A stretch of 64,000 bases of DNA, taken from the NCBI GenBank assembly GCA_016748015.1, contig JAAOMT010000445.1, positions 62,001-126,000 of the forward strand. The letters are read 5' to 3'. Source of the DNA: Geosiphon pyriformis uo1. Lineage: Eukaryota > Fungi > Glomeromycota. Position 1 is the first letter of the stretch. Every line of letters begins with the position of its first letter. Below are positions 1 through 64,000 of this stretch, one piece after another. Both the position numbers and the translations under genes were made by a program. The notes beneath the pieces were generated by a model, which had not been told where the DNA came from, ran no database searches, and was given only the letters and a program-made list of their open reading frames with translations.

Positions 1-15
1 AATTAAAAACCTTAC

Positions 16-2026
16 CTCATTCGAATAATAGGACGCTATCCCGCCTTCACCATCTTTTCTATGGCCTCTGGCTTTATTAAACGATGCCATCGCTTTACCA
101 AATGCCTCATTCCTTTTTTCCATGTATTGCCGAGCTTTTTCCCGACAAAATTGGGGATCATAGTCATCGTTTTCCTCCTCTTTATGTTTAAGATCACTAC
201 GACAGGCATATCGGTCGATTACCGGAGAAGATGAAGCTGAGGTTGATGAAACTGAAGAAGATCTATTACTGAAATCATTGGTATTATCATTCAATTTTTT
301 ATCTCGGGCAATATTGTATTCACCAGTATCATGGTTGAAGACTACACCAGCTGGTAAAAATGGACTACTGGATGTGCCTAATCGATTTTTCATTTTCTCT
401 GGTTTTGAACTGTTGTTACTCCCTAAAACCTTTCCATTATTACTAATAATATCACTACTGAAATTACTACTACTTATTAACAATAGTTCGATTGCTTTTT
501 GCGAGGTTCCACCGCTAGCTACTAGGGCTTTTTTCAAAATTTCGAAATCGTGATTAGGGAACACACCTATCAATTGACCTAAACTTTGATCAAAAATTTC
601 TTGCTTGCTGCTAGGTTCCGAGGAGCAAAGTAATATCAATTCCTGGGCAGTTTCCATTAACTTTCCATGATTAGCATGGAATGTCGATATGATCTTTTTA
701 AGAGGGATGGTAGGAAGCATGTTTCGCAATTGTTGGATTTGATTTTCAAAACTTACCCAACAATTTTCGGAAGTCGAAGATCGAAAAGAATTAAAAGACG
801 GTGATTTCGAGGACGTGGAGGATAACAGAGCCGAATTGTCAGGGATTGAAAGATGCGCATTGATTTTAAAGATAATATTTTTTGATGGTTGCCTGCGTCG
901 CTTCTTCTTGCGATGTTTGAAGCGAGCTTCTGATGAGAGACCATCATCGCAATCCATATCACGCGTATCAAATGAAGATGAAGTTGATGCAGACGACAAA
1001 TAAGCTAACTCCGAATCTTTCCGTTCAGCTTCCAAAAACAGTTCATTAAAAATTAAGTCGTAATCATGGGGATATCTTCGCAGTAATGATTCCAACTTTT
1101 CATTCGAGATTTTGGGAAAGCAAGCCTTTAAAAAATCGAGGGGCGATTTATCATAATGGCCCAATTGCTCAACTTCTTCGTCCCAAGCAATTCCGTCGCT
1201 GTCAATAATGCTACACCCGGAATCGAAATCATCCGTTACATAAAGATGTCCCATTTGGTGATCCAGACCGGATACTGCCCCCTCATCTGAAGACGAGGGT
1301 GGATAGGGAGAATTTCCAAGCTCGGGATACAGGGGATAGATTTTATTTTTAGAACTTCTTCGACCTTTGAAGGGTTTTAATTTATCGTTTTCATCATGGT
1401 TGAAATTTTCACTGGTAGTACTGTTGTTATTGCTGCTGCTGCTGCTGCTGCTGTTGCTGTTGCTGTTGCTATTTTCTGACCATTGATAATTGGGCCCAAA
1501 AGCAAAACGCTCAGCGTCCAATTCTAAATTAGCTTCTTTGGCGAGATGGTTGAGAATCTCGACGCAGGCATTGAAATCTTGCACATCTCCAATAATGGCA
1601 GCAACCAAAGCCGAATCAAGCGGTGGGCAGAACAAGTCCTGCGCCGCATCAAAAGGAAGCAATTTAAAACCTATGTGAGTTTGAGATTAGTCTAATAAAT
1701 GCTTTAAATTAAAAGCTTTAAATACATAATTGAATTTGTATTTTTTTTAATATATTATGAATTTAATTAAGGTTTCTTGGCAGTTTCAAATAAAAATGAT
1801 AAATATATTACATTAAAAAGCAAAAAAGTCAAGTTTATGTGTAAAAGGCAAGTGAAGTCGTCCACACACCATTTTTTCATAACCTTGAACCGACGAATTT
1901 TGAATTCGAGTTTTTTGTACATGGTTTCTTGGTGGTAGCGACTTACGCTTAAAAGACAGTTCGACTCCTTCGCCTTTTCCAAAAAGCCCCACATCTCACC
2001 TCTAATTTCCTCTGAAGAGTATCCAT
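16..2026 (-). CDS. CUE-domain / Smr-domain protein (Cue2/N4BP2-like no-go-decay endonuclease family), 5' part; continues beyond the left edge
   Basis: Exon 1 2026-2000 (MDTLQRKLE|gtgag) and exon 2 1638-16 (cag|DLFCPPLDSALVAAII ... KRNEAFGKAMASFNKARGHRKDGEGGIASYYSNE|gtaag) are both phase 0. The 'E-x-x-FCPPLDSAL' N-terminus, three CUE-like segments (LKACFP, LRNMLP, LIGVFP) and the pre-Smr helical motif are typical of fungal Smr proteins. The Smr domain itself lies outside the window. Confidence 0.75.
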
Positions 2027-2789
2027 TATTTTAATGAGTAGTCAGGTAGAGAGTAATTGTTTGGATTCGGCAAAATACAACCCACACAGAAGAAAATGGG
2101 TCAACGCGTAAGGTTTTAGGTAGAAGTAAAGAAAAGACCATTGCAATTATGTTTATTGTTGATATAGGGATCCTGAAGGATTTTGTACAACCTAATGGTA
2201 AATCGTTTTAGGGAAGAGCGTGTGAAAAAGGCTGGGTGCTAAATCACCAGGCTTAACAAGTATTTGATTGGACAAGAAATGTTGGTCAATTACCTCTAAA
2301 TTTAACTTGTATCAAAATCATTAAGATCGTCTTGGAATAACTTTTTTCATCATTTATTTGCCATATAAAATGCCATACTTGTTATTAAGACACTGGGCAG
2401 AATATTTTTTTGAAATCGATCCTCAGGATTCTCGGCTTGATCAAAAATTTTAAAATTCTAGACATCAATTAAAAGAGAATTTCATTTAACGGTTTGACCC
2501 GAAAAATGGGTTCACAATAGAATGTTCGATTTGAAACGTTTAAAAGAAATGTGTAACTCTTTGATTGATTTAATACTTATAGTGAAAATTTATCAGGTGA
2601 TCAAAAATTCAGAACCTAAAAATTCATGCATAGTTTATGCTGTTTAACTCCTATTTTACCCGATGTTAAGGAGAACCATGATACCCTTTTACAGTTTCAC
2701 TAACTAAAAAGTTTTTTCTTTGAGCTACCCAAAAAAACAAAGGTACGACTTTTTGAAAAAAATTCCCAATTTTAGATTTTTTTGGATTC

Positions 2790-3300
2790 TTAAAAAAAAA
2801 TAAAAATAAAAAAAAATAAAAAATATGAATTTTATTAATAATAACTGATAATTTATAAATTTTATTATAATTATTAATGATAATATTATATTTTTTATAA
2901 TTTATAATTTAACAATTTTTTATTTTGACAAAAAAATATTTTTTAATATTAATTTTGGTATTTTTTATAATTTATTATAATTAATATAATAATTTTTAAC
3001 TATTTAATACAATAAAACAATAAATAATAAATAATAAATAATAAATAATAAATAATAAATAATAAATAATAAATAATAAATGATTATTAATAAAAGTAAT
3101 TAATATATTTTAAATTTTAATTATTAAAGAAAATCAATATATTTTAAATAAAATAAAAATATTTTTTTTGAATTTATTAATAATATTTAAAAAAAAATTA
3201 TTTTTTATTTTTTTTTAAAATAAAAGATTCAAATTTTCTATTAAAACCCAATTAAAAATTATAAAATTTTAAGTTTTTTAAATCTTTCATTATGGTTAAA
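2790..3300. repeat. Extremely AT-rich low-complexity block with an (AAATAAT)n array at ~3017-3080
   Basis: Seen directly; almost no G/C. Confidence 0.8.
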
Positions 3301-4787
3301 TGAAGATGGTTATTTTTATGATATTTCAAAGTCAAATTGATTATATTTTTGAAATAAAATTTAATTTTAAAAATTTTCAGGTTAATTTGTTTCTACAATT
3401 TTTGATTGCAAAATTATCTTAATTAAAATCAATCCTAATCGAAAAAATATATTCGAATTGGATTTAAAATCATTTTTTCATTAAAAACTTCTCACGCAAC
3501 TTTTTTTTTGTTTCACATTATTGTATAGTTATGCAAGTACACCCAATCACCTTTTTTTACGAGATATTGCGAATGTTAATCCATAATGCAATTACGCCAA
3601 ATTCTATGATAATTAAATATGAAGAAGCCTGTCACAGCATATCATTGTTTGAAGATATCATTAACAATGTTAATGAAAAGATGATAAGTTTTAATACACG
3701 TTTTCAAAGTTTGACTCTGATTATTTGTAAATTCAAAAACAGAATTTTTTCAAGAGTAATTTCAATTCATTTTGTTAAAAATTTATTTTTAAAAAAAAAA
3801 TCAAAAAAGAGATTATGCATAAATTTAAGAAAAACCTTGACATGATGCCAAATTTTTTATGAAAATAAAATTTAACCATTCAAGATCAATAGCTAAACAA
3901 TTTCTGGAGTTTGCTAATTGATTTTTGATAGATTTCAAAGTAAATTATAATAAAATTTTGACAACCCTAAAAGTTAGCAGCAAATTTTTGTGATAAATAT
4001 CAGTTTTTTATTATCATAATTGTTCTAGAATAATACCAAATTTTAATCCATTGAACTTAAAAACCAAACATATTCTTATACATTTTTATTGGAATAATCA
4101 AATAACGATAATCCATTAATTGTTTAATCGAATCAAAAAAAGCGATTTTAAAAAAGATTGGTTAGATTGGAAAAATTAAGTTGTAGCTTTTTTGTCCTAT
4201 TTAATGATAACGGAAACAATTTTTACTTATTTGTTTGTTTATGAGATAAAGTTTCGTTTAGCATGATTGAAAAACAACATTATTTTCAAAAGAGATTATC
4301 AAAAAGTAATTTCAAAAACTTTTGTTGAATCTTTTTAATATTATACTGTGAAATTGTCATCTTTTTGGGAATTTATGTTTTGCTAATATCATCAATTAAA
4401 AAAGAATCATCGACAGTTCACATTTAATGACAATAATGGTGTTATTTCTGTTGTTGTTGTTGTTGTTGTTGTTGGTGGTTGTGGTAGTAATTGTGGATGC
4501 CAGAATTTTGACAGTAATCAAAAATAAAATTGAAAGAAATTTGTAAAGATTAGAAATTCAATTATTTAAAAGGTTTCTGGATTTCCTTTCAAAGCCCAAA
4601 TTAAAAAAAACGGCCCCTATTGCCCCCCACGTCAAATTAGAATTGTGTAATTTTGATAAACTTATATCAATCATTCCGTGACGTATAATTGAAGAAATCA
4701 TACAATGGATCCTTACATACATTATGGAAAATTTTCCGGATCTACGCAAAAAACGATCGAATCAAATATTATCAGATATTACGAATG

Positions 4788-4897
<110 letters not shown>

Positions 4898-6061
4898 CAT
4901 CATTTTTTTACAAATAAAATCAATAATTTTTTTTTGCACCAAGTTAATTTATTTCCAGAAAATTTGGTTTATTAATATATTGTCTAAATTTAAAGCTTAA
5001 TCAACAATAAACAATTGTTATTGAATATTAATAATAACGAATAATTAGATTGACTTACGAATGGCGTGCTCCACATTTAATGGTATTTTACGAGAATAGT
5101 ACGCAATAAAAATATGATTTAATTGATTAAAATAAATAAAGTTGGTATAAGAAATTACTAAATTAAATCTATTAATATTTTTTAAATCAATTATTTTCTG
5201 TGATAAATAAGAAAACATTGAAAATTTGATTATTAAAAATAAAATTCATAATTATTGTTTATTATCTGACAAAAAATTGCAATCTAAATAAACTTGGAAT
5301 ATTTTATAAAAATCAATTCTTAAATTTATGCTTGATTTCTTTGAATTAGAGTTTTTGCTAATATTTCAGAAAGTTTATTAAACAAGTTTATCATTCATTT
5401 TATTAATGACTTTGTTAATTTGGGAATTTTTAACTGAAATATAAGAATTCTATTTTCACAATCTTTTTGAGTTTCATTTTAATTGGACAAAATGACTTGG
5501 TTTTACTTGCGTCAAAGTGATACAAATTCCAAGTTTATTATATTTCAAGCTAATTTCAAATGTGATATTAATCTTTAGAAATTTGTAAAAGGCGAGAGCT
5601 ATATCTTGAGTTCTTTTAATATTTTAGTATGAAAATTAATCATCTTTCAAACTAATAAAATTAATAATTAGTATTTGTGGTTTTTAATACAATGTGCAAG
5701 ATTATATTAAATTGCTGTTACTGAGCTCAAAGTTCTCTCTGACACACCAAAGAGAATTTTTATATCATAATTGATCTTTTTTTTGCAGAATCATTTTTTG
5801 TGTCAAAAAATTCTATCAATTACTTTTCCGACTTTTTAAGCTAGCAATGACATGGAAACAATTTAAAGCTTTCGATCAATCAATCAAATGACAAATTTAT
5901 CAAATATATGTTCTGTGAGATATCTCAAGACCCTAATTTTAAGGGATATCCTCTTTCAATTAAAAGTGAAACAAAATTTTTTAAGCCCATTGTTTTTTTT
6001 TTTTGTTAAATCTCTCAGTGATTCCATAAACTCAACAAGAGTGGTGACTCAAAGTTAAAAA

Positions 6062-8919
6062 ATGAATCCAAGAAAAAAATATGTTCCAAGTTTAACAGGT
6101 TCTTTCCCTGAGCTACACAATAAAATATCCTTGGCTGAAAATGTTAAGAAAAAATACGTGGTCAAAGATGTAATCGATACAGAAAATGAAGATGAAGATT
6201 TGCAACTTTTGATTAATTTCAAGGGTAATAGTCATTAAAGTCGTTTATCCTATCAATATATCTGGATTGTTTTAAATTAGTTTTTGTACTCTCTTGTAGA
6301 CGACAATATAGAGCCTCTTTGGGTTCCATACCATGATTTCTATTATGGTGAAAAGCTGATGGCTGGATATGAACAGCAAAAATCTTTAACGGGTGATATG
6401 GAAAATGAAAAGGTCAAAGATCAAATTAGTTTTCATAGTACGTGGGTGCTCAATACCAAAGGAATAAATTTTTTGGGTTAAATAGGTCAATTTTCGAATT
6501 CATCAAACAATTAACCACAAAGGAATCTTAAAAGCATCTGAAAAGGTTCCCATACCTGATTCAGACTCAAAGAATGTCGAGAGCTCATTGAGACAAAAAA
6601 ATAATATACATGCATCATCCTCAGGGAATCATAGTTCGGCAACACCCCTCAAATCAGCCTTTAGGTCACCAATAACCCCTTATATTTCAAGCATAAAAAA
6701 TAGAGATGATAGTTCAAAAAGAAAGGTTAGGGAGATAAATTTACCACCCTCTTCATCTAAGCCTAGAAAGTCGGTGAGTTTCTCTGAGATCGATGAACGT
6801 CAATCTCCTCCACCATGGATACTTGGGTTACCAATACCCGAGGAGAATGTTGAAGAGCAAAAAATTAGTGATTTTCCACCAAAACCCATTCTCAAAGGGT
6901 TCATTAAAACTCCAAGCTTTCCGGCTTACAAATCAAAGGGTAAACTTCTCACCAGTAAGGCAATATTTCTATCGATATTTTAATAACTTCATATTATATT
7001 TCAGAGATTCAAAAAGAAATTGCTACCTGGAAAGGAACCTTGATGAAATCACCAAACCAAGTGTTTATTAGCCATGTTTGGATAAAACCAAAAAAGGGCT
7101 ACTGTGAAGGTGCAACATACTTCATGTAAGTAGTTTTTTCAAATCTTGTTTAATGCTGTTTCTATCCCATTGATTCTGGGAAATTGCTACAGGAAACTTT
7201 TAAATTCCGTTGATGTCTTGTGGTTGAGAGGAATGATTCCTCTCTCATACGCCCAAGAAATCTTGGGCTTGAACAAAGATTCAAAGCCACTCTCTATATT
7301 TATAATGGACTCTGATAATTCCTTTGGGGACCCCGAAAATCGTCTCAAGAGAGCTTATCAAAAATTCGAATGCAGCGATCAGGCAAGTGTCGATGATCCT
7401 ATGACCCAGCTTGTCTATTACCTTCACTGAATAAATATTGACCATTGAAAATGTCTGACAGATTGGTGTTTTATTCTTAAACGAAGAAAAGGCTGAATGC
7501 TTTTTGACATTTCCTAATTCCGAGAAAACCTGGAGGAAATTCAACTTTATTAAGAAACCTTCAGCTCCAATAATATTGGTACATTGCAACATAAAGGTTC
7601 AGAAGACATCTTTTTTCTTGAGACATGATGTGAATCATTCAATTCCCATGAGGATGATTACTGGTGATGCTGATTCATACTTTGGAGTCGTTATCGCTAG
7701 TGCCAACTCTTGGCTGGATATTTTACCTTCTGTATGTGCGTCAAACCCGAAATTTACTGTTTTTGGAATCCAAAATCACCAAGAAGTCATCGATTTGATT
7801 CAAGCAGCGATTCTTTATGGTGGAATCCATGTTGCCAGCTTTGACGAAAAAAATATCGAAATTGTTTTTGTAAGTATTTACAATATGATTTATACTCAAT
7901 TTTTCCATGACCCATTTAATCATCTGATTCTTTTGGTTGGAAAGGTGCATTATTGTCTCATCGAACAACTGGCTTTTATGCCTAATTTAACAAGTTTAAA
8001 ACGCACACCAGAATGCCACTTCTATCTTTTTGGATGGGATCCGACTCTGCCGAAATCCTTGAAATTACCTGAAATTTTAGTGTCTGGTTTGAAAGTCAAA
8101 AATTTATCATTTTCACATTGATAATTGATTTAATAAATATTAGAAGCTATAATTGAGCTTCTCTTTATTATAGGAGGCTACATAGCTATCTCGACCGCGG
8201 TGTTACTTGCTCACGAAAGAGCGACAGTAAAGATATCTAATGCTCTTAATTCCGTAGGTCGAATTAAAATGAACGAAGACTCGAATTTTTGATGAAAACA
8301 TGAATTGAAGAAGTTAATCGCTTGATTTAAATAGAAAAGAAACGTTGACAAATCAACTTGGAAAGTTGTGTTTCATCCACAAACTCCGCGTAATCTAAAA
8401 GCAATGGGTCAAAGGCTTCAGAATTGGAGGTGCGCATATATAATTATTAGTCTTTGAAAAAAATACAATTATAACAATCTTTTAAAAACCTGCTTTGAAA
8501 TTTATGCAGACCAGGAGCTCAAGCCTTAAGTATCATTCTCGGGATACAAAAGGGTGAATTTGAAATACTAAAACCTGATGAAATTTGTGAGGTAATCATT
8601 TCTCAATCCCCTAGTGAAAATTTTGAATTTTGAATAAAGTTTTGCTCTTTTTCATAGGATAAAGAGACCGAAATTAAAATTCTTTATTGGACACTGCTTC
8701 GACTTCAACGTCTTTATTTTCAAAAGGCGCGTCATTTCGTTTTAATTGGACAACCAAATGAACTTCCAATACAAAATTCGGAAATATTTGGCGGAGTAAG
8801 CTACTTTTCATTTTATTGTTGTGTTCTCTATTTGCTCCATTATAAAATTCTTAATTACCTAGGTCGAACAGTATACATTTTCCGAATTTGAAGAAACCTA
8901 TTTGTTAAAATGGCAATAA
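6062..8919 (+). CDS. Chromodomain protein with C-terminal SPOC/PIN-like region, Chp1/TASOR-like (multi-exon)
   Basis: Spliced reconstruction gives a divergent chromodomain KYVVKDVIDTENEDEDLQLLINFK|DDNIEPLWVPYHDFYYGEKLMAGY, a basic/Pro linker, then IATWKGTL...WLRGMIPLSY (SPOC-like) and LAFMPNLTSLKRTPECHFYLFG...EILVSGGYIAIS...WKVVFHP...LLRLQRLYFQKARHFVLIG. The last segment recalls the TASOR/Chp1 C-terminal PIN-like region. Stop TAA at 8917-8919; start uncertain. Confidence 0.7.
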
Positions 8920-9806
8920 TGTAATCTCATTATAAATCTCGTCTAGTGGGATGACAATAACTGTATTTGCAAAGTTCTAATATCAAATGCACCATATACA
9001 TTTGTTTTGACAATATTTTCCAAGGAGTAAATTAATAAAAATTATTTCTTCCTCGAAAAAAAAGTTTGAAAATTTAAATTCATGCAATCAGGTGTCTTAT
9101 TTTTAATTAAATAGATTAAAAGCAAGTAGCAAAACAGAAAAAAATACCAAAAAACATGAATTTAGCTTTGGACTTGAATGTAACTTTATAGCATATCTTT
9201 TAGAAAGATTTATTCGCAACTCAAGTTTTTAGACTGTATGAGCTCAGAGAAAATTTTGTTTCGAGATAATTTCTGTTTATCTTTTTGAAAAAATAAATTA
9301 AATCCTAATATTCCTGCATTAGATATCCTTTCACCTTTATAACATGCTACCACCCCATATAAAAAGTCCTATCTTTAAGAAGTTCAGTTTTATAACTTTA
9401 CGTTAATTTGACAAGAGAATATGAATATTTATATTATAATAATATTAATTATTATTATTATTATTATTTATTATTATTTGAATAAAAAAGCGTTATTTTC
9501 CTATATGCATGAGTATAACAAAGTGAGTTTCTTTTAAATATGAAAACGGGGTAAAAAATTTTGACGCTAGAGATTTAAGTGATTATGGAGGGGAATAATT
9601 ATGTAAGAAATATGTAGTAAAACAGGGTTTTCACCTGTATGGTTTATGAAACAGAAAGTTTTGTGATCTTTACAATGAGAAAAATTAAAACTACAGAAAA
9701 AAATAAAAATAAAAACTAAATTATCAAGCGAAATTCTATTTAATTCGATATACTAATAACTATTTACTAATATGGAGAACGCTTTGTCTTTAAAATTGCA
9801 AATTTA

Positions 9807-12800
9807 CTACGTCATCACTTGATCTTCAGTAATCGAAGATGGTTTCTCCCCACGAGAACTCGCGTTGGCATTCCCAAAGTTACCATTAATCATAGTAAAC
9901 CCGAAACTATAGGTTGAGGTTGGCGTTGTTGGAGCTGAGGGTCCCTTGGAGAAAATAGGTATAACACTAGCATTTGATCGTTTATTAAGTACTCGATCTG
10001 ATGCAGTACTACCTCGACGTCGGATGGTGTTGATTGATGAGTCATTAGACATGTTCAAAACTCCATGGTTAATGCTACTGGCAGAAGATGAATTCTGGTT
10101 TGGGCCTTCCAGATTACCGTAATATATCTTGTTCTTGAATTGCTTTTGTTTTTTAGCAAGACCTTCTGAAAGACTTTTTGCTCTGGCTCTTGTGTATTTA
10201 AGCAATGACCGCTCTTGCTGCTGAATTTCATAAGAGGGCTCTATTAGCCGTTTTGTTGATTGTTCATTTGAAACCAATAGAGTGTCGTCATCTCCTGAAT
10301 CTTCCTGCTGATCGATTTTTAGGCAAGCCTCCTCGTCATTCCCCGCTAAGCTTTCGGTAACTTTGCTCTTAGCTACTATTGATGGCATCGTTTCTACCGA
10401 AATTTCTTTTAAAATTTCCTCTGAATTTGACAGGCCTCGTTGTAACTCTAATCCTTGTTCTTTCTCCTGTTGCATCTTTTGGGGCAAAGGGTGTAGGACT
10501 TGTCCCTTGGTTTCTTGTTGCTCTTCTTGTTTCGCTTTATGCTTTCGTAACTTGACCAAATAAGTGGATGCTGGAGGAAGAGGAAGCGGCGGTGGATTCA
10601 TCCGAGGAGTTTGTTGAGAAAGTATATAGGGGCTCGGAGTTATTCGAGAAGATGCCGGTGGTAGTGGAAGTGGTGGAGGATTTATTTTGGATGTTCCAAA
10701 ATTGATCTTGGTGTTTGTAGTAAATCTTGAGTGTGTTATGCTGTTGGAAGGTGGCAAACTTACAGAAATTTTTGACGATTGAGATTCTGAACGTGAATGC
10801 GACAAAGGAAGAGGAATTTTGGAGCCACCGCCGGATTGCGGTGAAATTGGGTCCATCGGAGGAGGAGAGTTCAATCGTGCTGATACTGGTGGAAGAGGTA
10901 AGGGTGGTGGAATATTACGTGTTAAACTTCGTGATGGTGTTGCAGGAGCCGATTTAGATTGATTTTGTAGATATGCCGATAAATTCAATTGCGAAGAAGG
11001 TAATGATATTTTCGATGGTCTTGTCTGATTAGTAGCTAGAGGAATTGGGGAAGGACTGGTGGAAAGTGATGCAGAAGTTGATGAAACTGATTGTATCGAT
11101 GAATTACGTAAAGTCCAAGTTGAACCCGAGGCTCCCGTCGATGAAGTTGAGCGAAAATGCCATTTGGATGTTGGGGGTGGTATAGGAGGTCCCCCATTGG
11201 ATTGTGATTGTTTTGAAGAATTTCTGGACTTTCGCGATTTAAGTGATGAAGATGAAGATGAAGAATAAGTCGGTGTTGAGGCACCAGATGAAGGAGGAGA
11301 GGATTCCATGGTCATTGGTGAATCCGGGAGTGGTGGTAAATCTTCCGAATTTAGAGACACTGTAGACCTAAGGGATTGGTTTGAAGCGGCCAAGCTCAGA
11401 GGTTCCGGTGTATGAGCTGGTGATATCTCCGTGGATCTTGGTGGAGAAGGTAATAAAGTTTGCGTTGGGCGTGTACTAGAAGGCGCATCCGAGAGAGAAG
11501 ATACACGTGAAAATTCCTCAAGAAGAGTTAATGGTTTTAGGGACATATTTTTTCCTGCAATTACATTTGGTGTTGGCCGAATTCTTGGGTTCAGAGAAGA
11601 AATAGACCGAACAGGTGTATTTGTGGGTAGAGTGTATTTGAGTTCGGGTGCAATTTTCGGGGCTGGAATAGGTATGATTTCAGAGACTTTTTTGGGCATC
11701 GATTTTATCTCTGCAATCAAACTTGGTAACGGTTTGATTTCAGATGTCGAAACTCTCTTGGCCTTTTTTCCAGCAGCATTAGATTGCTTTATTTCAACGT
11801 TCGGTTTTACTTTTAATTCTTCCGAGACTTCAATTGATTTTGTATCTTCAGAGATGGCGTTTAAATACTTTTCGATTTCCTGGTCCACATCCAAATTAAG
11901 GGTATCCTCCTTCTTCATTTTACTCAAATCTTTGGTTTCCAATTGAACTTCAACTATTGATATTGGCTCCTTGATTTCTGCCAATGATAGATTGATCGAT
12001 TGGTTGATATCCGTCACTACATCAATTGTTTCTTTGAGATCATCAACAAAAGTCACTTCAGCTTCTACCAGCTCCTTTTCAGATTGTGAATTTTCAGCAA
12101 CTAAATCTGTCGTTTCTTTAGCATCTTCCATGATAATCGGTTCGGGAACTGAGTCAGTTTCACTTGCTGTTTCCTTATCTTCCAAAAATTCCTTGTCTTT
12201 TAATTCGTTATCTATCGCAGCTTCTTCAAATGTCTTGACGATTTCCCTATCTTCCAAAAATTCCTTGTCTTTTAATTCTTTATCTATTACAGCTTCTTCA
12301 AATGTCTTGACAATTTCCTCATCTTCCAAAAATTCTTTATCTTTTAATTCGTTATCTATCGCAGCTTCTTCAAATGTCTTGACGATTTCCTTATCTTCCA
12401 AAAATTCATTATCTTCTAATTCGTTGTCTATTGCAACTTCTTCGAATGTATTACCGATTGATGATGGGTTCATCGTGAACTCTGCAGCAAAAGCTGCAAC
12501 TGCAGCATTGGCCGCACGCGATAATTCCTCAGCAAGGGTCACTCGCAATAATTCCTCTGCTAGGGTAACACCAGCCAATTCTTCAGTAAATGTTTGCAAT
12601 TTTGGATCTTCAAACATTAGGGAGGATGCTTGTGGTGTTGTCAATTGAAAACATAGCTCTTCATGAATATCTTCAGATGCAGCAGACTTTAATAGAAATG
12701 AATCATTTTCCATTACTGGAGATGATAATGTAGACGTATCATAATTCGCAGCAATTAATGTTTTTAATGAATCTTCATATTGAAATTGATCAATTTCTTT

Positions 12801-15800
12801 GACTAATGTTTGTTCTGAATCATTCACTTTGAAGTCTGAACTTTCTTCAGATTTGATGACCTCTTGGAATTGATAATTTTTGGTGACAACAGGTAATAAG
12901 TCTTCTTCTTGATCTTTGCTTGCTGCCGGTTTTAATTCTTCCGTAATGAACATATCGATCAATTCTTGGCCCACCACACCTATTGTCTTTGAAAAATTTT
13001 TGCTAGAAATATTAGTAACAAGCACTGAACCTTCATCAACATCAACAACTTGTGGTCTGAAATCTTTTTGATCCATTGAATTGGATCTTGTTTCATTTTC
13101 AAGCCCATTCATATTGGAAATTTCATCTTCTACGGTATTCAACCCAACCATGAGTAGATCTGGTGTATTCAGTATCGAGAGCTTTTCTTCGACAACGATA
13201 AAATTCGCCGCGAGAGGTTCCTCAACAAAGATAAGATTTCCTTTGTCCTCTGTTTCCTGTGTTTTTTGATCATCCGTTAAACAAATTCCAAGAGTTTCTG
13301 ATGTGGATTCTTTAGAAACTAGTTGCGTTGCTGTTTCCGTCGATCTTTCATCTTGGATTAGGTTGATCTCCATTTCCGTTTTATTGGGTGATATGGTTGT
13401 TTCGGTTTCCGATTCTTCCGTGATAGTAAAAGTCTCCCCTTTTATATCTTTTAAAGCTTCAATTACTAAAATTACATCAGATGAAGCGTTTATACTGATT
13501 TCGGGTATGGATGTTTTTGCAGTTCCACTTTTATCCTGTGAAGTATAAGGTTCACTGAATTCGGAGATTATCGTGTCAGCAGTAATCGTGGTATCATTTG
13601 AGGCAGTCGACATTCTATTGCTACCATCTGATACCGAATCCGAAGTGGAAATCGTTGAGATGCGTGAATGTCGAGCCATGGGAATGGATATCGATTGACC
13701 TTCACCGGAAGGCGGGTCTTGGACACTCACTAAATGTTCACTATTCGAATTAATGATAAAGGGTGTAAGAGGGCTCAAAGGTGGGAGCGTTGAAAGTGTG
13801 ACTTCACGGCCAACATTTATCGTGGAAGTTGTGAGATTTTCTCGTGAAACAAGTTTAGGGTCATCATTTAATGGCACAATAATCCTCTCAATTTTATCCT
13901 GACCAAGAATTTCATTGATATCAACAAAATCGTCGGTATTGGATTTAGTGTTCTTCCTTGATAGTTTATGTTTTGACACTTTCTTCTCTCTATTAATTCC
14001 CGATACCGGAATTTCAGATGGTGTTGGTGGTGGTGGTGGTAGTGATGGTTCGTTACCATTTTGGTTTCGATTTCCGCCGCCAAACCCGAGAGTTCGCATG
14101 AGTCGATGACCGGCTGACTTCTTCCTTGTGGGAGCCGATGTTGATTTTATTGAACGCGTGGAGGTGACGGAAGAAACAGAAGATGATCTTGGTCGAGTTC
14201 TTGAACCTTGATCGTTTGATGAAGATGAGACTATTGATGGGGTGTTTGATTGAGCTGAGACAATAGCAGATGAGTTCGCAAAAAAGGAAGATAGTAAAGG
14301 GCCAATCGGAATTTTGACACGGGATGGAGTTGTGGTTTGATTCATGATGTTGGGACGGGAAGCTGATCCATCCGGATAAACAATGGGCATTTGGACACCA
14401 AGCGTACGGATTTGACGCCACGCACGATCAGGTGAATGTAGCAGTACATCACGCAAGAACTCAATTTGATTAGCGATATCAGAAGACTGTCGTAGGGTGC
14501 GATCACTCGTGGGATACTGATTATGAATATCGGCGGTGTTCAGGTTATATACAGAGGCAGTACGACTTGAATGACCACCACTTGCCCCAAGTCGACCAAT
14601 ACTCCCATGAACCGGTCTACTACCAAAACTATAAGATTGCATAGTTCTTTGACGATCCCATTCTATTACAGTCATTGTCCAAGAAACGCTATTCCATTGC
14701 TGTCTCAAACTATTAATTTCATCACGAATGATATCTAAGGCTTGCTGAACTTTTCTCACCTCTTCTGGTAGTTGTTGAAAATCATCCGGATCAAAGAAAT
14801 AATCTTCGACATTTTGTTCAGTGATCTCACCAAAATTATCCAATCTTTGCAAGTATCGCACCAAGTCCTGGGTGAAATAAACGCGACTCGCTTGAAGGAT
14901 TTGCATCGCACGACGAGAACTGGCGTATAGACACGCATTAAATGTGGCATGTTGCATCGCATCAAATAGATGAAACGGGTATAGAACACAGAATTCAGAT
15001 TGATAAGTTTCTCGAATTTGATGTGGTTGACGCATTGGTTTTACAATGAGAATTACACGAATAAATGGCTTCATTGAATTTGAGGAAGATGAATTGGAAT
15101 ATGAAGTAGCAATTGTGTCGGCATCTTTTGTGACTATTGCTTCATCGGACAAGGAAGTAGCAGCACCAGTTGAATCAGAAGTCTTTATCAAAGAATTAGT
15201 GTCCACATGTTCCTCCTCATCCTGATCGTCTCTTTTATTGGTGTTGTCATTGTCATTGTTGCCATCATCGTCTTCGTCATATACATTTGATAATGCTTCT
15301 TGAAAGTCTTCAGTGGTATCAATACTTTCTTCCATGGCTGTTTCCTGTTCCGGAGGCAAATCAGCTGGTTCATTGATCGGAGGTTCATTTGGTTCGGCAT
15401 CTATCACGGAATCTTCAGGTTTCAACGGTACAGTCATGTTTTCGATGTTGGCCAACAGTGTTTGATCTTTGGAATTTGTTTGATCTTTGCCATGAATTCC
15501 ATCTTTCTGCTCCTCTTGTTCCTCCTCCATAGAAGAGGAGTAGAGTGAGGGAAAAAGGTTTTGAGCTTGCTGCGCTAAAATGGCCGGAGCAGTTTTTCTT
15601 TTTTCACTGGTTGGACTTGACAATGAAGTATTTTCAGAAGAGAAGGTAGAAGCGAGGATTGCACCTTCTACATGATCATCAAGTTCACTCATCATCGTAA
15701 ACATTTGATTATTTTGTAAATCCAGGTAAATATCGACAGTGTGTTCACCGTAAATATCGTTGGATTCCCAAGTGAGATTTGTATCCAATTGCAATTTATG

Positions 15801-16982
15801 ATAAGAATCCATAAAGGAAGATTGAAATCGGCCAAGTTTAGTTGTATTGTGAAAACTGTCCTCGGAACATGCGGCAACCAAATCCATAAAACAATCAGGA
15901 CTTTGGTAAGTCAAGGACTTGACCCATGATGCTTCTTCCGGGGTGATTTGTGCGTCATCACGAATTTTTTCCAGCGGAATGAACTGCTTACGATCTTTCG
16001 GAACCATAACTCTGATTCCTTGAAGTGTACTTTCAGTGTATAAAACGCCTAGGTATAAACCAGGTGATAGGTTTGATTGTCGCGAACACCATTTCTCGAT
16101 ATAATTTATCCAAACAGGTTGTTTATCTTTTAGATAAATTGAATTGGTCTCATCGAAATTTTTCCATTTCAGAGTACCATTTTTAATTAGATCCGAGGCA
16201 ATCTCATCCTTGAATTGTTGAGGGATATGTTGTATCGTGACTAGAAATTTTGATTTGGACATTGACATTGGTATCACATGTTGATACAAAGTTCCCAAAG
16301 ATTCAAGGGACAATTCATTTTTTAGTTTCACAACTGCTTGACCGAATGAGCGTGCCCATATCGTATCATGTTCACTGCCAAGATATTCGTCATTATTACT
16401 ATTATTATTATTATTATTATTATAATGATCATTTGCACTAGAATTGGAATGGACCGAATGTACGGAATCCGTGTCACTGGCAGTGTCATCTTTATCAAAA
16501 TCGGTTGAGGTTGCCCAATCGAGAGAGGTTCGCATCGCATGTGAAAATTCTTCAGAATCCGTTTCGAAATTACCAAATATTCGTTGATCCCGAATAATTT
16601 CAATTGTGGGAAACATTCGAGAACCCGAGGTGATTAATATTTTACTATCGCTGGTGAATAAAATTGCTGATAAGTATATCGTATCTGCATGATAACGCGT
16701 TTTTAAACATGTTTTCTGATTGAAGATTCCTCTTCGTTTAGCTGGTGGAACATTTAAACTTGGAGATGTGGTAGACAGTGACCGCTTAATAGAGTTTCGA
16801 TTGATTTCCAAGGGTGTGAGTTGATTTCAAGATTAATATTGGTGATTTAATGAAAAAGATAAAAAGCTAAAAATCACGAAATTAGAAAAAATTTCAAACC
16901 TTTTTTGGATTCTCTTCACAATGCACCAGTTCCAAGTATTGTGGTGTTTTTTTCCGCACTACCAAGGTATCCTATTTGTGTA

Positions 16983-17024
<42 letters not shown>

Positions 17025-17557
17025 TATCAATTTTGTTTAAAAAAAAAACCGTTTCAAAAATGAAATTTTCATTTAAAATGACAAAATTTACCTCTGCGGG
17101 ATATGAAGATAACAGATGTGACTCACATAACCAACTTTTGAATAAAAGACTATAGAGAGCATAATTCCATGACTCGTAAATTCCTAATGTTCGGCATGCC
17201 TATAATGATAAAATGAGGATTATTAGAAATTATCTTTTGCGTGATTTTATTAATCGATTGATGATGATGATGATTAACAATAAGAATAGTGAACTCAGTA
17301 AAGGCTAAAGATTTTACACGTACACGTTCAAGTACCGCTTGGACTGAAGTTCCTTGGGTATATTCTACGTTCACCGGTTGATCTCGACCTTCTAATTGAA
17401 CCTGTATTAGGCAAACACTTTTCGATGGACTGAAAAAAAAAGGAAAAATAAGAGAAATAAACTATAACGCTCTTGAAAAAGTAACAGTTACGATGTAGAA
17501 AAAATTGTAATGATAAAGAAACTTGATAGAAGGAAAATCTTTGACTTACGGTTCCAT
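9807..17557 (-). CDS. Large (~2,420 aa) protein: N-terminal ubiquitin-like (FERM-F0/RA-like) domain + ANKFN1/wide-awake-like core + long disordered acidic and Ser/Pro-rich tail
   Basis: Phase-consistent exons 17557-17550, 17429-17324, 17199-17092, 16971-16900 and 16784-9807 (the last is the 2334-aa ORF). Ubl-like motif: VQAVLERACRTLGI...YALY...WL...L.SY...DTLVVRKK. Core motifs IYLSAILFT, LGTLY, LSPGLYLGVLYTESTLQGIRVMVP...KIRDDAQITPEEASWV and YPFHLFD match the ANKFN1 conserved region as recalled. Confidence 0.75.
12171..12450 (-). repeat. Coding tandem repeat, 72-bp unit x ~4 (TFEEAAIDNELKDKEFLEDKEIVK)
   Basis: Four near-identical 24-aa units in the 9807-16811 ORF. Confidence 0.95.
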
Positions 17558-17888
17558 ATGTGTGAGATTTTTGTTTTGGGTGGTGATGGTGGGTGATGGT
17601 GGTGGTCTCTAGAAAAAAAACTTTTTAAGTGGAGACAGTCGTATGTATATATGTATTTATATATGTATGTATGTATATATATATATATATAAGTTTATGT
17701 ACTTTTGGAATCGTTTCGTTTCCTTTTTACTCTTCTAAATATATGTATTTAAAGGTCAATTTCCAAGCGAGAGATATTTATCGTCAAGATATATCAGAAT
17801 GAAAAAGTGGGTGCGTATCAAACATAAAATCCAAGTTGGTTTTTTTTGTTTAGCTTAGTCGTTCGTCGTAGTTATTGTCTTTCGAGAG

Positions 17889-17919
<31 letters not shown>

Positions 17920-17922
17920 GAG

Positions 17923-17970
<48 letters not shown>

Positions 17971-19203
17971 AGAGAAAGAGAAAGAGAGTGATGGAGTGGT
18001 ATAATAATGTCAAATATATTTGATATCAGAACAACTATTGCTATTCAAAAGTTCTCAGTCAAAAAAAAGATTTATCCTGTATGAAATTATTATTGTTTGT
18101 GATTTGATTGGTATGATAATATATGCGCTCTTCTGTTTACTAATAATTATAGTAATAAATATCTTTGGAATAAAAAAAAAGCTTCCATTCGTTGTAAATC
18201 ACTTTCGAAGCGACTAGAAAGGAAAATTTGAGAAGGAATGACAAGAGTTAAATTTAGTCAAAGATTCGTTGATGCGAGAGAGTGTTGATGATGGTGGTGG
18301 TGGTGGTGGTGGTGAAGAGAGGAGGAGGCGGAGGAGGAGGAGGAGGAGGAGGAGGAGGAGGAGAAGGAGAAGAGGAGAAGGAGAAGAAGAAAGAGATAAG
18401 TAGGAGGGTATGTGAGATAAATTTAATTTTCCACGTTTCTTATTTTCAGGCTAATCTAAAAAAAATTACAAGTACTACACAATCACTATCTGGTACTCAA
18501 TTTGAATATTATTAAAATGTTAGAGAAAAAAAAAAAAAGTTTTATATTAAATTGAAGAGTTTTCTACTTTTTACGAGTTCCTCGTGTGCATTTGTATATA
18601 TTTTTTTTGTGTGTGAGTATGGTCTATGGCGGGATTAATAGATCAGGTTTGATGTGGTGATTCCAATTTTAGTAGAACTAACAGTAGTACTACAGTAATA
18701 ACAGAAAAAAAAGAATTTCAATGAAAACTATCTAATGGTGGTAATGAGAATTTCGTTCTCTTTTTTTATTGTTAGCAAACCAAAACGTGTAATGAGCTAT
18801 TTTAGGAATATTTATTATTTATTATTTATTATTTGTTTATTTGTTTATTTGTTTTTTATGGAGAAAAGTGTGATTACCAGTTGGGAAAAGGGTTTCAAAA
18901 GATTGATTTGGTACAGAAGGATGAAGGATTTTGGTTTTTTTTTTTGCGAAATATTTTTTTGGAAGATCATCTTTCCCAAAGATTTAAAGATCTTCAAATG
19001 AAATGAGTTTTGTTACGGAATTTCAATTTCCATTGTATATATATAAATGTATGTATGTGAGGTATCAAGTTTTTTCCTTTTACTGGAAAAATCTAAAAGA
19101 TTTCAAATTTAGAATTTAGAATTTTTTTTTACAAATTGGGAATTTAAACCGATTTATATCAAATACGATCGGTAAGTAAATAAGTAAATATTTAATATAG
19201 AAG

Positions 19204-19234
<31 letters not shown>

Positions 19235-20008
19235 TATTATTATTATTATTATTAAATCCAAAAATATATATATTTACATTTTTTTTTTTCATATCGTTTC
19301 AAATTTTCTCTTCGTTTGGAAATATGAAAATGATATTTTGGCAGTTCGACTAGTTTGGTGATGATTAACTTAAAAGTTAAAAAAATATCCCTTTTACAAA
19401 ACAATTTTTTTTTGCAAAGGCCTCAATCCAATAATTTCTGAGAATTAAAATTTCATTATGTTATGTCAGTGATATTCTCACCTTATAAAAAAAAAACAAA
19501 AACCGTGACGATAGTACAATCGATCATTCTTTTCCCATAATAGTAATCATTAACAATATCTATAAAAAAATAAAATCTTTGAAAAACCGAATCATGACCT
19601 TAGTTTTTTGTTAAACAAAATTTCGTACCAAATAATTGTGTATACAAGAATTCTAAGAAATAAATATTTTTTTTTTTAAATAAATGAAAAATCTATTGGA
19701 AACAGTTCCCCGAATGATGATGATGATGACAATGATGACAATGATGACAATGAGATTGAATTGATACACTCTAAAAAGATTTTTTAAAATTTCTTTGACT
19801 TGTTCAATTTTAAAATTATTAACATCCAATGAAAATACACGAAATTTAACGTGAGAAAATCTAGAGGAAGGCAAAGAAAAAGAAAAAGAAAAAGAAAAAT
19901 ACAGGCGTGAGATATGTAAAAAAAAAATTAATTTACCATAATTAATAATTCATTTTTTAGTATCCCTGGTATACACGGGTATTATCAGATTAATTAATTT
20001 ATTCATTA

Positions 20009-20051
<43 letters not shown>

Positions 20052-20698
20052 TATACATACATACATACATACATATAGACATATAGACATATATATATAT
20101 TTATTGCTTACTTAAAAATATCATTTCATAATTTGAATCGATGGGAATTTTTTATGTATGGCCACATATAGTATCTTTATTATTATTATTATTATTATTA
20201 ATCATTTGTATTCAACTTTAATTATTGAAATTTATCATTTAATTTCCCAAAAGAATAGTAAACTTTAATTGATTTCTTAATTGTTAATGCATTTTTAATG
20301 AAATCTGTTGCTGTCCTGTGGTGTAGTGTGTTGTGTTGTGCTGTTCTGTTCTGTTCTGTGCTATACTGTGCTGTACTGTTATGCCATGTGAGTAATTAAA
20401 ACCACTGGATGTAAAAAATTTGAAATTGGGTGGTCATTTTAGGAATCGAGGAGTTGTATATATAAAATAAAATAAGGATGTACAAGAATGGAATGGTGCA
20501 AAATATTTGAGTGATGATTTTCCCATTCTAAAAAAATTGTTAAACATATATATATTATGAATTTAACTTTTCAACTAACGAAAAAGAAACAGGGAACTAT
20601 CCTAATTTGTTCGTTATTTATTCTGTTTTCTAAATTTTTTATAATCAAACCTTTTTTTTTCCGTTTCATATTCAATTTTATGAGTGGTCAAAAAAAAC

Positions 20699-20758
<60 letters not shown>

Positions 20759-21200
20759 CATTATTATTTAATTAATGTGGCTAGTACAAAATGAGAATTA
20801 ATTTAAAAGAGGCGGGAAAATCCTTTTGATCATGATGATGATTATGATGATTATGATGATTATGATTTTTGATTTTTTGAAACTGAAGAGGAGTCATTCA
20901 AATCTTATTTGTCCTCAAACAAATTTCATGAAATCATTTGCCCATTACCCAAAATAAAATATCATTGTTTTGGTAATACGAAATTAACTTTTTTTATGAA
21001 TTTTGTATGCTTTGCAAATCTATTTTTTTTGGTTTATTTGGGACTGGATTTTTATAATCACACTATTTTTACCATTTTTACAATTATTTATTTTGTTTGA
21101 AACACGAGAATAAATAAAATATCTTAGTAATATTTGAATTCCAAAATATGATGATGATAATGATGATGATGATAATGATGATGATGATGATGATGAGATT
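16980..21200. repeat. Microsatellite-rich intronic/upstream region: (TA)n ~16980-17020, (AG)n ~17884-17987, (GGT)/(GGA)n ~18292-18362, (AAT)n ~19205 and ~20010, (TTA)n ~20700-20770, (GAT)n ~21148-21193
   Basis: Seen directly. Confidence 0.9.
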
Positions 21201-22459
21201 TTCTCCATGAACTCCGGAATTTAGTTTAAATGTTTATACCAAGGCATCCCGAATGCACGAGGAAAAAATAATACCATTTAGTAAAATAAAATAAAATAAA
21301 ATAAATTTTTTTATTTTTTAAATAACCAAAAAAAAAACAAAACAAAAATCAACTACTATTACTATTATTATTATTCCAATCTCTTTTTTTGTTACTTTTC
21401 TAATATTTTTGCTTTAAAAATAATAGCATTTTATTTACCATTTTATTTGGCATTCGAATTTAAATGTCTGTTTAATTTGGTCAAAGATTTTTATTGGTCA
21501 GAAATATTCAGAAATTAAATTAATTACTAATGTAATTACCAATTTTGAAAAACTAAATACATTTAAAAATTGTAAAATTTTTTTAATGATTTCAAATGTC
21601 TTATATCATATTTTTATAATAATAAAACTAGTATTACTAATTAAAAATTAAAAACATTAAGAAAATTTTTTAATTTTTATATATATAATATTAAATAATA
21701 ATAGCATTTTTGGTCTTTTTGGTTATTTAAAAAGTGGTTGTAATAGTAACCAAAAGAAATAAATAAATTTTTAAGGTTTTTTATACTAGTAATAATTACA
21801 TTAAAGCTATTTTTAATGGGTTATTTTGAAGATACTTTAACTAAAAAAACCATCAATTAAAAAAAAAGAAAAAAATCTTTAATTGTAAAAATAAAAAATG
21901 CTTCTTTCATATTTTACTTGACTGTTTTTACAGCTAAGAAAGTTTTTTGGGTTTTGTTGTTCTCTTAATTATTAAAGAAAGTACTATTTCTTTTTTACTC
22001 TTTGCTTTAATTGTGATTATAAAAATTATAAAAAAGAAAAGGTTTTCATAAACCATTATAGTAATAATAATAATGATTTATTAATTATTTAATCAATTTT
22101 TGTAAATTGTTAACTTTATATAAATGCAAGTTATTTCGCATGTTAATTCATCAAAATAATATATGAATAATTTTACTCAAAATATAAATTCTTAAGCAAG
22201 TTAATATATTTTTGATTAGTTTTTGATGTTAAATTTCTACTAACCAGAAATCCCCGTACAACGTATTTCAATATAATATGAACCTAACAAAAAAAAACTC
22301 GTGTTAAATACTGGTTTAAATAGTAATGATTAATATTAACTTCTGTTTTTAACCAAATTATTTCTTCACTAGTAACTTTTTGGATCTACAGGCTAGACTC
22401 AATAAAACAAATATTAAGAATGTTCTCTTAAATAAAATAATTTTCGATATAATACTCGG

Positions 22460-25400
22460 TTAACCCTGATATTCATCATCGTCGTCATTATCAGTCGAAT
22501 CAATCTCAAAATCTTCCGAGTCTTCCGCGTAGAATTTTTTCACATTTTTACGTTGGCGTAGAGTCCTTGGGGCAACATTTGTTGGGACCGTTTCCTCAGA
22601 TTCGTTTCCAAAATCACTAGAGTCATCAATGATAATCGTTTTTTTTGAAGATCTGCTAACTGGCTTTTTCACCTCAACGGCCTTTTGCTTTCCTTTACCG
22701 CCTGATGTCTTGGATGAAACGGGAACATCATCTATTTCCATATCGTCCATTTTTTTCGTGATGGTCTTGGGAGCTTGACGTCGCTTTTTCACTGAAGTCT
22801 CTGGACTCGAGGGTTTACTCATATCATCTTCACTTTTCCTCTTTTGTGAATTTTTATTGGAATTGCTCTCTAGCGATGGTATTTCACCTGAGCTTAAGCT
22901 GTCGGAAGGGAAATTATCTTGCTGAGTATCCTAGAAATACGTATAATTATGTTTTCAGCTTAATTTTTTACTATTAAAAACATTTCCCTCTCTAGCTTAA
23001 GATACCTCGGTACGTGTAGTTCCATTTTTTTTAATCCGCAATGATGCTCCTTTCGACAGATTAACACATCTTCCCCCATTGGTAATTTGAATTTCCTTTG
23101 TTTTATAATTTTCATGTTGCAACATTTTCTAAAAATTCAAGGCAATATCAATTACATTGAGTATTTAATTTCCATGAATATACACTTTGGAAGTTGACGA
23201 CACTCAAATTACTTACATCCCACTCTACTAAAAACCTGTCAAGATCTTCGTTCCATAAATCTTTGGCACTTCGAGCTTCAAGTTCAGCACGCTTAGCCGC
23301 TGCCTCATCACGTTCTTTGTCGAGTTTATGTGCCTAAAAGGAATTATCGATAGAATATTGGAAAGAAAATGGGATAGCAAGAAAAAAATTGTTGAACTAC
23401 CTTTTCATATGTCATACTATTAATCGGCATGGATAATAAATATTCATATCCTCCCTCGTTAGGAGTAATCCCTTCATTATCCTTCACGTCTTCATCTTCG
23501 TCTTCGTTATCGTTATCGTTATCGTTTTCTGATGCATTTAGGCGTTTCCTAACGCTTTTTTTGTAGAATTTCTCAAACCTGTTTTCCTCAAGTAGAGAGA
23601 CAACTATTGCGTTCTTTTTGTTTTTAATTTGGAGCTCCTCGTTTATCAGCATTCTGACAAACCGAGACTTGTTGTTTAAACGCTTCCATTCTTCTGTTAG
23701 TGCAGCTATTAAATATTTCTATGATAAAAAAAGTTAGGTTTTAGCTTAGACAAAAATAATTTGCTATTCAAAATTGATAAACCTGCCTTTCTTTCATGGT
23801 AATATCTCAGCCTCAACTCGTAAAACTCGCAAAGGATAGCTTCAGGTGAAGCATATTTTCGTAGCCGGCCTTGGGCATCAAAACAAACCATGTTGGACGT
23901 CGATATACTTGTGCTAGTTTTGAATTTGTGTTCAAGTCCTTCCGCTTCTGCCTGTTTCATGTTTTCATCTGTTAACGTGATCAGGAAAGATACAGTTGCG
24001 TGACCCGAATTATCTTTGTAATCCTAGAATTTGCCCAGAGTTGGCAAGGATTTGTGATATCGTTAGCCTGATGCTATCTCTATTATTTCTACCAGAGAAA
24101 ACATACCTTAATCCAACTGGATACTTTATCCCCGCCGGTCACCCAACTTTCCAAAGTTTCTTTATAATTTTGTGTCCAAACACGAATGGGAAGCTCCGTG
24201 ATTTCTATTGTGTTATAATCCACTTTCCTGATGTTACCTGAGATTTTATATCTTTCTTCGTCTATACTCTCAATATCTCCCTGACAAATCGAAAAATTTA
24301 TGAGCTGCGAAAAGGGCAGATTTGCCTCCATCTTAAGCCTAGTGTCATTGCTATTTTACCTTGAATCCACGATACCATGGATGCATTTTTTCAACTTCTC
24401 GACCGGTCATCAATCGACGGATATTTTGAATCATGTCACGCGGATTATAATTTGGAATAGATGACCGCCATCCTACGTCAAAGCAAGTCTTTTAATATAT
24501 TGATTTCGTACACAAATTTATCATATTATTATATTTACCAGTGCCGATCCCTTCAGAACCATTCACAAGTACCATAGGGAGTATCGGAATATACCTGACT
24601 CATTATGAAGGCAAAGTAGAATGAAAATCTCATTAAAAATGAAGCTCTTAGTCAAGGCAATACTAACCATTCTGGCTCAATTGAAAGTCCATCATCTGTC
24701 AAATAGGTAAGCAAGTTATCATCTTCTGGTATAAAAACTCGTCTCAACAAAGGATGAGGTTCTGTATGAAGGTAACGGGCGCTGGCTGCATCTTTTCCTC
24801 CCTGTCACGAGAGTAAATATAAATGATCAAAGAAAAATATACGTTTTCAATTTTTAATAACAATAGAATCAATAGATACCTGGGCTCTTGTGCCAAAAGA
24901 TCCTGATGGTGTTAATAAATTGATATTGTTGGATCCGACAAAATCGTGTGCTAATCCAATAATTGTCTGCGTAAGACTAGCCTCTCCATGATGGTAAGCA
25001 GAATGTTCTGATATATAACCGGCTAATTGGGCAACCTGAAAATGAAAAGTGAAGGATGAGAAAATTATAGAGGAATATAGCAATAAGAACCTCAACATTC
25101 TATTCAAACCTTGATTTCTTTCTTGAGATTTCTTTTAATACAACTGTAAATTACTTTACGTTGACCTGGCTTGAGCCCATCAACAACCGATGGTATTGAT
25201 CGTACATTATCGGCCATACTGAAAAGAATCAATTCCCTATTAACAAAATCATCGATCGTGATTTCGTTCACGCTATGATCAATGTAGGTTCCCGGCTGTC
25301 GGAACAGATTTTTAATGAATTACTCGAATATCCATCAAAACTTGATTTGAAACTTGCACGGAATAATACCTGAAATTCACTAAGCCATTGTTTGCGGGCA

Positions 25401-28307
25401 TCAGCCTTTTTCTTACTGAAGGCCATATCAATCAAATCTCTTTCATATTCCTCGACTGGTCTAAATGGCTTCCGATGGCGTTTTAAGTCACGGAAATACT
25501 TTTTCGCATCGGCGTCAGTGCTGGTACCTAAACCCTGAAATTCCAAGATTCTTTTTTATGGTTTTCATCACCATAATGCAATAACCTATATTATTTCATA
25601 CAGATCTTACTTTGTAGTACTTAATAGTCCATCCTTTTCCGTCATCATTTTCTTCCTTCCATCTTTCATATTCGGGAATGGTAAAGAATGACAATACATT
25701 GTCTCTTCGTGTTACCTATAATAAGATTAATGTGTCAGAAAAATTTAACAAATCTTGAAATTGAATGATATATGGGCAAATTATATACCTTGACAATAGG
25801 GGTTATAAACTCTACCAAAAACCCGGAAATCTTCATTAGAGAGGGGAAAAAGTGATCCAAGAAGTTTATTATGAGCCCTTTGATGTGAGAGCCATCATGA
25901 TCCTATTAAAATAATAGCACGAATGAGATATCAAAATTAAAAGGGGAAAATTTTGAGAAATTACATACTTGATCAGTCATTATCATCAAGGAGCCATAGC
26001 GCAGAGAATCAATTGATGTATATTGTTTTTTCGTTTGCAGGCCCAAGATTTTTTTGATGTTACTGATTTCGGCATTGTTTAGGATCTGAGAATGAGAGGC
26101 TTCCCTAACATTTAGCAGTTTTCCTCGTAATGGGAAGACGCCATAGTTGTCTCGACCTACAATTTGCAGCCCAGCCACAGCAAGTGACTTGGCAGAATCC
26201 CCTTCTGTCAAAATTAATGTGCATTTTTTGCCATTTTTTGTTCCCGCATTATTCGCATCTTCCAACTTGGGAATACCATGAATTCTTGAGTGAAAGATCA
26301 AAATTTAATGTTTTTTCCTATACCAATAATTAAAAAATTCAATGACTTCCACTCGCTACCTTGATTTTTTGGCCCCATCAGTCCTTTTAAGCTGTTGATC
26401 TTGTTTGAACTTGATAAATTCGGTAATTGCTTCGACGACCCCGGAGTGCAAAACTATCAATGAGCGATATCGCATCGATTTGACAGTATGAATTTAGTTT
26501 CTATGATTTCGATCATTTTATAACATGTAGGCAAATACCTTTTTTAATAAAGCTATCAGTGATTTCGCATACAGAACCAAATCCATTAGAGCGCAGGGTC
26601 ATATTTTCTTTTGTTTGGGAATCGAACGCGGGGTTTTCAATTTTACAATTGATAAAGAGCCATATATGGCTTTTTACAACATGGGGTTTGATATCAGCCT
26701 TCGTTTTCTTCTTAACTGCCTCCAACAATTTGCTGGTAATTTGTTTCTCAATGTAGTCGACATGAGTCCCTCCTTTTGCAGTGCAGATACTGTTAACAAA
26801 ACTGACCTACAAAAAGTCCAAACTTAGGTGAGAATACTAAGTGATCAGCAGATGGTGGAAAATCTTACTTGTTGAAATTGACCATCGGTTGAAGGCGTTA
26901 AACTAATTTCCCATCGCGGGTGAGGAACATCGTAGATAATTGCAGGCTTTGGAGAATCATCCTCAGCTGGTTTCTTGGAGTCTATATAAAGCTGGACATA
27001 CTCTTTGAAGTTCTTGATTTTGATTTGGTGGTCGTTCAAGTAAACCTTAACGTTTTCAGTTATTCCGGCCATGTCATATGCACGCTTCTTCAGGAGGGAT
27101 TCGAGATCATCATCAATCTCTTCCATACCGAACTTTTCGAGATCTGGTTTAAAGGTAATTTTGGTAAATTCCTCACCGAATTTGTTCGATCTAATTTCGG
27201 GCTCTTCTACGACGCTCATGTTTTTACGGAAAACTTGTTTATAAATTTTATTCTTGTCAGCGGTTTCAACTATAAACTCTTTACTGAATATGTTGGCTAA
27301 CTTAGCACCATATCCATTTCTTCCACCAGTCACTTTTTTTTGGTTATCATCGTAGTTGGAGGATGTGAGGAGATGTCCAAAAATGAGCTCAGGAACATAA
27401 ATTTTTTCTTCCTTATGAATTTCAATTGGAATACCACGACCATTGTTGAAAACAGAGATTGAATTCTGCACTCTATCAATGTTTACTTTGATCATAGTCA
27501 TCGATTTATCACGAGCCTATAAAAATCCTGATAAGAATTAAAAGCTATAGAAAGTAACAACAAAAGACATCTGAATTTACCTTATTGTCTGCAGCGTTGA
27601 CTAATATTTCATCTACGATTTTATATAATCCAGGAACTATCTTGACGTCTCTTCAAATAAAATAATAGATAAAAGCTAATTAGAAAAGATCAAATGAAGT
27701 TGAAATCAGGTAAGAATCTTTCAAAATAATACCTGTTAACTAAGAGATTGGTCTCCTTATCGAGAACCCACAAAGGTAAAGTGATAGCCTCAACTGATCC
27801 TATGTAGGTATCGGGCCGCAACAAGATATGTTCTAATTGAGTTTTTTTTTGATATATTTCTTCAATTGTTTTGTTCTCATCGTATACTGTATCCTCGCCA
27901 CCAAAAGTCAATTTTGGCTCATTATCTTCATCCAACAATTCGTTTGACTCTTCTTCTAAGGTTGAAACTGCTTCCTTTTTAGCTGTTTTTCTGGATTTAG
28001 CGGTAGTAGCAGCCTTTTTGGTAACTCTAGTAGTAGCAGGTTTTTTGGTGGTGGTGGCCTTTTTGCCCCTTTTTTGGGTTGTAATAGAGGTGGAGACATC
28101 TTCTTTATCACTTCCACGTTCTTCGTCAAATCCCAAGTTGGTTAAGTTTTTAGCAGACCTTTTGGAATTAGCAAGATTCAATCGCTTATTCTCATCGCTA
28201 TCGAAAGTAACTTCTTCAAAAGGTTCAGCGGCGGCTTTAGAAGCTCTCTTTGGTTTAGTCCCGGTACCACGTGCGTTTTTAGTCGTACTGCTAGGAGCTC
28301 GCTTCAT
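22460..28307 (-). CDS. TOP2: DNA topoisomerase II (type IIA), multi-exon
   Basis: YQKKTQLEHILLRPDTYIGS; GHKL motifs (NNGRGIP, TGGRNGYGAKL); TOPRIM motifs LILTEGDSA, PLRGKLLNV and IMTDQ|DHDGSH; YHHGE; catalytic AASARY (~24772-24790); acidic/basic C-tail ending at 22460. Likely start MKRAPSS at 28307. Confidence 0.97.
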
Positions 28308-28544
28308 ACTCTTCTGGTTTTTCTCAATTTTTGTAGGGATTACAGGGAATATTGCTAGTAATTTAGATAAATTTGGCTTTTGTAGGGGAGAAGGGATGTT
28401 CAAGCGACGTGTCAAACTACTTTGCCGTATCTGTAAGTTTGTAGGACAAAGGGTAATTAAGGTAGGATAGTTGTTGAGAGTTCCTAGTAGGTAAGAGCCC
28501 TTCTTATTTATCCCTGTTCTTCCAATAAATAAACAGAAACTAAT

Positions 28545-28675
28545 GAAACGCGTCTTTTTCATAAGCCTTTCAATTTTATGTACCACGTAGGCCAATAATC
28601 TTTAAAAGTTTTTAATGATGATTTCAATCTGATATATAATGTGAAGACGCGTTGAATTTAAATATAAGACGCGAC
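28545..28675. promoter_or_regulatory. Cluster of three MCB-like (ACGCG[T/A]) elements upstream of TOP2
   Basis: ACGCGT at 28548-28553 and 28647-28652, ACGCGA at 28669-28674; all in an AAGACGCG context (the first on the minus strand). Confidence 0.5.
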
Positions 28676-29268
28676 CATTGTATATAAACTTTAAAAGTCA
28701 TACATATTAGTAATAGTGAGTCCTATAATGTTTGGATATTATGAAGTGATCTTCCGCTTACCCGTGATTATTCAACAAACCAATACACACCAGCCAACTA
28801 AGACTTTCAGGGCCGTTTGAACCACTTAATGCGTTTTGCCCGTTGGAAGTTCTCCAATTACTTGGACCGCCTAGTTCAAATTACACCAAGGTAATATGAG
28901 TTACTGATTTTCAACCCACCAAATAAAGTTTTAGAAAATAACGTCATTTAAATTTACTTTTTGTGGATTTTCAAATTTCGCTGGCCCGAAAATTTCTGTT
29001 TACTAAAAAATCATTAAATTTTTTTGTTGTCATCGAATTTGATACCCCTATTAAACAATAGAAACTGTTCCTGCATCATAATGATCGAAAAAACAAAGTA
29101 AAATTTTTTTGAACACTCAAAAGAATTATTATTAGGGTAATTTGATCATGAACTAGAGGTCGAATAAATAAATTAAAGATGCCAAAATTGGGATTATACG
29201 AGAACACCCTATGGTGCATATTCAGAAATGACTAGATCCTCCTGTTCCGCTGAATAATAAACTTTGTA

Positions 29269-31661
<2,393 letters not shown>

Positions 31662-32229
31662 GTTTTGACGTGTTTAGAAAAATGTTCAATTGAAACGGTA
31701 CAATAAAATAATCGCGCGCGCGTTATCGCTTAGAGTATCTGGCATAAACAAGTTATCGATCTTTCATCAGTTATCAATACGTGTAAAAAATTTTGTAGCA
31801 CAGAAAGTAGGTCGGGTTCGATGAAATCATATGCGTCATATAATTATGTTGAAGTTGATAAACAATATGCATGTGAATCTACACCTTTTTTAAATAATAA
31901 TAATAATAATAAATATTTATATTTACATTTATAAATTAATGCTTAGCGTTTTCTTAATAATAGATGTTTATTTTTAATAATTAATATAATATATATTTTA
32001 ATTACAATTATATAAAAATTTTATTTAAAAATTAAATAAAAATATATATATCAAAAAATACTAAATTAAAAAAAATTTTTAATAGATTATTTTTTATAAT
32101 TATAATTTGTTATTAAATTTGTTTTTTTTTACTGTTTATTTTAGTTTATAAAAATACTATAATTATAGTTTTTTTTTGAAATGTTAATATTGTTTTTGTT
32201 GTTAATTCTGTTGTTAATATGTTGTTAAA

Positions 32230-32560
32230 CTTATAATAAAATGGCCAATTCTGTGCCAATGACTTGTATAATTACTTTGCAATAAAAGTTAACTCTTTTA
32301 CAAAAAGTTTTAACTGTAAGCTTTTCAATAATATGTAGTTATTTTGCAGTAAAAATCAATTTTTTTACAAAAAATCTTGATTATAAACTATTTAATAATA
32401 TAAAAAGAAATAAAAAAAGAATAATTTTCTATTCAGATTTTGAATTAACTAAGTAATTATTAAAATTGATAATTAATAAATTTTAATATATTTAATTGAA
32501 ATTTATAAATTTTAAACAATAATAATTATAAAAAAAGTTTGGTTTTTTAAAGTATAATTA
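32230..32560 (-). mobile_element. Heavily eroded LTR fragment related to the element-A LTR
   Basis: tggccaattctgtgcc...attactttgcaataaaagttaactcttttaca...ttttctattcag aligns by eye to 52177-52520. Confidence 0.6.
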
Positions 32561-32949
32561 ATAATAAAAAAATAAAAAATTAATAATTAGTTTAATAATA
32601 ATTAAATTATAATACAATTTAATTAAAAATCTAAATTAAATACAAAAAAATCTTAACAAATTAAAAAACATTAATAAAAATTAATAATTAATACATGTAA
32701 TTTGATAATAGCAAATTTTATTATGTTTTAAAATTCTCTTATGCTTTTATTTAAATAATTTAATATTCTAAATTTATAATTATTATTAAAAAATATAATT
32801 AATTAATTTGCTTTTAATTATATTAAGTAAAATTAAACCAAATTAATTAAATTATTTATTTATTTATTTATTTAATAAGTAAAATCTAAATATTATTTAA
32901 CATAATATATTAAACTAAGTAATCTAAACTAAATACAAATTATGTATTT

Positions 32950-33720
32950 TCTATATGTAATCAGCCACTTAGATCAATTAGAGTAATACTATAAATCTAT
33001 CTTAATAAACACTATACTATTAATATTAAAAAAAAAACTACAAAGCTTACAAAAACCAAAACTAATACTATATATCTTTGCAATTTCAAACAACTTAATA
33101 ATACTATTAAAAAGCAAAAATAAAAGACTACAGATCTTAAAAGACACTGAACTATCTTGTATAATTAGGTCTTTTTTTTTATTATTATTTTATATTTAGC
33201 TTTTATCATTCATATTTTAACATGATAAGCTGTCTTCAAGCTCTGTACTAAATCAACAACTTTTCTATTAAGAATCTTGGCATTATTGAAAATAGATACA
33301 GTCTCTAAGTATTATTTCTTAAACACAAAATTTTTATACAAAACAGTATACACAGCATCATTAGAATTACACAAAGAAAACATCTGTAAAATATGAAACA
33401 ATAGCAAACTTAAACCTGATACAACACTCTATTGAACCAAATATGATTCAAGCAAGTTAATATGAGCAGCAAAGTTTATCAAACACACAAAAAATGATTG
33501 GAAGTCTCTACCTTTCCACAATTAAAACACAATACACTAGGATATCTTCTATTATACAAATATTTTCAAATAATAAATGGCAAATAATAGTAAAAAGCTT
33601 TTATAAAATATAAGCATAAATCAATAGTAGATTTATTTGTAAAACTAATTATTATATGTAAGTTAGAATGTTAAATTTAGGAAATTTGAACTAATTTACA
33701 TTTCTTGCTATACTTATATT
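32950..33720 (-). mobile_element. Decayed 3' fragment of a LINE related to the one at 42737-64000
   Basis: 33241-33500 parallels 43125-43400, and 32955-33000 parallels the 3' UTR at 42830-42880. Confidence 0.65.
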
Positions 33721-33920
33721 AATAATATCAGATTCAAATTCAATCTTTTAGTGTGCATAATAAACAGTCTTAAAAATTCTACAGATAAAATAACAAACAT
33801 TTTTAGACACTACTATTCTATTAGTCCTAATATATTTTTTATTGATAATAACAAAAAGCATTAAATTTGAATATAAAACTAAATTGGCCAGTTTATTAGT
33901 ATACTTATTGCCCAATACAC

Positions 33921-34473
33921 TATTATTTAAGTAGAAAAACCAATCTAAAGTTATGGAAAAAATATGACCAAAAATATAATGACATGAAATAATACAAGAT
34001 AACACAAAAAATACAAAATAACGTATAACTTAAAATAACATAATACAAAACTCAATAATATATTATAGCACAAAATAATTAATTAAAACATAGAATAATT
34101 AATAATAATATAAAAAAACAAAATAATAACAGAAATAGCAAAGCAAATAGCTAACAAGAACAAAACAATTTTGTAGAACCAAAAAGAATATATAAAAATG
34201 AGTAGTTGTAAAAGTTAGAAAAACAGCCAAAAAAAAATCAATTTTCTTTTCTTATAACTATTACACCTTATGAAAAATAAAAAATCTATTTAAAACTTGA
34301 AATTATTAATATATGGTCACCAATTATCTCATATTCTCTTTAAACTAATTATTGTTTCATATTTTTATTCTGGGCCAGATGCTTTTAGCATAAATGCTTC
34401 GAATTCTTGATAATCTGAACCAATTGTTCTTAATTATGACAATTGATAATACTAATTTATCTTCTTTTATTTT

Positions 34474-34506
<33 letters not shown>

Positions 34507-35347
34507 TTATTTTTATTCTCTCTTGTAAAGCAGCAATATAGAAAAATCAACTGTCTAGAAATAGACTTTATGATAGTCTAATAAAAGAGGAAAGTTTTCC
34601 CTAAATTTGAATATTAACATTATCTTGGTAGCTTATTAGAAGGGTGAAAAGACACTACCAGACTCTAATAACTGTGCTTATTAGTTCAGAAAAAATAGCT
34701 CACATTCACATATAAGAAGTTGCAACACTACAAACCATCTTTCTGTGCTTTATAACTAAAGAACTTTATGAGTAAATTTATCTTTAACAAAAAACTTTTA
34801 GAGACTAATAAACTAAATACAACAGACAGATCTATAAAAACTCTTTAAAGCTTTTTTCAAACTAAAAGTTAGAGCACTAAACATTACTATTATATCCTGC
34901 CAAGTTTATTCATAACAATATAGATTTTGAATTTGTTTAATATTTTTTTTATTTTTATAAGATAAAATATAAATAAAATCAAGAAATATGTAACAAATAC
35001 AGATAGAAAGAAGTTGATTCTTTTTTTTTGCTATTTTTCTAACTTCTACAATTACTTATTTTTATAATTTTTTTGTTTTATAAGATTGCTTTTTAATTGT
35101 TTTGTTCTTGCTAGCTATTGTTTCATTATTTTTGTTATCACTTTATTCTTCTATATTATTACTAGTTATCTTATGTTTTAATTAGTTATTTCATGCTATA
35201 ATATGTTATGGAGTTTTGTATTATGTTATCCTAAGTTATTACATGTTATTTTGTGTTTTTTTGTATTATTTTGTGTTATTTTATGTCATCACATTTTTGG
35301 TCATGTTTTTTTCATAACTTTGGATTGGTTTTTCTATTTGGGTAATA
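33921..35347. mobile_element. Two oppositely oriented copies of an LTR-like repeat forming ~350-bp inverted repeats (33921-~34270 and ~34990-35347)
   Basis: Left tattatttaagtagaaaaaccaatctaaagttatgg... matches the reverse complement of right ...cataactttggattggtttttctatttgggtaata. The termini look like a decayed TGTTAC/GTAACA. Confidence 0.7.
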
Positions 35348-35349
35348 CT

Positions 35350-38300
35350 AAAAAACAGGATTTTTAACAAACTGAATTTTCTGAAAATAAAACTGCAGCA
35401 TCAAGATCAAACTCTTTTAACAATACTATCTTATTAGCTCAAATTGCTCAAAATGCCAACTTCTCAAATAGTGAGAAGTTTTTTAACAATTATGAAAAAC
35501 AGAATTAAAATTAAGCATTGAAAAATATCACTTTGGAAAAACAAATTTGATTTTTTTTGGTCATATTATTAGTAAAGATGGAGTGTTATCCAACTCAGAA
35601 ACAATTAATGCTGTAAAAAACTTTAAAATTCTCTAAAATACTACAGAACTAAGAGGATTTGTTGGCTTAGCTTCTTACTACCAAAAATTTATCAAAAAAT
35701 TTTTGGAAATTGCCAAATTTTTTAACCATTTCATCAACAAAGATGTTAAATACTAATGGATTTTAGCACAACAAACTGTATTTGATACCCTCAAAAAAAA
35801 ACTCATAGCAGCACTAATTTCTGTTTATCCAGACTTTAATAAACAGTTCTAGTTAGTCATTAATGCTTTATATATAGCTTTTGGTGCTATCTTATCACAA
35901 TTAAATAACAATGACAATAAGTGAGTAATTGCCTATGTCAATAGAACACTCAAATCAACAGAACTCAAATATAGATTAACAGAATTAAAAGCCACTGCAG
36001 TCATTTAGGCTCTTAAACATTTCCAATAATACCTAAAGAATAGAAAAGAATTTGATATTATAATTAGCAATATTGGTCTTAAATGGCTTAATAAAAAGAA
36101 ATTTGAACAAAGTGCTAAACAATCTTAATAAAATAATTTCCTAACAGACTACAAATATATTATATATCACAAACTAGGCAAATTACATACAAATATAGAT
36201 AGCTTTTTCAGAATAAGACAAGATTAGAATTTACACCAACAAATTATCAACTCAACAATAATTAACAAAGAAACAATGAATCCTAAAAACTACAACAATA
36301 TCAAAAACTATTTGAAAACTCTTATCATACCAAAAAACTGGTCTCCAAGTAAAAAACATTAATTACAACATCAATCAAAACAATATTTCATATATCACAA
36401 CAAAATCTATTACCAAAACCATAAAAATTCCAATTAATTTACTCAAATTAGTACAAGAAAACAAAAAAGAAACAATTTTTTATAACATATATACAGATTT
36501 TTTATTAGTATATTTAAAAAAAAATGGAACAATTCAAAGAATACTTGAACACTATTTTTGGCCCCATATGTAAAAAAATATTCAACAATATGTAAAATCT
36601 TGTGATAGTTGTCAAAAAAAATAAGGAATTTGCTCTACAGAATCTTTAAATTCAATTAAAGTTGAACAATCTTTCAATAGAATAGGAATTAATTTACTTG
36701 GACCACTATTCATCACAAACCAAGAAAACTATTATATTGTAGTTGCAATAGACTATCTCACTAAATGGTCTGAAGCCAGAGCTATTCAAAAAACAGATAC
36801 AAAATTAATAGCAAATTTTATCTACAAAGACATTATTTGTAGACATAGATGCCTAATTGAACTTTTATCTGATTAAAAACCACATTTTGTAAACAACTTA
36901 ATACAAAAAATTTGTAAATGGTTCAATGTTAAACAACTTCTATCTTTATCATATTATCTACAAATTAATAGAACATTTTAATAAAACATTGTGTAAATTA
37001 TTAGCCAAAGTCTCAACCAATTTTAAACAGAAATAGAATATCTTTATTCTATTAGTGTTACTAGCATACAAAACACTAAAACAAAATACAATAAAGCACA
37101 TACCATTTGATTTAGCTTATAGAAAAATAGCAATGTTATTAATTAATTTTATAGTAGAAACATATCTAGTACAACCAATTACTAAAAAAAACTTTCAAAA
37201 GACATTACAACAAAGAGCTTACACTCTGCTCAATACTTTGAAAGGAAAACAATAAATAACAGCAACTCATATTAAACACTCTCAAGCTTAACAAAAAGAA
37301 TAGTATGACAACAAATTGTTACCAGTTATTAATGAATTTAAAATTAGAAACAAAGTTTTCTTATACAAAACTAAGACTAAAAAACAATAGAGTAGAAAAT
37401 TTGAACATAAATAGGATAGATCATTTTATATTTATAAAATCCTAAACAATGAATTATAAAAGTTAAAACTTAATAACAAAATCCTAACAAAAGTTGTACA
37501 TAAAGATTGATTGAAACACTATTATTCTAGAACAAAGCCTGAACTATTAATTCTACAAATTGATACACATTTTCTTTTAATTAATCCCAAAGATATTTCT
37601 CAAAATTTAGAACCAATAGTTGTAGTAAAACAACAACCAAACTTGAACACTTAATTTAACAGTACTCATTATAATTTTTTTTAATAATACACAAACATAA
37701 AACAAAAATAATAAATAATTACAAAAAATACTCAAACCCAAAAACACATAAAAGTCTTATACTCAATATAACTTCTTTATTCTTAGTTAGTCATTTTTAT
37801 CATGATTATTCTCCAAAATATTCAACAATTATCTCAAAAATTAATGTTAGCTTTAAAAACACTCCCTAATTTATCTATAACAATTAATAGAAATCAAATT
37901 AATTATACCCAAAAAGAAACTATGACACCAGTAGTAAATAATTTTCGAAATTATCACTCTTATAGAAAAAATACAAGAAGTTATTCTGAAATTCAATTAC
38001 TAGAACTTTTGAAACAAATATTAAAAGAAAACTTTTTAATGACTTCTATTGACATTTCAACAAATATTACAACTCAACAAAAACTTCTATTATTTCTCAA
38101 ACAAAACACTAAATATATTCTTATCTATAGATATTTTCAGATTGGAAAAACACTTTATGAATGAAACTGGAACTTGAAGCAACAAACATTATTCTTAAAT
38201 CTATACAAAAACAAATTCACAATAAATTCAAAACAATAGCTGAACCAATAAATATTTGCTACAAACTGAGAGCAGCTTTTAGACTTTATAATCTATTTAA

Positions 38301-38870
38301 CACTTGTGAAAATATCTTACAAAATCCAATATTTTATCCAATGAAGATTCAGTACATTAAAAAACTTACAGAACTGAAATTTTATCAATTTTCAGATTAG
38401 ATCACTTCAATTATTTTGGACTATTATCTTAATATTACAGATAGTGTTTGGACTTTAATAAAGCTCAGTTTTAAGGAGGAAGTTATATTATCAGTAGAAT
38501 TTTAATTATTAATTATGATGCAAACCATTTATAATTATCAAAAATGTAAATCAGTCTGAAATTTTAAATGATGATCTTTATGTGTTTTTATTTATATAAT
38601 TAAATTTTATTGGTTAATATACATGTGTTTTTAATATATTATTTATAAGTAAGAGGTTTATTAGGCTTTTACAAAAAAATCTGGGTTTTATTTACTTGAA
38701 CTAATACATTTCATACATTTTTTGCATCAAAACAAACTCATTAAAAAATATACAACACTAATAAAAAAGAGCTATTCAAGGGTATGGGCTTTAAAACAAC
38801 TTTAGTTTTCTCAATCAAAGTAAAACCAAAGATCTTTTAATTCCAATCTGATTCCTCTAAATTAACACCA
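35350..38870 (+). mobile_element. Gypsy element C: decayed, internally deleted relative of element A (RT C-terminus, RNase H, integrase, ORF3, PPT, start of 3' LTR at 38486)
   Basis: LRGFVGLASYY, VALNASY/FGAILSQ-type RNase H, IGINLLGPL and DYLTKWSEARAI integrase motifs, all with many stops. ORF3 at 37802-38500. PPT aaggaggaag at 38473-38482. Right end approximate. Confidence 0.85.
37802..38503 (+). pseudogene. ORF3 of element C
   Basis: MIILQNIQQLSQKLMLALKT...CYKLRAAFRLYNLF... is clearly homologous to ORF3 of A; interrupted by in-frame stops. Confidence 0.8.
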
Positions 38871-39764
38871 ACTGTTATAAGTTTCTTGATTATTGTGATA
38901 AGCTATTATATATCACATTCTAATAAGTTGTTGAAATATTTAACAATCGAAATTCTTTTTACAACCTAGGAAACCAATTTTAAAACTAGATTATGATTTG
39001 TTTAAATACATGATAGGTATTTTAGTCATTATATTTCTCTTTGGTATAATTCATTATTTAAATATTAAATTTAACCAGAAATCTTTATTACAGGGGATTT
39101 CGTATATCTCTTAAATTCAAGCAATTCTTTGAAATGCAACATTATAGTCATTAAAAAGTTATTTGTGAATTCAAAGTAAGTATTCACATTATAATAATGC
39201 AAGGTTACAAATAGAGTGCAAATAATATTTTCAAATTCTTTGATAATTGCTCATAGTACTTTTACAATTTCTTTGACACCTGATGTAAACAATATTGATA
39301 TCTGGGTTTTTGTTCCAATAATAACAACTGAATATAGTGATGGTATAAATAGAATATTCATGGTTAATAATGCCGTGTCACCAGTAGAAGACACACAGGC
39401 TAAGAGATATTATATCTTTATAAAAAAGTGATCATCTAAAGATTAGATTAATATTAATTGAAAGCCTTTCTGAAAATGATAATACTTCGATGATTTATCA
39501 CATAGTAATGTGACTTTAATGATTGCTGATTGGCTAAAATCTGATTGATTAGCATCCGAAAATTAAAGATTAATAATAAAAGTGGCTAATTTTAAACTTT
39601 AATAACTTTATAAATTATAATATAATTCAAAAAATTAAACTGTAAATGTAAAAGAAAAGAACTTAATCTATCATATTTACAGTTTAGTTTTTTAATATTA
39701 TTAAAATTGGAAGACTAGATACAATTTAAAATTATATAAATTGTTTAATGACTATAAATAGTTT

Positions 39765-40719
39765 GCATCATAGCATAAAATTACTCTTATAATTTCTATT
39801 ATTAATTAGTATATATTATTATTATTTCAATTATTACTTATTAATTAATTAAATTATTAAATATTATTACTCAATTAATAACTTGATTTGTACCATAGAA
39901 ATTAAGATGATCAAATTACACAATATTCTGAATCATTTATTATAGTCAAAATTTGCCAAAATTGATGAAAATTTGCCGAACTAATCAATAGTTTGTAGAA
40001 ATAACTTGTAGTTTGCCAAAATATATCTTTAGTTTATCAAAATTAGAGCAAAAAAAAAAGTGCAAGTTCAAAGACTAGTACTACAACAAGTTGTATAAAA
40101 GAAAAGCTTCTATCTTCAAGAAAATATATCTTATCTTCTTATAGTATCTTACCATAGTATCTTACTTTAGATATCTTAATTAGAACAAATTACCTTTTAC
40201 ATATTTAAATAAAAATTAAATATTCGAAAACCAAATTAGTTGATTATTGCACTTGAAATTCTCTCAACACAACTAATATTTTGAAATTAATTAGTTACCA
40301 ATTTCAGTAATCTGTTAGTGATTCCAGGCCTAAATAGAAAACGTTTTTCTTGTTAGAATTCTATTTCTTTTACATTTCTTTTATTTTTCCTTTTTTTTCT
40401 TATTATAATCATTAGAGTAGCCTATAGACAAAATTCCTGTAGAAGAGTTGACTTTCATAGCAAAGTAACTACATATTTTTAGTGAACTTTCAGATGAACA
40501 ATTTTTGGGAAAGAGTCGACATTTATTACAACATAGCTACATAAAATAATTGACAAGAAATTGGTCATTTCACTTATAAACTTAGCAGTTCAAATTATAG
40601 GAGATAATTTGAAGATAAATTCAGTTATTGGAGATTTAATTGCTTCCAGAAAACGTGAAATTAGCAACAGACAAATATTAACAACATTCAAAAAAAGAGA
40701 CCAAAAACCTTCAGTAATA
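39765..40719 (+). mobile_element. Solo LTR of the element-A family
   Basis: Reverse-complement similarity to 52025-53005 along nearly the whole length, ending ...ccaaaaaccttcagtaata (cf. ...ctccagtaaca). No flanking internal domain. Confidence 0.85.
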
Positions 40720-40849
40720 CCACTAATAAAAAAGCTTATCAATTCTATAGTAATAAATAGAAGTGTAATAAGAAAAATAACTACAAAAACAGAAAGAAGA
40801 AAACAGAAAAAAAAGCTATTTTGTCAATAAATCTATGCTTTTATTATGA

Positions 40850-42730
40850 TTAAGAAATTGACAAAAGAAAGTTTGTATATATTAAAATTATTAAAAAATT
40901 ATTAACTTAATTATAAATTTTATTAAACAAATTAATTTTTGTAAATAAAATTTTAATAATACTAAATTTATTATTATATAAATAATTATAAATACCAAAA
41001 AAACAATAATTTTATCATAAAATATTAAATTAACAAAATAATTTACAAGAATTTTAAATATAATAAAAAACTTAAAAAAAAATTAAAAAAAATTTATATT
41101 TAATAATTAAATAATTTAATTTTTAGTACTTATAATAATAATAATATTTAAAAATTTTTTATAAATACAATTATTAAAAAATTTGAATAAAATATACTTT
41201 TTTTATATATTTTATAACTATAATTAAAACAAAACTTAAAAAAATTGTTATTTTTTTATTTTTTAAAGCAATTAATAATAATAATATTTTTATTAAAATA
41301 TTTATAATTATAAAAATTACTTAATAATATTTTGTAAAAACACTTTTTTTAATTAAAAGTTTTTTTAAAATAATTTTAGTATAATATTTTAAATAGTTAA
41401 ATAATATGTTTTGTTTGTAATTTAACATTTTTAATAATTAATATAATATTAAAAATTTTAATATTTGAAAATTTTGGTTAATTGAATTGTTTATATAATA
41501 AGCTAAAATTTATTAATAATAACTAATAGTATATAATATTTAATATAATAATTAGTTTATTTTAGTGTTTTTTATTTTTTTAATAAACAATTTAATAAAT
41601 TAATTTTATATTTATTTTTATGTTTTTTATTAACCAATTTTTGATGTTATAATCTCAGTATTTTTTTTAATTAATTCATAAAACAAAATAAAACAAAATA
41701 AAAAATAAAATAAAAAAATAAAAAATTAATAGTTATAATAAAAAATTATTGTTTTTAATATTGTTAATAATATTGAATTTACTATTAATATCAATTAAAA
41801 ATAAATTGTAATTTATAAAATTTAAATAGTAAATAATTTAAATAATAATTTTATTAAAAAAGTATTTATTTTAAATAAATTTATAATTATCAAAGTTATT
41901 TAGTAAAAATTTAATATATTTAATTTTTTTTGTTATTAATACTACTATTATATATACATAAATCTTTATAATATAAGTTTTTGAAATCTTTAATAATTTT
42001 TATACTTTTTTTAAATTATTATTAAAATTTCTAATATTTCTAAAATTCTTGATATTTTTGTTAATATTTTTGAATTTTTTGGTATTATATAATTTGATAC
42101 TTTATACTATATTTCTTAATTATTACTTATTTTTTATATTACTTTATAAATAAATTTATAATTTATTAATTTGTAAATTAGTATTATAATTTATTAATTA
42201 AATTTGAATATTTTGTTAATTTAAAAATTTTAATAATAAAGTTTTTTATATAATAAACAAAAATTTAAATAATAACTATTAATAATACTTAATATCTAAT
42301 TTTTTAACATATTAATTAATTATTTTGGTGTTTTTTATTTTTTTAATAAGCAATTTAATTATTAATAAGTTAATTTTATATTTATTCTTATATTTTTTAC
42401 CAAATAATCTGTAATATTATAATTTTAAAACTTTTTTATGATTAATTAATATAAAAAACAAAACAAAATAAAATGAAAAAAAATGAAAATAAAAAAATAA
42501 TAATAAAAAAATCAGTATTTTGTTAATAATAATTATCAAAAATTATTGTTTTAATATTATTAATATTTGTTTTTTTAATAAACTAAGTATTAAAGTAAAT
42601 AGTTTTAATAAGATAAATAATAATTTATAAATTTAAATAATAAAAATAATCAAATATTTTTTTTGCTTTTAATGCTATAATTATATATATATAAATTTTT
42701 ATAATACAAAATTTTTAAAATTTTTAAAAT
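40850..42730. repeat. Near-pure A/T block with an internal direct duplication (~41488-41830 vs ~42241-42640)
   Basis: Shared strings such as tatttt[a/g]gtgttttttattttttt aataa.caatttaat and aaaaattattgtttt.aatatt.ttaat, about 770 bp apart. Confidence 0.7.
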
Positions 42731-42736
42731 TTAAAA

Positions 42737-45700
42737 TTTTTTTTTTATTCATTTAATGAGTGAAATCCAAATACTGCCTAGTATAATACATCAAAAAATT
42801 GATTTAAACTAGGTGTGAATCATGCATTTACTACACATAACCAGTTACTCAAGCCAATCAAAATAACACTAAGCACTTATATAAACAGAAATAGGACTCC
42901 CAATACCTGAGAGAAACAAATGAGACTTACAAAACTTAAAACTTATACCAAATGTCTTATCAATACCCAACAGTCTAATTATATCAGCAGAAAATGATGA
43001 AGACAGCCCAGAAATTGGTTTTAAAATTGACTCATCAGATAGTATCAGCCCATTCTTTTCCATAAAAGCACAATGCTTAGCACGAACTGACCAAATCTTT
43101 TCTCTAAAAGCAAGACAAAAACTACACACAAAGTCTACCATCTTCCAACTCACACTCTTGGAGTTTTTGAAAACTGATGCAGCTTCATGAAGCCAGTTCT
43201 TAAAAACAAAACTCTTGTAAAGAACTGTACACACCACAGCATTTGAAACACAAGATGACAACAATTGAAACACACACAAAAAGGAGATGGAAAGACCAGA
43301 AATTGTGCACCATATAGTTGCATGGACATCTAACAAACAATAACAGGTTGAATTATCAAACATGCAAGAAAAAGCATGATCTGAGACTTCAACATTGTCA
43401 TAATACAGACACAATACACTGAGGTAACATTTATTATACAATTACTTCCGTACAGCAACTAGTAACTGACAATACAAAGCTTTCATGAAATATGTTTGAA
43501 TACTAGCAGTAAGTTTACTAGTAAAACCTGCAGCCATGTGTAAGTCAGGATGCTATACTGAGAAAAAGCTACACCAATTCACATCTGAAAGCAAACTACT
43601 ATCTAAAACACCAGAACCAAAACCAAGTTCCCAGCATACATGATGAATAGAGTGAAAAATCTCATGCACAAAATGTCTAAAATTCCCAGAAACAACACTA
43701 TCCTTTGCTAAAATACAATGTTCTTCTAAGCTGAGAAAAAAGCACCAAGAGGAATGAGAAGCTGCATCAGCAAGAGCATCAGCATGTTCATTACCTAAGA
43801 TACCCGAATGATCTTTAATCTTGTACCAAGTAACACTTAAATTCTTTTTCCTAATAATGTTCACAATATGCTGACATTCAACCCAACACCAATTCCAAAA
43901 ATCTGAATGCACCAAACTTAATTTCAATATGCATGCATCCAAGGCAGCTTGACTGTCCATGAAAAAATGAACCAAGTTGAAGGAGGGGACACACTCAAGA
44001 GCTAAAGCTATAGTCTATAGTTCCGCTAAAGTAAAAAACAACAGACCAGAAACCCTAACTCCTAAATCCAAGTTGATGTCCTTAAAAAAGACTGCTGTAC
44101 CAGCCCTCATGTCAGTACTGTCCAAGTTCTGTAGAGATTTATTCATATATACAGATATGATATTATTCATGACATCCAACAATTGATTACAAATAAAACC
44201 AAACTTATTAGACCTTAAAACACTTGAAATGCCAGAATCATCCAAAGAGGAAAAATAAGCAGAGGGAAAGGCTAAACCACCAAGAAAATCAACAAATAGC
44301 CTAAACCAGTCAGGAACAAGGCCACGTGGGTTCAGCTTTTTCCAATGCTTGAAGGTTTTTCAGTCAAAAATAGTATCTTTCTGACTATGAAGTTGCTTAA
44401 CAAAAGCTATACTATAATAATGAAGAGAGGGAAAAAACCTATAGAACTCAGATTTACTAAGAACAGTTAACATAAAAGTGCTATTCTGAATACAGAAGGA
44501 GCTAATAATTGGACCACTCAAAGATAAGTTGCAATCAAGAAAAATATGAACCACACCTGCCAGAAAATTATTGGAAGGGCTGACTCTTATGTGAGCTGGA
44601 GAGTTCAAAAAATAAAGTGGACACCAACTCAGAGCTTACAAGTTAAGAGACCTGTGTGAAAACAAACATCTCAAAATCTCAACAGAGTTCACAAAACACA
44701 CAACAGAAGCCACCTTGTTTTCAGCCTGAACTTGCTCAAAAAATTTCAAACCATACAATGAAGAGTGGTAAAATACATCACTAGGAAAGTTGTGAGGAAG
44801 ACCAGATTTCAATTTTAATACTTTGTGAACCATAGCATCCCACTTTTCACACACCCCAATAAAAACAAAATTGAATTGCATCCTGTAGCCAACAATAGGA
44901 TACAGAACAGCAGACACCAAATATGAGAACTGTTTATCTGAAATGGTCTTCCTCAATACAAGATTGACAAAAAACCTGACATCCGAATGTGTCTTAACTA
45001 AACTAAGCTTTGATAAACCATCTGTAAACAAAAAGATACCCAGATAGCAATAAGATTCCCCTTTCTTGGCAATGGAAATAGGCAAGCCACTGATTGACAA
45101 AGAAAGACATTCTACCCCACAATTAATAGAAATGACCACCGTTTTGTCATTATTAATGGAAATGTTATTGATTCTAAAAAATTCACTGGCAACATTAAAG
45201 ATGTGTTGTGTTGCAGTTTGACTGTTACCAACCCATATCATGTCATCAACAAAAGTACCAGCAACAAGAAAGGAGATCAACCCAGCCTGAGATTCTACAT
45301 GACCAGTCCTGGTAATAAAATAAGAATTCAACCTATAACCACACACACTTTTTTGCCTCTTGACTTCACATAAAAGGGGATTATAAAAAATGTGCCAAAG
45401 AAGAGGTAAGAAAACCTCCCTCTGATTCAAACCATCAAGCACCCAATATCCATTCATCAAACCAAAATTTGTCATAATTCTGTTGACACAATCATTGTGT
45501 ATGCCACCAAAAAATCTAATGAACTTATCACACATTTTTATTCTGACCAAGTTTCTCCTAAGATGCTTTCAATTAACTGAATTGTAGGCCTTCCACATGT
45601 CTTGCAAGACCAACCAGAGCTCATGGTTCTTTTCCAATGCATTCTCAACCACCGAACCTATGGCAAAAATAGGAGATTACATGGTCATACCCTTTAAAAC

Positions 45701-45742
45701 CGAGAAATTGTCCCTTTGTAAAATGTCAAAAGTGTTGCATGC
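42737..45742 (-). mobile_element. LINE (non-LTR retrotransposon), 3' part: RT C-terminal half, RNase H, C-terminal Cys/His knuckle, 3' UTR, polyA; pseudogenised
   Basis: LVLQDMWKAYNSV, GLNQREVFLPLLWHIFYNPLL and TFVDDMIW (RT); AEL.TIALAL, DSQAA and KIKDHSGILGNEHADALA (RNase H); CLYYDNVEVSDHAFSC; stop at 42869; AATAAA followed by an A-tail (T-run 42737-42746). Confidence 0.92.
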
Positions 45743-46529
45743 TGTTACAGTTCAAAAATTTAATAGAAATTATAAATAATATAAATTAGCCAATCATGAA
45801 ATAGCACAGCAACAATTTATAAAAAGAAATGATTTGCAAGCACTATTGTGCAAAAACAGCAAGCACTATTTCACAATAGCAGCAAGCACTATTTAAAAAT
45901 AACAGAAATAGAGTATTACAAGATGTTATTTTGTAAAACAATAATTATATATATATACAATAGTTTTTAATGATGAAAAAGAACAAGCTTCAACTAAAAG
46001 CAACAAATATCTAAATAAAATCTTATTCAAAAAAAAAAGAATTAATAAAAATAATAAATTGAATAAACATCACAATTACGAAATTAACAATAGAATTCAC
46101 ATACCCTCTCTAGCAAATGAAACTATCATTCTATCTTTAAACTCTTTGGAAGAATAATTTCTGATCAAAATTATTCATGTGGTTATTAATTAAATTAAAA
46201 AAGCTTTATTATATACTTAGAGAAATCGCAAAAAGACCATTAACACTTCATGTTTTTAGATTAGAGAAACACATCAGAAAATTGCAAGGATAGCCTCAGA
46301 GAAGACCCCAGACAGTGGGTAGATTTCAGATTAGCCTCTGGGAAGGAGTACACAACATACAAAGACAACTAGAATTAAAGAAAAGACTTATATCACAACA
46401 TCAAGAGAAAACCTTCAGTACATTATCATTAATATCCAATACATAAAATAGAGAAACTCACGAGAGACTAATTGCAATTAAAATAGGAGATCAACAATTA
46501 AAATATACCAAAAAAACTATCTCATAACA
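45743..46529 (+). repeat. 5' LTR of element B
   Basis: Direct repeat of 62518-63314; contains ~21-bp subrepeats (gcaagcactatt...). Confidence 0.95.
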
Positions 46530-49500
46530 TTTAGTGAACCCTACAAGAAAAGAAAATCAAAAAGAAAATAATAATTAGCAATAATTTATTGCTAAAAAAG
46601 AAAAAACAAAAGTGGCGACAAAAACTCCTAACCTTACTGTTCTTGAATTCTGCCGTGTTATTTACACACAAAATCAAAATGATCTTGAATTACCAGAAGG
46701 GTGTTGTCCAGCAGAATCTGTTCTCACTTATTATATCAACACTAGAATAAATTATCATATAAGAAAAGAAGAAGAACCACATGACACAAAACTTGGATTG
46801 TATAGAAAATTATCACAATACACTACAAAGAAAATAGCAGTAATAGCCGCAACTATTGTCAAAATCCATCAAAAAATTGAGCAATATGCCAATAAAAATT
46901 TTTCAATATTCACAGGAAACACTAAGAAATGCGCCAACAAAACCAAAAAAAATTTAAAAACTAATCAGGAAAGTAACCAGCAAAAACTAGGAATACTTGC
47001 TCAAACACCAAAAAAAACTGTCATTTAATCAATAAAAAAACAATGTATTTATTTACCAGAAAATAAATCATACCATTTTTCACCAGAAAATAAGATACAA
47101 ATTCTATTAGGAGCTGCATTATTATCAACATCAACTCCACAAATGCCAAAAACTCCTAGTTATATTGATAAAATTAAACAATGTAACTGGGGAGACATAC
47201 CAATTACAGGAGGATATTCATTGTTATTCCAAAACTCTTTTTTTTAACCAAAATTCAGAATGAGATTTGAAAACCATGAAGAGGAGTCTGAATCAAAATC
47301 TGAAAAAGAGACCAACAAAAAAACAATCACAAGACTGGTTACTAGAACAAGCAGCCAGTTTAGAAACCAAGAAACTTGTGATTAAGAGGAAAAACCAGAT
47401 ATAAAGAAAGCCACCTTTAGGAATGCTCAAAGAAATATCATCCCACTTTTTCTTAGACTAATAAGCCCACCAGCAGAAAATGACGACAAAATAGCCACAC
47501 TATACATCGCAAGACTAACAGATTTCTCAGAAGAGAAAGAAGAAATGGACATGTACATGTGACTTAAAGAAGCACAAAAAGCCATCCAGGCAAATAACTG
47601 GAATGACTAAAGAGCAATTCAAATATTATTTTTCTTTCTGAAAGGCACAGCTGACTCGTGATATTAAAGCCTGGAAACAAAACTCATGAGCTTTGTCAAA
47701 TTTAAAAATGCACTTCTGGAGTATTTTAACAACCCAAATGCCGTAATTCAATTACAAAACGAATTCAATATTATCAAGCAAGATACTGGTGAAACTGTCA
47801 CCCAATACCTTGCTCGATTCAATTGAATTTGCTATTAGATTAAAGCAATTGAACAAGGATATTACACTGATTTTCAGGTTTTAAATTAGTTTATTAGAGG
47901 ATTAAAAAGCAGCATTTTAGGAAGAGTATGCTCTGCCCACCTTAATTCCTTACCAGAAGCCATTATGCTCATTAGAGCTCTTGAATCAGCTAAGAAAGAA
48001 GCTAACCATAGTCAAATGGTTAACATAGTAATGGAAGAAAATAAGACAGAAACATTAGAGAAAAGAGTAACACAATTAAGAGAGGAACTCTTTAAGAAAA
48101 TAGAAAGTTACCTCATCTCAGATTCAAAAAGAAATACATACCAACCACTCCAAAAACACAGCCAAAAAGTCAGCAACAGTTGAAATAATTGCTCATCACA
48201 CCAAGAATTCAGAACAGAAATGCGTACCTGCTATTTTTGCAAATGTGTAGGATATTTGATTAGTCAATGTCAAATGCGAATGATACAGGAAGCATGCAAA
48301 AATAATTATTATGCACCACCCCAAATGCCCAGAAACCAGTACATACCAATACCATGCCAATATCTCACTATGTATCAAAATCAAGAAACTTATCAGCAAC
48401 AGTCCATGATAGCCAACCCGAATTGGCATCCCGAGCCCCGAAATCAGCCCATGTGGAACTAAAACATGTTGGTCCAGAGGAATTCAAACCATGCTGGAAC
48501 CAGTCAGCAAACCAATTCAAACTACCAAAATTATCAACAAATTTACCTTAATATACCAAAAAATCTGATTATCAGAAACAATAATGATAAAAACATAAAC
48601 AAAACCAAAAATTCCTCCAACAAATTGAGCCAAACAATATTACCAGTAGTTGTTACCAAAGATAACAGCCTCGCAGCTATTTTTTCTTTTGAATTAGAGA
48701 AAAATGAGACTATGTTCAGTGGAGCAGCATTGGACAAAAAACACCTAATTACTGCTATATATACAGAAGCCACTGTAAACAATACCCCAATCAAACTTAT
48801 CTTAGATAGCAAATCTGCTGGAAGCATCATAACGCTTCAACTAGTAAACCAACTGGGTTTCAAAGTTGATAGTGCTGCGACATCCCAAATCATAACAGCC
48901 AATAGAAGTACAAAGCTGTCTCATGGTAAAATCGACTCATTTTCTTTTGAAATTAATAGCATAGTAATACCTACAAAAGTATTAGTAATGGATACTACAC
49001 AATATTAAGTGTTAGTAGGGAATGACTGGCTAACAAAAGCCAATACCACCTTAGACTAGACCACCCAAAAGCTTCTGATCAATTATAATGGCCACCAGGC
49101 CAGAATTTCAGCCACTTGTGGCCACTTCCAAAAACCCAGCATCAACCAAAAACCTACCTTTGAATTTGAGGAAAATCCAGCACTACCAGCCATCAAAACT
49201 TATTAGCTCTCTTGGGCTAATAACCAAAAAACAGGACTACCAGCCATACCAACGTGGACCAGTGAAGGAAGATCCAAATGGAACCAAATAAGTCTATAAA
49301 AAAACCGCCAGCAATGCAAACCAAAACTAGAATATTCGGTTTGCAATAAGAAACTCTTATCTATGATTGCATGCAGCACACCAGACAAAAACTCAAGAAA
49401 CCTCACCTACTATTATTGTAACCATTATAACAAAAAAAAATACAGTTACCCAGAAAGACATGGAAAATGAAATGAAGAACTGTGTCTCGCTTGTGAAGAA

Positions 49501-50079
49501 CCATTACCAAAAAAGTGTGACTGGATCGACATGTCAGGCAGAGGAGAAACATGTGGTGCAACTTGCCAATACATGATCTTCATCTGTGACTGAGTAAGAA
49601 AAGAAACGCCATTCGAAGCAGGATTCAACAGAGTGTTAAAAAGACTATAGCACTACTCACATGATAAGAACAAGTTGTACAACACTGCACAGGCCAAAGT
49701 AAGAGAAGAAACTGCCAAAGAAATATGACATTGGAAAGAGTCAGCCGAAGTAGCCAACGAAGTTGTCAGCTACAATATGTTCAACCCAGTGGACAAATTC
49801 CAAGACTACTACCAACAACTATGCCCCACTTGACAAAAGCAAGAACAATATCTCACCCAAATCAACACTTATCTCTGCAAAAACTGTCTTACCCCATGCC
49901 AAAATCAGTGCTGTAAAGAGTGTCAAGACAAAAGGAACTTAGAAAGAAAAATGGAAATTGAGAATTAGCATTCTCAAAATCAATAAATAAATCAATAAGA
50001 CTTACCTGATGGTCCCAAGTCAAAAAAATTTGTAGTCTATACTGACCTAGAACAGATAATTGACATCTGATACTTTGAC

Positions 50080-50500
50080 AACGGACACTTAGGAATAATA
50101 TCCAAAAGAGCCCATCCAACTGACACCAGATTCAATTTATGTTATCTGGAAGACAAATCCACAACATTACTACCCAGGAGCATCACCAAATTGACCTGAA
50201 AATAGTGGTTAAAATTCTGCCAGAAATAATGATTCAAATAGCATCGCGATCAAGTCTCGTAAAAAAAGGAATAAGTATTCAAGGAGGAGTAATTAACTCT
50301 GAATACACTGGAAATTTGATGGTTTTACTACAGAACAATTCAGAAAAACCTTATATAATTGAATCTAAAGAAAAGATTGCACAAGCAATTTTTTTACCAT
50401 TGGTAAAAATTGGGAAATTTGTGCCAGTAGAAAATTGTGAGGAATTGATACAAACAATAAGAAGAACTTTTGGTTTCAGATCAACAGGAAAAGGAATTGA
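50080..50500 (+). pseudogene. dUTPase domain in the pol of element B
   Basis: RAHPTDTRFNL, QIASRSSL, GGVINSEYTG, KIAQAIF, RRTFGFRSTG: all five trimeric dUTPase motifs, with a frameshift near 50190. Confidence 0.9.
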
Positions 50501-52024
50501 AGCAAATTTTGCTGAAACAATAAAAAAAAAAGCAAATTAATTAAAACTGAGCAGTCAATCATGCTCACATCTTATGGAAAATCAGAAATTAAAATAAAAA
50601 GAACAATAAAAGATATAAATTTAATATTTGAGCCCCATCCAAAAACTTGTTAACAGTTTCTCATAGGATTTACTAATCTTTTTATTCCAGCTGACAAAAC
50701 ACAATAGATAAAAATTCTTATCATAAATACCACAAAAGAGCTCATATACATTCCAGAAAACACCATTATAAGATATCTTGAAACAGAACTAGAAAACGTG
50801 TCAATACTACAAGAAATTTTAAATTTCCCAGAAATTGCTCTCTACTGTAAACTCACTTCAATAAATTGACAACAACTGTTGGAATGCTATCAATTTATGC
50901 CAGAAGAATTGGCCAAATTAAACATTGGAACAATGGATCTTGACCAACAGTGACAATTAAAAGCATTAATTTTAAAATACTCTGATATATTTTCATGAAA
51001 TGGTAAATTTGAAAAAACCAACTTGGTTCAACACCAAATCCCCACTGAAGACACCAGACCTGAAAAACAATATGCTTACTGTGTTCCACTAATGGAGCAT
51101 AATTTTATCAGAGAAGAAGTCCAAAGCATGTTGAAAAAAGAAATAATTCAACCATCAATGAGCTCATGGTCCTCACCAGTTGTTTTAGTAAGGAAAAAGA
51201 ATGAAAAAATTAGATTTTGCATTAACTATCGCAAACTAAACAGCAAAACAACCAAAGACTCATACCCAATACCATTAATTGACAAAATCTTCAATGTTTT
51301 TGGAGAAGCAAATTGGTTTTCTACACTTGACTTGACCAGTGAATACTGGCAAGTGGAAATGAACCCAAAAAACAGGCATAAAACAGTATTCACAACACAA
51401 AATAGCAATTATGAGTTCAATGTAATGCCATTTGGATTGATAAACACTCCCATGACATTCCAAAGACTAATGGATGTAATTTACTCTGGAATTCTGTGAC
51501 AATCCGTTGTTGTCTACTTGGATAATACAAATGTTTTCTCGCCAAAATTCATGAATCATCTCCAATATTTACAACAAGTTTTTGAGAGATTGAGACATGC
51601 TGGACTTAAATTAAATTTAGAAAAATGTTTCTTTGGGAAAAATAAGCTAGCATTTCTAAGACACATAGTTGGAAAAAATAGAATAAAACCAGATTCATCA
51701 AAAATAGACAAAGTGAAAAATTTTCCAATACTTCAAAACGTTTCAGAAGTTAAAAGCTTTTTAGAACTTGCATCTTATTACCACTGCTTTGTAAAAAACT
51801 TTTCAAACATTGCCAAACCTCTTAATTATCTACTATCTAAAAATGTGAAATTTGAATGGATCGAAACACAACAAAAAACTTTTAAGTATCTTAGGCAAAA
51901 ACTCATTGAATCACCAATAATGATCTATTCAGATTTCAACAAAAAATTTATTTTGGCCACAGATGCCTCTGGAACTGGACTTGAAGCCATTTTTTTACAA
52001 AAAAATGATAATGGAAGAGAACAT

Positions 52025-53005
52025 TGTTACTGGAGATTTTTGGTCTCTTTTTAGCTCTTGTATGTTTGTTGTAATACTGTTAATTCATGACTATGGGAAG
52101 TATTTGAACCTCCGATAACTGAATTTTATTTTTAAATTATTTCCTATAATTTGAACTGCTGGGCTTATAAGTAGAATGGTCAATTCCATGCCAGTTGCTT
52201 TATGTAGTTACATTGTAGTAAACGTCAACTCTTTCCCAGGAATTGTTTGTCTGGAAGCTCACTAAAAATGTGTAATTACTTTGCTGTGAAAGTCAACTCT
52301 TTTACAGGAATCTTGTCTGTAGGCTACCCTAATGATTATAATAAGAAAATAAAAGAAAGAAAATAAAAGAAATGTAAAAAAAATAGAATTCTGTCAAGAG
52401 AAACATTTTCTATTCAGGCCTGAAGTCACTAACAGTTTACTGAAATTGGTAGTTAATCAATTTCAAAATGTTAGTTGGGTTTTGGGGATTTTTCTAAGTG
52501 CAATAATTAAAGAATTTGGTTTTTCAAATTATTTGATATTTATTTCTTTTTGTGTATGTAGAAATAGTTCTAAGTAATAAATCTAAAGTAAGATATATTT
52601 TCTTGAAAAAAAAAGCTCTTCTTTTATACAATTTATTGTAACACTATTCTATGAACTTGAACTTTGTTCTTTTTTACAATTTCACTAAACTAAAGATACA
52701 TTTTGGCGAACTACAAGTTATTTCTGTGAACTATTAGATATTTCAGTGAACTGTTAATTATTTTGGCAAATTTCTACAAATTTTGGTGAACTTTTGAATG
52801 TTACATATTTCGGAGTATTGCATGATTGATCATTGCACTTAGGTTATATTTGTGTTATGTACAAATTGGGTTATTAATTAAATGATAATTTCGGACATTT
52901 TGCTAATGTAATAGGTGATAATTTGAAACAATAATATATGCTAATTAATGATAGGAATAAAGATAATTTCATGCTAAATAATATCTCTAATTTCGTCTAG
53001 TAACA
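52025..53005 (-). repeat. 3' LTR of element A
   Basis: TGTTAC...TAACA; direct repeat of 60920-61889. Confidence 0.96.
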
Positions 53006-53689
53006 TAATCTCCTTCTCAAGACTGAGCTCCATCAAAGTCCAAGTACTGTCTGTAATTTCCAGATAATAATCCAAAATTATTGAAGAAATTTGGTTTGAA
53101 AATTGTTGAAATTTCAATTCTGTGAGCTTTTCAATTGAATCTTCAAAGATTGTAAAATTGGGTTTTGTAGGACGTTTTCACAGATGTGAAATAGGTCATA
53201 AAGTCTAAGAGCAGCTCTTAGTTTATAACAACTGTTTGTAGATCCAGCTGTTGTCTTGAATTCATTGTGGAGTTGTTTCCGAATAGCTTTTTTTGTGAGA
53301 TTTGCTGCTGTAAGCTTCTGTTTTTGTTTGTGAAGTGTTTTTTTAATGTAGAAATATTTATATATTGAAGTATAGTCATAGTTTTTTTTATTAAGACACA
53401 GTTGAAGTTTTTGTTGAATAGTAGCATTTGGTGAAATACTAATAGGAGTGAGCATTAAGTTTTCTCTTAAAGCAAGCTTTAAAAGTTCTGGCAAGTAAAT
53501 TCCAGAATAACTTCTTGTGTTCTTCTTATATGGGTGATATTTTCGTGAATTTGGGGCTAAATTTGTAACTACTTCTGTTTGGGTATAATTAATGTGGCTT
53601 CCAGTAACAGTAATAGATAATTCGAGTATTGTTTTTAAAGCTAACATTAGTTTTTGGGATAATTGTTAAATGTTTTAAGGAATAGTCAT
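52974..53689 (-). pseudogene. ORF3 of element A (post-integrase accessory ORF, unknown function)
   Basis: Own ATG at 53689; homologous to 37802-38500; small frameshift near 53135; the frame continues ELSLEKEIMLLDEIRDII* through the PPT into the LTR. Confidence 0.8.
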
Positions 53690-56600
53690 TATAAGAGATT
53701 TGAAAATAAAAGAAAATTATTTTTGGTGTATGGGTTTTTATTATTTTTGCTTTGTTTTTGTGAGATTGTTTCTAAATTATAAGGAGATAACTATAATAAT
53801 AAATTTAAGTTAAGTGTTCAAGTTGGGAGGTTGTTCAATGATGACTATTGGTTCTAAATTTTGGGGAATATCTTTGGGATTGATTAAAAGGGAATGTGTA
53901 CCAATTTGTGGAATTAATAGTTCAGGATTGTTTCTAGAATTATAGTGTTTTAAACAATCTTCATGTGCAACTTTTGCTAAGATTTTGTCATCAAGTCTTA
54001 GCTTGTATGATCCGTTGTCTAAGACTTCATGGATAAAGAATGATCTATCCCATTTATTTTCAAATTTTTCACTCTATTGTTTTTTAGCTTTAGTTTTGTG
54101 TAAGAGAACTTTGTTTTCAATTTTAAATCCATTGGTAACTGGAGGCAATTTGTTGTCATGCCATTCTTTTTGTTAAGCTTGGAAGTATTTAATATGGGTG
54201 GCTGCTATTCGTTGTTTTTCTTCCAATGTGCTAAGCAGTATGTAGGCTCTTCATTGTAGTGTTTCTTGAAAGTTGTCTTTATTAATTGGTTGTACTGAGT
54301 ATGTTTCTATTATGAAACTAATTGGTAACGTTGCTGTCCTTCTGTAAGTTAAATCAAATGGTGTGTGTTTTGTGGTATCTTGTTTTAGTGTTCTATATGC
54401 TAGTAACACTGATGGAATAAAGAGATCCTATTCTTGCTCAAAATCAGTTGAGACTTTGGCTAATGATTCACACAATGTACTGTTGAAACATTTTACAAAT
54501 TCATTTGTTTGTGGATAGTAGGGCAAAGATAATGGTCTTTTAATATTAAATCATCCACAAATTTCCTGGATTAAATTGTTCACAAAATGTGTTCCTTGAT
54601 CAGATAAAAGTTCTATTGGACATCTATGTCTACAAATAATGTCTTTGTAAATGAAGTTTACTACTGATTTCACATCTGCTTATTGAATGACTTGGGCTTC
54701 AGACCATTTGGTGAGATAGTCTACAGCTACTGCAATATAACGGTTTTCTTGGTTTGTAATAGGGAGTGGTCTGACTAAATTGATACTAACTCGATTAAAA
54801 GGCTGTCCAACTTTGATTGGGTTTAAAGGTTCTGTAGAGCGAGTTTTTCCTCTTCTTTAACAACTATCACAAGACTTAATGTATTCATGAATGTCTTTTC
54901 TCATTTGAAGCCAAAAATAATATTCTAGTGTTCTTTGGGTGGTGCTGTCTTTTTCTAGGTGTGTTGATGAAAAGTCTGAGTGCATGTTATATAAAATGGT
55001 TTCTTTTTCATGTTCTTGTATTAATCTGAGTAGATTGTCTGGGTTTCTGAAGTTTCGATAATAAATCATGTTGTTGTGTAAGAAGTATTGTTTGGCTTGT
55101 TGTTGTAACCAATGTTTTTTATTTGAGAACCAATCTGTTGGGATTGTTAATGTCTCCAAATATTGTTTAAGGTTGTTGTAGTTTTCAGAGTTCATTGTTT
55201 GTTGTTTTGTTGTTAATTCAAATGGGTGTTGGTTTTGTATTCTAATCTTGCCTCATTCTTGAGAGACAATTAACATTGGTGTGGAGTTTTTCTGATTTGT
55301 GGTGTACAATGTATTGGTAGTTGGCTAGAAATCCTGTCTATCGGATTTGTTTTGTGTTTAGCTAAGTGTTTTTGTTCTGAAGCCATTTGAGTCCAATATT
55401 ATCAGTGATAATATTAAATTCTTTGGATCTAAGGTAAAGGTTGAAGTGATGTAGAGCCCAGATTACTGCTGCAGTTTTTAATTCTGTTGCAGAGTAGTTC
55501 TTTTCGGCTGGTTTCAATGTTCTACTAGCATAAGCAATTACTCGCTTATTTCTATTATCATCTAACTGTAATAAGATGACACCAAAGGCAGTATAAGAGG
55601 CATCTGTTGCTAACTGAAATTGGTTGCTGAAATCTGAGTAGGCGAGAATTGGAGCTGTTATTAGTTTTTCTTTGAGGATTTCAAATACATTTTGGTGTTC
55701 AGCAGTCCATTTGTATTCAATGTTTTTGGTGGTAAGCTGGTTGAGAGGTTTTGCGATTTCTGAGAATTTTTTGATAAACTTCCAATAGTAGGAGGCTAAC
55801 CCTATGAATCCTTTTAGTTCTGTAGTGTTTTGAAGAGTTTTGAAGTTTTTGACAGTGCTGATTTTTCCAGAGTCTGGTTTGATTCCATTTTTACTAATGA
55901 TGTGACCAAAAAAGGCCAAGCTTGTTTTTCCAAAGTAGCATTTTTTGATGTTAAGTTTCAGTCCTGTTTTTCATAATCATTGAAAAACTTTTCACAAATG
56001 TTTTAAGTGTAATTCAAATGATGAAGAATAAACATCAGTATTGTCAAAATAAATGACTACTGACTTCCAAAGGAGTCCTTTGTACACAATATCTAATCTC
56101 TGAAATGTTGCTGGTGCATTGCATAATCTGAAAGGCATTACATTGAATTTGTAGTTTTTTCCTTGGGTTGTGAAGGCTGTTTTGGAATGATCTTTGGGGT
56201 CCATGGCAACTTGTCAGTATCTGCTTTCTAGATCTAGTGTTGAAAAGTATTTGGCCTTTCCAAGGGCATCCAACATATCATCAATTCAGAGAAAAGGATA
56301 GACATCTTCAATGGTGACACTATTGAGTTGTCAATAATCAATACAAAATCGTATCTTTCCATTTTTCTTTTTAACTAAGACCACAGGTGAGGCCCATAGA
56401 CTTATTGATGGTTGGATAAGCCCATTGTTGAGCATCCGTTGTACTTTTTTGTGGATAAATTGGTGACTTTCTGGAGTAACTTGGTAGGCTTGCTGTCACC
56501 TTAGTTTGACATCTCCTGTATAGATTTGGTGTTAGACCAAATCAATTCTTTCTAAGTCATTGTTGTTTTCAGCAAAGATATCAGCAAATTCTGCAATTAG

Positions 56601-57119
56601 CTCTTTAAGCTGGCTCTGTTATTGTAGTTCAAGTTGTCCCATGTTGATTCGAGATAGTTTTTCCATAACAACATGGTAGTTTTCAAAACTGAAGTTTGGG
56701 TTGATTTTTGGTAGTAAATGTTCAATAATTTCAGAGAAATCAGGAACTGTTTGGGGTAATTCTTGTTGAAAGATATTACTGTGAATAATTCTAATTTCTA
56801 AGTTATTTAATAAAACTATGGGGAAATTGTTGGGATTATAAAAAGTAACTCGGATTTTCTTTGTTCCTTCTGGAATATAAATGTTTGGGATCGAAATATT
56901 ATGTTCCAAACAGATTTGTTCATTGGACTCAAAAATTTGTTGTGTGGTTGTTGGCTTTTCATAAGTGTAAATTTCAGGGTGTTTTCTAAAGAGTGAAATG
57001 GTAATTGGTTGTAGAAGTCATAAAATCTGGTGAGATTTTTTCTGTTCATTGAGGGCTATGTTTACTGGAACTGTGAATTATCTAGTTGAAAAAATCATTA
57101 TTTTTTTCTTATTCTGAGT

Positions 57120-57520
57120 TTTTGGGTTTCTCTTTCACTTTTTCCCAATAGTTCTCTTTAATTGACTAATTGTAAACCTGAAATATTGATTAAGAGTAAA
57201 TAAATGGCTTAGGCAATTTTCTCAGCATGTTCAATTTTAAATGGCTTGTCAGTTTTGTTTTGGAGTATTACTGTTATGTCACCAGTATATCCAGCATTGA
57301 TTATTCCTCCTCTGACATTGATTCCTTTGCTTGCCAAAGAGGACTGGGAGGCAATTTGAACCATTGCTCTTGGTGGGATTTCGAAAGCAATTTTGAGGTT
57401 GATTTTTGTGAGAAATTTGGGTTTGAGAATAAGAGTATCTTTGTCTGAATATTTTAGGTTATATTCAGCATCAATTTTATGTGCTTTTTTGGGTTTTATT
57501 CCTTGTCTATTGTTGTTGAA
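57120..57520 (-). pseudogene. dUTPase domain in the pol of element A
   Basis: KAHKIDAEYNL, QIASQSSLASKGINVRGGIINAGYTGDI, EKIA*AIY. Confidence 0.88.
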
Positions 57521-60500
57521 GTATTTGAGTTATAAGACAGGCTGATTTTCGATGAGATAGATGGGTGTTGTTTCAATTTTTTCTGTTGCTTCAGGTTTTC
57601 CAAATTCAATTTCATATTCATCACTTTCACTGGGCAAGGGGATGCTAAGAACATAGCATTCAGAACACCATTGTTCATCACAAGGCATTATGCATTTCTT
57701 ACATAATTTAATGTTCATTTGTTCTAGCCGTTGAGCTTGAGCTTCTTTAGTCAGGTAGATGTGACTTGTGATTTGATGGTACACTTCTACTTTATCTTCA
57801 TAATCAAATCTAGCTAATTCCATGGTGTATTCAATGTATTCTGCTTCTTTCATTTGACGAACATTTTCTTTGGTAGCTTTATTAACTAATGTCATTGTTA
57901 GATCAAAAATTATTTTAGCATTATGGGGGTAGTGATAAAGTTTGTTGAGAGCATTGTTGTATGCTGCATCAAAAGGTGTTCCTCTTTTGACTTTTTCTGA
58001 AATTGATAAAGCATATTGGCAGGTTTGATTGTAGACTCCTCCTCTTATTGCTACATCAATCCAATTGCATTTTTCTGATAGCATATCTCTACAAGTCAAA
58101 CAAGGGGTGTTGTCCTATTTTCTGCTTCTTTTTATTAAATGGCCCCATTGTTCTCTGTGGCAAGCTTTGCAGTAATAACAAGTATGATTTTCATATTCTT
58201 CTTCAGGTGAAATGCAGGCTCCCATTAAGGAAAGTTTTTTGTGGCAGTCCTTACATTTGAGTAGAATGTAAGGGTGTCATTTCTTTGGTTCTGGTTTAGA
58301 ATATGGGATGTTCCATCCAGAGGTTTCTGGTTCCTCTGGATATGAGTTTGTTGCAAAATATGTTTGCTCAGTTTCTTCAGCCCAGTTAGATGTTAATTCA
58401 AGTACCATAAATGTTTCGACTACAGGCTTTTCTTTCTCTTCTTCAAATTCGAAGACAGGGGTTTTTTCTGATTGTTTGTTGAATGTACCACAAGTAACAA
58501 GTACTCAGGCATGTTGTCCTTGATAGGAGAGTTGTAATTCTTGGGTTTCCCAGTTTAATTTTGCATTGGCTTTTTGGAGCCAATTATTTCCGACAAAAGC
58601 TTGATACTGGGGCATGTTCATTACAAGAATTTTGACTGGAATAGTGATTTCATCAAGAGTAAACAGAAAATTGTCAATTTCTTCTACTGGAGTCTTTTTC
58701 ATGCCATCAGCAATAACGATTACTGTTTGAGCTGGTCAGTTGACATTTCTCTTTAACTGTTGTATTAACTAGTAGGTAATGATACTTCCAGTGGATCCAC
58801 TGTCTAAGATCAAGTGAATTGCCTTTTCTTTGACTTCTGCTTCAGTGTACATAGCAGTGATTGCTTTTTGTTCATTGGTGGCTGTATTGCTAAGCAAGAA
58901 TGGTGACTCATTTGCTTCGAACTCAAAAGAGAATATATCTAAAAGGTTGGCATTTTCAGCAATTCTGGCTGGTGGGATTGTGGTAGAAATATAGGAATAA
59001 TTTTGTTGTCGTGCTGCAGCTCTACCTTCTGAGAGTGCAGTATGGTGAAAATTCTGTTCTTCAGGTATTGTAAGATAGCTAGGTTGAGTATGATAATGGG
59101 TGGGTCTTGGCTGAGCTGGATTTTGGGGAACTAATTGGTTATTTGGGTTGATTCTGTTGTTGTTTGTTGTGAATCAGTTTTGTGGTGCAAATTGGTTTTG
59201 TTAAACCAATCTTCGAGCAGGTACTTAGTAATGTTGAATGGGTTGTCAATACTATTGTTGCATTGGCTGTGGAGCAGGTTGATAGTAATCAGTTTAATAT
59301 TGTGGTTTTGGTGAATAGTAAGTTGGTGATAGTGGTAGTTGGTAATAAGATTGTTGTGGCGAAGGGTAACATTGATTACTCCTGTTTTGTTGGTCTTATT
59401 GTAGCTTTCTGCAATCTCTTTTCTAATGGCCAGGGATTCCACAGTAATGGTAATTTTAAGGCTGGTTATTAGAGGATAATACGAAGTTGTTTTAATTCCG
59501 TCTTTGGGGTGGTTGATATCTTTGGGGTTGCTGTTGTTGTTGGTTGGTGAAATAGTTTTCGATTTTCTTTGTAAGTTGGTCAATTTTCTCTTCAGCTGTT
59601 GAGCTGGTCTTTCTAATGACTAAGTTCATAAGTTTTGTTTGGCTTCTTTCATGGCCATTTCATATCTGAATGGCAAAGTTTAAATCTTCTGAAGCATGTG
59701 GGCAAATCTTTTTAATCAGTTTATCCTTTAAACCAGCAATAAATTGATCCAAGATTTGAGCATCAGAATAATAATCATTAGTTTTAAGTTGGTGAATTCA
59801 TCTAAAAAGTTTGTTGAATTTTCTAATATAAGTCATGACAGATTCGGAGGGTTCTTGTTTGATATTACGAAAACAATTTCAAAGTGTAATTGAGGTGTTG
59901 TTATTGGTGAATTGTTCTAAGAAAGCAGTTTTGAAAGCTGTCTAGTCATTAAAAGGGGTGGTCAAGTTTTCAAACCATTCACCTGCTATTTCTTTGAGAA
60001 AGTAGGGAATTGTTTTTAACATTCTGACAACATTCCATCCATTTGCATCTCCAGCTTTAGTAACTTGGTCGAACTATTCTTGGGAACTGGTCTCAATGTC
60101 TTCTCCATTAAATTCAGAATTTTTTGTGATGTATGCTGTCATTTCGTCTTCTTTGTTTTCACTGTTTATTAATTCTTCTTCAGATATTTCAGAGTTGTTT
60201 TCTTTGTTTGCTGCTGTTTTAGAGTGTTCACTTCGATTTTCAGCTAGAAAGTCAAGGAGATTGGAACTAGTTTGAAGGGGTTCTTGTTGTCTGGTGGGAC
60301 TTCTGGGTGATGTAAAATCTTCTAGTCTTGCAAATCAATTTAAGAGTAAATTAGGTGTTTGTGCTTGTGTAAGTGAAGCTGGAAAAGGTGTGATAGTAAG
60401 TGGAAGTTTTGAACTGGTTTCTTGTTCAGATGTTTGTAAGTGTTTGGCAGTTGTTTTTGGTAGTATTGGAGTATTTGGGGTGGTTTTTGAGTATTGCTTC

Positions 60501-60919
60501 AATTTTTGTTTGCCTTTGTTGCTTGTTTTTGTCTCTGATTCAAAATCAATAGAGTATTAAGACTGCACTAGATATGTTTCTTCACAGTACTTGATAATGT
60601 TAAAATTAAGTTCTTGAAAGTAAGTGGCAAGTGTTTTACTGTTAAGGTCTTCAGTTTCCAACTGTGAATAGTGTACTAAATTATTGTAAAGATTGTTTCT
60701 AACTTTTGAGATATTGTAATTTTCAAAAAGATAATTGTTGATGCAGTTTTCAATGTATTGGTATATTGATTTCTTGACAACATTAATTCCATCTGGAATG
60801 TTGAATCTTTGCTTGCAGTGAGTGTAAATTGACTGGTAATACTCTAGAGTTGTTGCATCTAGTGTGGTCACCACTTTGAAGTAGTTTTTGCTGTGTTGTT
60901 TTTGTAGGAGAGCACCAAA

Positions 60920-61889
60920 TGTTACCGGAGGTTTTTGGTTTCTTCTTAGCTCTTGTATGTTTGTTGTAATGCTGTTAATTCACGACTATGGGAAGTGTTT
61001 GAACCTCCAATAACTGAATTTTATCTTCAAATTATCTCTTATAATTTGAACTGCTGGGCTTATAAGTGGAATGGCCAATTCTGTCATGTAGTTACATTGT
61101 AATAAACGTCAACTTTTTCCCAGGAATTGCTCGTCTGGAAGCTCACTAAAAATGTGTAGTTACTTTGCTGTGAAAGTCAACTCTTCTACAGGAATCTCGT
61201 CTGTAGGCTATCCTAATGATTATAATAAGAAAATAAAAGAAAAAAAATAAAAGAAATGTAAAAGAAATAGAATTCTGTCAAGGGAAACATTTTCTATCCA
61301 GGTCTGGAGTCACTAACAGTTTACTGAAATTGGTAGCTAATTAATTTCAAAATGTTAGTTGGATTTTGGGGATTTTTTCAAGTGCAATAATTAAAGAATT
61401 TGGTTTTTCGAATTATTTGATATTTATTTCTTTTTGTGTGTGTAGAAATAGTTCTAAGTAATAAATCTAAAGTAAGATATATTTTTTTGAAAAGAGAAGC
61501 TCTTCTTTTATACAACTTATTGTAACACTATTCTATGAACTTGAACTTTGTTCTTTTCTACAATTTCACTGAACTAAAAATACATTTCGGCAAACTACAA
61601 GTTATTTCTGTGAACTATTAGATATTTCAGTAAACTGTCAATTATTTTGGCAAATTTCTACAAATTTCGGCGAACTTTTGAATGTCACATATTTCGGGGT
61701 ATTGCATAATTGATCATCACACTTAGGTTATATTTGTGTTATGTACAAATTGGGTTATTAATTAAATGATAATTTCAGACATTTTGCTAATGTAATAGAT
61801 GATAATTTGAAATAATAATATATGCTAATTAATGATAGGAATAAAGATAATTTCATGCTAAATAATATCTCTAATTTTGTTTGGTAACA
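60920..61889 (-). repeat. 5' LTR of element A
   Basis: Adjacent to the PBS; ~11-12 bp deletion near 61085 relative to the other LTR. Confidence 0.96.
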
Positions 61890-62517
61890 ACATGTAATTG
61901 CTTATGTTAGTAGAAGTCTCAGTATAACAGAGCAAAACTATGCAGCACACAAACTGGAATGCTTAGCAGTAGTCTGGAGTTGTGTTTACTTTGACATATA
62001 TTTATGGTACAAACCTTTTGATATTACCACAGATCATAGAGGTCTGGTCTGGTTAAATAACAAGAAAGCGCTGAAAAAAAAATACACCAGATGGTCACAA
62101 ATATTAGCACTATATAATTATATCATCAAATACAAAAAAGGTACCAAAAATGCCAATGCTGACTGTTTGTTAAGAATAAGACACACATAAAAATCATGAA
62201 TCCATCCATCAATTAGAGTATTTGACAAAACAACAATCTAACAATTAGAAAGTTTTATTGGAAAAACCAACAATACATTCAATTCAAAAAGCAGTTTACA
62301 GAATTTTTAAAGCATTTGAAAAATTGTCACAAAGTATTACTAGATCCAACCATAAACATAATAACAACCAACAGTATTAGACAACTTACCAACTTACAAT
62401 TTCAAGAATTACAACAACAAGTTAATAATACAGTATTGGATTACTATAGCAACTTAGAATTCAATAAAAAAATTAACTTTGATTTTGACAGAGCTCAATT
62501 TTGAAAGGAGGGAATAA

Positions 62518-63314
62518 TATTACAGTTCAAAAATTTAATAGAAATTATAAATAATATAAATTAGCCAATCATGAAATAGCACAGCAACAATTTATAAAAA
62601 GAAATGATTTACAAATAACAGCAAGCACTATTGTACAAAAGCAGTAAGCACTATTATGCAAAAGCAGCAAGCACTATTTAGAAATAACAAAAATAAAGTA
62701 TTATAAGACGTTATTTTGTAAAACAATAATTATATATATATACAATAATTTTTAATGATGAAAAAGAACAAGTTTTAACTAGAAACAACAAATATCTAAA
62801 TAAAATTTTATTCAAAAAAAAAAGAATTAATAAAAATAATAAATTGAATGAATATCACAATTATGAGATTAACAATAGAATTCACATACCCTCTTTAACA
62901 AATAAAACTATCATTCTATCTTTGAACTTTTTGGAAGAATAATCCCTAATCAAGATTATTCATGTGGTTACTAATTAAATTGAAAAAGCTTTATTATATA
63001 CTTAAGAAAATTGTGAAAAGACTATTAACACTCTGTGTTTCTAGATTAAAGAAACACATCAGGCAATTGCAAGGATAGCCTCAAAAAAAACTCCAAACAG
63101 TGGGTAGATTTCAGATTAACTTCTGGGAAAGAGTATACAACATACAAAGACAACTAGAATTAAAGAAAAGATTTATATCACAACATCAAGAGAAAACTTT
63201 CAGTATATTATTATTAATATCCAACACATAAAATAGAGAAACTCATGAGAGACTGATTGCAATTAAAATGAAAGATCAATAATTAAAATATACCAAGAAA
63301 ACACTCTCATAACA
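62518..63314 (+). repeat. 3' LTR of element B
   Basis: Follows the PPT; the terminal TG has mutated to TA; ends cataaca. Confidence 0.95.
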
Positions 63315-63318
63315 ATGC

Positions 63319-64000
63319 CAAAGAAATCCTGTCTGAAAAAATCTTAGAAAGTATCTTGTGGGCAGTCTTAATCAAGGCAATAGGTCGGGTGTTTGTAAGA
63401 ACCCCCTTCCACTCATAGGACTTGGGAATCATCGAAACCCAGGCTTTCTTCCAAGCACCTGGCACTGACTTATGGGTCAAACAAAAATTCAGAAGAACCA
63501 AAAGCATATCCAAAACCAATTTGTCGCAATGCTTCCAAAGCTCATTTGAGATCCCAGAAAGACCGGCAGCCTTGCCATCAGGTAGATCAAAAATCACACT
63601 AAGCAACTCATCAAAACCAACTGAACACATCACATTCAAAAAAGTATTGTTAAAAACGTAATCCAAAGGCCAATATTGACGAGACCATAATTCAGAAAAA
63701 TTTTCTACCACTTCGCATTTTCTAGTCCAGCCCTTCATAATAACATTCACTCTGGCTTTAACCAGATTGGGTTCTAAAATCAGTTCATTTTTAATCATCA
63801 GATGGTCTAAAACCACCTTTCGAAAAAGATGCTTTAACATGCTTTTTATTGTGTAACTTTTATTGGCCACAAAATTTTCCATTCGTTTATCAACAGCTAA
63901 TATAATTCTTGACTTCTTAGCTTGCAAAAACTTAGCAAGCTTGGATGCATAATATGATTTTTACACACTGAAAAGAGCCAAACATACACAATTAAAATCC
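63319..64000 (-). mobile_element. Same LINE, upstream part (RT N-terminal half); continues past the right edge
   Basis: LPDGKAAGLSGISNELWKH...WVSMIPK...NTRPIALI. Removing element B restores ...SDRISLA-C-NTFDIL... in frame. Confidence 0.92.

Follow-up and report, generated by a model that had tools for sequence, protein, structure and literature searches.

A Ty3/Gypsy-type lineage of Geosiphon pyriformis with a probably separate integrase, two putative Gag starts, a cysteine-rich domain and a third ORF

The packaging of LTR-retrotransposon enzymes is commonly attributed to their fusion to Gag. According to the excerpted text of two accounts, usual Ty3/Gypsy elements, which have one or two ORFs, encode the integrase in the same ORF as RT and RNase H (PMC12440569, PMC2864245). 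A dUTPase lies between protease and RT in PosPlaTy3-5 of Postia placenta and likewise in basidiomycete elements, is found also in elements of Phanerochaete chrysosporium and in Tmt1 of Tuber, and is inferred to have been captured independently by fungal elements (PMC2864245, in its excerpted text); bdelloid rotifer elements likewise carry it between protease and RT (PMC5408684, excerpt).

The window, that is, the entire stretch of 64,000 nucleotides of G. pyriformis DNA that was analysed, contains three elements which appear to be dead copies of one non-chromovirus Ty3/Gypsy-type lineage. Element A (45743-63314, plus strand) is interrupted within its RNase H by element B (52025-61889, minus strand), and the layout is present at the coordinates collected in Table 1. 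The order leader-CA-CCHC-PR-Cys-dUTPase-spacer-RT-RH is common to both, so that the expanded layout proposed in the preliminary description holds from leader through RNase H in A and B and extends to integrase and ORF3 in B, but in A the integrase is gone and ORF3 lacks its first half; past its RNase H stop at 62188 just an ORF3 remnant is recognizable (E 9e-5), complete A-type ORF3s being represented by P0374/P0375. Element C, which had been put forward as independent confirmation of ORF3, is 5'-truncated, shows only RT-RH-IN-ORF3 and is a member of B's group (DNA identity 74%); hence it confirms integrase and ORF3 only, and not very independently. The separate integrase ORF and the putative two-start Gag had both been missed.

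The two LTRs are ∼90% alike in A and ∼93% alike in B, each pair being flanked by a 4-bp TSD. The proteins of A and B share 29% identity over 952 aligned residues (E 1e-91), and B-family profiles match A in the leader (1e-5), the Cys domain (1.5e-43), the dUTPase (5e-31) and the spacer (5e-5). In both elements Pfam identifies Gag, protease, RT, RNase H and a dUTPase, the last with E 3.6e-16 in A and 5.5e-12 in B, and in B also the integrase, with no match at cut-off for leader, Cys region, spacer or ORF3. The front frame is interrupted by 26 stops in 1154 codons (A) and 25 in 1250 (B), compared with 60-110 in other frames, and opposite 23 of the 25 B stops homologues most often have Q, R or W, as decay would give. 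A RIP-like CpA bias was discarded: C-to-T changes occur in every context, and most at CpG. Close homologues among the matches listed are all G. pyriformis gene models.

Table 1. Positions of the features of elements A, B and C in the window.
Feature	Position	Strand	Remarks
A 5' LTR (TG..CA)	45743..46529	+	TSD ATGC 45739-45742 before, PBS-like motif after
A leader domain	46612..46914	+	GTG start, AAA-GTG-G context; low-complexity linker to ~47490
A capsid and CCHC knuckle	47497..48270	+	capsid 47497-48027; knuckle decayed, 48229-48270
A aspartic protease	48745..49128	+	
A Cys-rich domain	49327..49944	+	13/16 family cysteines kept, 3 are Tyr
A dUTPase	50074..50500	+	frame broken by frameshifts
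A spacer (50555-50926), RT, first part of RNase H	50555..52024	+	interrupted by B
A remaining RNase H	61890..62190	+	TAA end 62188-62190; integrase deleted
A frameshifted remnant of the ORF3 C-terminus, with polypurine tract at 62503-62514	62209..62514	+	
A 3' LTR	62518..63314	+	followed by TSD ATGC 63315-63318
B 5' LTR	60920..61889	-	TSD 61890-61893; PBS-like TGG motif ~60904-60917
B leader	60143..60874	-	starts at GTG 60874; conserved domain ends at 60551 and linker follows; first in-frame Met at 60142
B capsid (59621-60139), ATG 60142, and decayed CCHC knuckle (59411-59452)	59411..60142	-	
B aspartic protease	58481..58870	-	
B Cys-rich domain	57626..58276	-	11 Cys columns ahead of a helical core and 5 behind it
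B dUTPase	57090..57520	-	frame shifted in B copy by short motif V insertion
B spacer, RT, RNase H	55242..57089	-	fixed TAG end 55244-55242
B A/C-rich spacer, RNase H stop to integrase ATG	55196..55241	-	46 nt; second stop in RNase H frame
B integrase, own ORF	53810..55195	-	HHCC, core, GPY/F region; no chromodomain
B ORF3	52974..53689	-	family length 239 aa; one frameshift; end overlaps PPT 53009-53018 and LTR start
B 3' LTR	52025..53005	-	TSD 52021-52024
Element C, 5'-truncated B relative	35471..40717	+	RT end, RNase H, TAG 36225, integrase ATG 36276
C ORF3	37802-38502	+	
C 3' LTR	from 38486	+	LTR split by insertion

The dUTPase was assigned by five conserved motifs which we take to define the trimeric family (PF00692). 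Taken over 44 models, all five (I-V) prevail as the majority state, motif V in 21 distinct variants; the window copies have them in decayed form. With a strict pattern, only 15 of 32 motif V models run on into the spacer. Lentiviral, chlorovirus (labelled as generic) and eukaryotic enzymes match alike at 34-39 bits. The idea that the spacer is a second, degenerate dUTPase fold found no support (hhalign E 0.11 to 0.56, with a spacer profile of A that includes B-type rows). For the Cys domain no known match was found, and its model (mean pLDDT 60) has no Foldseek match at E 0.001 in PDB; the best VIA Z values for the ORF3 and Cys fold models are 6.0 and 6.7, which points to neither a known nor a novel fold. 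Searches of PDB sequences, PHROGs, NCBIfam and, by tblastn, phages returned only dUTPase matches or sub-threshold noise, e.g., FtsQ. We would expect that the protease frees a trimeric dUTPase which very probably guards the cDNA in the particle against uracil, and that the Cys domain with its CxxC pairs in all likelihood binds zinc. The best candidate for its role, albeit a doubtful one, would be that of a polyprotein-borne adaptor recruiting integrase or RNA.

Homology of the A and B leaders starts at a GTG, the residue at this position being Val in 21 and Met in 3 of 24 models. Fourteen models contain one Met in 3150 leader residues and 43 downstream, a Met stands ahead of the capsid in 64 of 69, and in A the capsid start codon has become Ile. 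In 10 of 11 relatives, which are partly related to each other and whose start codons are gene-caller calls, no Met occurs between residue 1 and a Met located 0-47 residues ahead of the capsid match. All near relatives that were examined have Gag extended at the N-terminus, and the leader is therefore a trait of the clade rather than a special capture. The conserved GTG, the Met-free leader behind it and the capsid ATG suggest two Gag starts: scanning ribosomes would initiate weakly at the GTG and mostly at the ATG, yielding long and short Gag(-Pol), and such two-start translation appears probable.

A stop ends RNase H in A and precedes the integrase in B and C, the integrase not being part of the RT-RH frame; the stop recurs in the metagenome locus L001. 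When 894 contigs were aligned to B 55150-55400 (all 27 rows listed), two premature RNase H stops of B reverted in 81% and 93% of depth, whereas at the TAG that ends RNase H, at the second stop and at the ATG of the integrase no alternative letter reached 12% and no indel occurred. From stop to integrase there are 46 nt in B (+1 frame), 48 nt in C and 24 nt in L001 (both in frame), and all three integrase ATGs have A at -3. The DNA 3' of the stop was read for B, C and L001 only, 11 relatives without integrase being known to the end of the polyprotein. Fifteen other rows fall into the same RT-RH clade (SH-aLRT 99): eight end at most 6 residues from RNase H, three have non-integrase tails, and three models from Rhizophagus clarus leave out the end of RNase H; in one clade member, P0311, the integrase is fused in frame. 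It thus seems quite likely that the integrase is made, by whichever route, as a separate protein, and re-initiation 24-48 nt past the stop is the route we favour, with less assurance. A separately made integrase would have to be packaged in trans.

Two alternatives to these starts were considered. The leader might be an ordinary matrix-like N-terminus of a single Gag that starts at an LTR ATG or is reached by splicing, with its lack of Met being compositional. Most relatives indeed begin their leader with ATG, LTR sequence is joined to the leader in gene models, and depletion of ATG over all frames is only modest (B, 3 vs 7.9 expected, P 0.024; A, 11 vs 14.9, P 0.09). However, the same two stops separate LTR ATG and leader in both LTRs of B, and the 1854 residues in the leader stretch of the relatives lack Met altogether, against an expectation of 26.7, while Met is retained directly before the capsid, so that we regard a single Gag as rather unlikely. 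Similarly, the integrase might be joined to Pol by readthrough, +1 frameshift or splicing, and then be packaged in the usual way at lower dose, which would solve the packaging problem. Since the integrase frame of B stays open past the stop, for ∼20 codons upstream, and the spacers of C and L001 are in frame and devoid of stops, each case taken singly would allow recoding, and the R. clarus gene models do span the junction. Yet relatives do not agree in frame, which is 0 for C and L001 but +1 for the family of B, where the RNase H frame also holds a second fixed stop; the ATG with A at -3 is retained, subfamilies cease to be alike at the spacer (loose ends), and the R. clarus bridge drops the conserved RNase H end. 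A joined integrase is thus, in our judgement, unlikely.

ORF3, of 221-239 aa, raises the question of an envelope, as does the 'retrovirus-like' label of the preliminary description. Its position between integrase and PPT is that of env, the TSDs are of 4 bp, and in rotifer elements small ORF3s, 210-230 aa long, may act as fusogens (PMC5408684, excerpt), all of which would suit an infectious errantivirus-type element with ORF3 as envelope or fusogen. This is nonetheless very improbable: a transmembrane helix is absent from all 62 ORF3 proteins, none of which reaches hydropathy 1.6, the five checked have 1-2 Cys and no common RxxR site, and the protein is predicted to consist mainly of helices, with a short pair of strands at the N-terminus. 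Without envelope features, the label 'retrovirus-like' finds no support. No known match of ORF3 and no relative in viral contigs was found, and its model (mean pLDDT 51) has no Foldseek match at E 0.001 in PDB or BFVD. A weak hint comes from DUF1016_N, the YhcG N-terminal domain: 11 of 58 members match below cut-off (best E 0.0028), and hhalign scores 21.0, above 30 of 30 shuffles, yet with a probability of 2%. ORF3 is very likely a soluble, non-envelope protein; it might, more tentatively, bind nucleic acid and, as a helical helper made from a 3' subgenomic RNA, act most plausibly against host silencing, a role that remains doubtful. It is hardly credible that the extra modules arose as chimeras of the assembly or represent cargo free of selection, although every window copy is dead and the leader, Cys and dUTPase profiles match none of 120 RT relatives. 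Sixteen Cys columns are common to families 35% alike, Cys domain and dUTPase follow each other in 59 of 107 gene models (the entire front order in 11), and ORF3 is open in the near-intact element L001, which is from an unrelated sample and 30% identical to the B family. Moreover, between A and B all eight modules have pN of 0.25-0.50 against pS of 0.62-0.83, indicative of purifying selection; residues are conserved despite near-saturated synonymous sites, a codon pattern which refutes cargo barring an alignment artefact; protein-guided alignment inflates identity at codon positions 1-2. Conservation of the Cys domain equals that of the protease, and conservation of the dUTPase that of RT; for ORF3 the three parts compared between B and C, two decayed copies, gave dN/dS of 0.42, 0.75 and 0.26. 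Every module hence looks selected, as the preliminary description had argued from their conservation.

Taken together, an active element would comprise one leader-Gag-PR-Cys-dUTPase-RT-RH frame closed by a fixed stop, with integrase and ORF3 each encoded apart from it. Such an element probably replicated within the cell and probably used two Gag start codons and a fresh integrase start. We assign this reading as a whole, including layout, separate integrase and two Gag starts, a probability of roughly 0.55. If it holds, an integrase encoded by a separate gene implies that the lineage needs another loading route, testable in near-intact relatives. Cys domain and ORF3 constitute two selected protein families without known relatives. 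The share of LTR elements in the genome of G. pyriformis is 41.2% (PMC11952901, excerpt), and the more than 200 G. pyriformis 'hypothetical proteins' that we encountered as fragments of the A/B/C lineage bear on the gene counts of this fungus. It is tempting to speculate, improbable as it is on present evidence, that this is a class of three-gene LTR retrotransposons, with a separate integrase loaded by a new zinc-binding domain, GUG- and AUG-initiated Gags and an ORF3 of a new anti-silencing family which enabled the lineage to fill much of this genome.

The nearest clade, in a quick RT-RH tree built from database matches only and devoid of named reference clades, consists of R. clarus and metagenome polyproteins (P0292-P0308, P0325, P0332; RT-RH 48-51% to B), which share the Met-free leader and a polyprotein mostly ending at RNase H but, known upstream of the stop only, show no dUTPase and no match to the Cys domain or leader of the lineage. 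For the two Gag starts, glyco-Gag of murine leukaemia virus, made from an upstream non-AUG start in frame with Gag and its downstream AUG, offers an analogy only, this virus being a retrovirus and the extension bearing a membrane anchor. TG..CA LTR ends, a 4-bp TSD, within the 4-6 bp of the group, and the Gypsy-type Pfam order PR-RT-RH-IN place the lineage with Ty3/Gypsy (Metaviridae), of which, judged from the fixed stop before the integrase, it is a variant and not a canonical member. It shares LTRs, TSD, PBS-like motif, PPT, CCHC Gag, PR-RT-RH-IN and GPY/F with the canonical elements as excerpted (PMC2864245, PMC12440569), but differs in the stop and own-ATG integrase, the GTG-initiated Met-free leader, the Cys-rich domain and the third ORF. 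Chromoviruses are set apart by the integrase C-terminus, since Pfam finds no chromodomain in B or L001 and the protein ends soon after the GPY/F region, and env-bearing, errantivirus-like elements by the anchor and common cleavage site that ORF3 lacks. Troyka was dismissed as a three-gene precedent owing to its CG..CG ends and 3-bp TSD (PMC12440569, excerpt). In the literature searched we found no description of the module combination, as had been proposed, although the text or supplements of the G. pyriformis genome paper, or Repbase or GyDB entries, may cover these families; the dUTPase position, however, is not novel. The excerpted descriptions of PosPlaTy3-5, the Phanerochaete elements and Tmt1, by which alone these were compared, contain no Cys-rich domain, separate integrase or A/B-type ORF3 (PMC2864245). 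The bdelloid rotifer elements have as ORF3 an Env, a GDSL esterase, a DEDDy nuclease or a transmembrane protein, whereas the ORF3 of the present lineage matches no Pfam family at cut-off and lacks a transmembrane helix; Juno, Vesta and TelKA nevertheless resemble it in combining a dUTPase in Pol with an often non-envelope ORF3 (PMC5408684, excerpt).

Elements A, B and C constitute a real, selected Ty3/Gypsy variant that apparently has been undescribed so far. Within the openly accessible literature covered, we found no description of the lineage or of its leader, Cys and ORF3-type modules, and no Gypsy element whose integrase has an ORF of its own. The preliminary description had not recognised the combination of leader, Cys-rich domain, dUTPase and ORF3 from any known lineage. 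This stands insofar as the literature searched does not describe the lineage; of the four modules, however, the dUTPase is already known and the leader is shared across the clade, which leaves the Cys domain and ORF3 unexplained. More surprising than the modules are the separate integrase ORF and the putative two-start Gag.

A, flanked by a 4-bp TSD, interrupts a LINE within its RT frame, and that frame is restored once A and one TSD copy are taken out; A's RNase H in turn houses B, likewise with a 4-bp TSD. B appears to be the younger, and the divergence within the LTR pairs (71 of 785 columns in A and 60 of 968 in B, mostly transitions) is in keeping with this. The LTR pairs show C-to-T decay of 0.08-0.19 whatever the context, rising to 0.38-0.50 at CpG, where sites are few; the pattern is neither RIP-like nor restricted to CpG. 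Pfam detects Gag, protease, dUTPase, RT and RNase H in both A and B, and integrase in B. RNase H of A stops at 62190, beyond which only the last part of ORF3 is left; a whole A-type ORF3 is present in database proteins P0374 and P0375. C is a truncated relative of B. CpG observed/expected is 0.5-1.3 in the gene region (1-31000) and mostly 0-0.4 in the repeat region (32000-64000); PMC11952901 puts LTR elements at 41.2% of the G. pyriformis genome.

Features of the window
Feature	Position	Strand	Remark
CUE-domain frame	1-1686		
Open frame, 2339 codons	9807-16826	-	72-nt tandem repeat; no Pfam match
HATPase_c frame	26845-27516		
LTR fragment	32223-32425		B/C type
LINE piece	32910-33996		second, decayed
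Inverted repeat	33921-34249 / 35007-35347		80%
Element C	35471-40717	+	
LINE with RT and RNase H	42700-45742 and 63315-63960	-	target of A
Element A	45743-63314	+	
Spacer	50555-50926, 56640-57089		
Element B	52025-61889	-	inside A

RNase H is followed by a stop in A, B, C and L001, a metagenome contig with a relative element, and the integrase ATG (A at -3) follows that stop after 46 nt in B, 48 nt in C and 24 nt in L001. In contigs of a DNA run containing B, probably from the source sample and hence not independent, the terminal stop, second stop and integrase ATG showed no variant at 12% or more and no indel, while the decay stops at 55364 and 55340 serve as internal control, with reversion amounting to 81% and 93% of depth, respectively. 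A quick tree was made from 51 rows, namely A, B, C and L001 plus 47 of the 120 database relatives matched by RT (A and C being compositionally atypical); in it, A, B, C and L001 group at 96 inside a 19-row clade at 99 (SH-aLRT). Of the 15 remaining clade rows, one has integrase fused and 8 finish no more than 6 residues from RNase H; the junction is skipped in 3 R. clarus models, and another 3 rows go on past RNase H into tails that are not integrase. Cys/His-rich tails behind RNase H occur in P0296, P0325 and P0332.

The leaders of A and B are homologous (E 2e-7 to 7e-8) from a GTG onwards (context AAA-GTG-G; Val there in 21 of 24 models). In 14 related models the leader is almost devoid of Met (1/3150 residues, versus 43/3150 downstream), and in 64 of 69 a Met stands ahead of the capsid. 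The same pattern recurs in 10 of 11 relatives examined, with differing leader sequences; it would fit leaky scanning with two Gag forms. Another leader family, with CxxC and F-x-x-F-W motif, is common to the relatives P0292, P0296, P0298 and P0303. Next to the observed layout and selection, we infer translation routes and module functions, whereby one genomic RNA would yield long and short Gag-Pol, protease would release dUTPase, RT-RH and Cys domain, integrase would arise by re-initiation and be loaded in trans, and ORF3 would be a soluble helper made from 3' RNA.

That the modules are under selection rather than random cargo had been proposed earlier, and is borne out by pN of 0.25-0.50 against pS of 0.62-0.83 in 8/8 modules compared between A and B (pN: Cys 0.38, protease 0.35, capsid 0.45, dUTPase 0.25, RT 0.26, leader 0.50, spacer 0.46), the weakest being the spacer (dN/dS 0.55). 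Between B and C, the values are 0.42, 0.75 and 0.26 across three parts of ORF3, 0.43 for the C-terminal part of integrase and 0.20 for RT-RH. Though rough, coming from protein-guided alignments of single decayed copies, these values differ from what neutral cargo would show. As for the spacer, it is similar to the PR-RT beta region that other Gypsy elements have (a mixed profile matches 6 of 120 relatives), and faintly to a dUTPase strand pattern.

In the Cys domain, a helical core separates a first group of 11 Cys columns from a second group of 5, 16 in all; 13 are retained in A, where the other 3 read Tyr, the usual decay product. Its structure model is confident for the helices at residues 84-156 only, family and fold searches gave no match, and its CxxC pairs point to a putative zinc-binding domain. 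In R. clarus elements, 6 Cys lie in the PR-RT interval.

The preliminary description called the lineage 'retrovirus-like'; ORF3 (221-239 aa) does not bear this out, since none of 62 proteins has a transmembrane helix, so that ORF3 is not an envelope. A slight resemblance to the N-terminal domain of YhcG is only a lead. Searching 1.84 billion proteins with an ORF3 profile yielded 35 matches, of which 15 were assigned: 5 known G. pyriformis models and ten more (8 G. pyriformis, 2 metagenome). A PPT-LTR pattern search found one metagenome contig, L001, which lacks the element's front part and reads RT-RH, stop, integrase (one internal stop), 316-nt gap, open 230-aa ORF3 and LTR, with 58-59% identity to B in RT-RH-IN. 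The conserved end of ORF3 runs into the PPT and the beginning of the LTR, and these may be what maintains it.

All 107 matches (of 349 candidates) to the Cys region of B are G. pyriformis gene models, as are 120/120 among the ORF3 matches listed (of 182), which places the window in this fungus or one closely related to it. In the former set, picked by the Cys query, Cys precedes dUTPase in 59/107 and the whole front order is present in 11/107. More than 200 G. pyriformis 'hypothetical proteins' (P0001-P0227) are pieces of the A/B lineage, joined across stops and almost never including RT; the number of genes counted for the host is probably too high. Proteins P0376, P0377 and P0077 show a third type each of ORF3 and of dUTPase-spacer, which indicates at least one putative further family of the lineage in this genome.

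Across 44 models, each of the five dUTPase motifs is present as the majority state. Since the dUTPase profile matches 0 of 120 RT relatives, this module was probably gained on the A/B lineage's own branch. The accessible text of PMC3248453 does not mention dUTPase, and that of an Entomophthora preprint reports it as enriched among TE domains. PosPlaTy3-5 carry a dUTPase at the same position as A and B, Phanerochaete and Tuber elements likewise bear one (PMC2864245), and this position is known from rotifer and planarian elements, too (PMC5408684, PMC6431247).

What the first reader, a model, noticed from the sequence alone, without database searches (positions are those of the whole stretch)
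57640..58260. Unknown ~200-aa Cys-rich (putative multi-zinc) domain between protease and dUTPase
A reads ...WDNTPCLTCRDMLSEKCNWIDVAIRGGVYNQTCQY...KRGTPFDAAYNNALNKLYHYPH...MNIKLCKKCIMPCDEQWCSEC. B (49320-49930) reads ...*NEELCLACEEPLPKKCDWIDMSGRGETCGATCQY...RKETPFEAGFNRVLKRL*HYSH...INTYLCKNCLTPCQNQCCKEC. The shared CxxC, C-x-WID, RG, TCQY, TPF, HY.H and terminal CxxCxxPCxxxxCxxC pattern is conserved across two families. It is in frame with the polyprotein at a position where Gypsy elements normally have no domain. It could be a chromatin/nucleic-acid reader or an anti-silencing factor (speculative).
Basis: partly seen in the sequence, partly recalled or inferred. Interest (0 to 1): 0.72.

Follow-up and report, generated by a model that had tools for sequence, protein, structure and literature searches.

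The report
Orphan zinc cassette in fungal retrotransposons
Two dead jumping-gene copies in a fungal genome carry an unnamed, conserved cysteine-rich stretch of about 205 amino acids between their protease and dUTPase; it is predicted to bind three zinc ions, and its last 46 residues, which also occur as small separate genes elsewhere, likely dock onto another protein rather than onto DNA or RNA.

Summary
Copy A (58264-57644, minus) and copy B (49324-49950, plus) are decayed Gypsy LTR retrotransposons of a Geosiphon-type fungus. They share a ~205-aa cassette between protease and dUTPase (local score 344, best of 1000 shuffles 64; third-codon pattern of purifying selection). It recurs in several Geosiphon families, in Ambispora, and unbroken in a metagenome polyprotein. 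No Pfam, NCBIfam, PHROGs, PDB or fold match was found. New here: the last ~46 aa (two helices plus a CxxC-x8-CxxC knuckle) form a separable module. It sits before dUTPase in a distant intact Gypsy with different upstream fingers, and ends small non-polyprotein ORFs in 7 of 8 metagenome loci. Unbroken versions are acidic (pI 4.1-4.6), unlike nucleocapsid. Best reading: a protein-docking adaptor (about 0.4). Rivals: dUTPase tether, chromatin reader, passenger. Anti-silencing is possible but untested. The scan held no look-alike sequence; two earlier notes describe other Cys/His modules at this position in other genomes.

The parts
52025..61889 (-). Element A: decayed Gypsy LTR retrotransposon, 9.9 kb, TG...CA ends, 4-bp target duplication ACAT, inserted into element B
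60920..61889 (-). 5' LTR of A (92.8% identical to the 3' LTR)
52025..53005 (-). 3' LTR of A
58517..58861 (-). Aspartic protease of A (58% identical to P0162)
   Evidence: Pfam Asp_protease_2 on relatives
58139..58264 (-). Predicted zinc site 1: CxxC-x24-CxxC (Cys codons start at 58255, 58246, 58171, 58162)
   Evidence: zinc binding inferred
58001..58123 (-). Predicted zinc site 2: CxxC-x19-CxxxC; TAG stop at 58117-58115 just before it; third Cys is Tyr in this copy
   Evidence: zinc binding inferred
57800..58000 (-). Predicted helical core (three-helix bundle, then a helix and an acidic patch)
   Evidence: AlphaFold model; coordinates
57644..57796 (-). C-module: two helices then CxxC-x3-C-x4-CxxC (predicted zinc site 3); the part shared with other elements
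57116..57544 (-). dUTPase of A, broken (stops, altered motifs, frameshift at its end)
   Evidence: Pfam dUTPase on relatives
55254..56606 (-). Reverse transcriptase and RNase H of A, with stops
53996..55207 (-). Integrase of A, with stops
   Evidence: tblastn with the L005 integrase
49324..49950 (+). The same cassette in element B (second family, 5 stops)
45745..63314 (+). Element B: LTRs at about 45745-46529 and 62520-63314 (89.9%); protease 48748-49092; dUTPase about 50056-50490; RT/RNase H 50945-52024 continuing at 61888-62178 after the insertion of A; no integrase hit

Best explanation
This is a conserved, unnamed cassette in the Pol polyprotein of dUTPase-bearing Gypsy retrotransposons of Geosiphon-type fungi, predicted to bind three zinc ions and likely acting as a protein-docking adaptor. 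Shown: it is translated in frame between protease and dUTPase in unbroken relatives, it evolved under protein-level constraint, and both window copies are dead. Shown: its last ~46 aa occur behind different cysteine-rich front ends, in a distant Gypsy and in small separate ORFs, and are acidic. Inferred: the element's protease would cut the cassette out, alone or joined to dUTPase. Inferred: the constant acidic C-module would grip a fixed protein partner while the exchangeable fingers in front choose the target, as adaptor proteins do. The partner is not identified; a host factor that several kinds of mobile element must deal with, such as a silencing or degradation component, is the likeliest class.
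For: Reality and selection: A versus B score 344, shuffles max 64; third codon positions 0.25-0.44 identical against 0.51-0.68 at first and second, as in the protease (0.37 against 0.56/0.76). 11 of the 12 proposed ligand columns were counted and hold Cys in 80-97% of covering rows (443 rows from 393 stored proteins); the twelfth lies before the profile and was seen in the alignment. Unbroken context: P0162 has protease, cassette, dUTPase and RT in one ORF; L005 has a 2018-aa Gag-Pol with the C-module before dUTPase. Modularity: a profile built from Geosiphon-type rows only scores the C-module at 14-67 bits in all 8 loci and in P0218, P0229, P0232, P0250, P0391-3, while the upstream modules hit only P0162, P0363, P0204. 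None of 3000 shuffles reached the real score in any of 7 sequences tested, also with cysteines held in place. Charge: unbroken cassette net -15, pI 4.6; four non-polyprotein carriers pI 4.1-4.5; C-module median net -5 in 194 rows. Elements here are under C-to-T pressure: 60 of 60 differences between the LTRs of A are transitions, CpG observed/expected 0.19 against 0.90 in a neighbouring host ORF.
Against: No partner, cleavage site or zinc binding was shown. Acidity argues against nucleic-acid binding only for the C-half: site 1 and the helical core are neutral to mildly basic (median +3 and +1), and the dUTPase is basic in P0162 (pI 8.8) though acidic in L005 (5.3). dUTPase follows the module in 83 of 95 stored proteins long enough to tell, which fits a tether as well, although these rows are mostly near-copies from one species. 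The loci with non-polyprotein carriers are 1.1-2.1 kb, so a dUTPase gene nearby is not excluded and their element type is not established. Many conserved C-module residues could be helix caps and core rather than a binding face. Models are middling (pLDDT 68 and 76, pTM 0.46). L008 passes its cysteine-fixed control only narrowly (13.9 against 13.5).
Confidence: 0.4

Rival explanations
1. The cassette stays fused to dUTPase and tethers it to the reverse-transcription complex through nucleic acid, as nucleocapsid does in betaretroviral NC-dUTPase.
For: Precedent in PMC1802613 (abstract and section 12 read) and an extra zinc knuckle beside dUTPase in rotifer Juno elements (PMC5408684 passages). 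dUTPase follows within 200 aa in 83 of 95 proteins; P0162 dUTPase pI 8.8, in the betaretroviral range 8.2-9.0.
Against: No CX2CX4HX4C knuckle; cassette plus dUTPase is acidic as a whole (pI 4.7 in P0162, 5.0 in L005); 43-121 aa of linker in the three cases read; the C-module ends small ORFs without dUTPase in 7 of 8 loci.
Confidence: 0.2
2. It is a chromatin reader that steers integration or protects the new copy.
For: Multi-zinc, acidic surfaces can bind basic histone tails (general knowledge); conserved Trp and Tyr in site 2 (98%, 99%).
Against: Targeting domains of Gypsy elements sit on integrase (chromodomain; PMC2864245 passages), about 2.5 kb downstream of this cassette. No PHD, chromo, MYND or RING match.
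Confidence: 0.12
3. It is a passenger or spacer captured with dUTPase and kept only because the polyprotein must fold and be cut correctly.
For: Upstream fingers differ wholly between the Geosiphon type and L005; identity to P0162 in the cassette (28-48%) is below that of the protease (58%).
Against: Cysteines and several non-cysteine residues are 80-99% conserved; the C-module is kept between elements whose RT regions are only 43-60% identical and in ORFs outside polyproteins.
Confidence: 0.15
4. It is a known domain too diverged for these searches (for example a TRASH-like treble clef plus a RecR/TtuA-type knuckle) or already annotated in a transposon database.
For: RecR chains fill ranks 1-6 of the C-module fold search, TtuA also appears, all at E 1.3 or worse. 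The treble-clef likeness of site 2 is recalled, not from a call.
Against: No hit at threshold in Pfam, NCBIfam, PHROGs, PDB sequences, PDB folds or BFVD.
Confidence: 0.13

Closest known systems
Fungal Gypsy elements with dUTPase between protease and RT (PosPlaTy3-5 of Postia placenta; Phanerochaete and Tuber elements; PMC2864245, passages read)
   Same: LTR element with order PR-dUTPase-RT-RH-IN.
   Different: The passages read describe no insert between PR and dUTPase; here 200-550 aa with several cysteine clusters lie there. Clade kinship was not tested.
Juno LTR retrotransposons of bdelloid rotifers (PMC5408684, passages read)
   Same: dUTPase between PR and RT with an extra zinc motif next to it.
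   Different: Juno has one knuckle after dUTPase; here three Cys4 clusters and a helical core come before it.
Betaretroviral NC-dUTPase (PMC1802613, abstract and section 12 read)
   Same: Zinc-binding module N-terminal to a trimeric-type dUTPase in a retroelement polyprotein.
   Different: NC is a basic CCHC knuckle from Gag; this cassette is Cys4-type, acidic overall, lies after the protease, and part of it occurs without dUTPase.
RecR / TtuA Cys4 zinc knuckle
   Same: Helix followed by CxxC-x8-CxxC; top but non-significant fold rows.
   Different: Only a 16-residue knuckle is alike; TM-scores about 0.3; an extra central Cys; no RecR or TtuA domains.
VANC anti-silencing proteins of Arabidopsis VANDAL transposons (PMC6719617, passages read)
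   Same: Element-borne accessory protein of a host that methylates its elements: the functional analogue if the boldest reading holds.
   Different: No sequence link was found or tested; VANC is a separate gene of DNA transposons that acts through a DNA motif.

Membership tests
Ty3/Gypsy LTR retrotransposon | Paired LTRs with TG...CA ends and a target-site duplication | tested here: met
   52025-53005 and 60920-61889, 92.8% identical, ACAT on both sides
Ty3/Gypsy LTR retrotransposon | pol order PR-RT-RH-IN | tested here: met
Ty3/Gypsy LTR retrotransposon | gag with capsid domain upstream | tested here: inconclusive
   Pfam Retrotrans_gag/Ty3_capsid in relatives P0150 and L005; in copy A only judged by eye
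dUTPase-bearing fungal Gypsy (PosPlaTy3-5 type) | dUTPase between PR and RT | tested here: met
dUTPase-bearing fungal Gypsy (PosPlaTy3-5 type) | Same RT clade (chromovirus) as the published elements | not tested
   No reference RT sequences were at hand
PHD / RING / zf-MYND fingers | Eight interleaved ligands with a conserved His (C4HC3, C3HC4, or MYND spacing) and a Pfam match | tested here: not met
   Conserved ligand candidates are cysteines in three separate clusters; His columns vary; no Pfam hit for whole or parts
PHD / RING / zf-MYND fingers | Cross-brace fold | tested here: inconclusive
   Fold rows covered only model residues 82-134; sites 1 and 2 were barely tested
Retroviral nucleocapsid (NC-dUTPase) | CX2CX4HX4C knuckle | tested here: not met
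   Absent from the cassette in all aligned rows
Retroviral nucleocapsid (NC-dUTPase) | Basic fusion protein | tested here: not met
   Cassette plus dUTPase pI 4.7 and 5.0 in the two unbroken polyproteins
RecR/TtuA-type Cys4 knuckle | Helix then CxxC-x8-CxxC | tested here: met
   Sequence and model
RecR/TtuA-type Cys4 knuckle | Significant structural match | tested here: inconclusive
   Foldseek E 1.3 or worse; VIA best Z 2.5
TRASH/FCS-like treble clef (site 2; recalled lead) | Profile or fold match | tested here: inconclusive
   No Pfam row for site 2 of A or B at E 10; not folded alone
c-type cytochrome | Conserved CxxCH | tested here: not met
   Weak Cytochrome_C7 row (E 0.0025, under cut-off); His is Asn, Tyr or Ile in other families
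Transposon anti-silencing factor (VANC-like) | Lowers host silencing of its element | not testable with these tools
   Needs expression experiments

The most novel reading that the evidence does not exclude
The acidic C-module is a counter-defence handle that Gypsy retrotransposons and other integrase-bearing or virus-like elements of soil fungi have exchanged: it recruits a host silencing or degradation factor, with swappable zinc fingers in front selecting the target. That would be a protein anti-silencing factor inside a fungal retrotransposon polyprotein, in a lineage whose genome is about 41% LTR sequence.
Probability: 0.12. Interest if true: 0.8.

Novelty: new variant of a known kind. 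Interest (0 to 1): 0.5.

Why it matters
Gypsy pol genes are well studied and rarely carry large unnamed domains. This one marks several high-copy families in Geosiphon, where LTR sequence covers 41.2% of the genome (PMC11952901, passage read), and many 'hypothetical protein' gene models of that genome are fragments of it. Unbroken natural versions exist (P0162, L005, P0229), so it can be tested without rebuilding a dead copy. A review read here lists only three transposon-encoded anti-silencing mechanisms as of 2019, all from plants (PMC6719617); a shared docking module would give a direct way to find what fungal mobile elements bind in their host.

Tried and rejected
No whole genome was held for this window. 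Library searches without a hit at threshold: Pfam, NCBIfam, PHROGs, PDB sequences (one search returned dUTPase from flanking columns and nothing for the module), Foldseek PDB, BFVD (52), VIA-align (42: best Z 6.7 on a 52-residue helical bundle, within the range of common arrangements; 97: best Z 2.5), GenBank phages. First metagenome scan: 44 stretches, none related. Five scans of viral contigs gave no locus. Whole-length homology of the small ORFs to the cassette, suggested by eye, was rejected: profile scores 10-15, reached by 2-14 of 60 column shuffles; L005's upstream fingers likewise did not match. A tree of 35 C-modules (55 columns) is unresolved; one Gypsy clade is neither shown nor rejected (p-AU 0.18), so no donor can be named. 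A TATA-binding-protein-like, giant-virus reading of the gene beside the module in L006 and L008 is recalled and found no support. dUTPase origin was uninformative. Sequencing runs: no RNA holder listed. Cytochrome-like CxxCH was rejected. Literature searches that listed no paper describing this insert; term look-ups gave 0 'dUTPase' and 0 'zinc' in PMC11952901, PMC3248453 and PMC10640383 and nothing in PMC4531489. The Geosiphon genome paper (recalled) did not appear in the listings; no supplements were read, and Repbase, Dfam and GyDB entries could not be searched, so an annotation there is not excluded.

Full report
Observation. The peptides quoted for A (minus strand) and B (plus strand) are in the window. 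The 'W' before DNTPC in A is a TAG stop at 58117-58115. A and B align across the cassette with local score 344; 1000 shuffles gave 36 +/- 6, max 64. A profile of the cassette finds only these two places in the six frames of the window, at 288 and 195 bits, all else under 2 bits.

Setting. A is a 9.9-kb LTR element at 52025-61889 with 92.8% identical LTRs, TG...CA ends and an ACAT duplication. Its order is protease, cassette, dUTPase, RT, RNase H, integrase, so it is Gypsy-type. It is inserted into the RT/RNase H of B, a second family whose RT region is 55% identical. Both are dead: stops in every domain, and the LTR differences are transitions in 60 of 60 cases for A and 66 of 72 for B. In the one DNA run laid, 9834 contig pieces fit 57000-59000 at 80% or more, and all 40 differences shown (of 305) have A or T in the window against G or C elsewhere: a high-copy family decaying by C-to-T.

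Relatives. The first search gave 248 hits among 278 candidates; of the 120 listed, 119 are 'hypothetical protein' of Geosiphon pyriformis and one is the window's own, which points to that fungus as the source. A word-free search of 1.84 billion representatives gave 142 hits; of 20 looked up, 13 are Geosiphon, 1 is Ambispora gerdemannii (P0183) and 6 are unnamed metagenome proteins. Profile searches added 47 Geosiphon plus P0162 and 91 Geosiphon plus 4 unnamed. Geosiphon rows fall around four seeds 25-41% identical (183, 122, 40 and 11 rows, 24 unassigned; a rough split). P0162 is an unbroken 1064-aa ORF with protease, cassette, dUTPase with whole motifs and the start of RT. So the cassette is part of a translated polyprotein, not a quirk of two pseudogenes. 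Third codon positions between A and B are less alike (0.25-0.44) than first and second (0.51-0.68) in all four parts, as in the protease.

Anatomy. Three clusters of four cysteines persist: site 1 CxxC-x24-CxxC, site 2 CxxC-x19-CxxxC, site 3 CxxC-x8-CxxC with a fifth, less fixed Cys in the loop. Eleven of the twelve columns were counted and hold Cys in 80-97% of covering rows. AlphaFold gives a helical core between sites 2 and 3 (pLDDT 68, pTM 0.46, residues 1-27 poor). Zinc binding is inferred, not shown. No library gave a match at threshold; fold rows covered only the three-helix part, so sites 1 and 2 are barely tested by fold.

The separable C-module. A metagenome scan with the last ~46 aa gave 8 loci from 16 candidate stretches. 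L005 holds a 2018-aa Gag-PR-insert-dUTPase-RT-RH ORF and an integrase ORF; the module again lies before dUTPase, but the cysteine clusters upstream do not match the Geosiphon type. In the other 7 loci the module ends a short ORF that is not a polyprotein. In L001-L004 it faces a retropepsin-like gene tail to tail (Pfam rows below cut-off for L002 and L003, none for L001; L004 judged by eye), with a gag-like ORF in L003 and an integrase-chromodomain gene and a DUF5679-like ORF in L001. L006 and L008 have a shared unnamed neighbour (42% identical). Module scores of 14-67 bits came from a profile built without these sequences, and none of 3000 shuffles reached them in 7 of 7 sequences tested, also with cysteines fixed; L008 is marginal. 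Homology further upstream was not supported, and the tree cannot give a direction. The module alone folds as helix-kink-helix plus knuckle (pLDDT 76), with only non-significant RecR/TtuA rows.

Charge. The unbroken cassette is acidic (net -15, pI 4.6) and so are four non-polyprotein carriers (pI 4.1-4.5). Copy A is near neutral, probably because G-to-A change turns Glu and Asp codons into Lys and Asn (inference). Site 1 and the helical core are neutral to mildly basic; the acidic patch and C-module have median net -5. Betaretroviral NC-dUTPase depends on a basic fusion (PMC1802613 section 12); here cassette plus dUTPase has pI 4.7 and 5.0, though the P0162 dUTPase alone is basic.

Mechanism. 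Variable zinc fingers in front of a constant acidic module that also works outside polyproteins is the layout of an adaptor. I put 0.4 on protein docking, 0.2 on a nucleic-acid tether for dUTPase, 0.15 on a passenger, 0.13 on a known domain missed, 0.12 on chromatin reading. Cleavage, partner and zinc are all untested. A counter-defence role is a sub-case of docking: these elements show CpG depletion (0.19-0.25 against 0.90 in a host ORF), and Rhizophagus methylates its elements (10.1101/2021.03.30.436303, passages), but nothing here links the cassette to silencing.

Known and new. dUTPase between PR and RT is published for basidiomycete elements and rotifer elements, Juno with an extra knuckle (PMC2864245 and PMC5408684, passages). 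LTR expansion in Geosiphon and Ambispora is published (PMC11952901, passages). Eight literature searches listed no description of this insert; supplements and transposon databases were not seen. The scan's index held no look-alike sequence but two notes on other Cys/His modules at the same position in other genomes; I took the Juno paper as a lead from one and read it.

Verdict. A real, unnamed accessory cassette of a fungal Gypsy group, dead in this window, with a small module shared across element types. New variant of a known kind; interest 0.5.

Noticed in passing
window 52025-53005 vs 60920-61889; 45742-46529 vs 62517-63314: LTR pairs differ almost only by transitions (60 of 60; 66 of 72), mostly outside CpG (48 of 60; 62 of 66), with CpG depleted. 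This resembles repeat-directed C-to-T mutation; a paper read here says RIP signatures were not detected in Gigaspora margarita or Mucoromycotina.
   Followed up: partly
window 53114-53860 (minus): Extra ORF between integrase and 3' LTR of A (183 aa still open), no Pfam match; L005 also has an unnamed ORF there, similarity not significant (E 0.17).
   Followed up: partly
window 35471-40717 (plus): Third, 5'-truncated element about 74% identical to the 3' part of A (RNase H, integrase, extra ORF, LTR); it lacks the cassette region.
   Followed up: partly
window 33921-35347: 1.4-kb stretch with about 330-bp inverted ends (80% alike), like a non-autonomous DNA transposon.
   Followed up: no
window 42869-45568 (minus): RT-like and RNase H-like fragments with weak Pfam rows, possibly a decayed non-LTR element.
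   Followed up: no
window 9807-16826 (minus): Unbroken 2339-codon reading frame with no Pfam match and a 72-bp tandem repeat at 12098-12457.
   Followed up: no
window 1-1686 and 26845-27516 (minus): Host-like genes: CUE domain with weak DUF1771; HATPase_c-like exon.
   Followed up: no
L001 1-2071, L002, L003, L004: Compact elements with genes on alternating strands: retropepsin-like, gag-like, integrase with chromodomain, DUF5679-like, and the small cysteine-rich ORF; no RT in these short contigs. The integrase looks Maverick-like (recalled, untested). Element type unknown.
   Followed up: partly
L006 217-1020, L008 3-512, L007 2-508: Unnamed gene beside the module in L006 and L008 (TBP-like by recall only); in L007 the module is fused to two NPxTxRxI-type repeats.
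   Followed up: partly
L005 127-699 and 8478-9248: The contig begins with the integrase C-terminus and ends with its N-terminus, so it is circularly permuted; integrase is in a separate frame from Gag-Pol.
   Followed up: no
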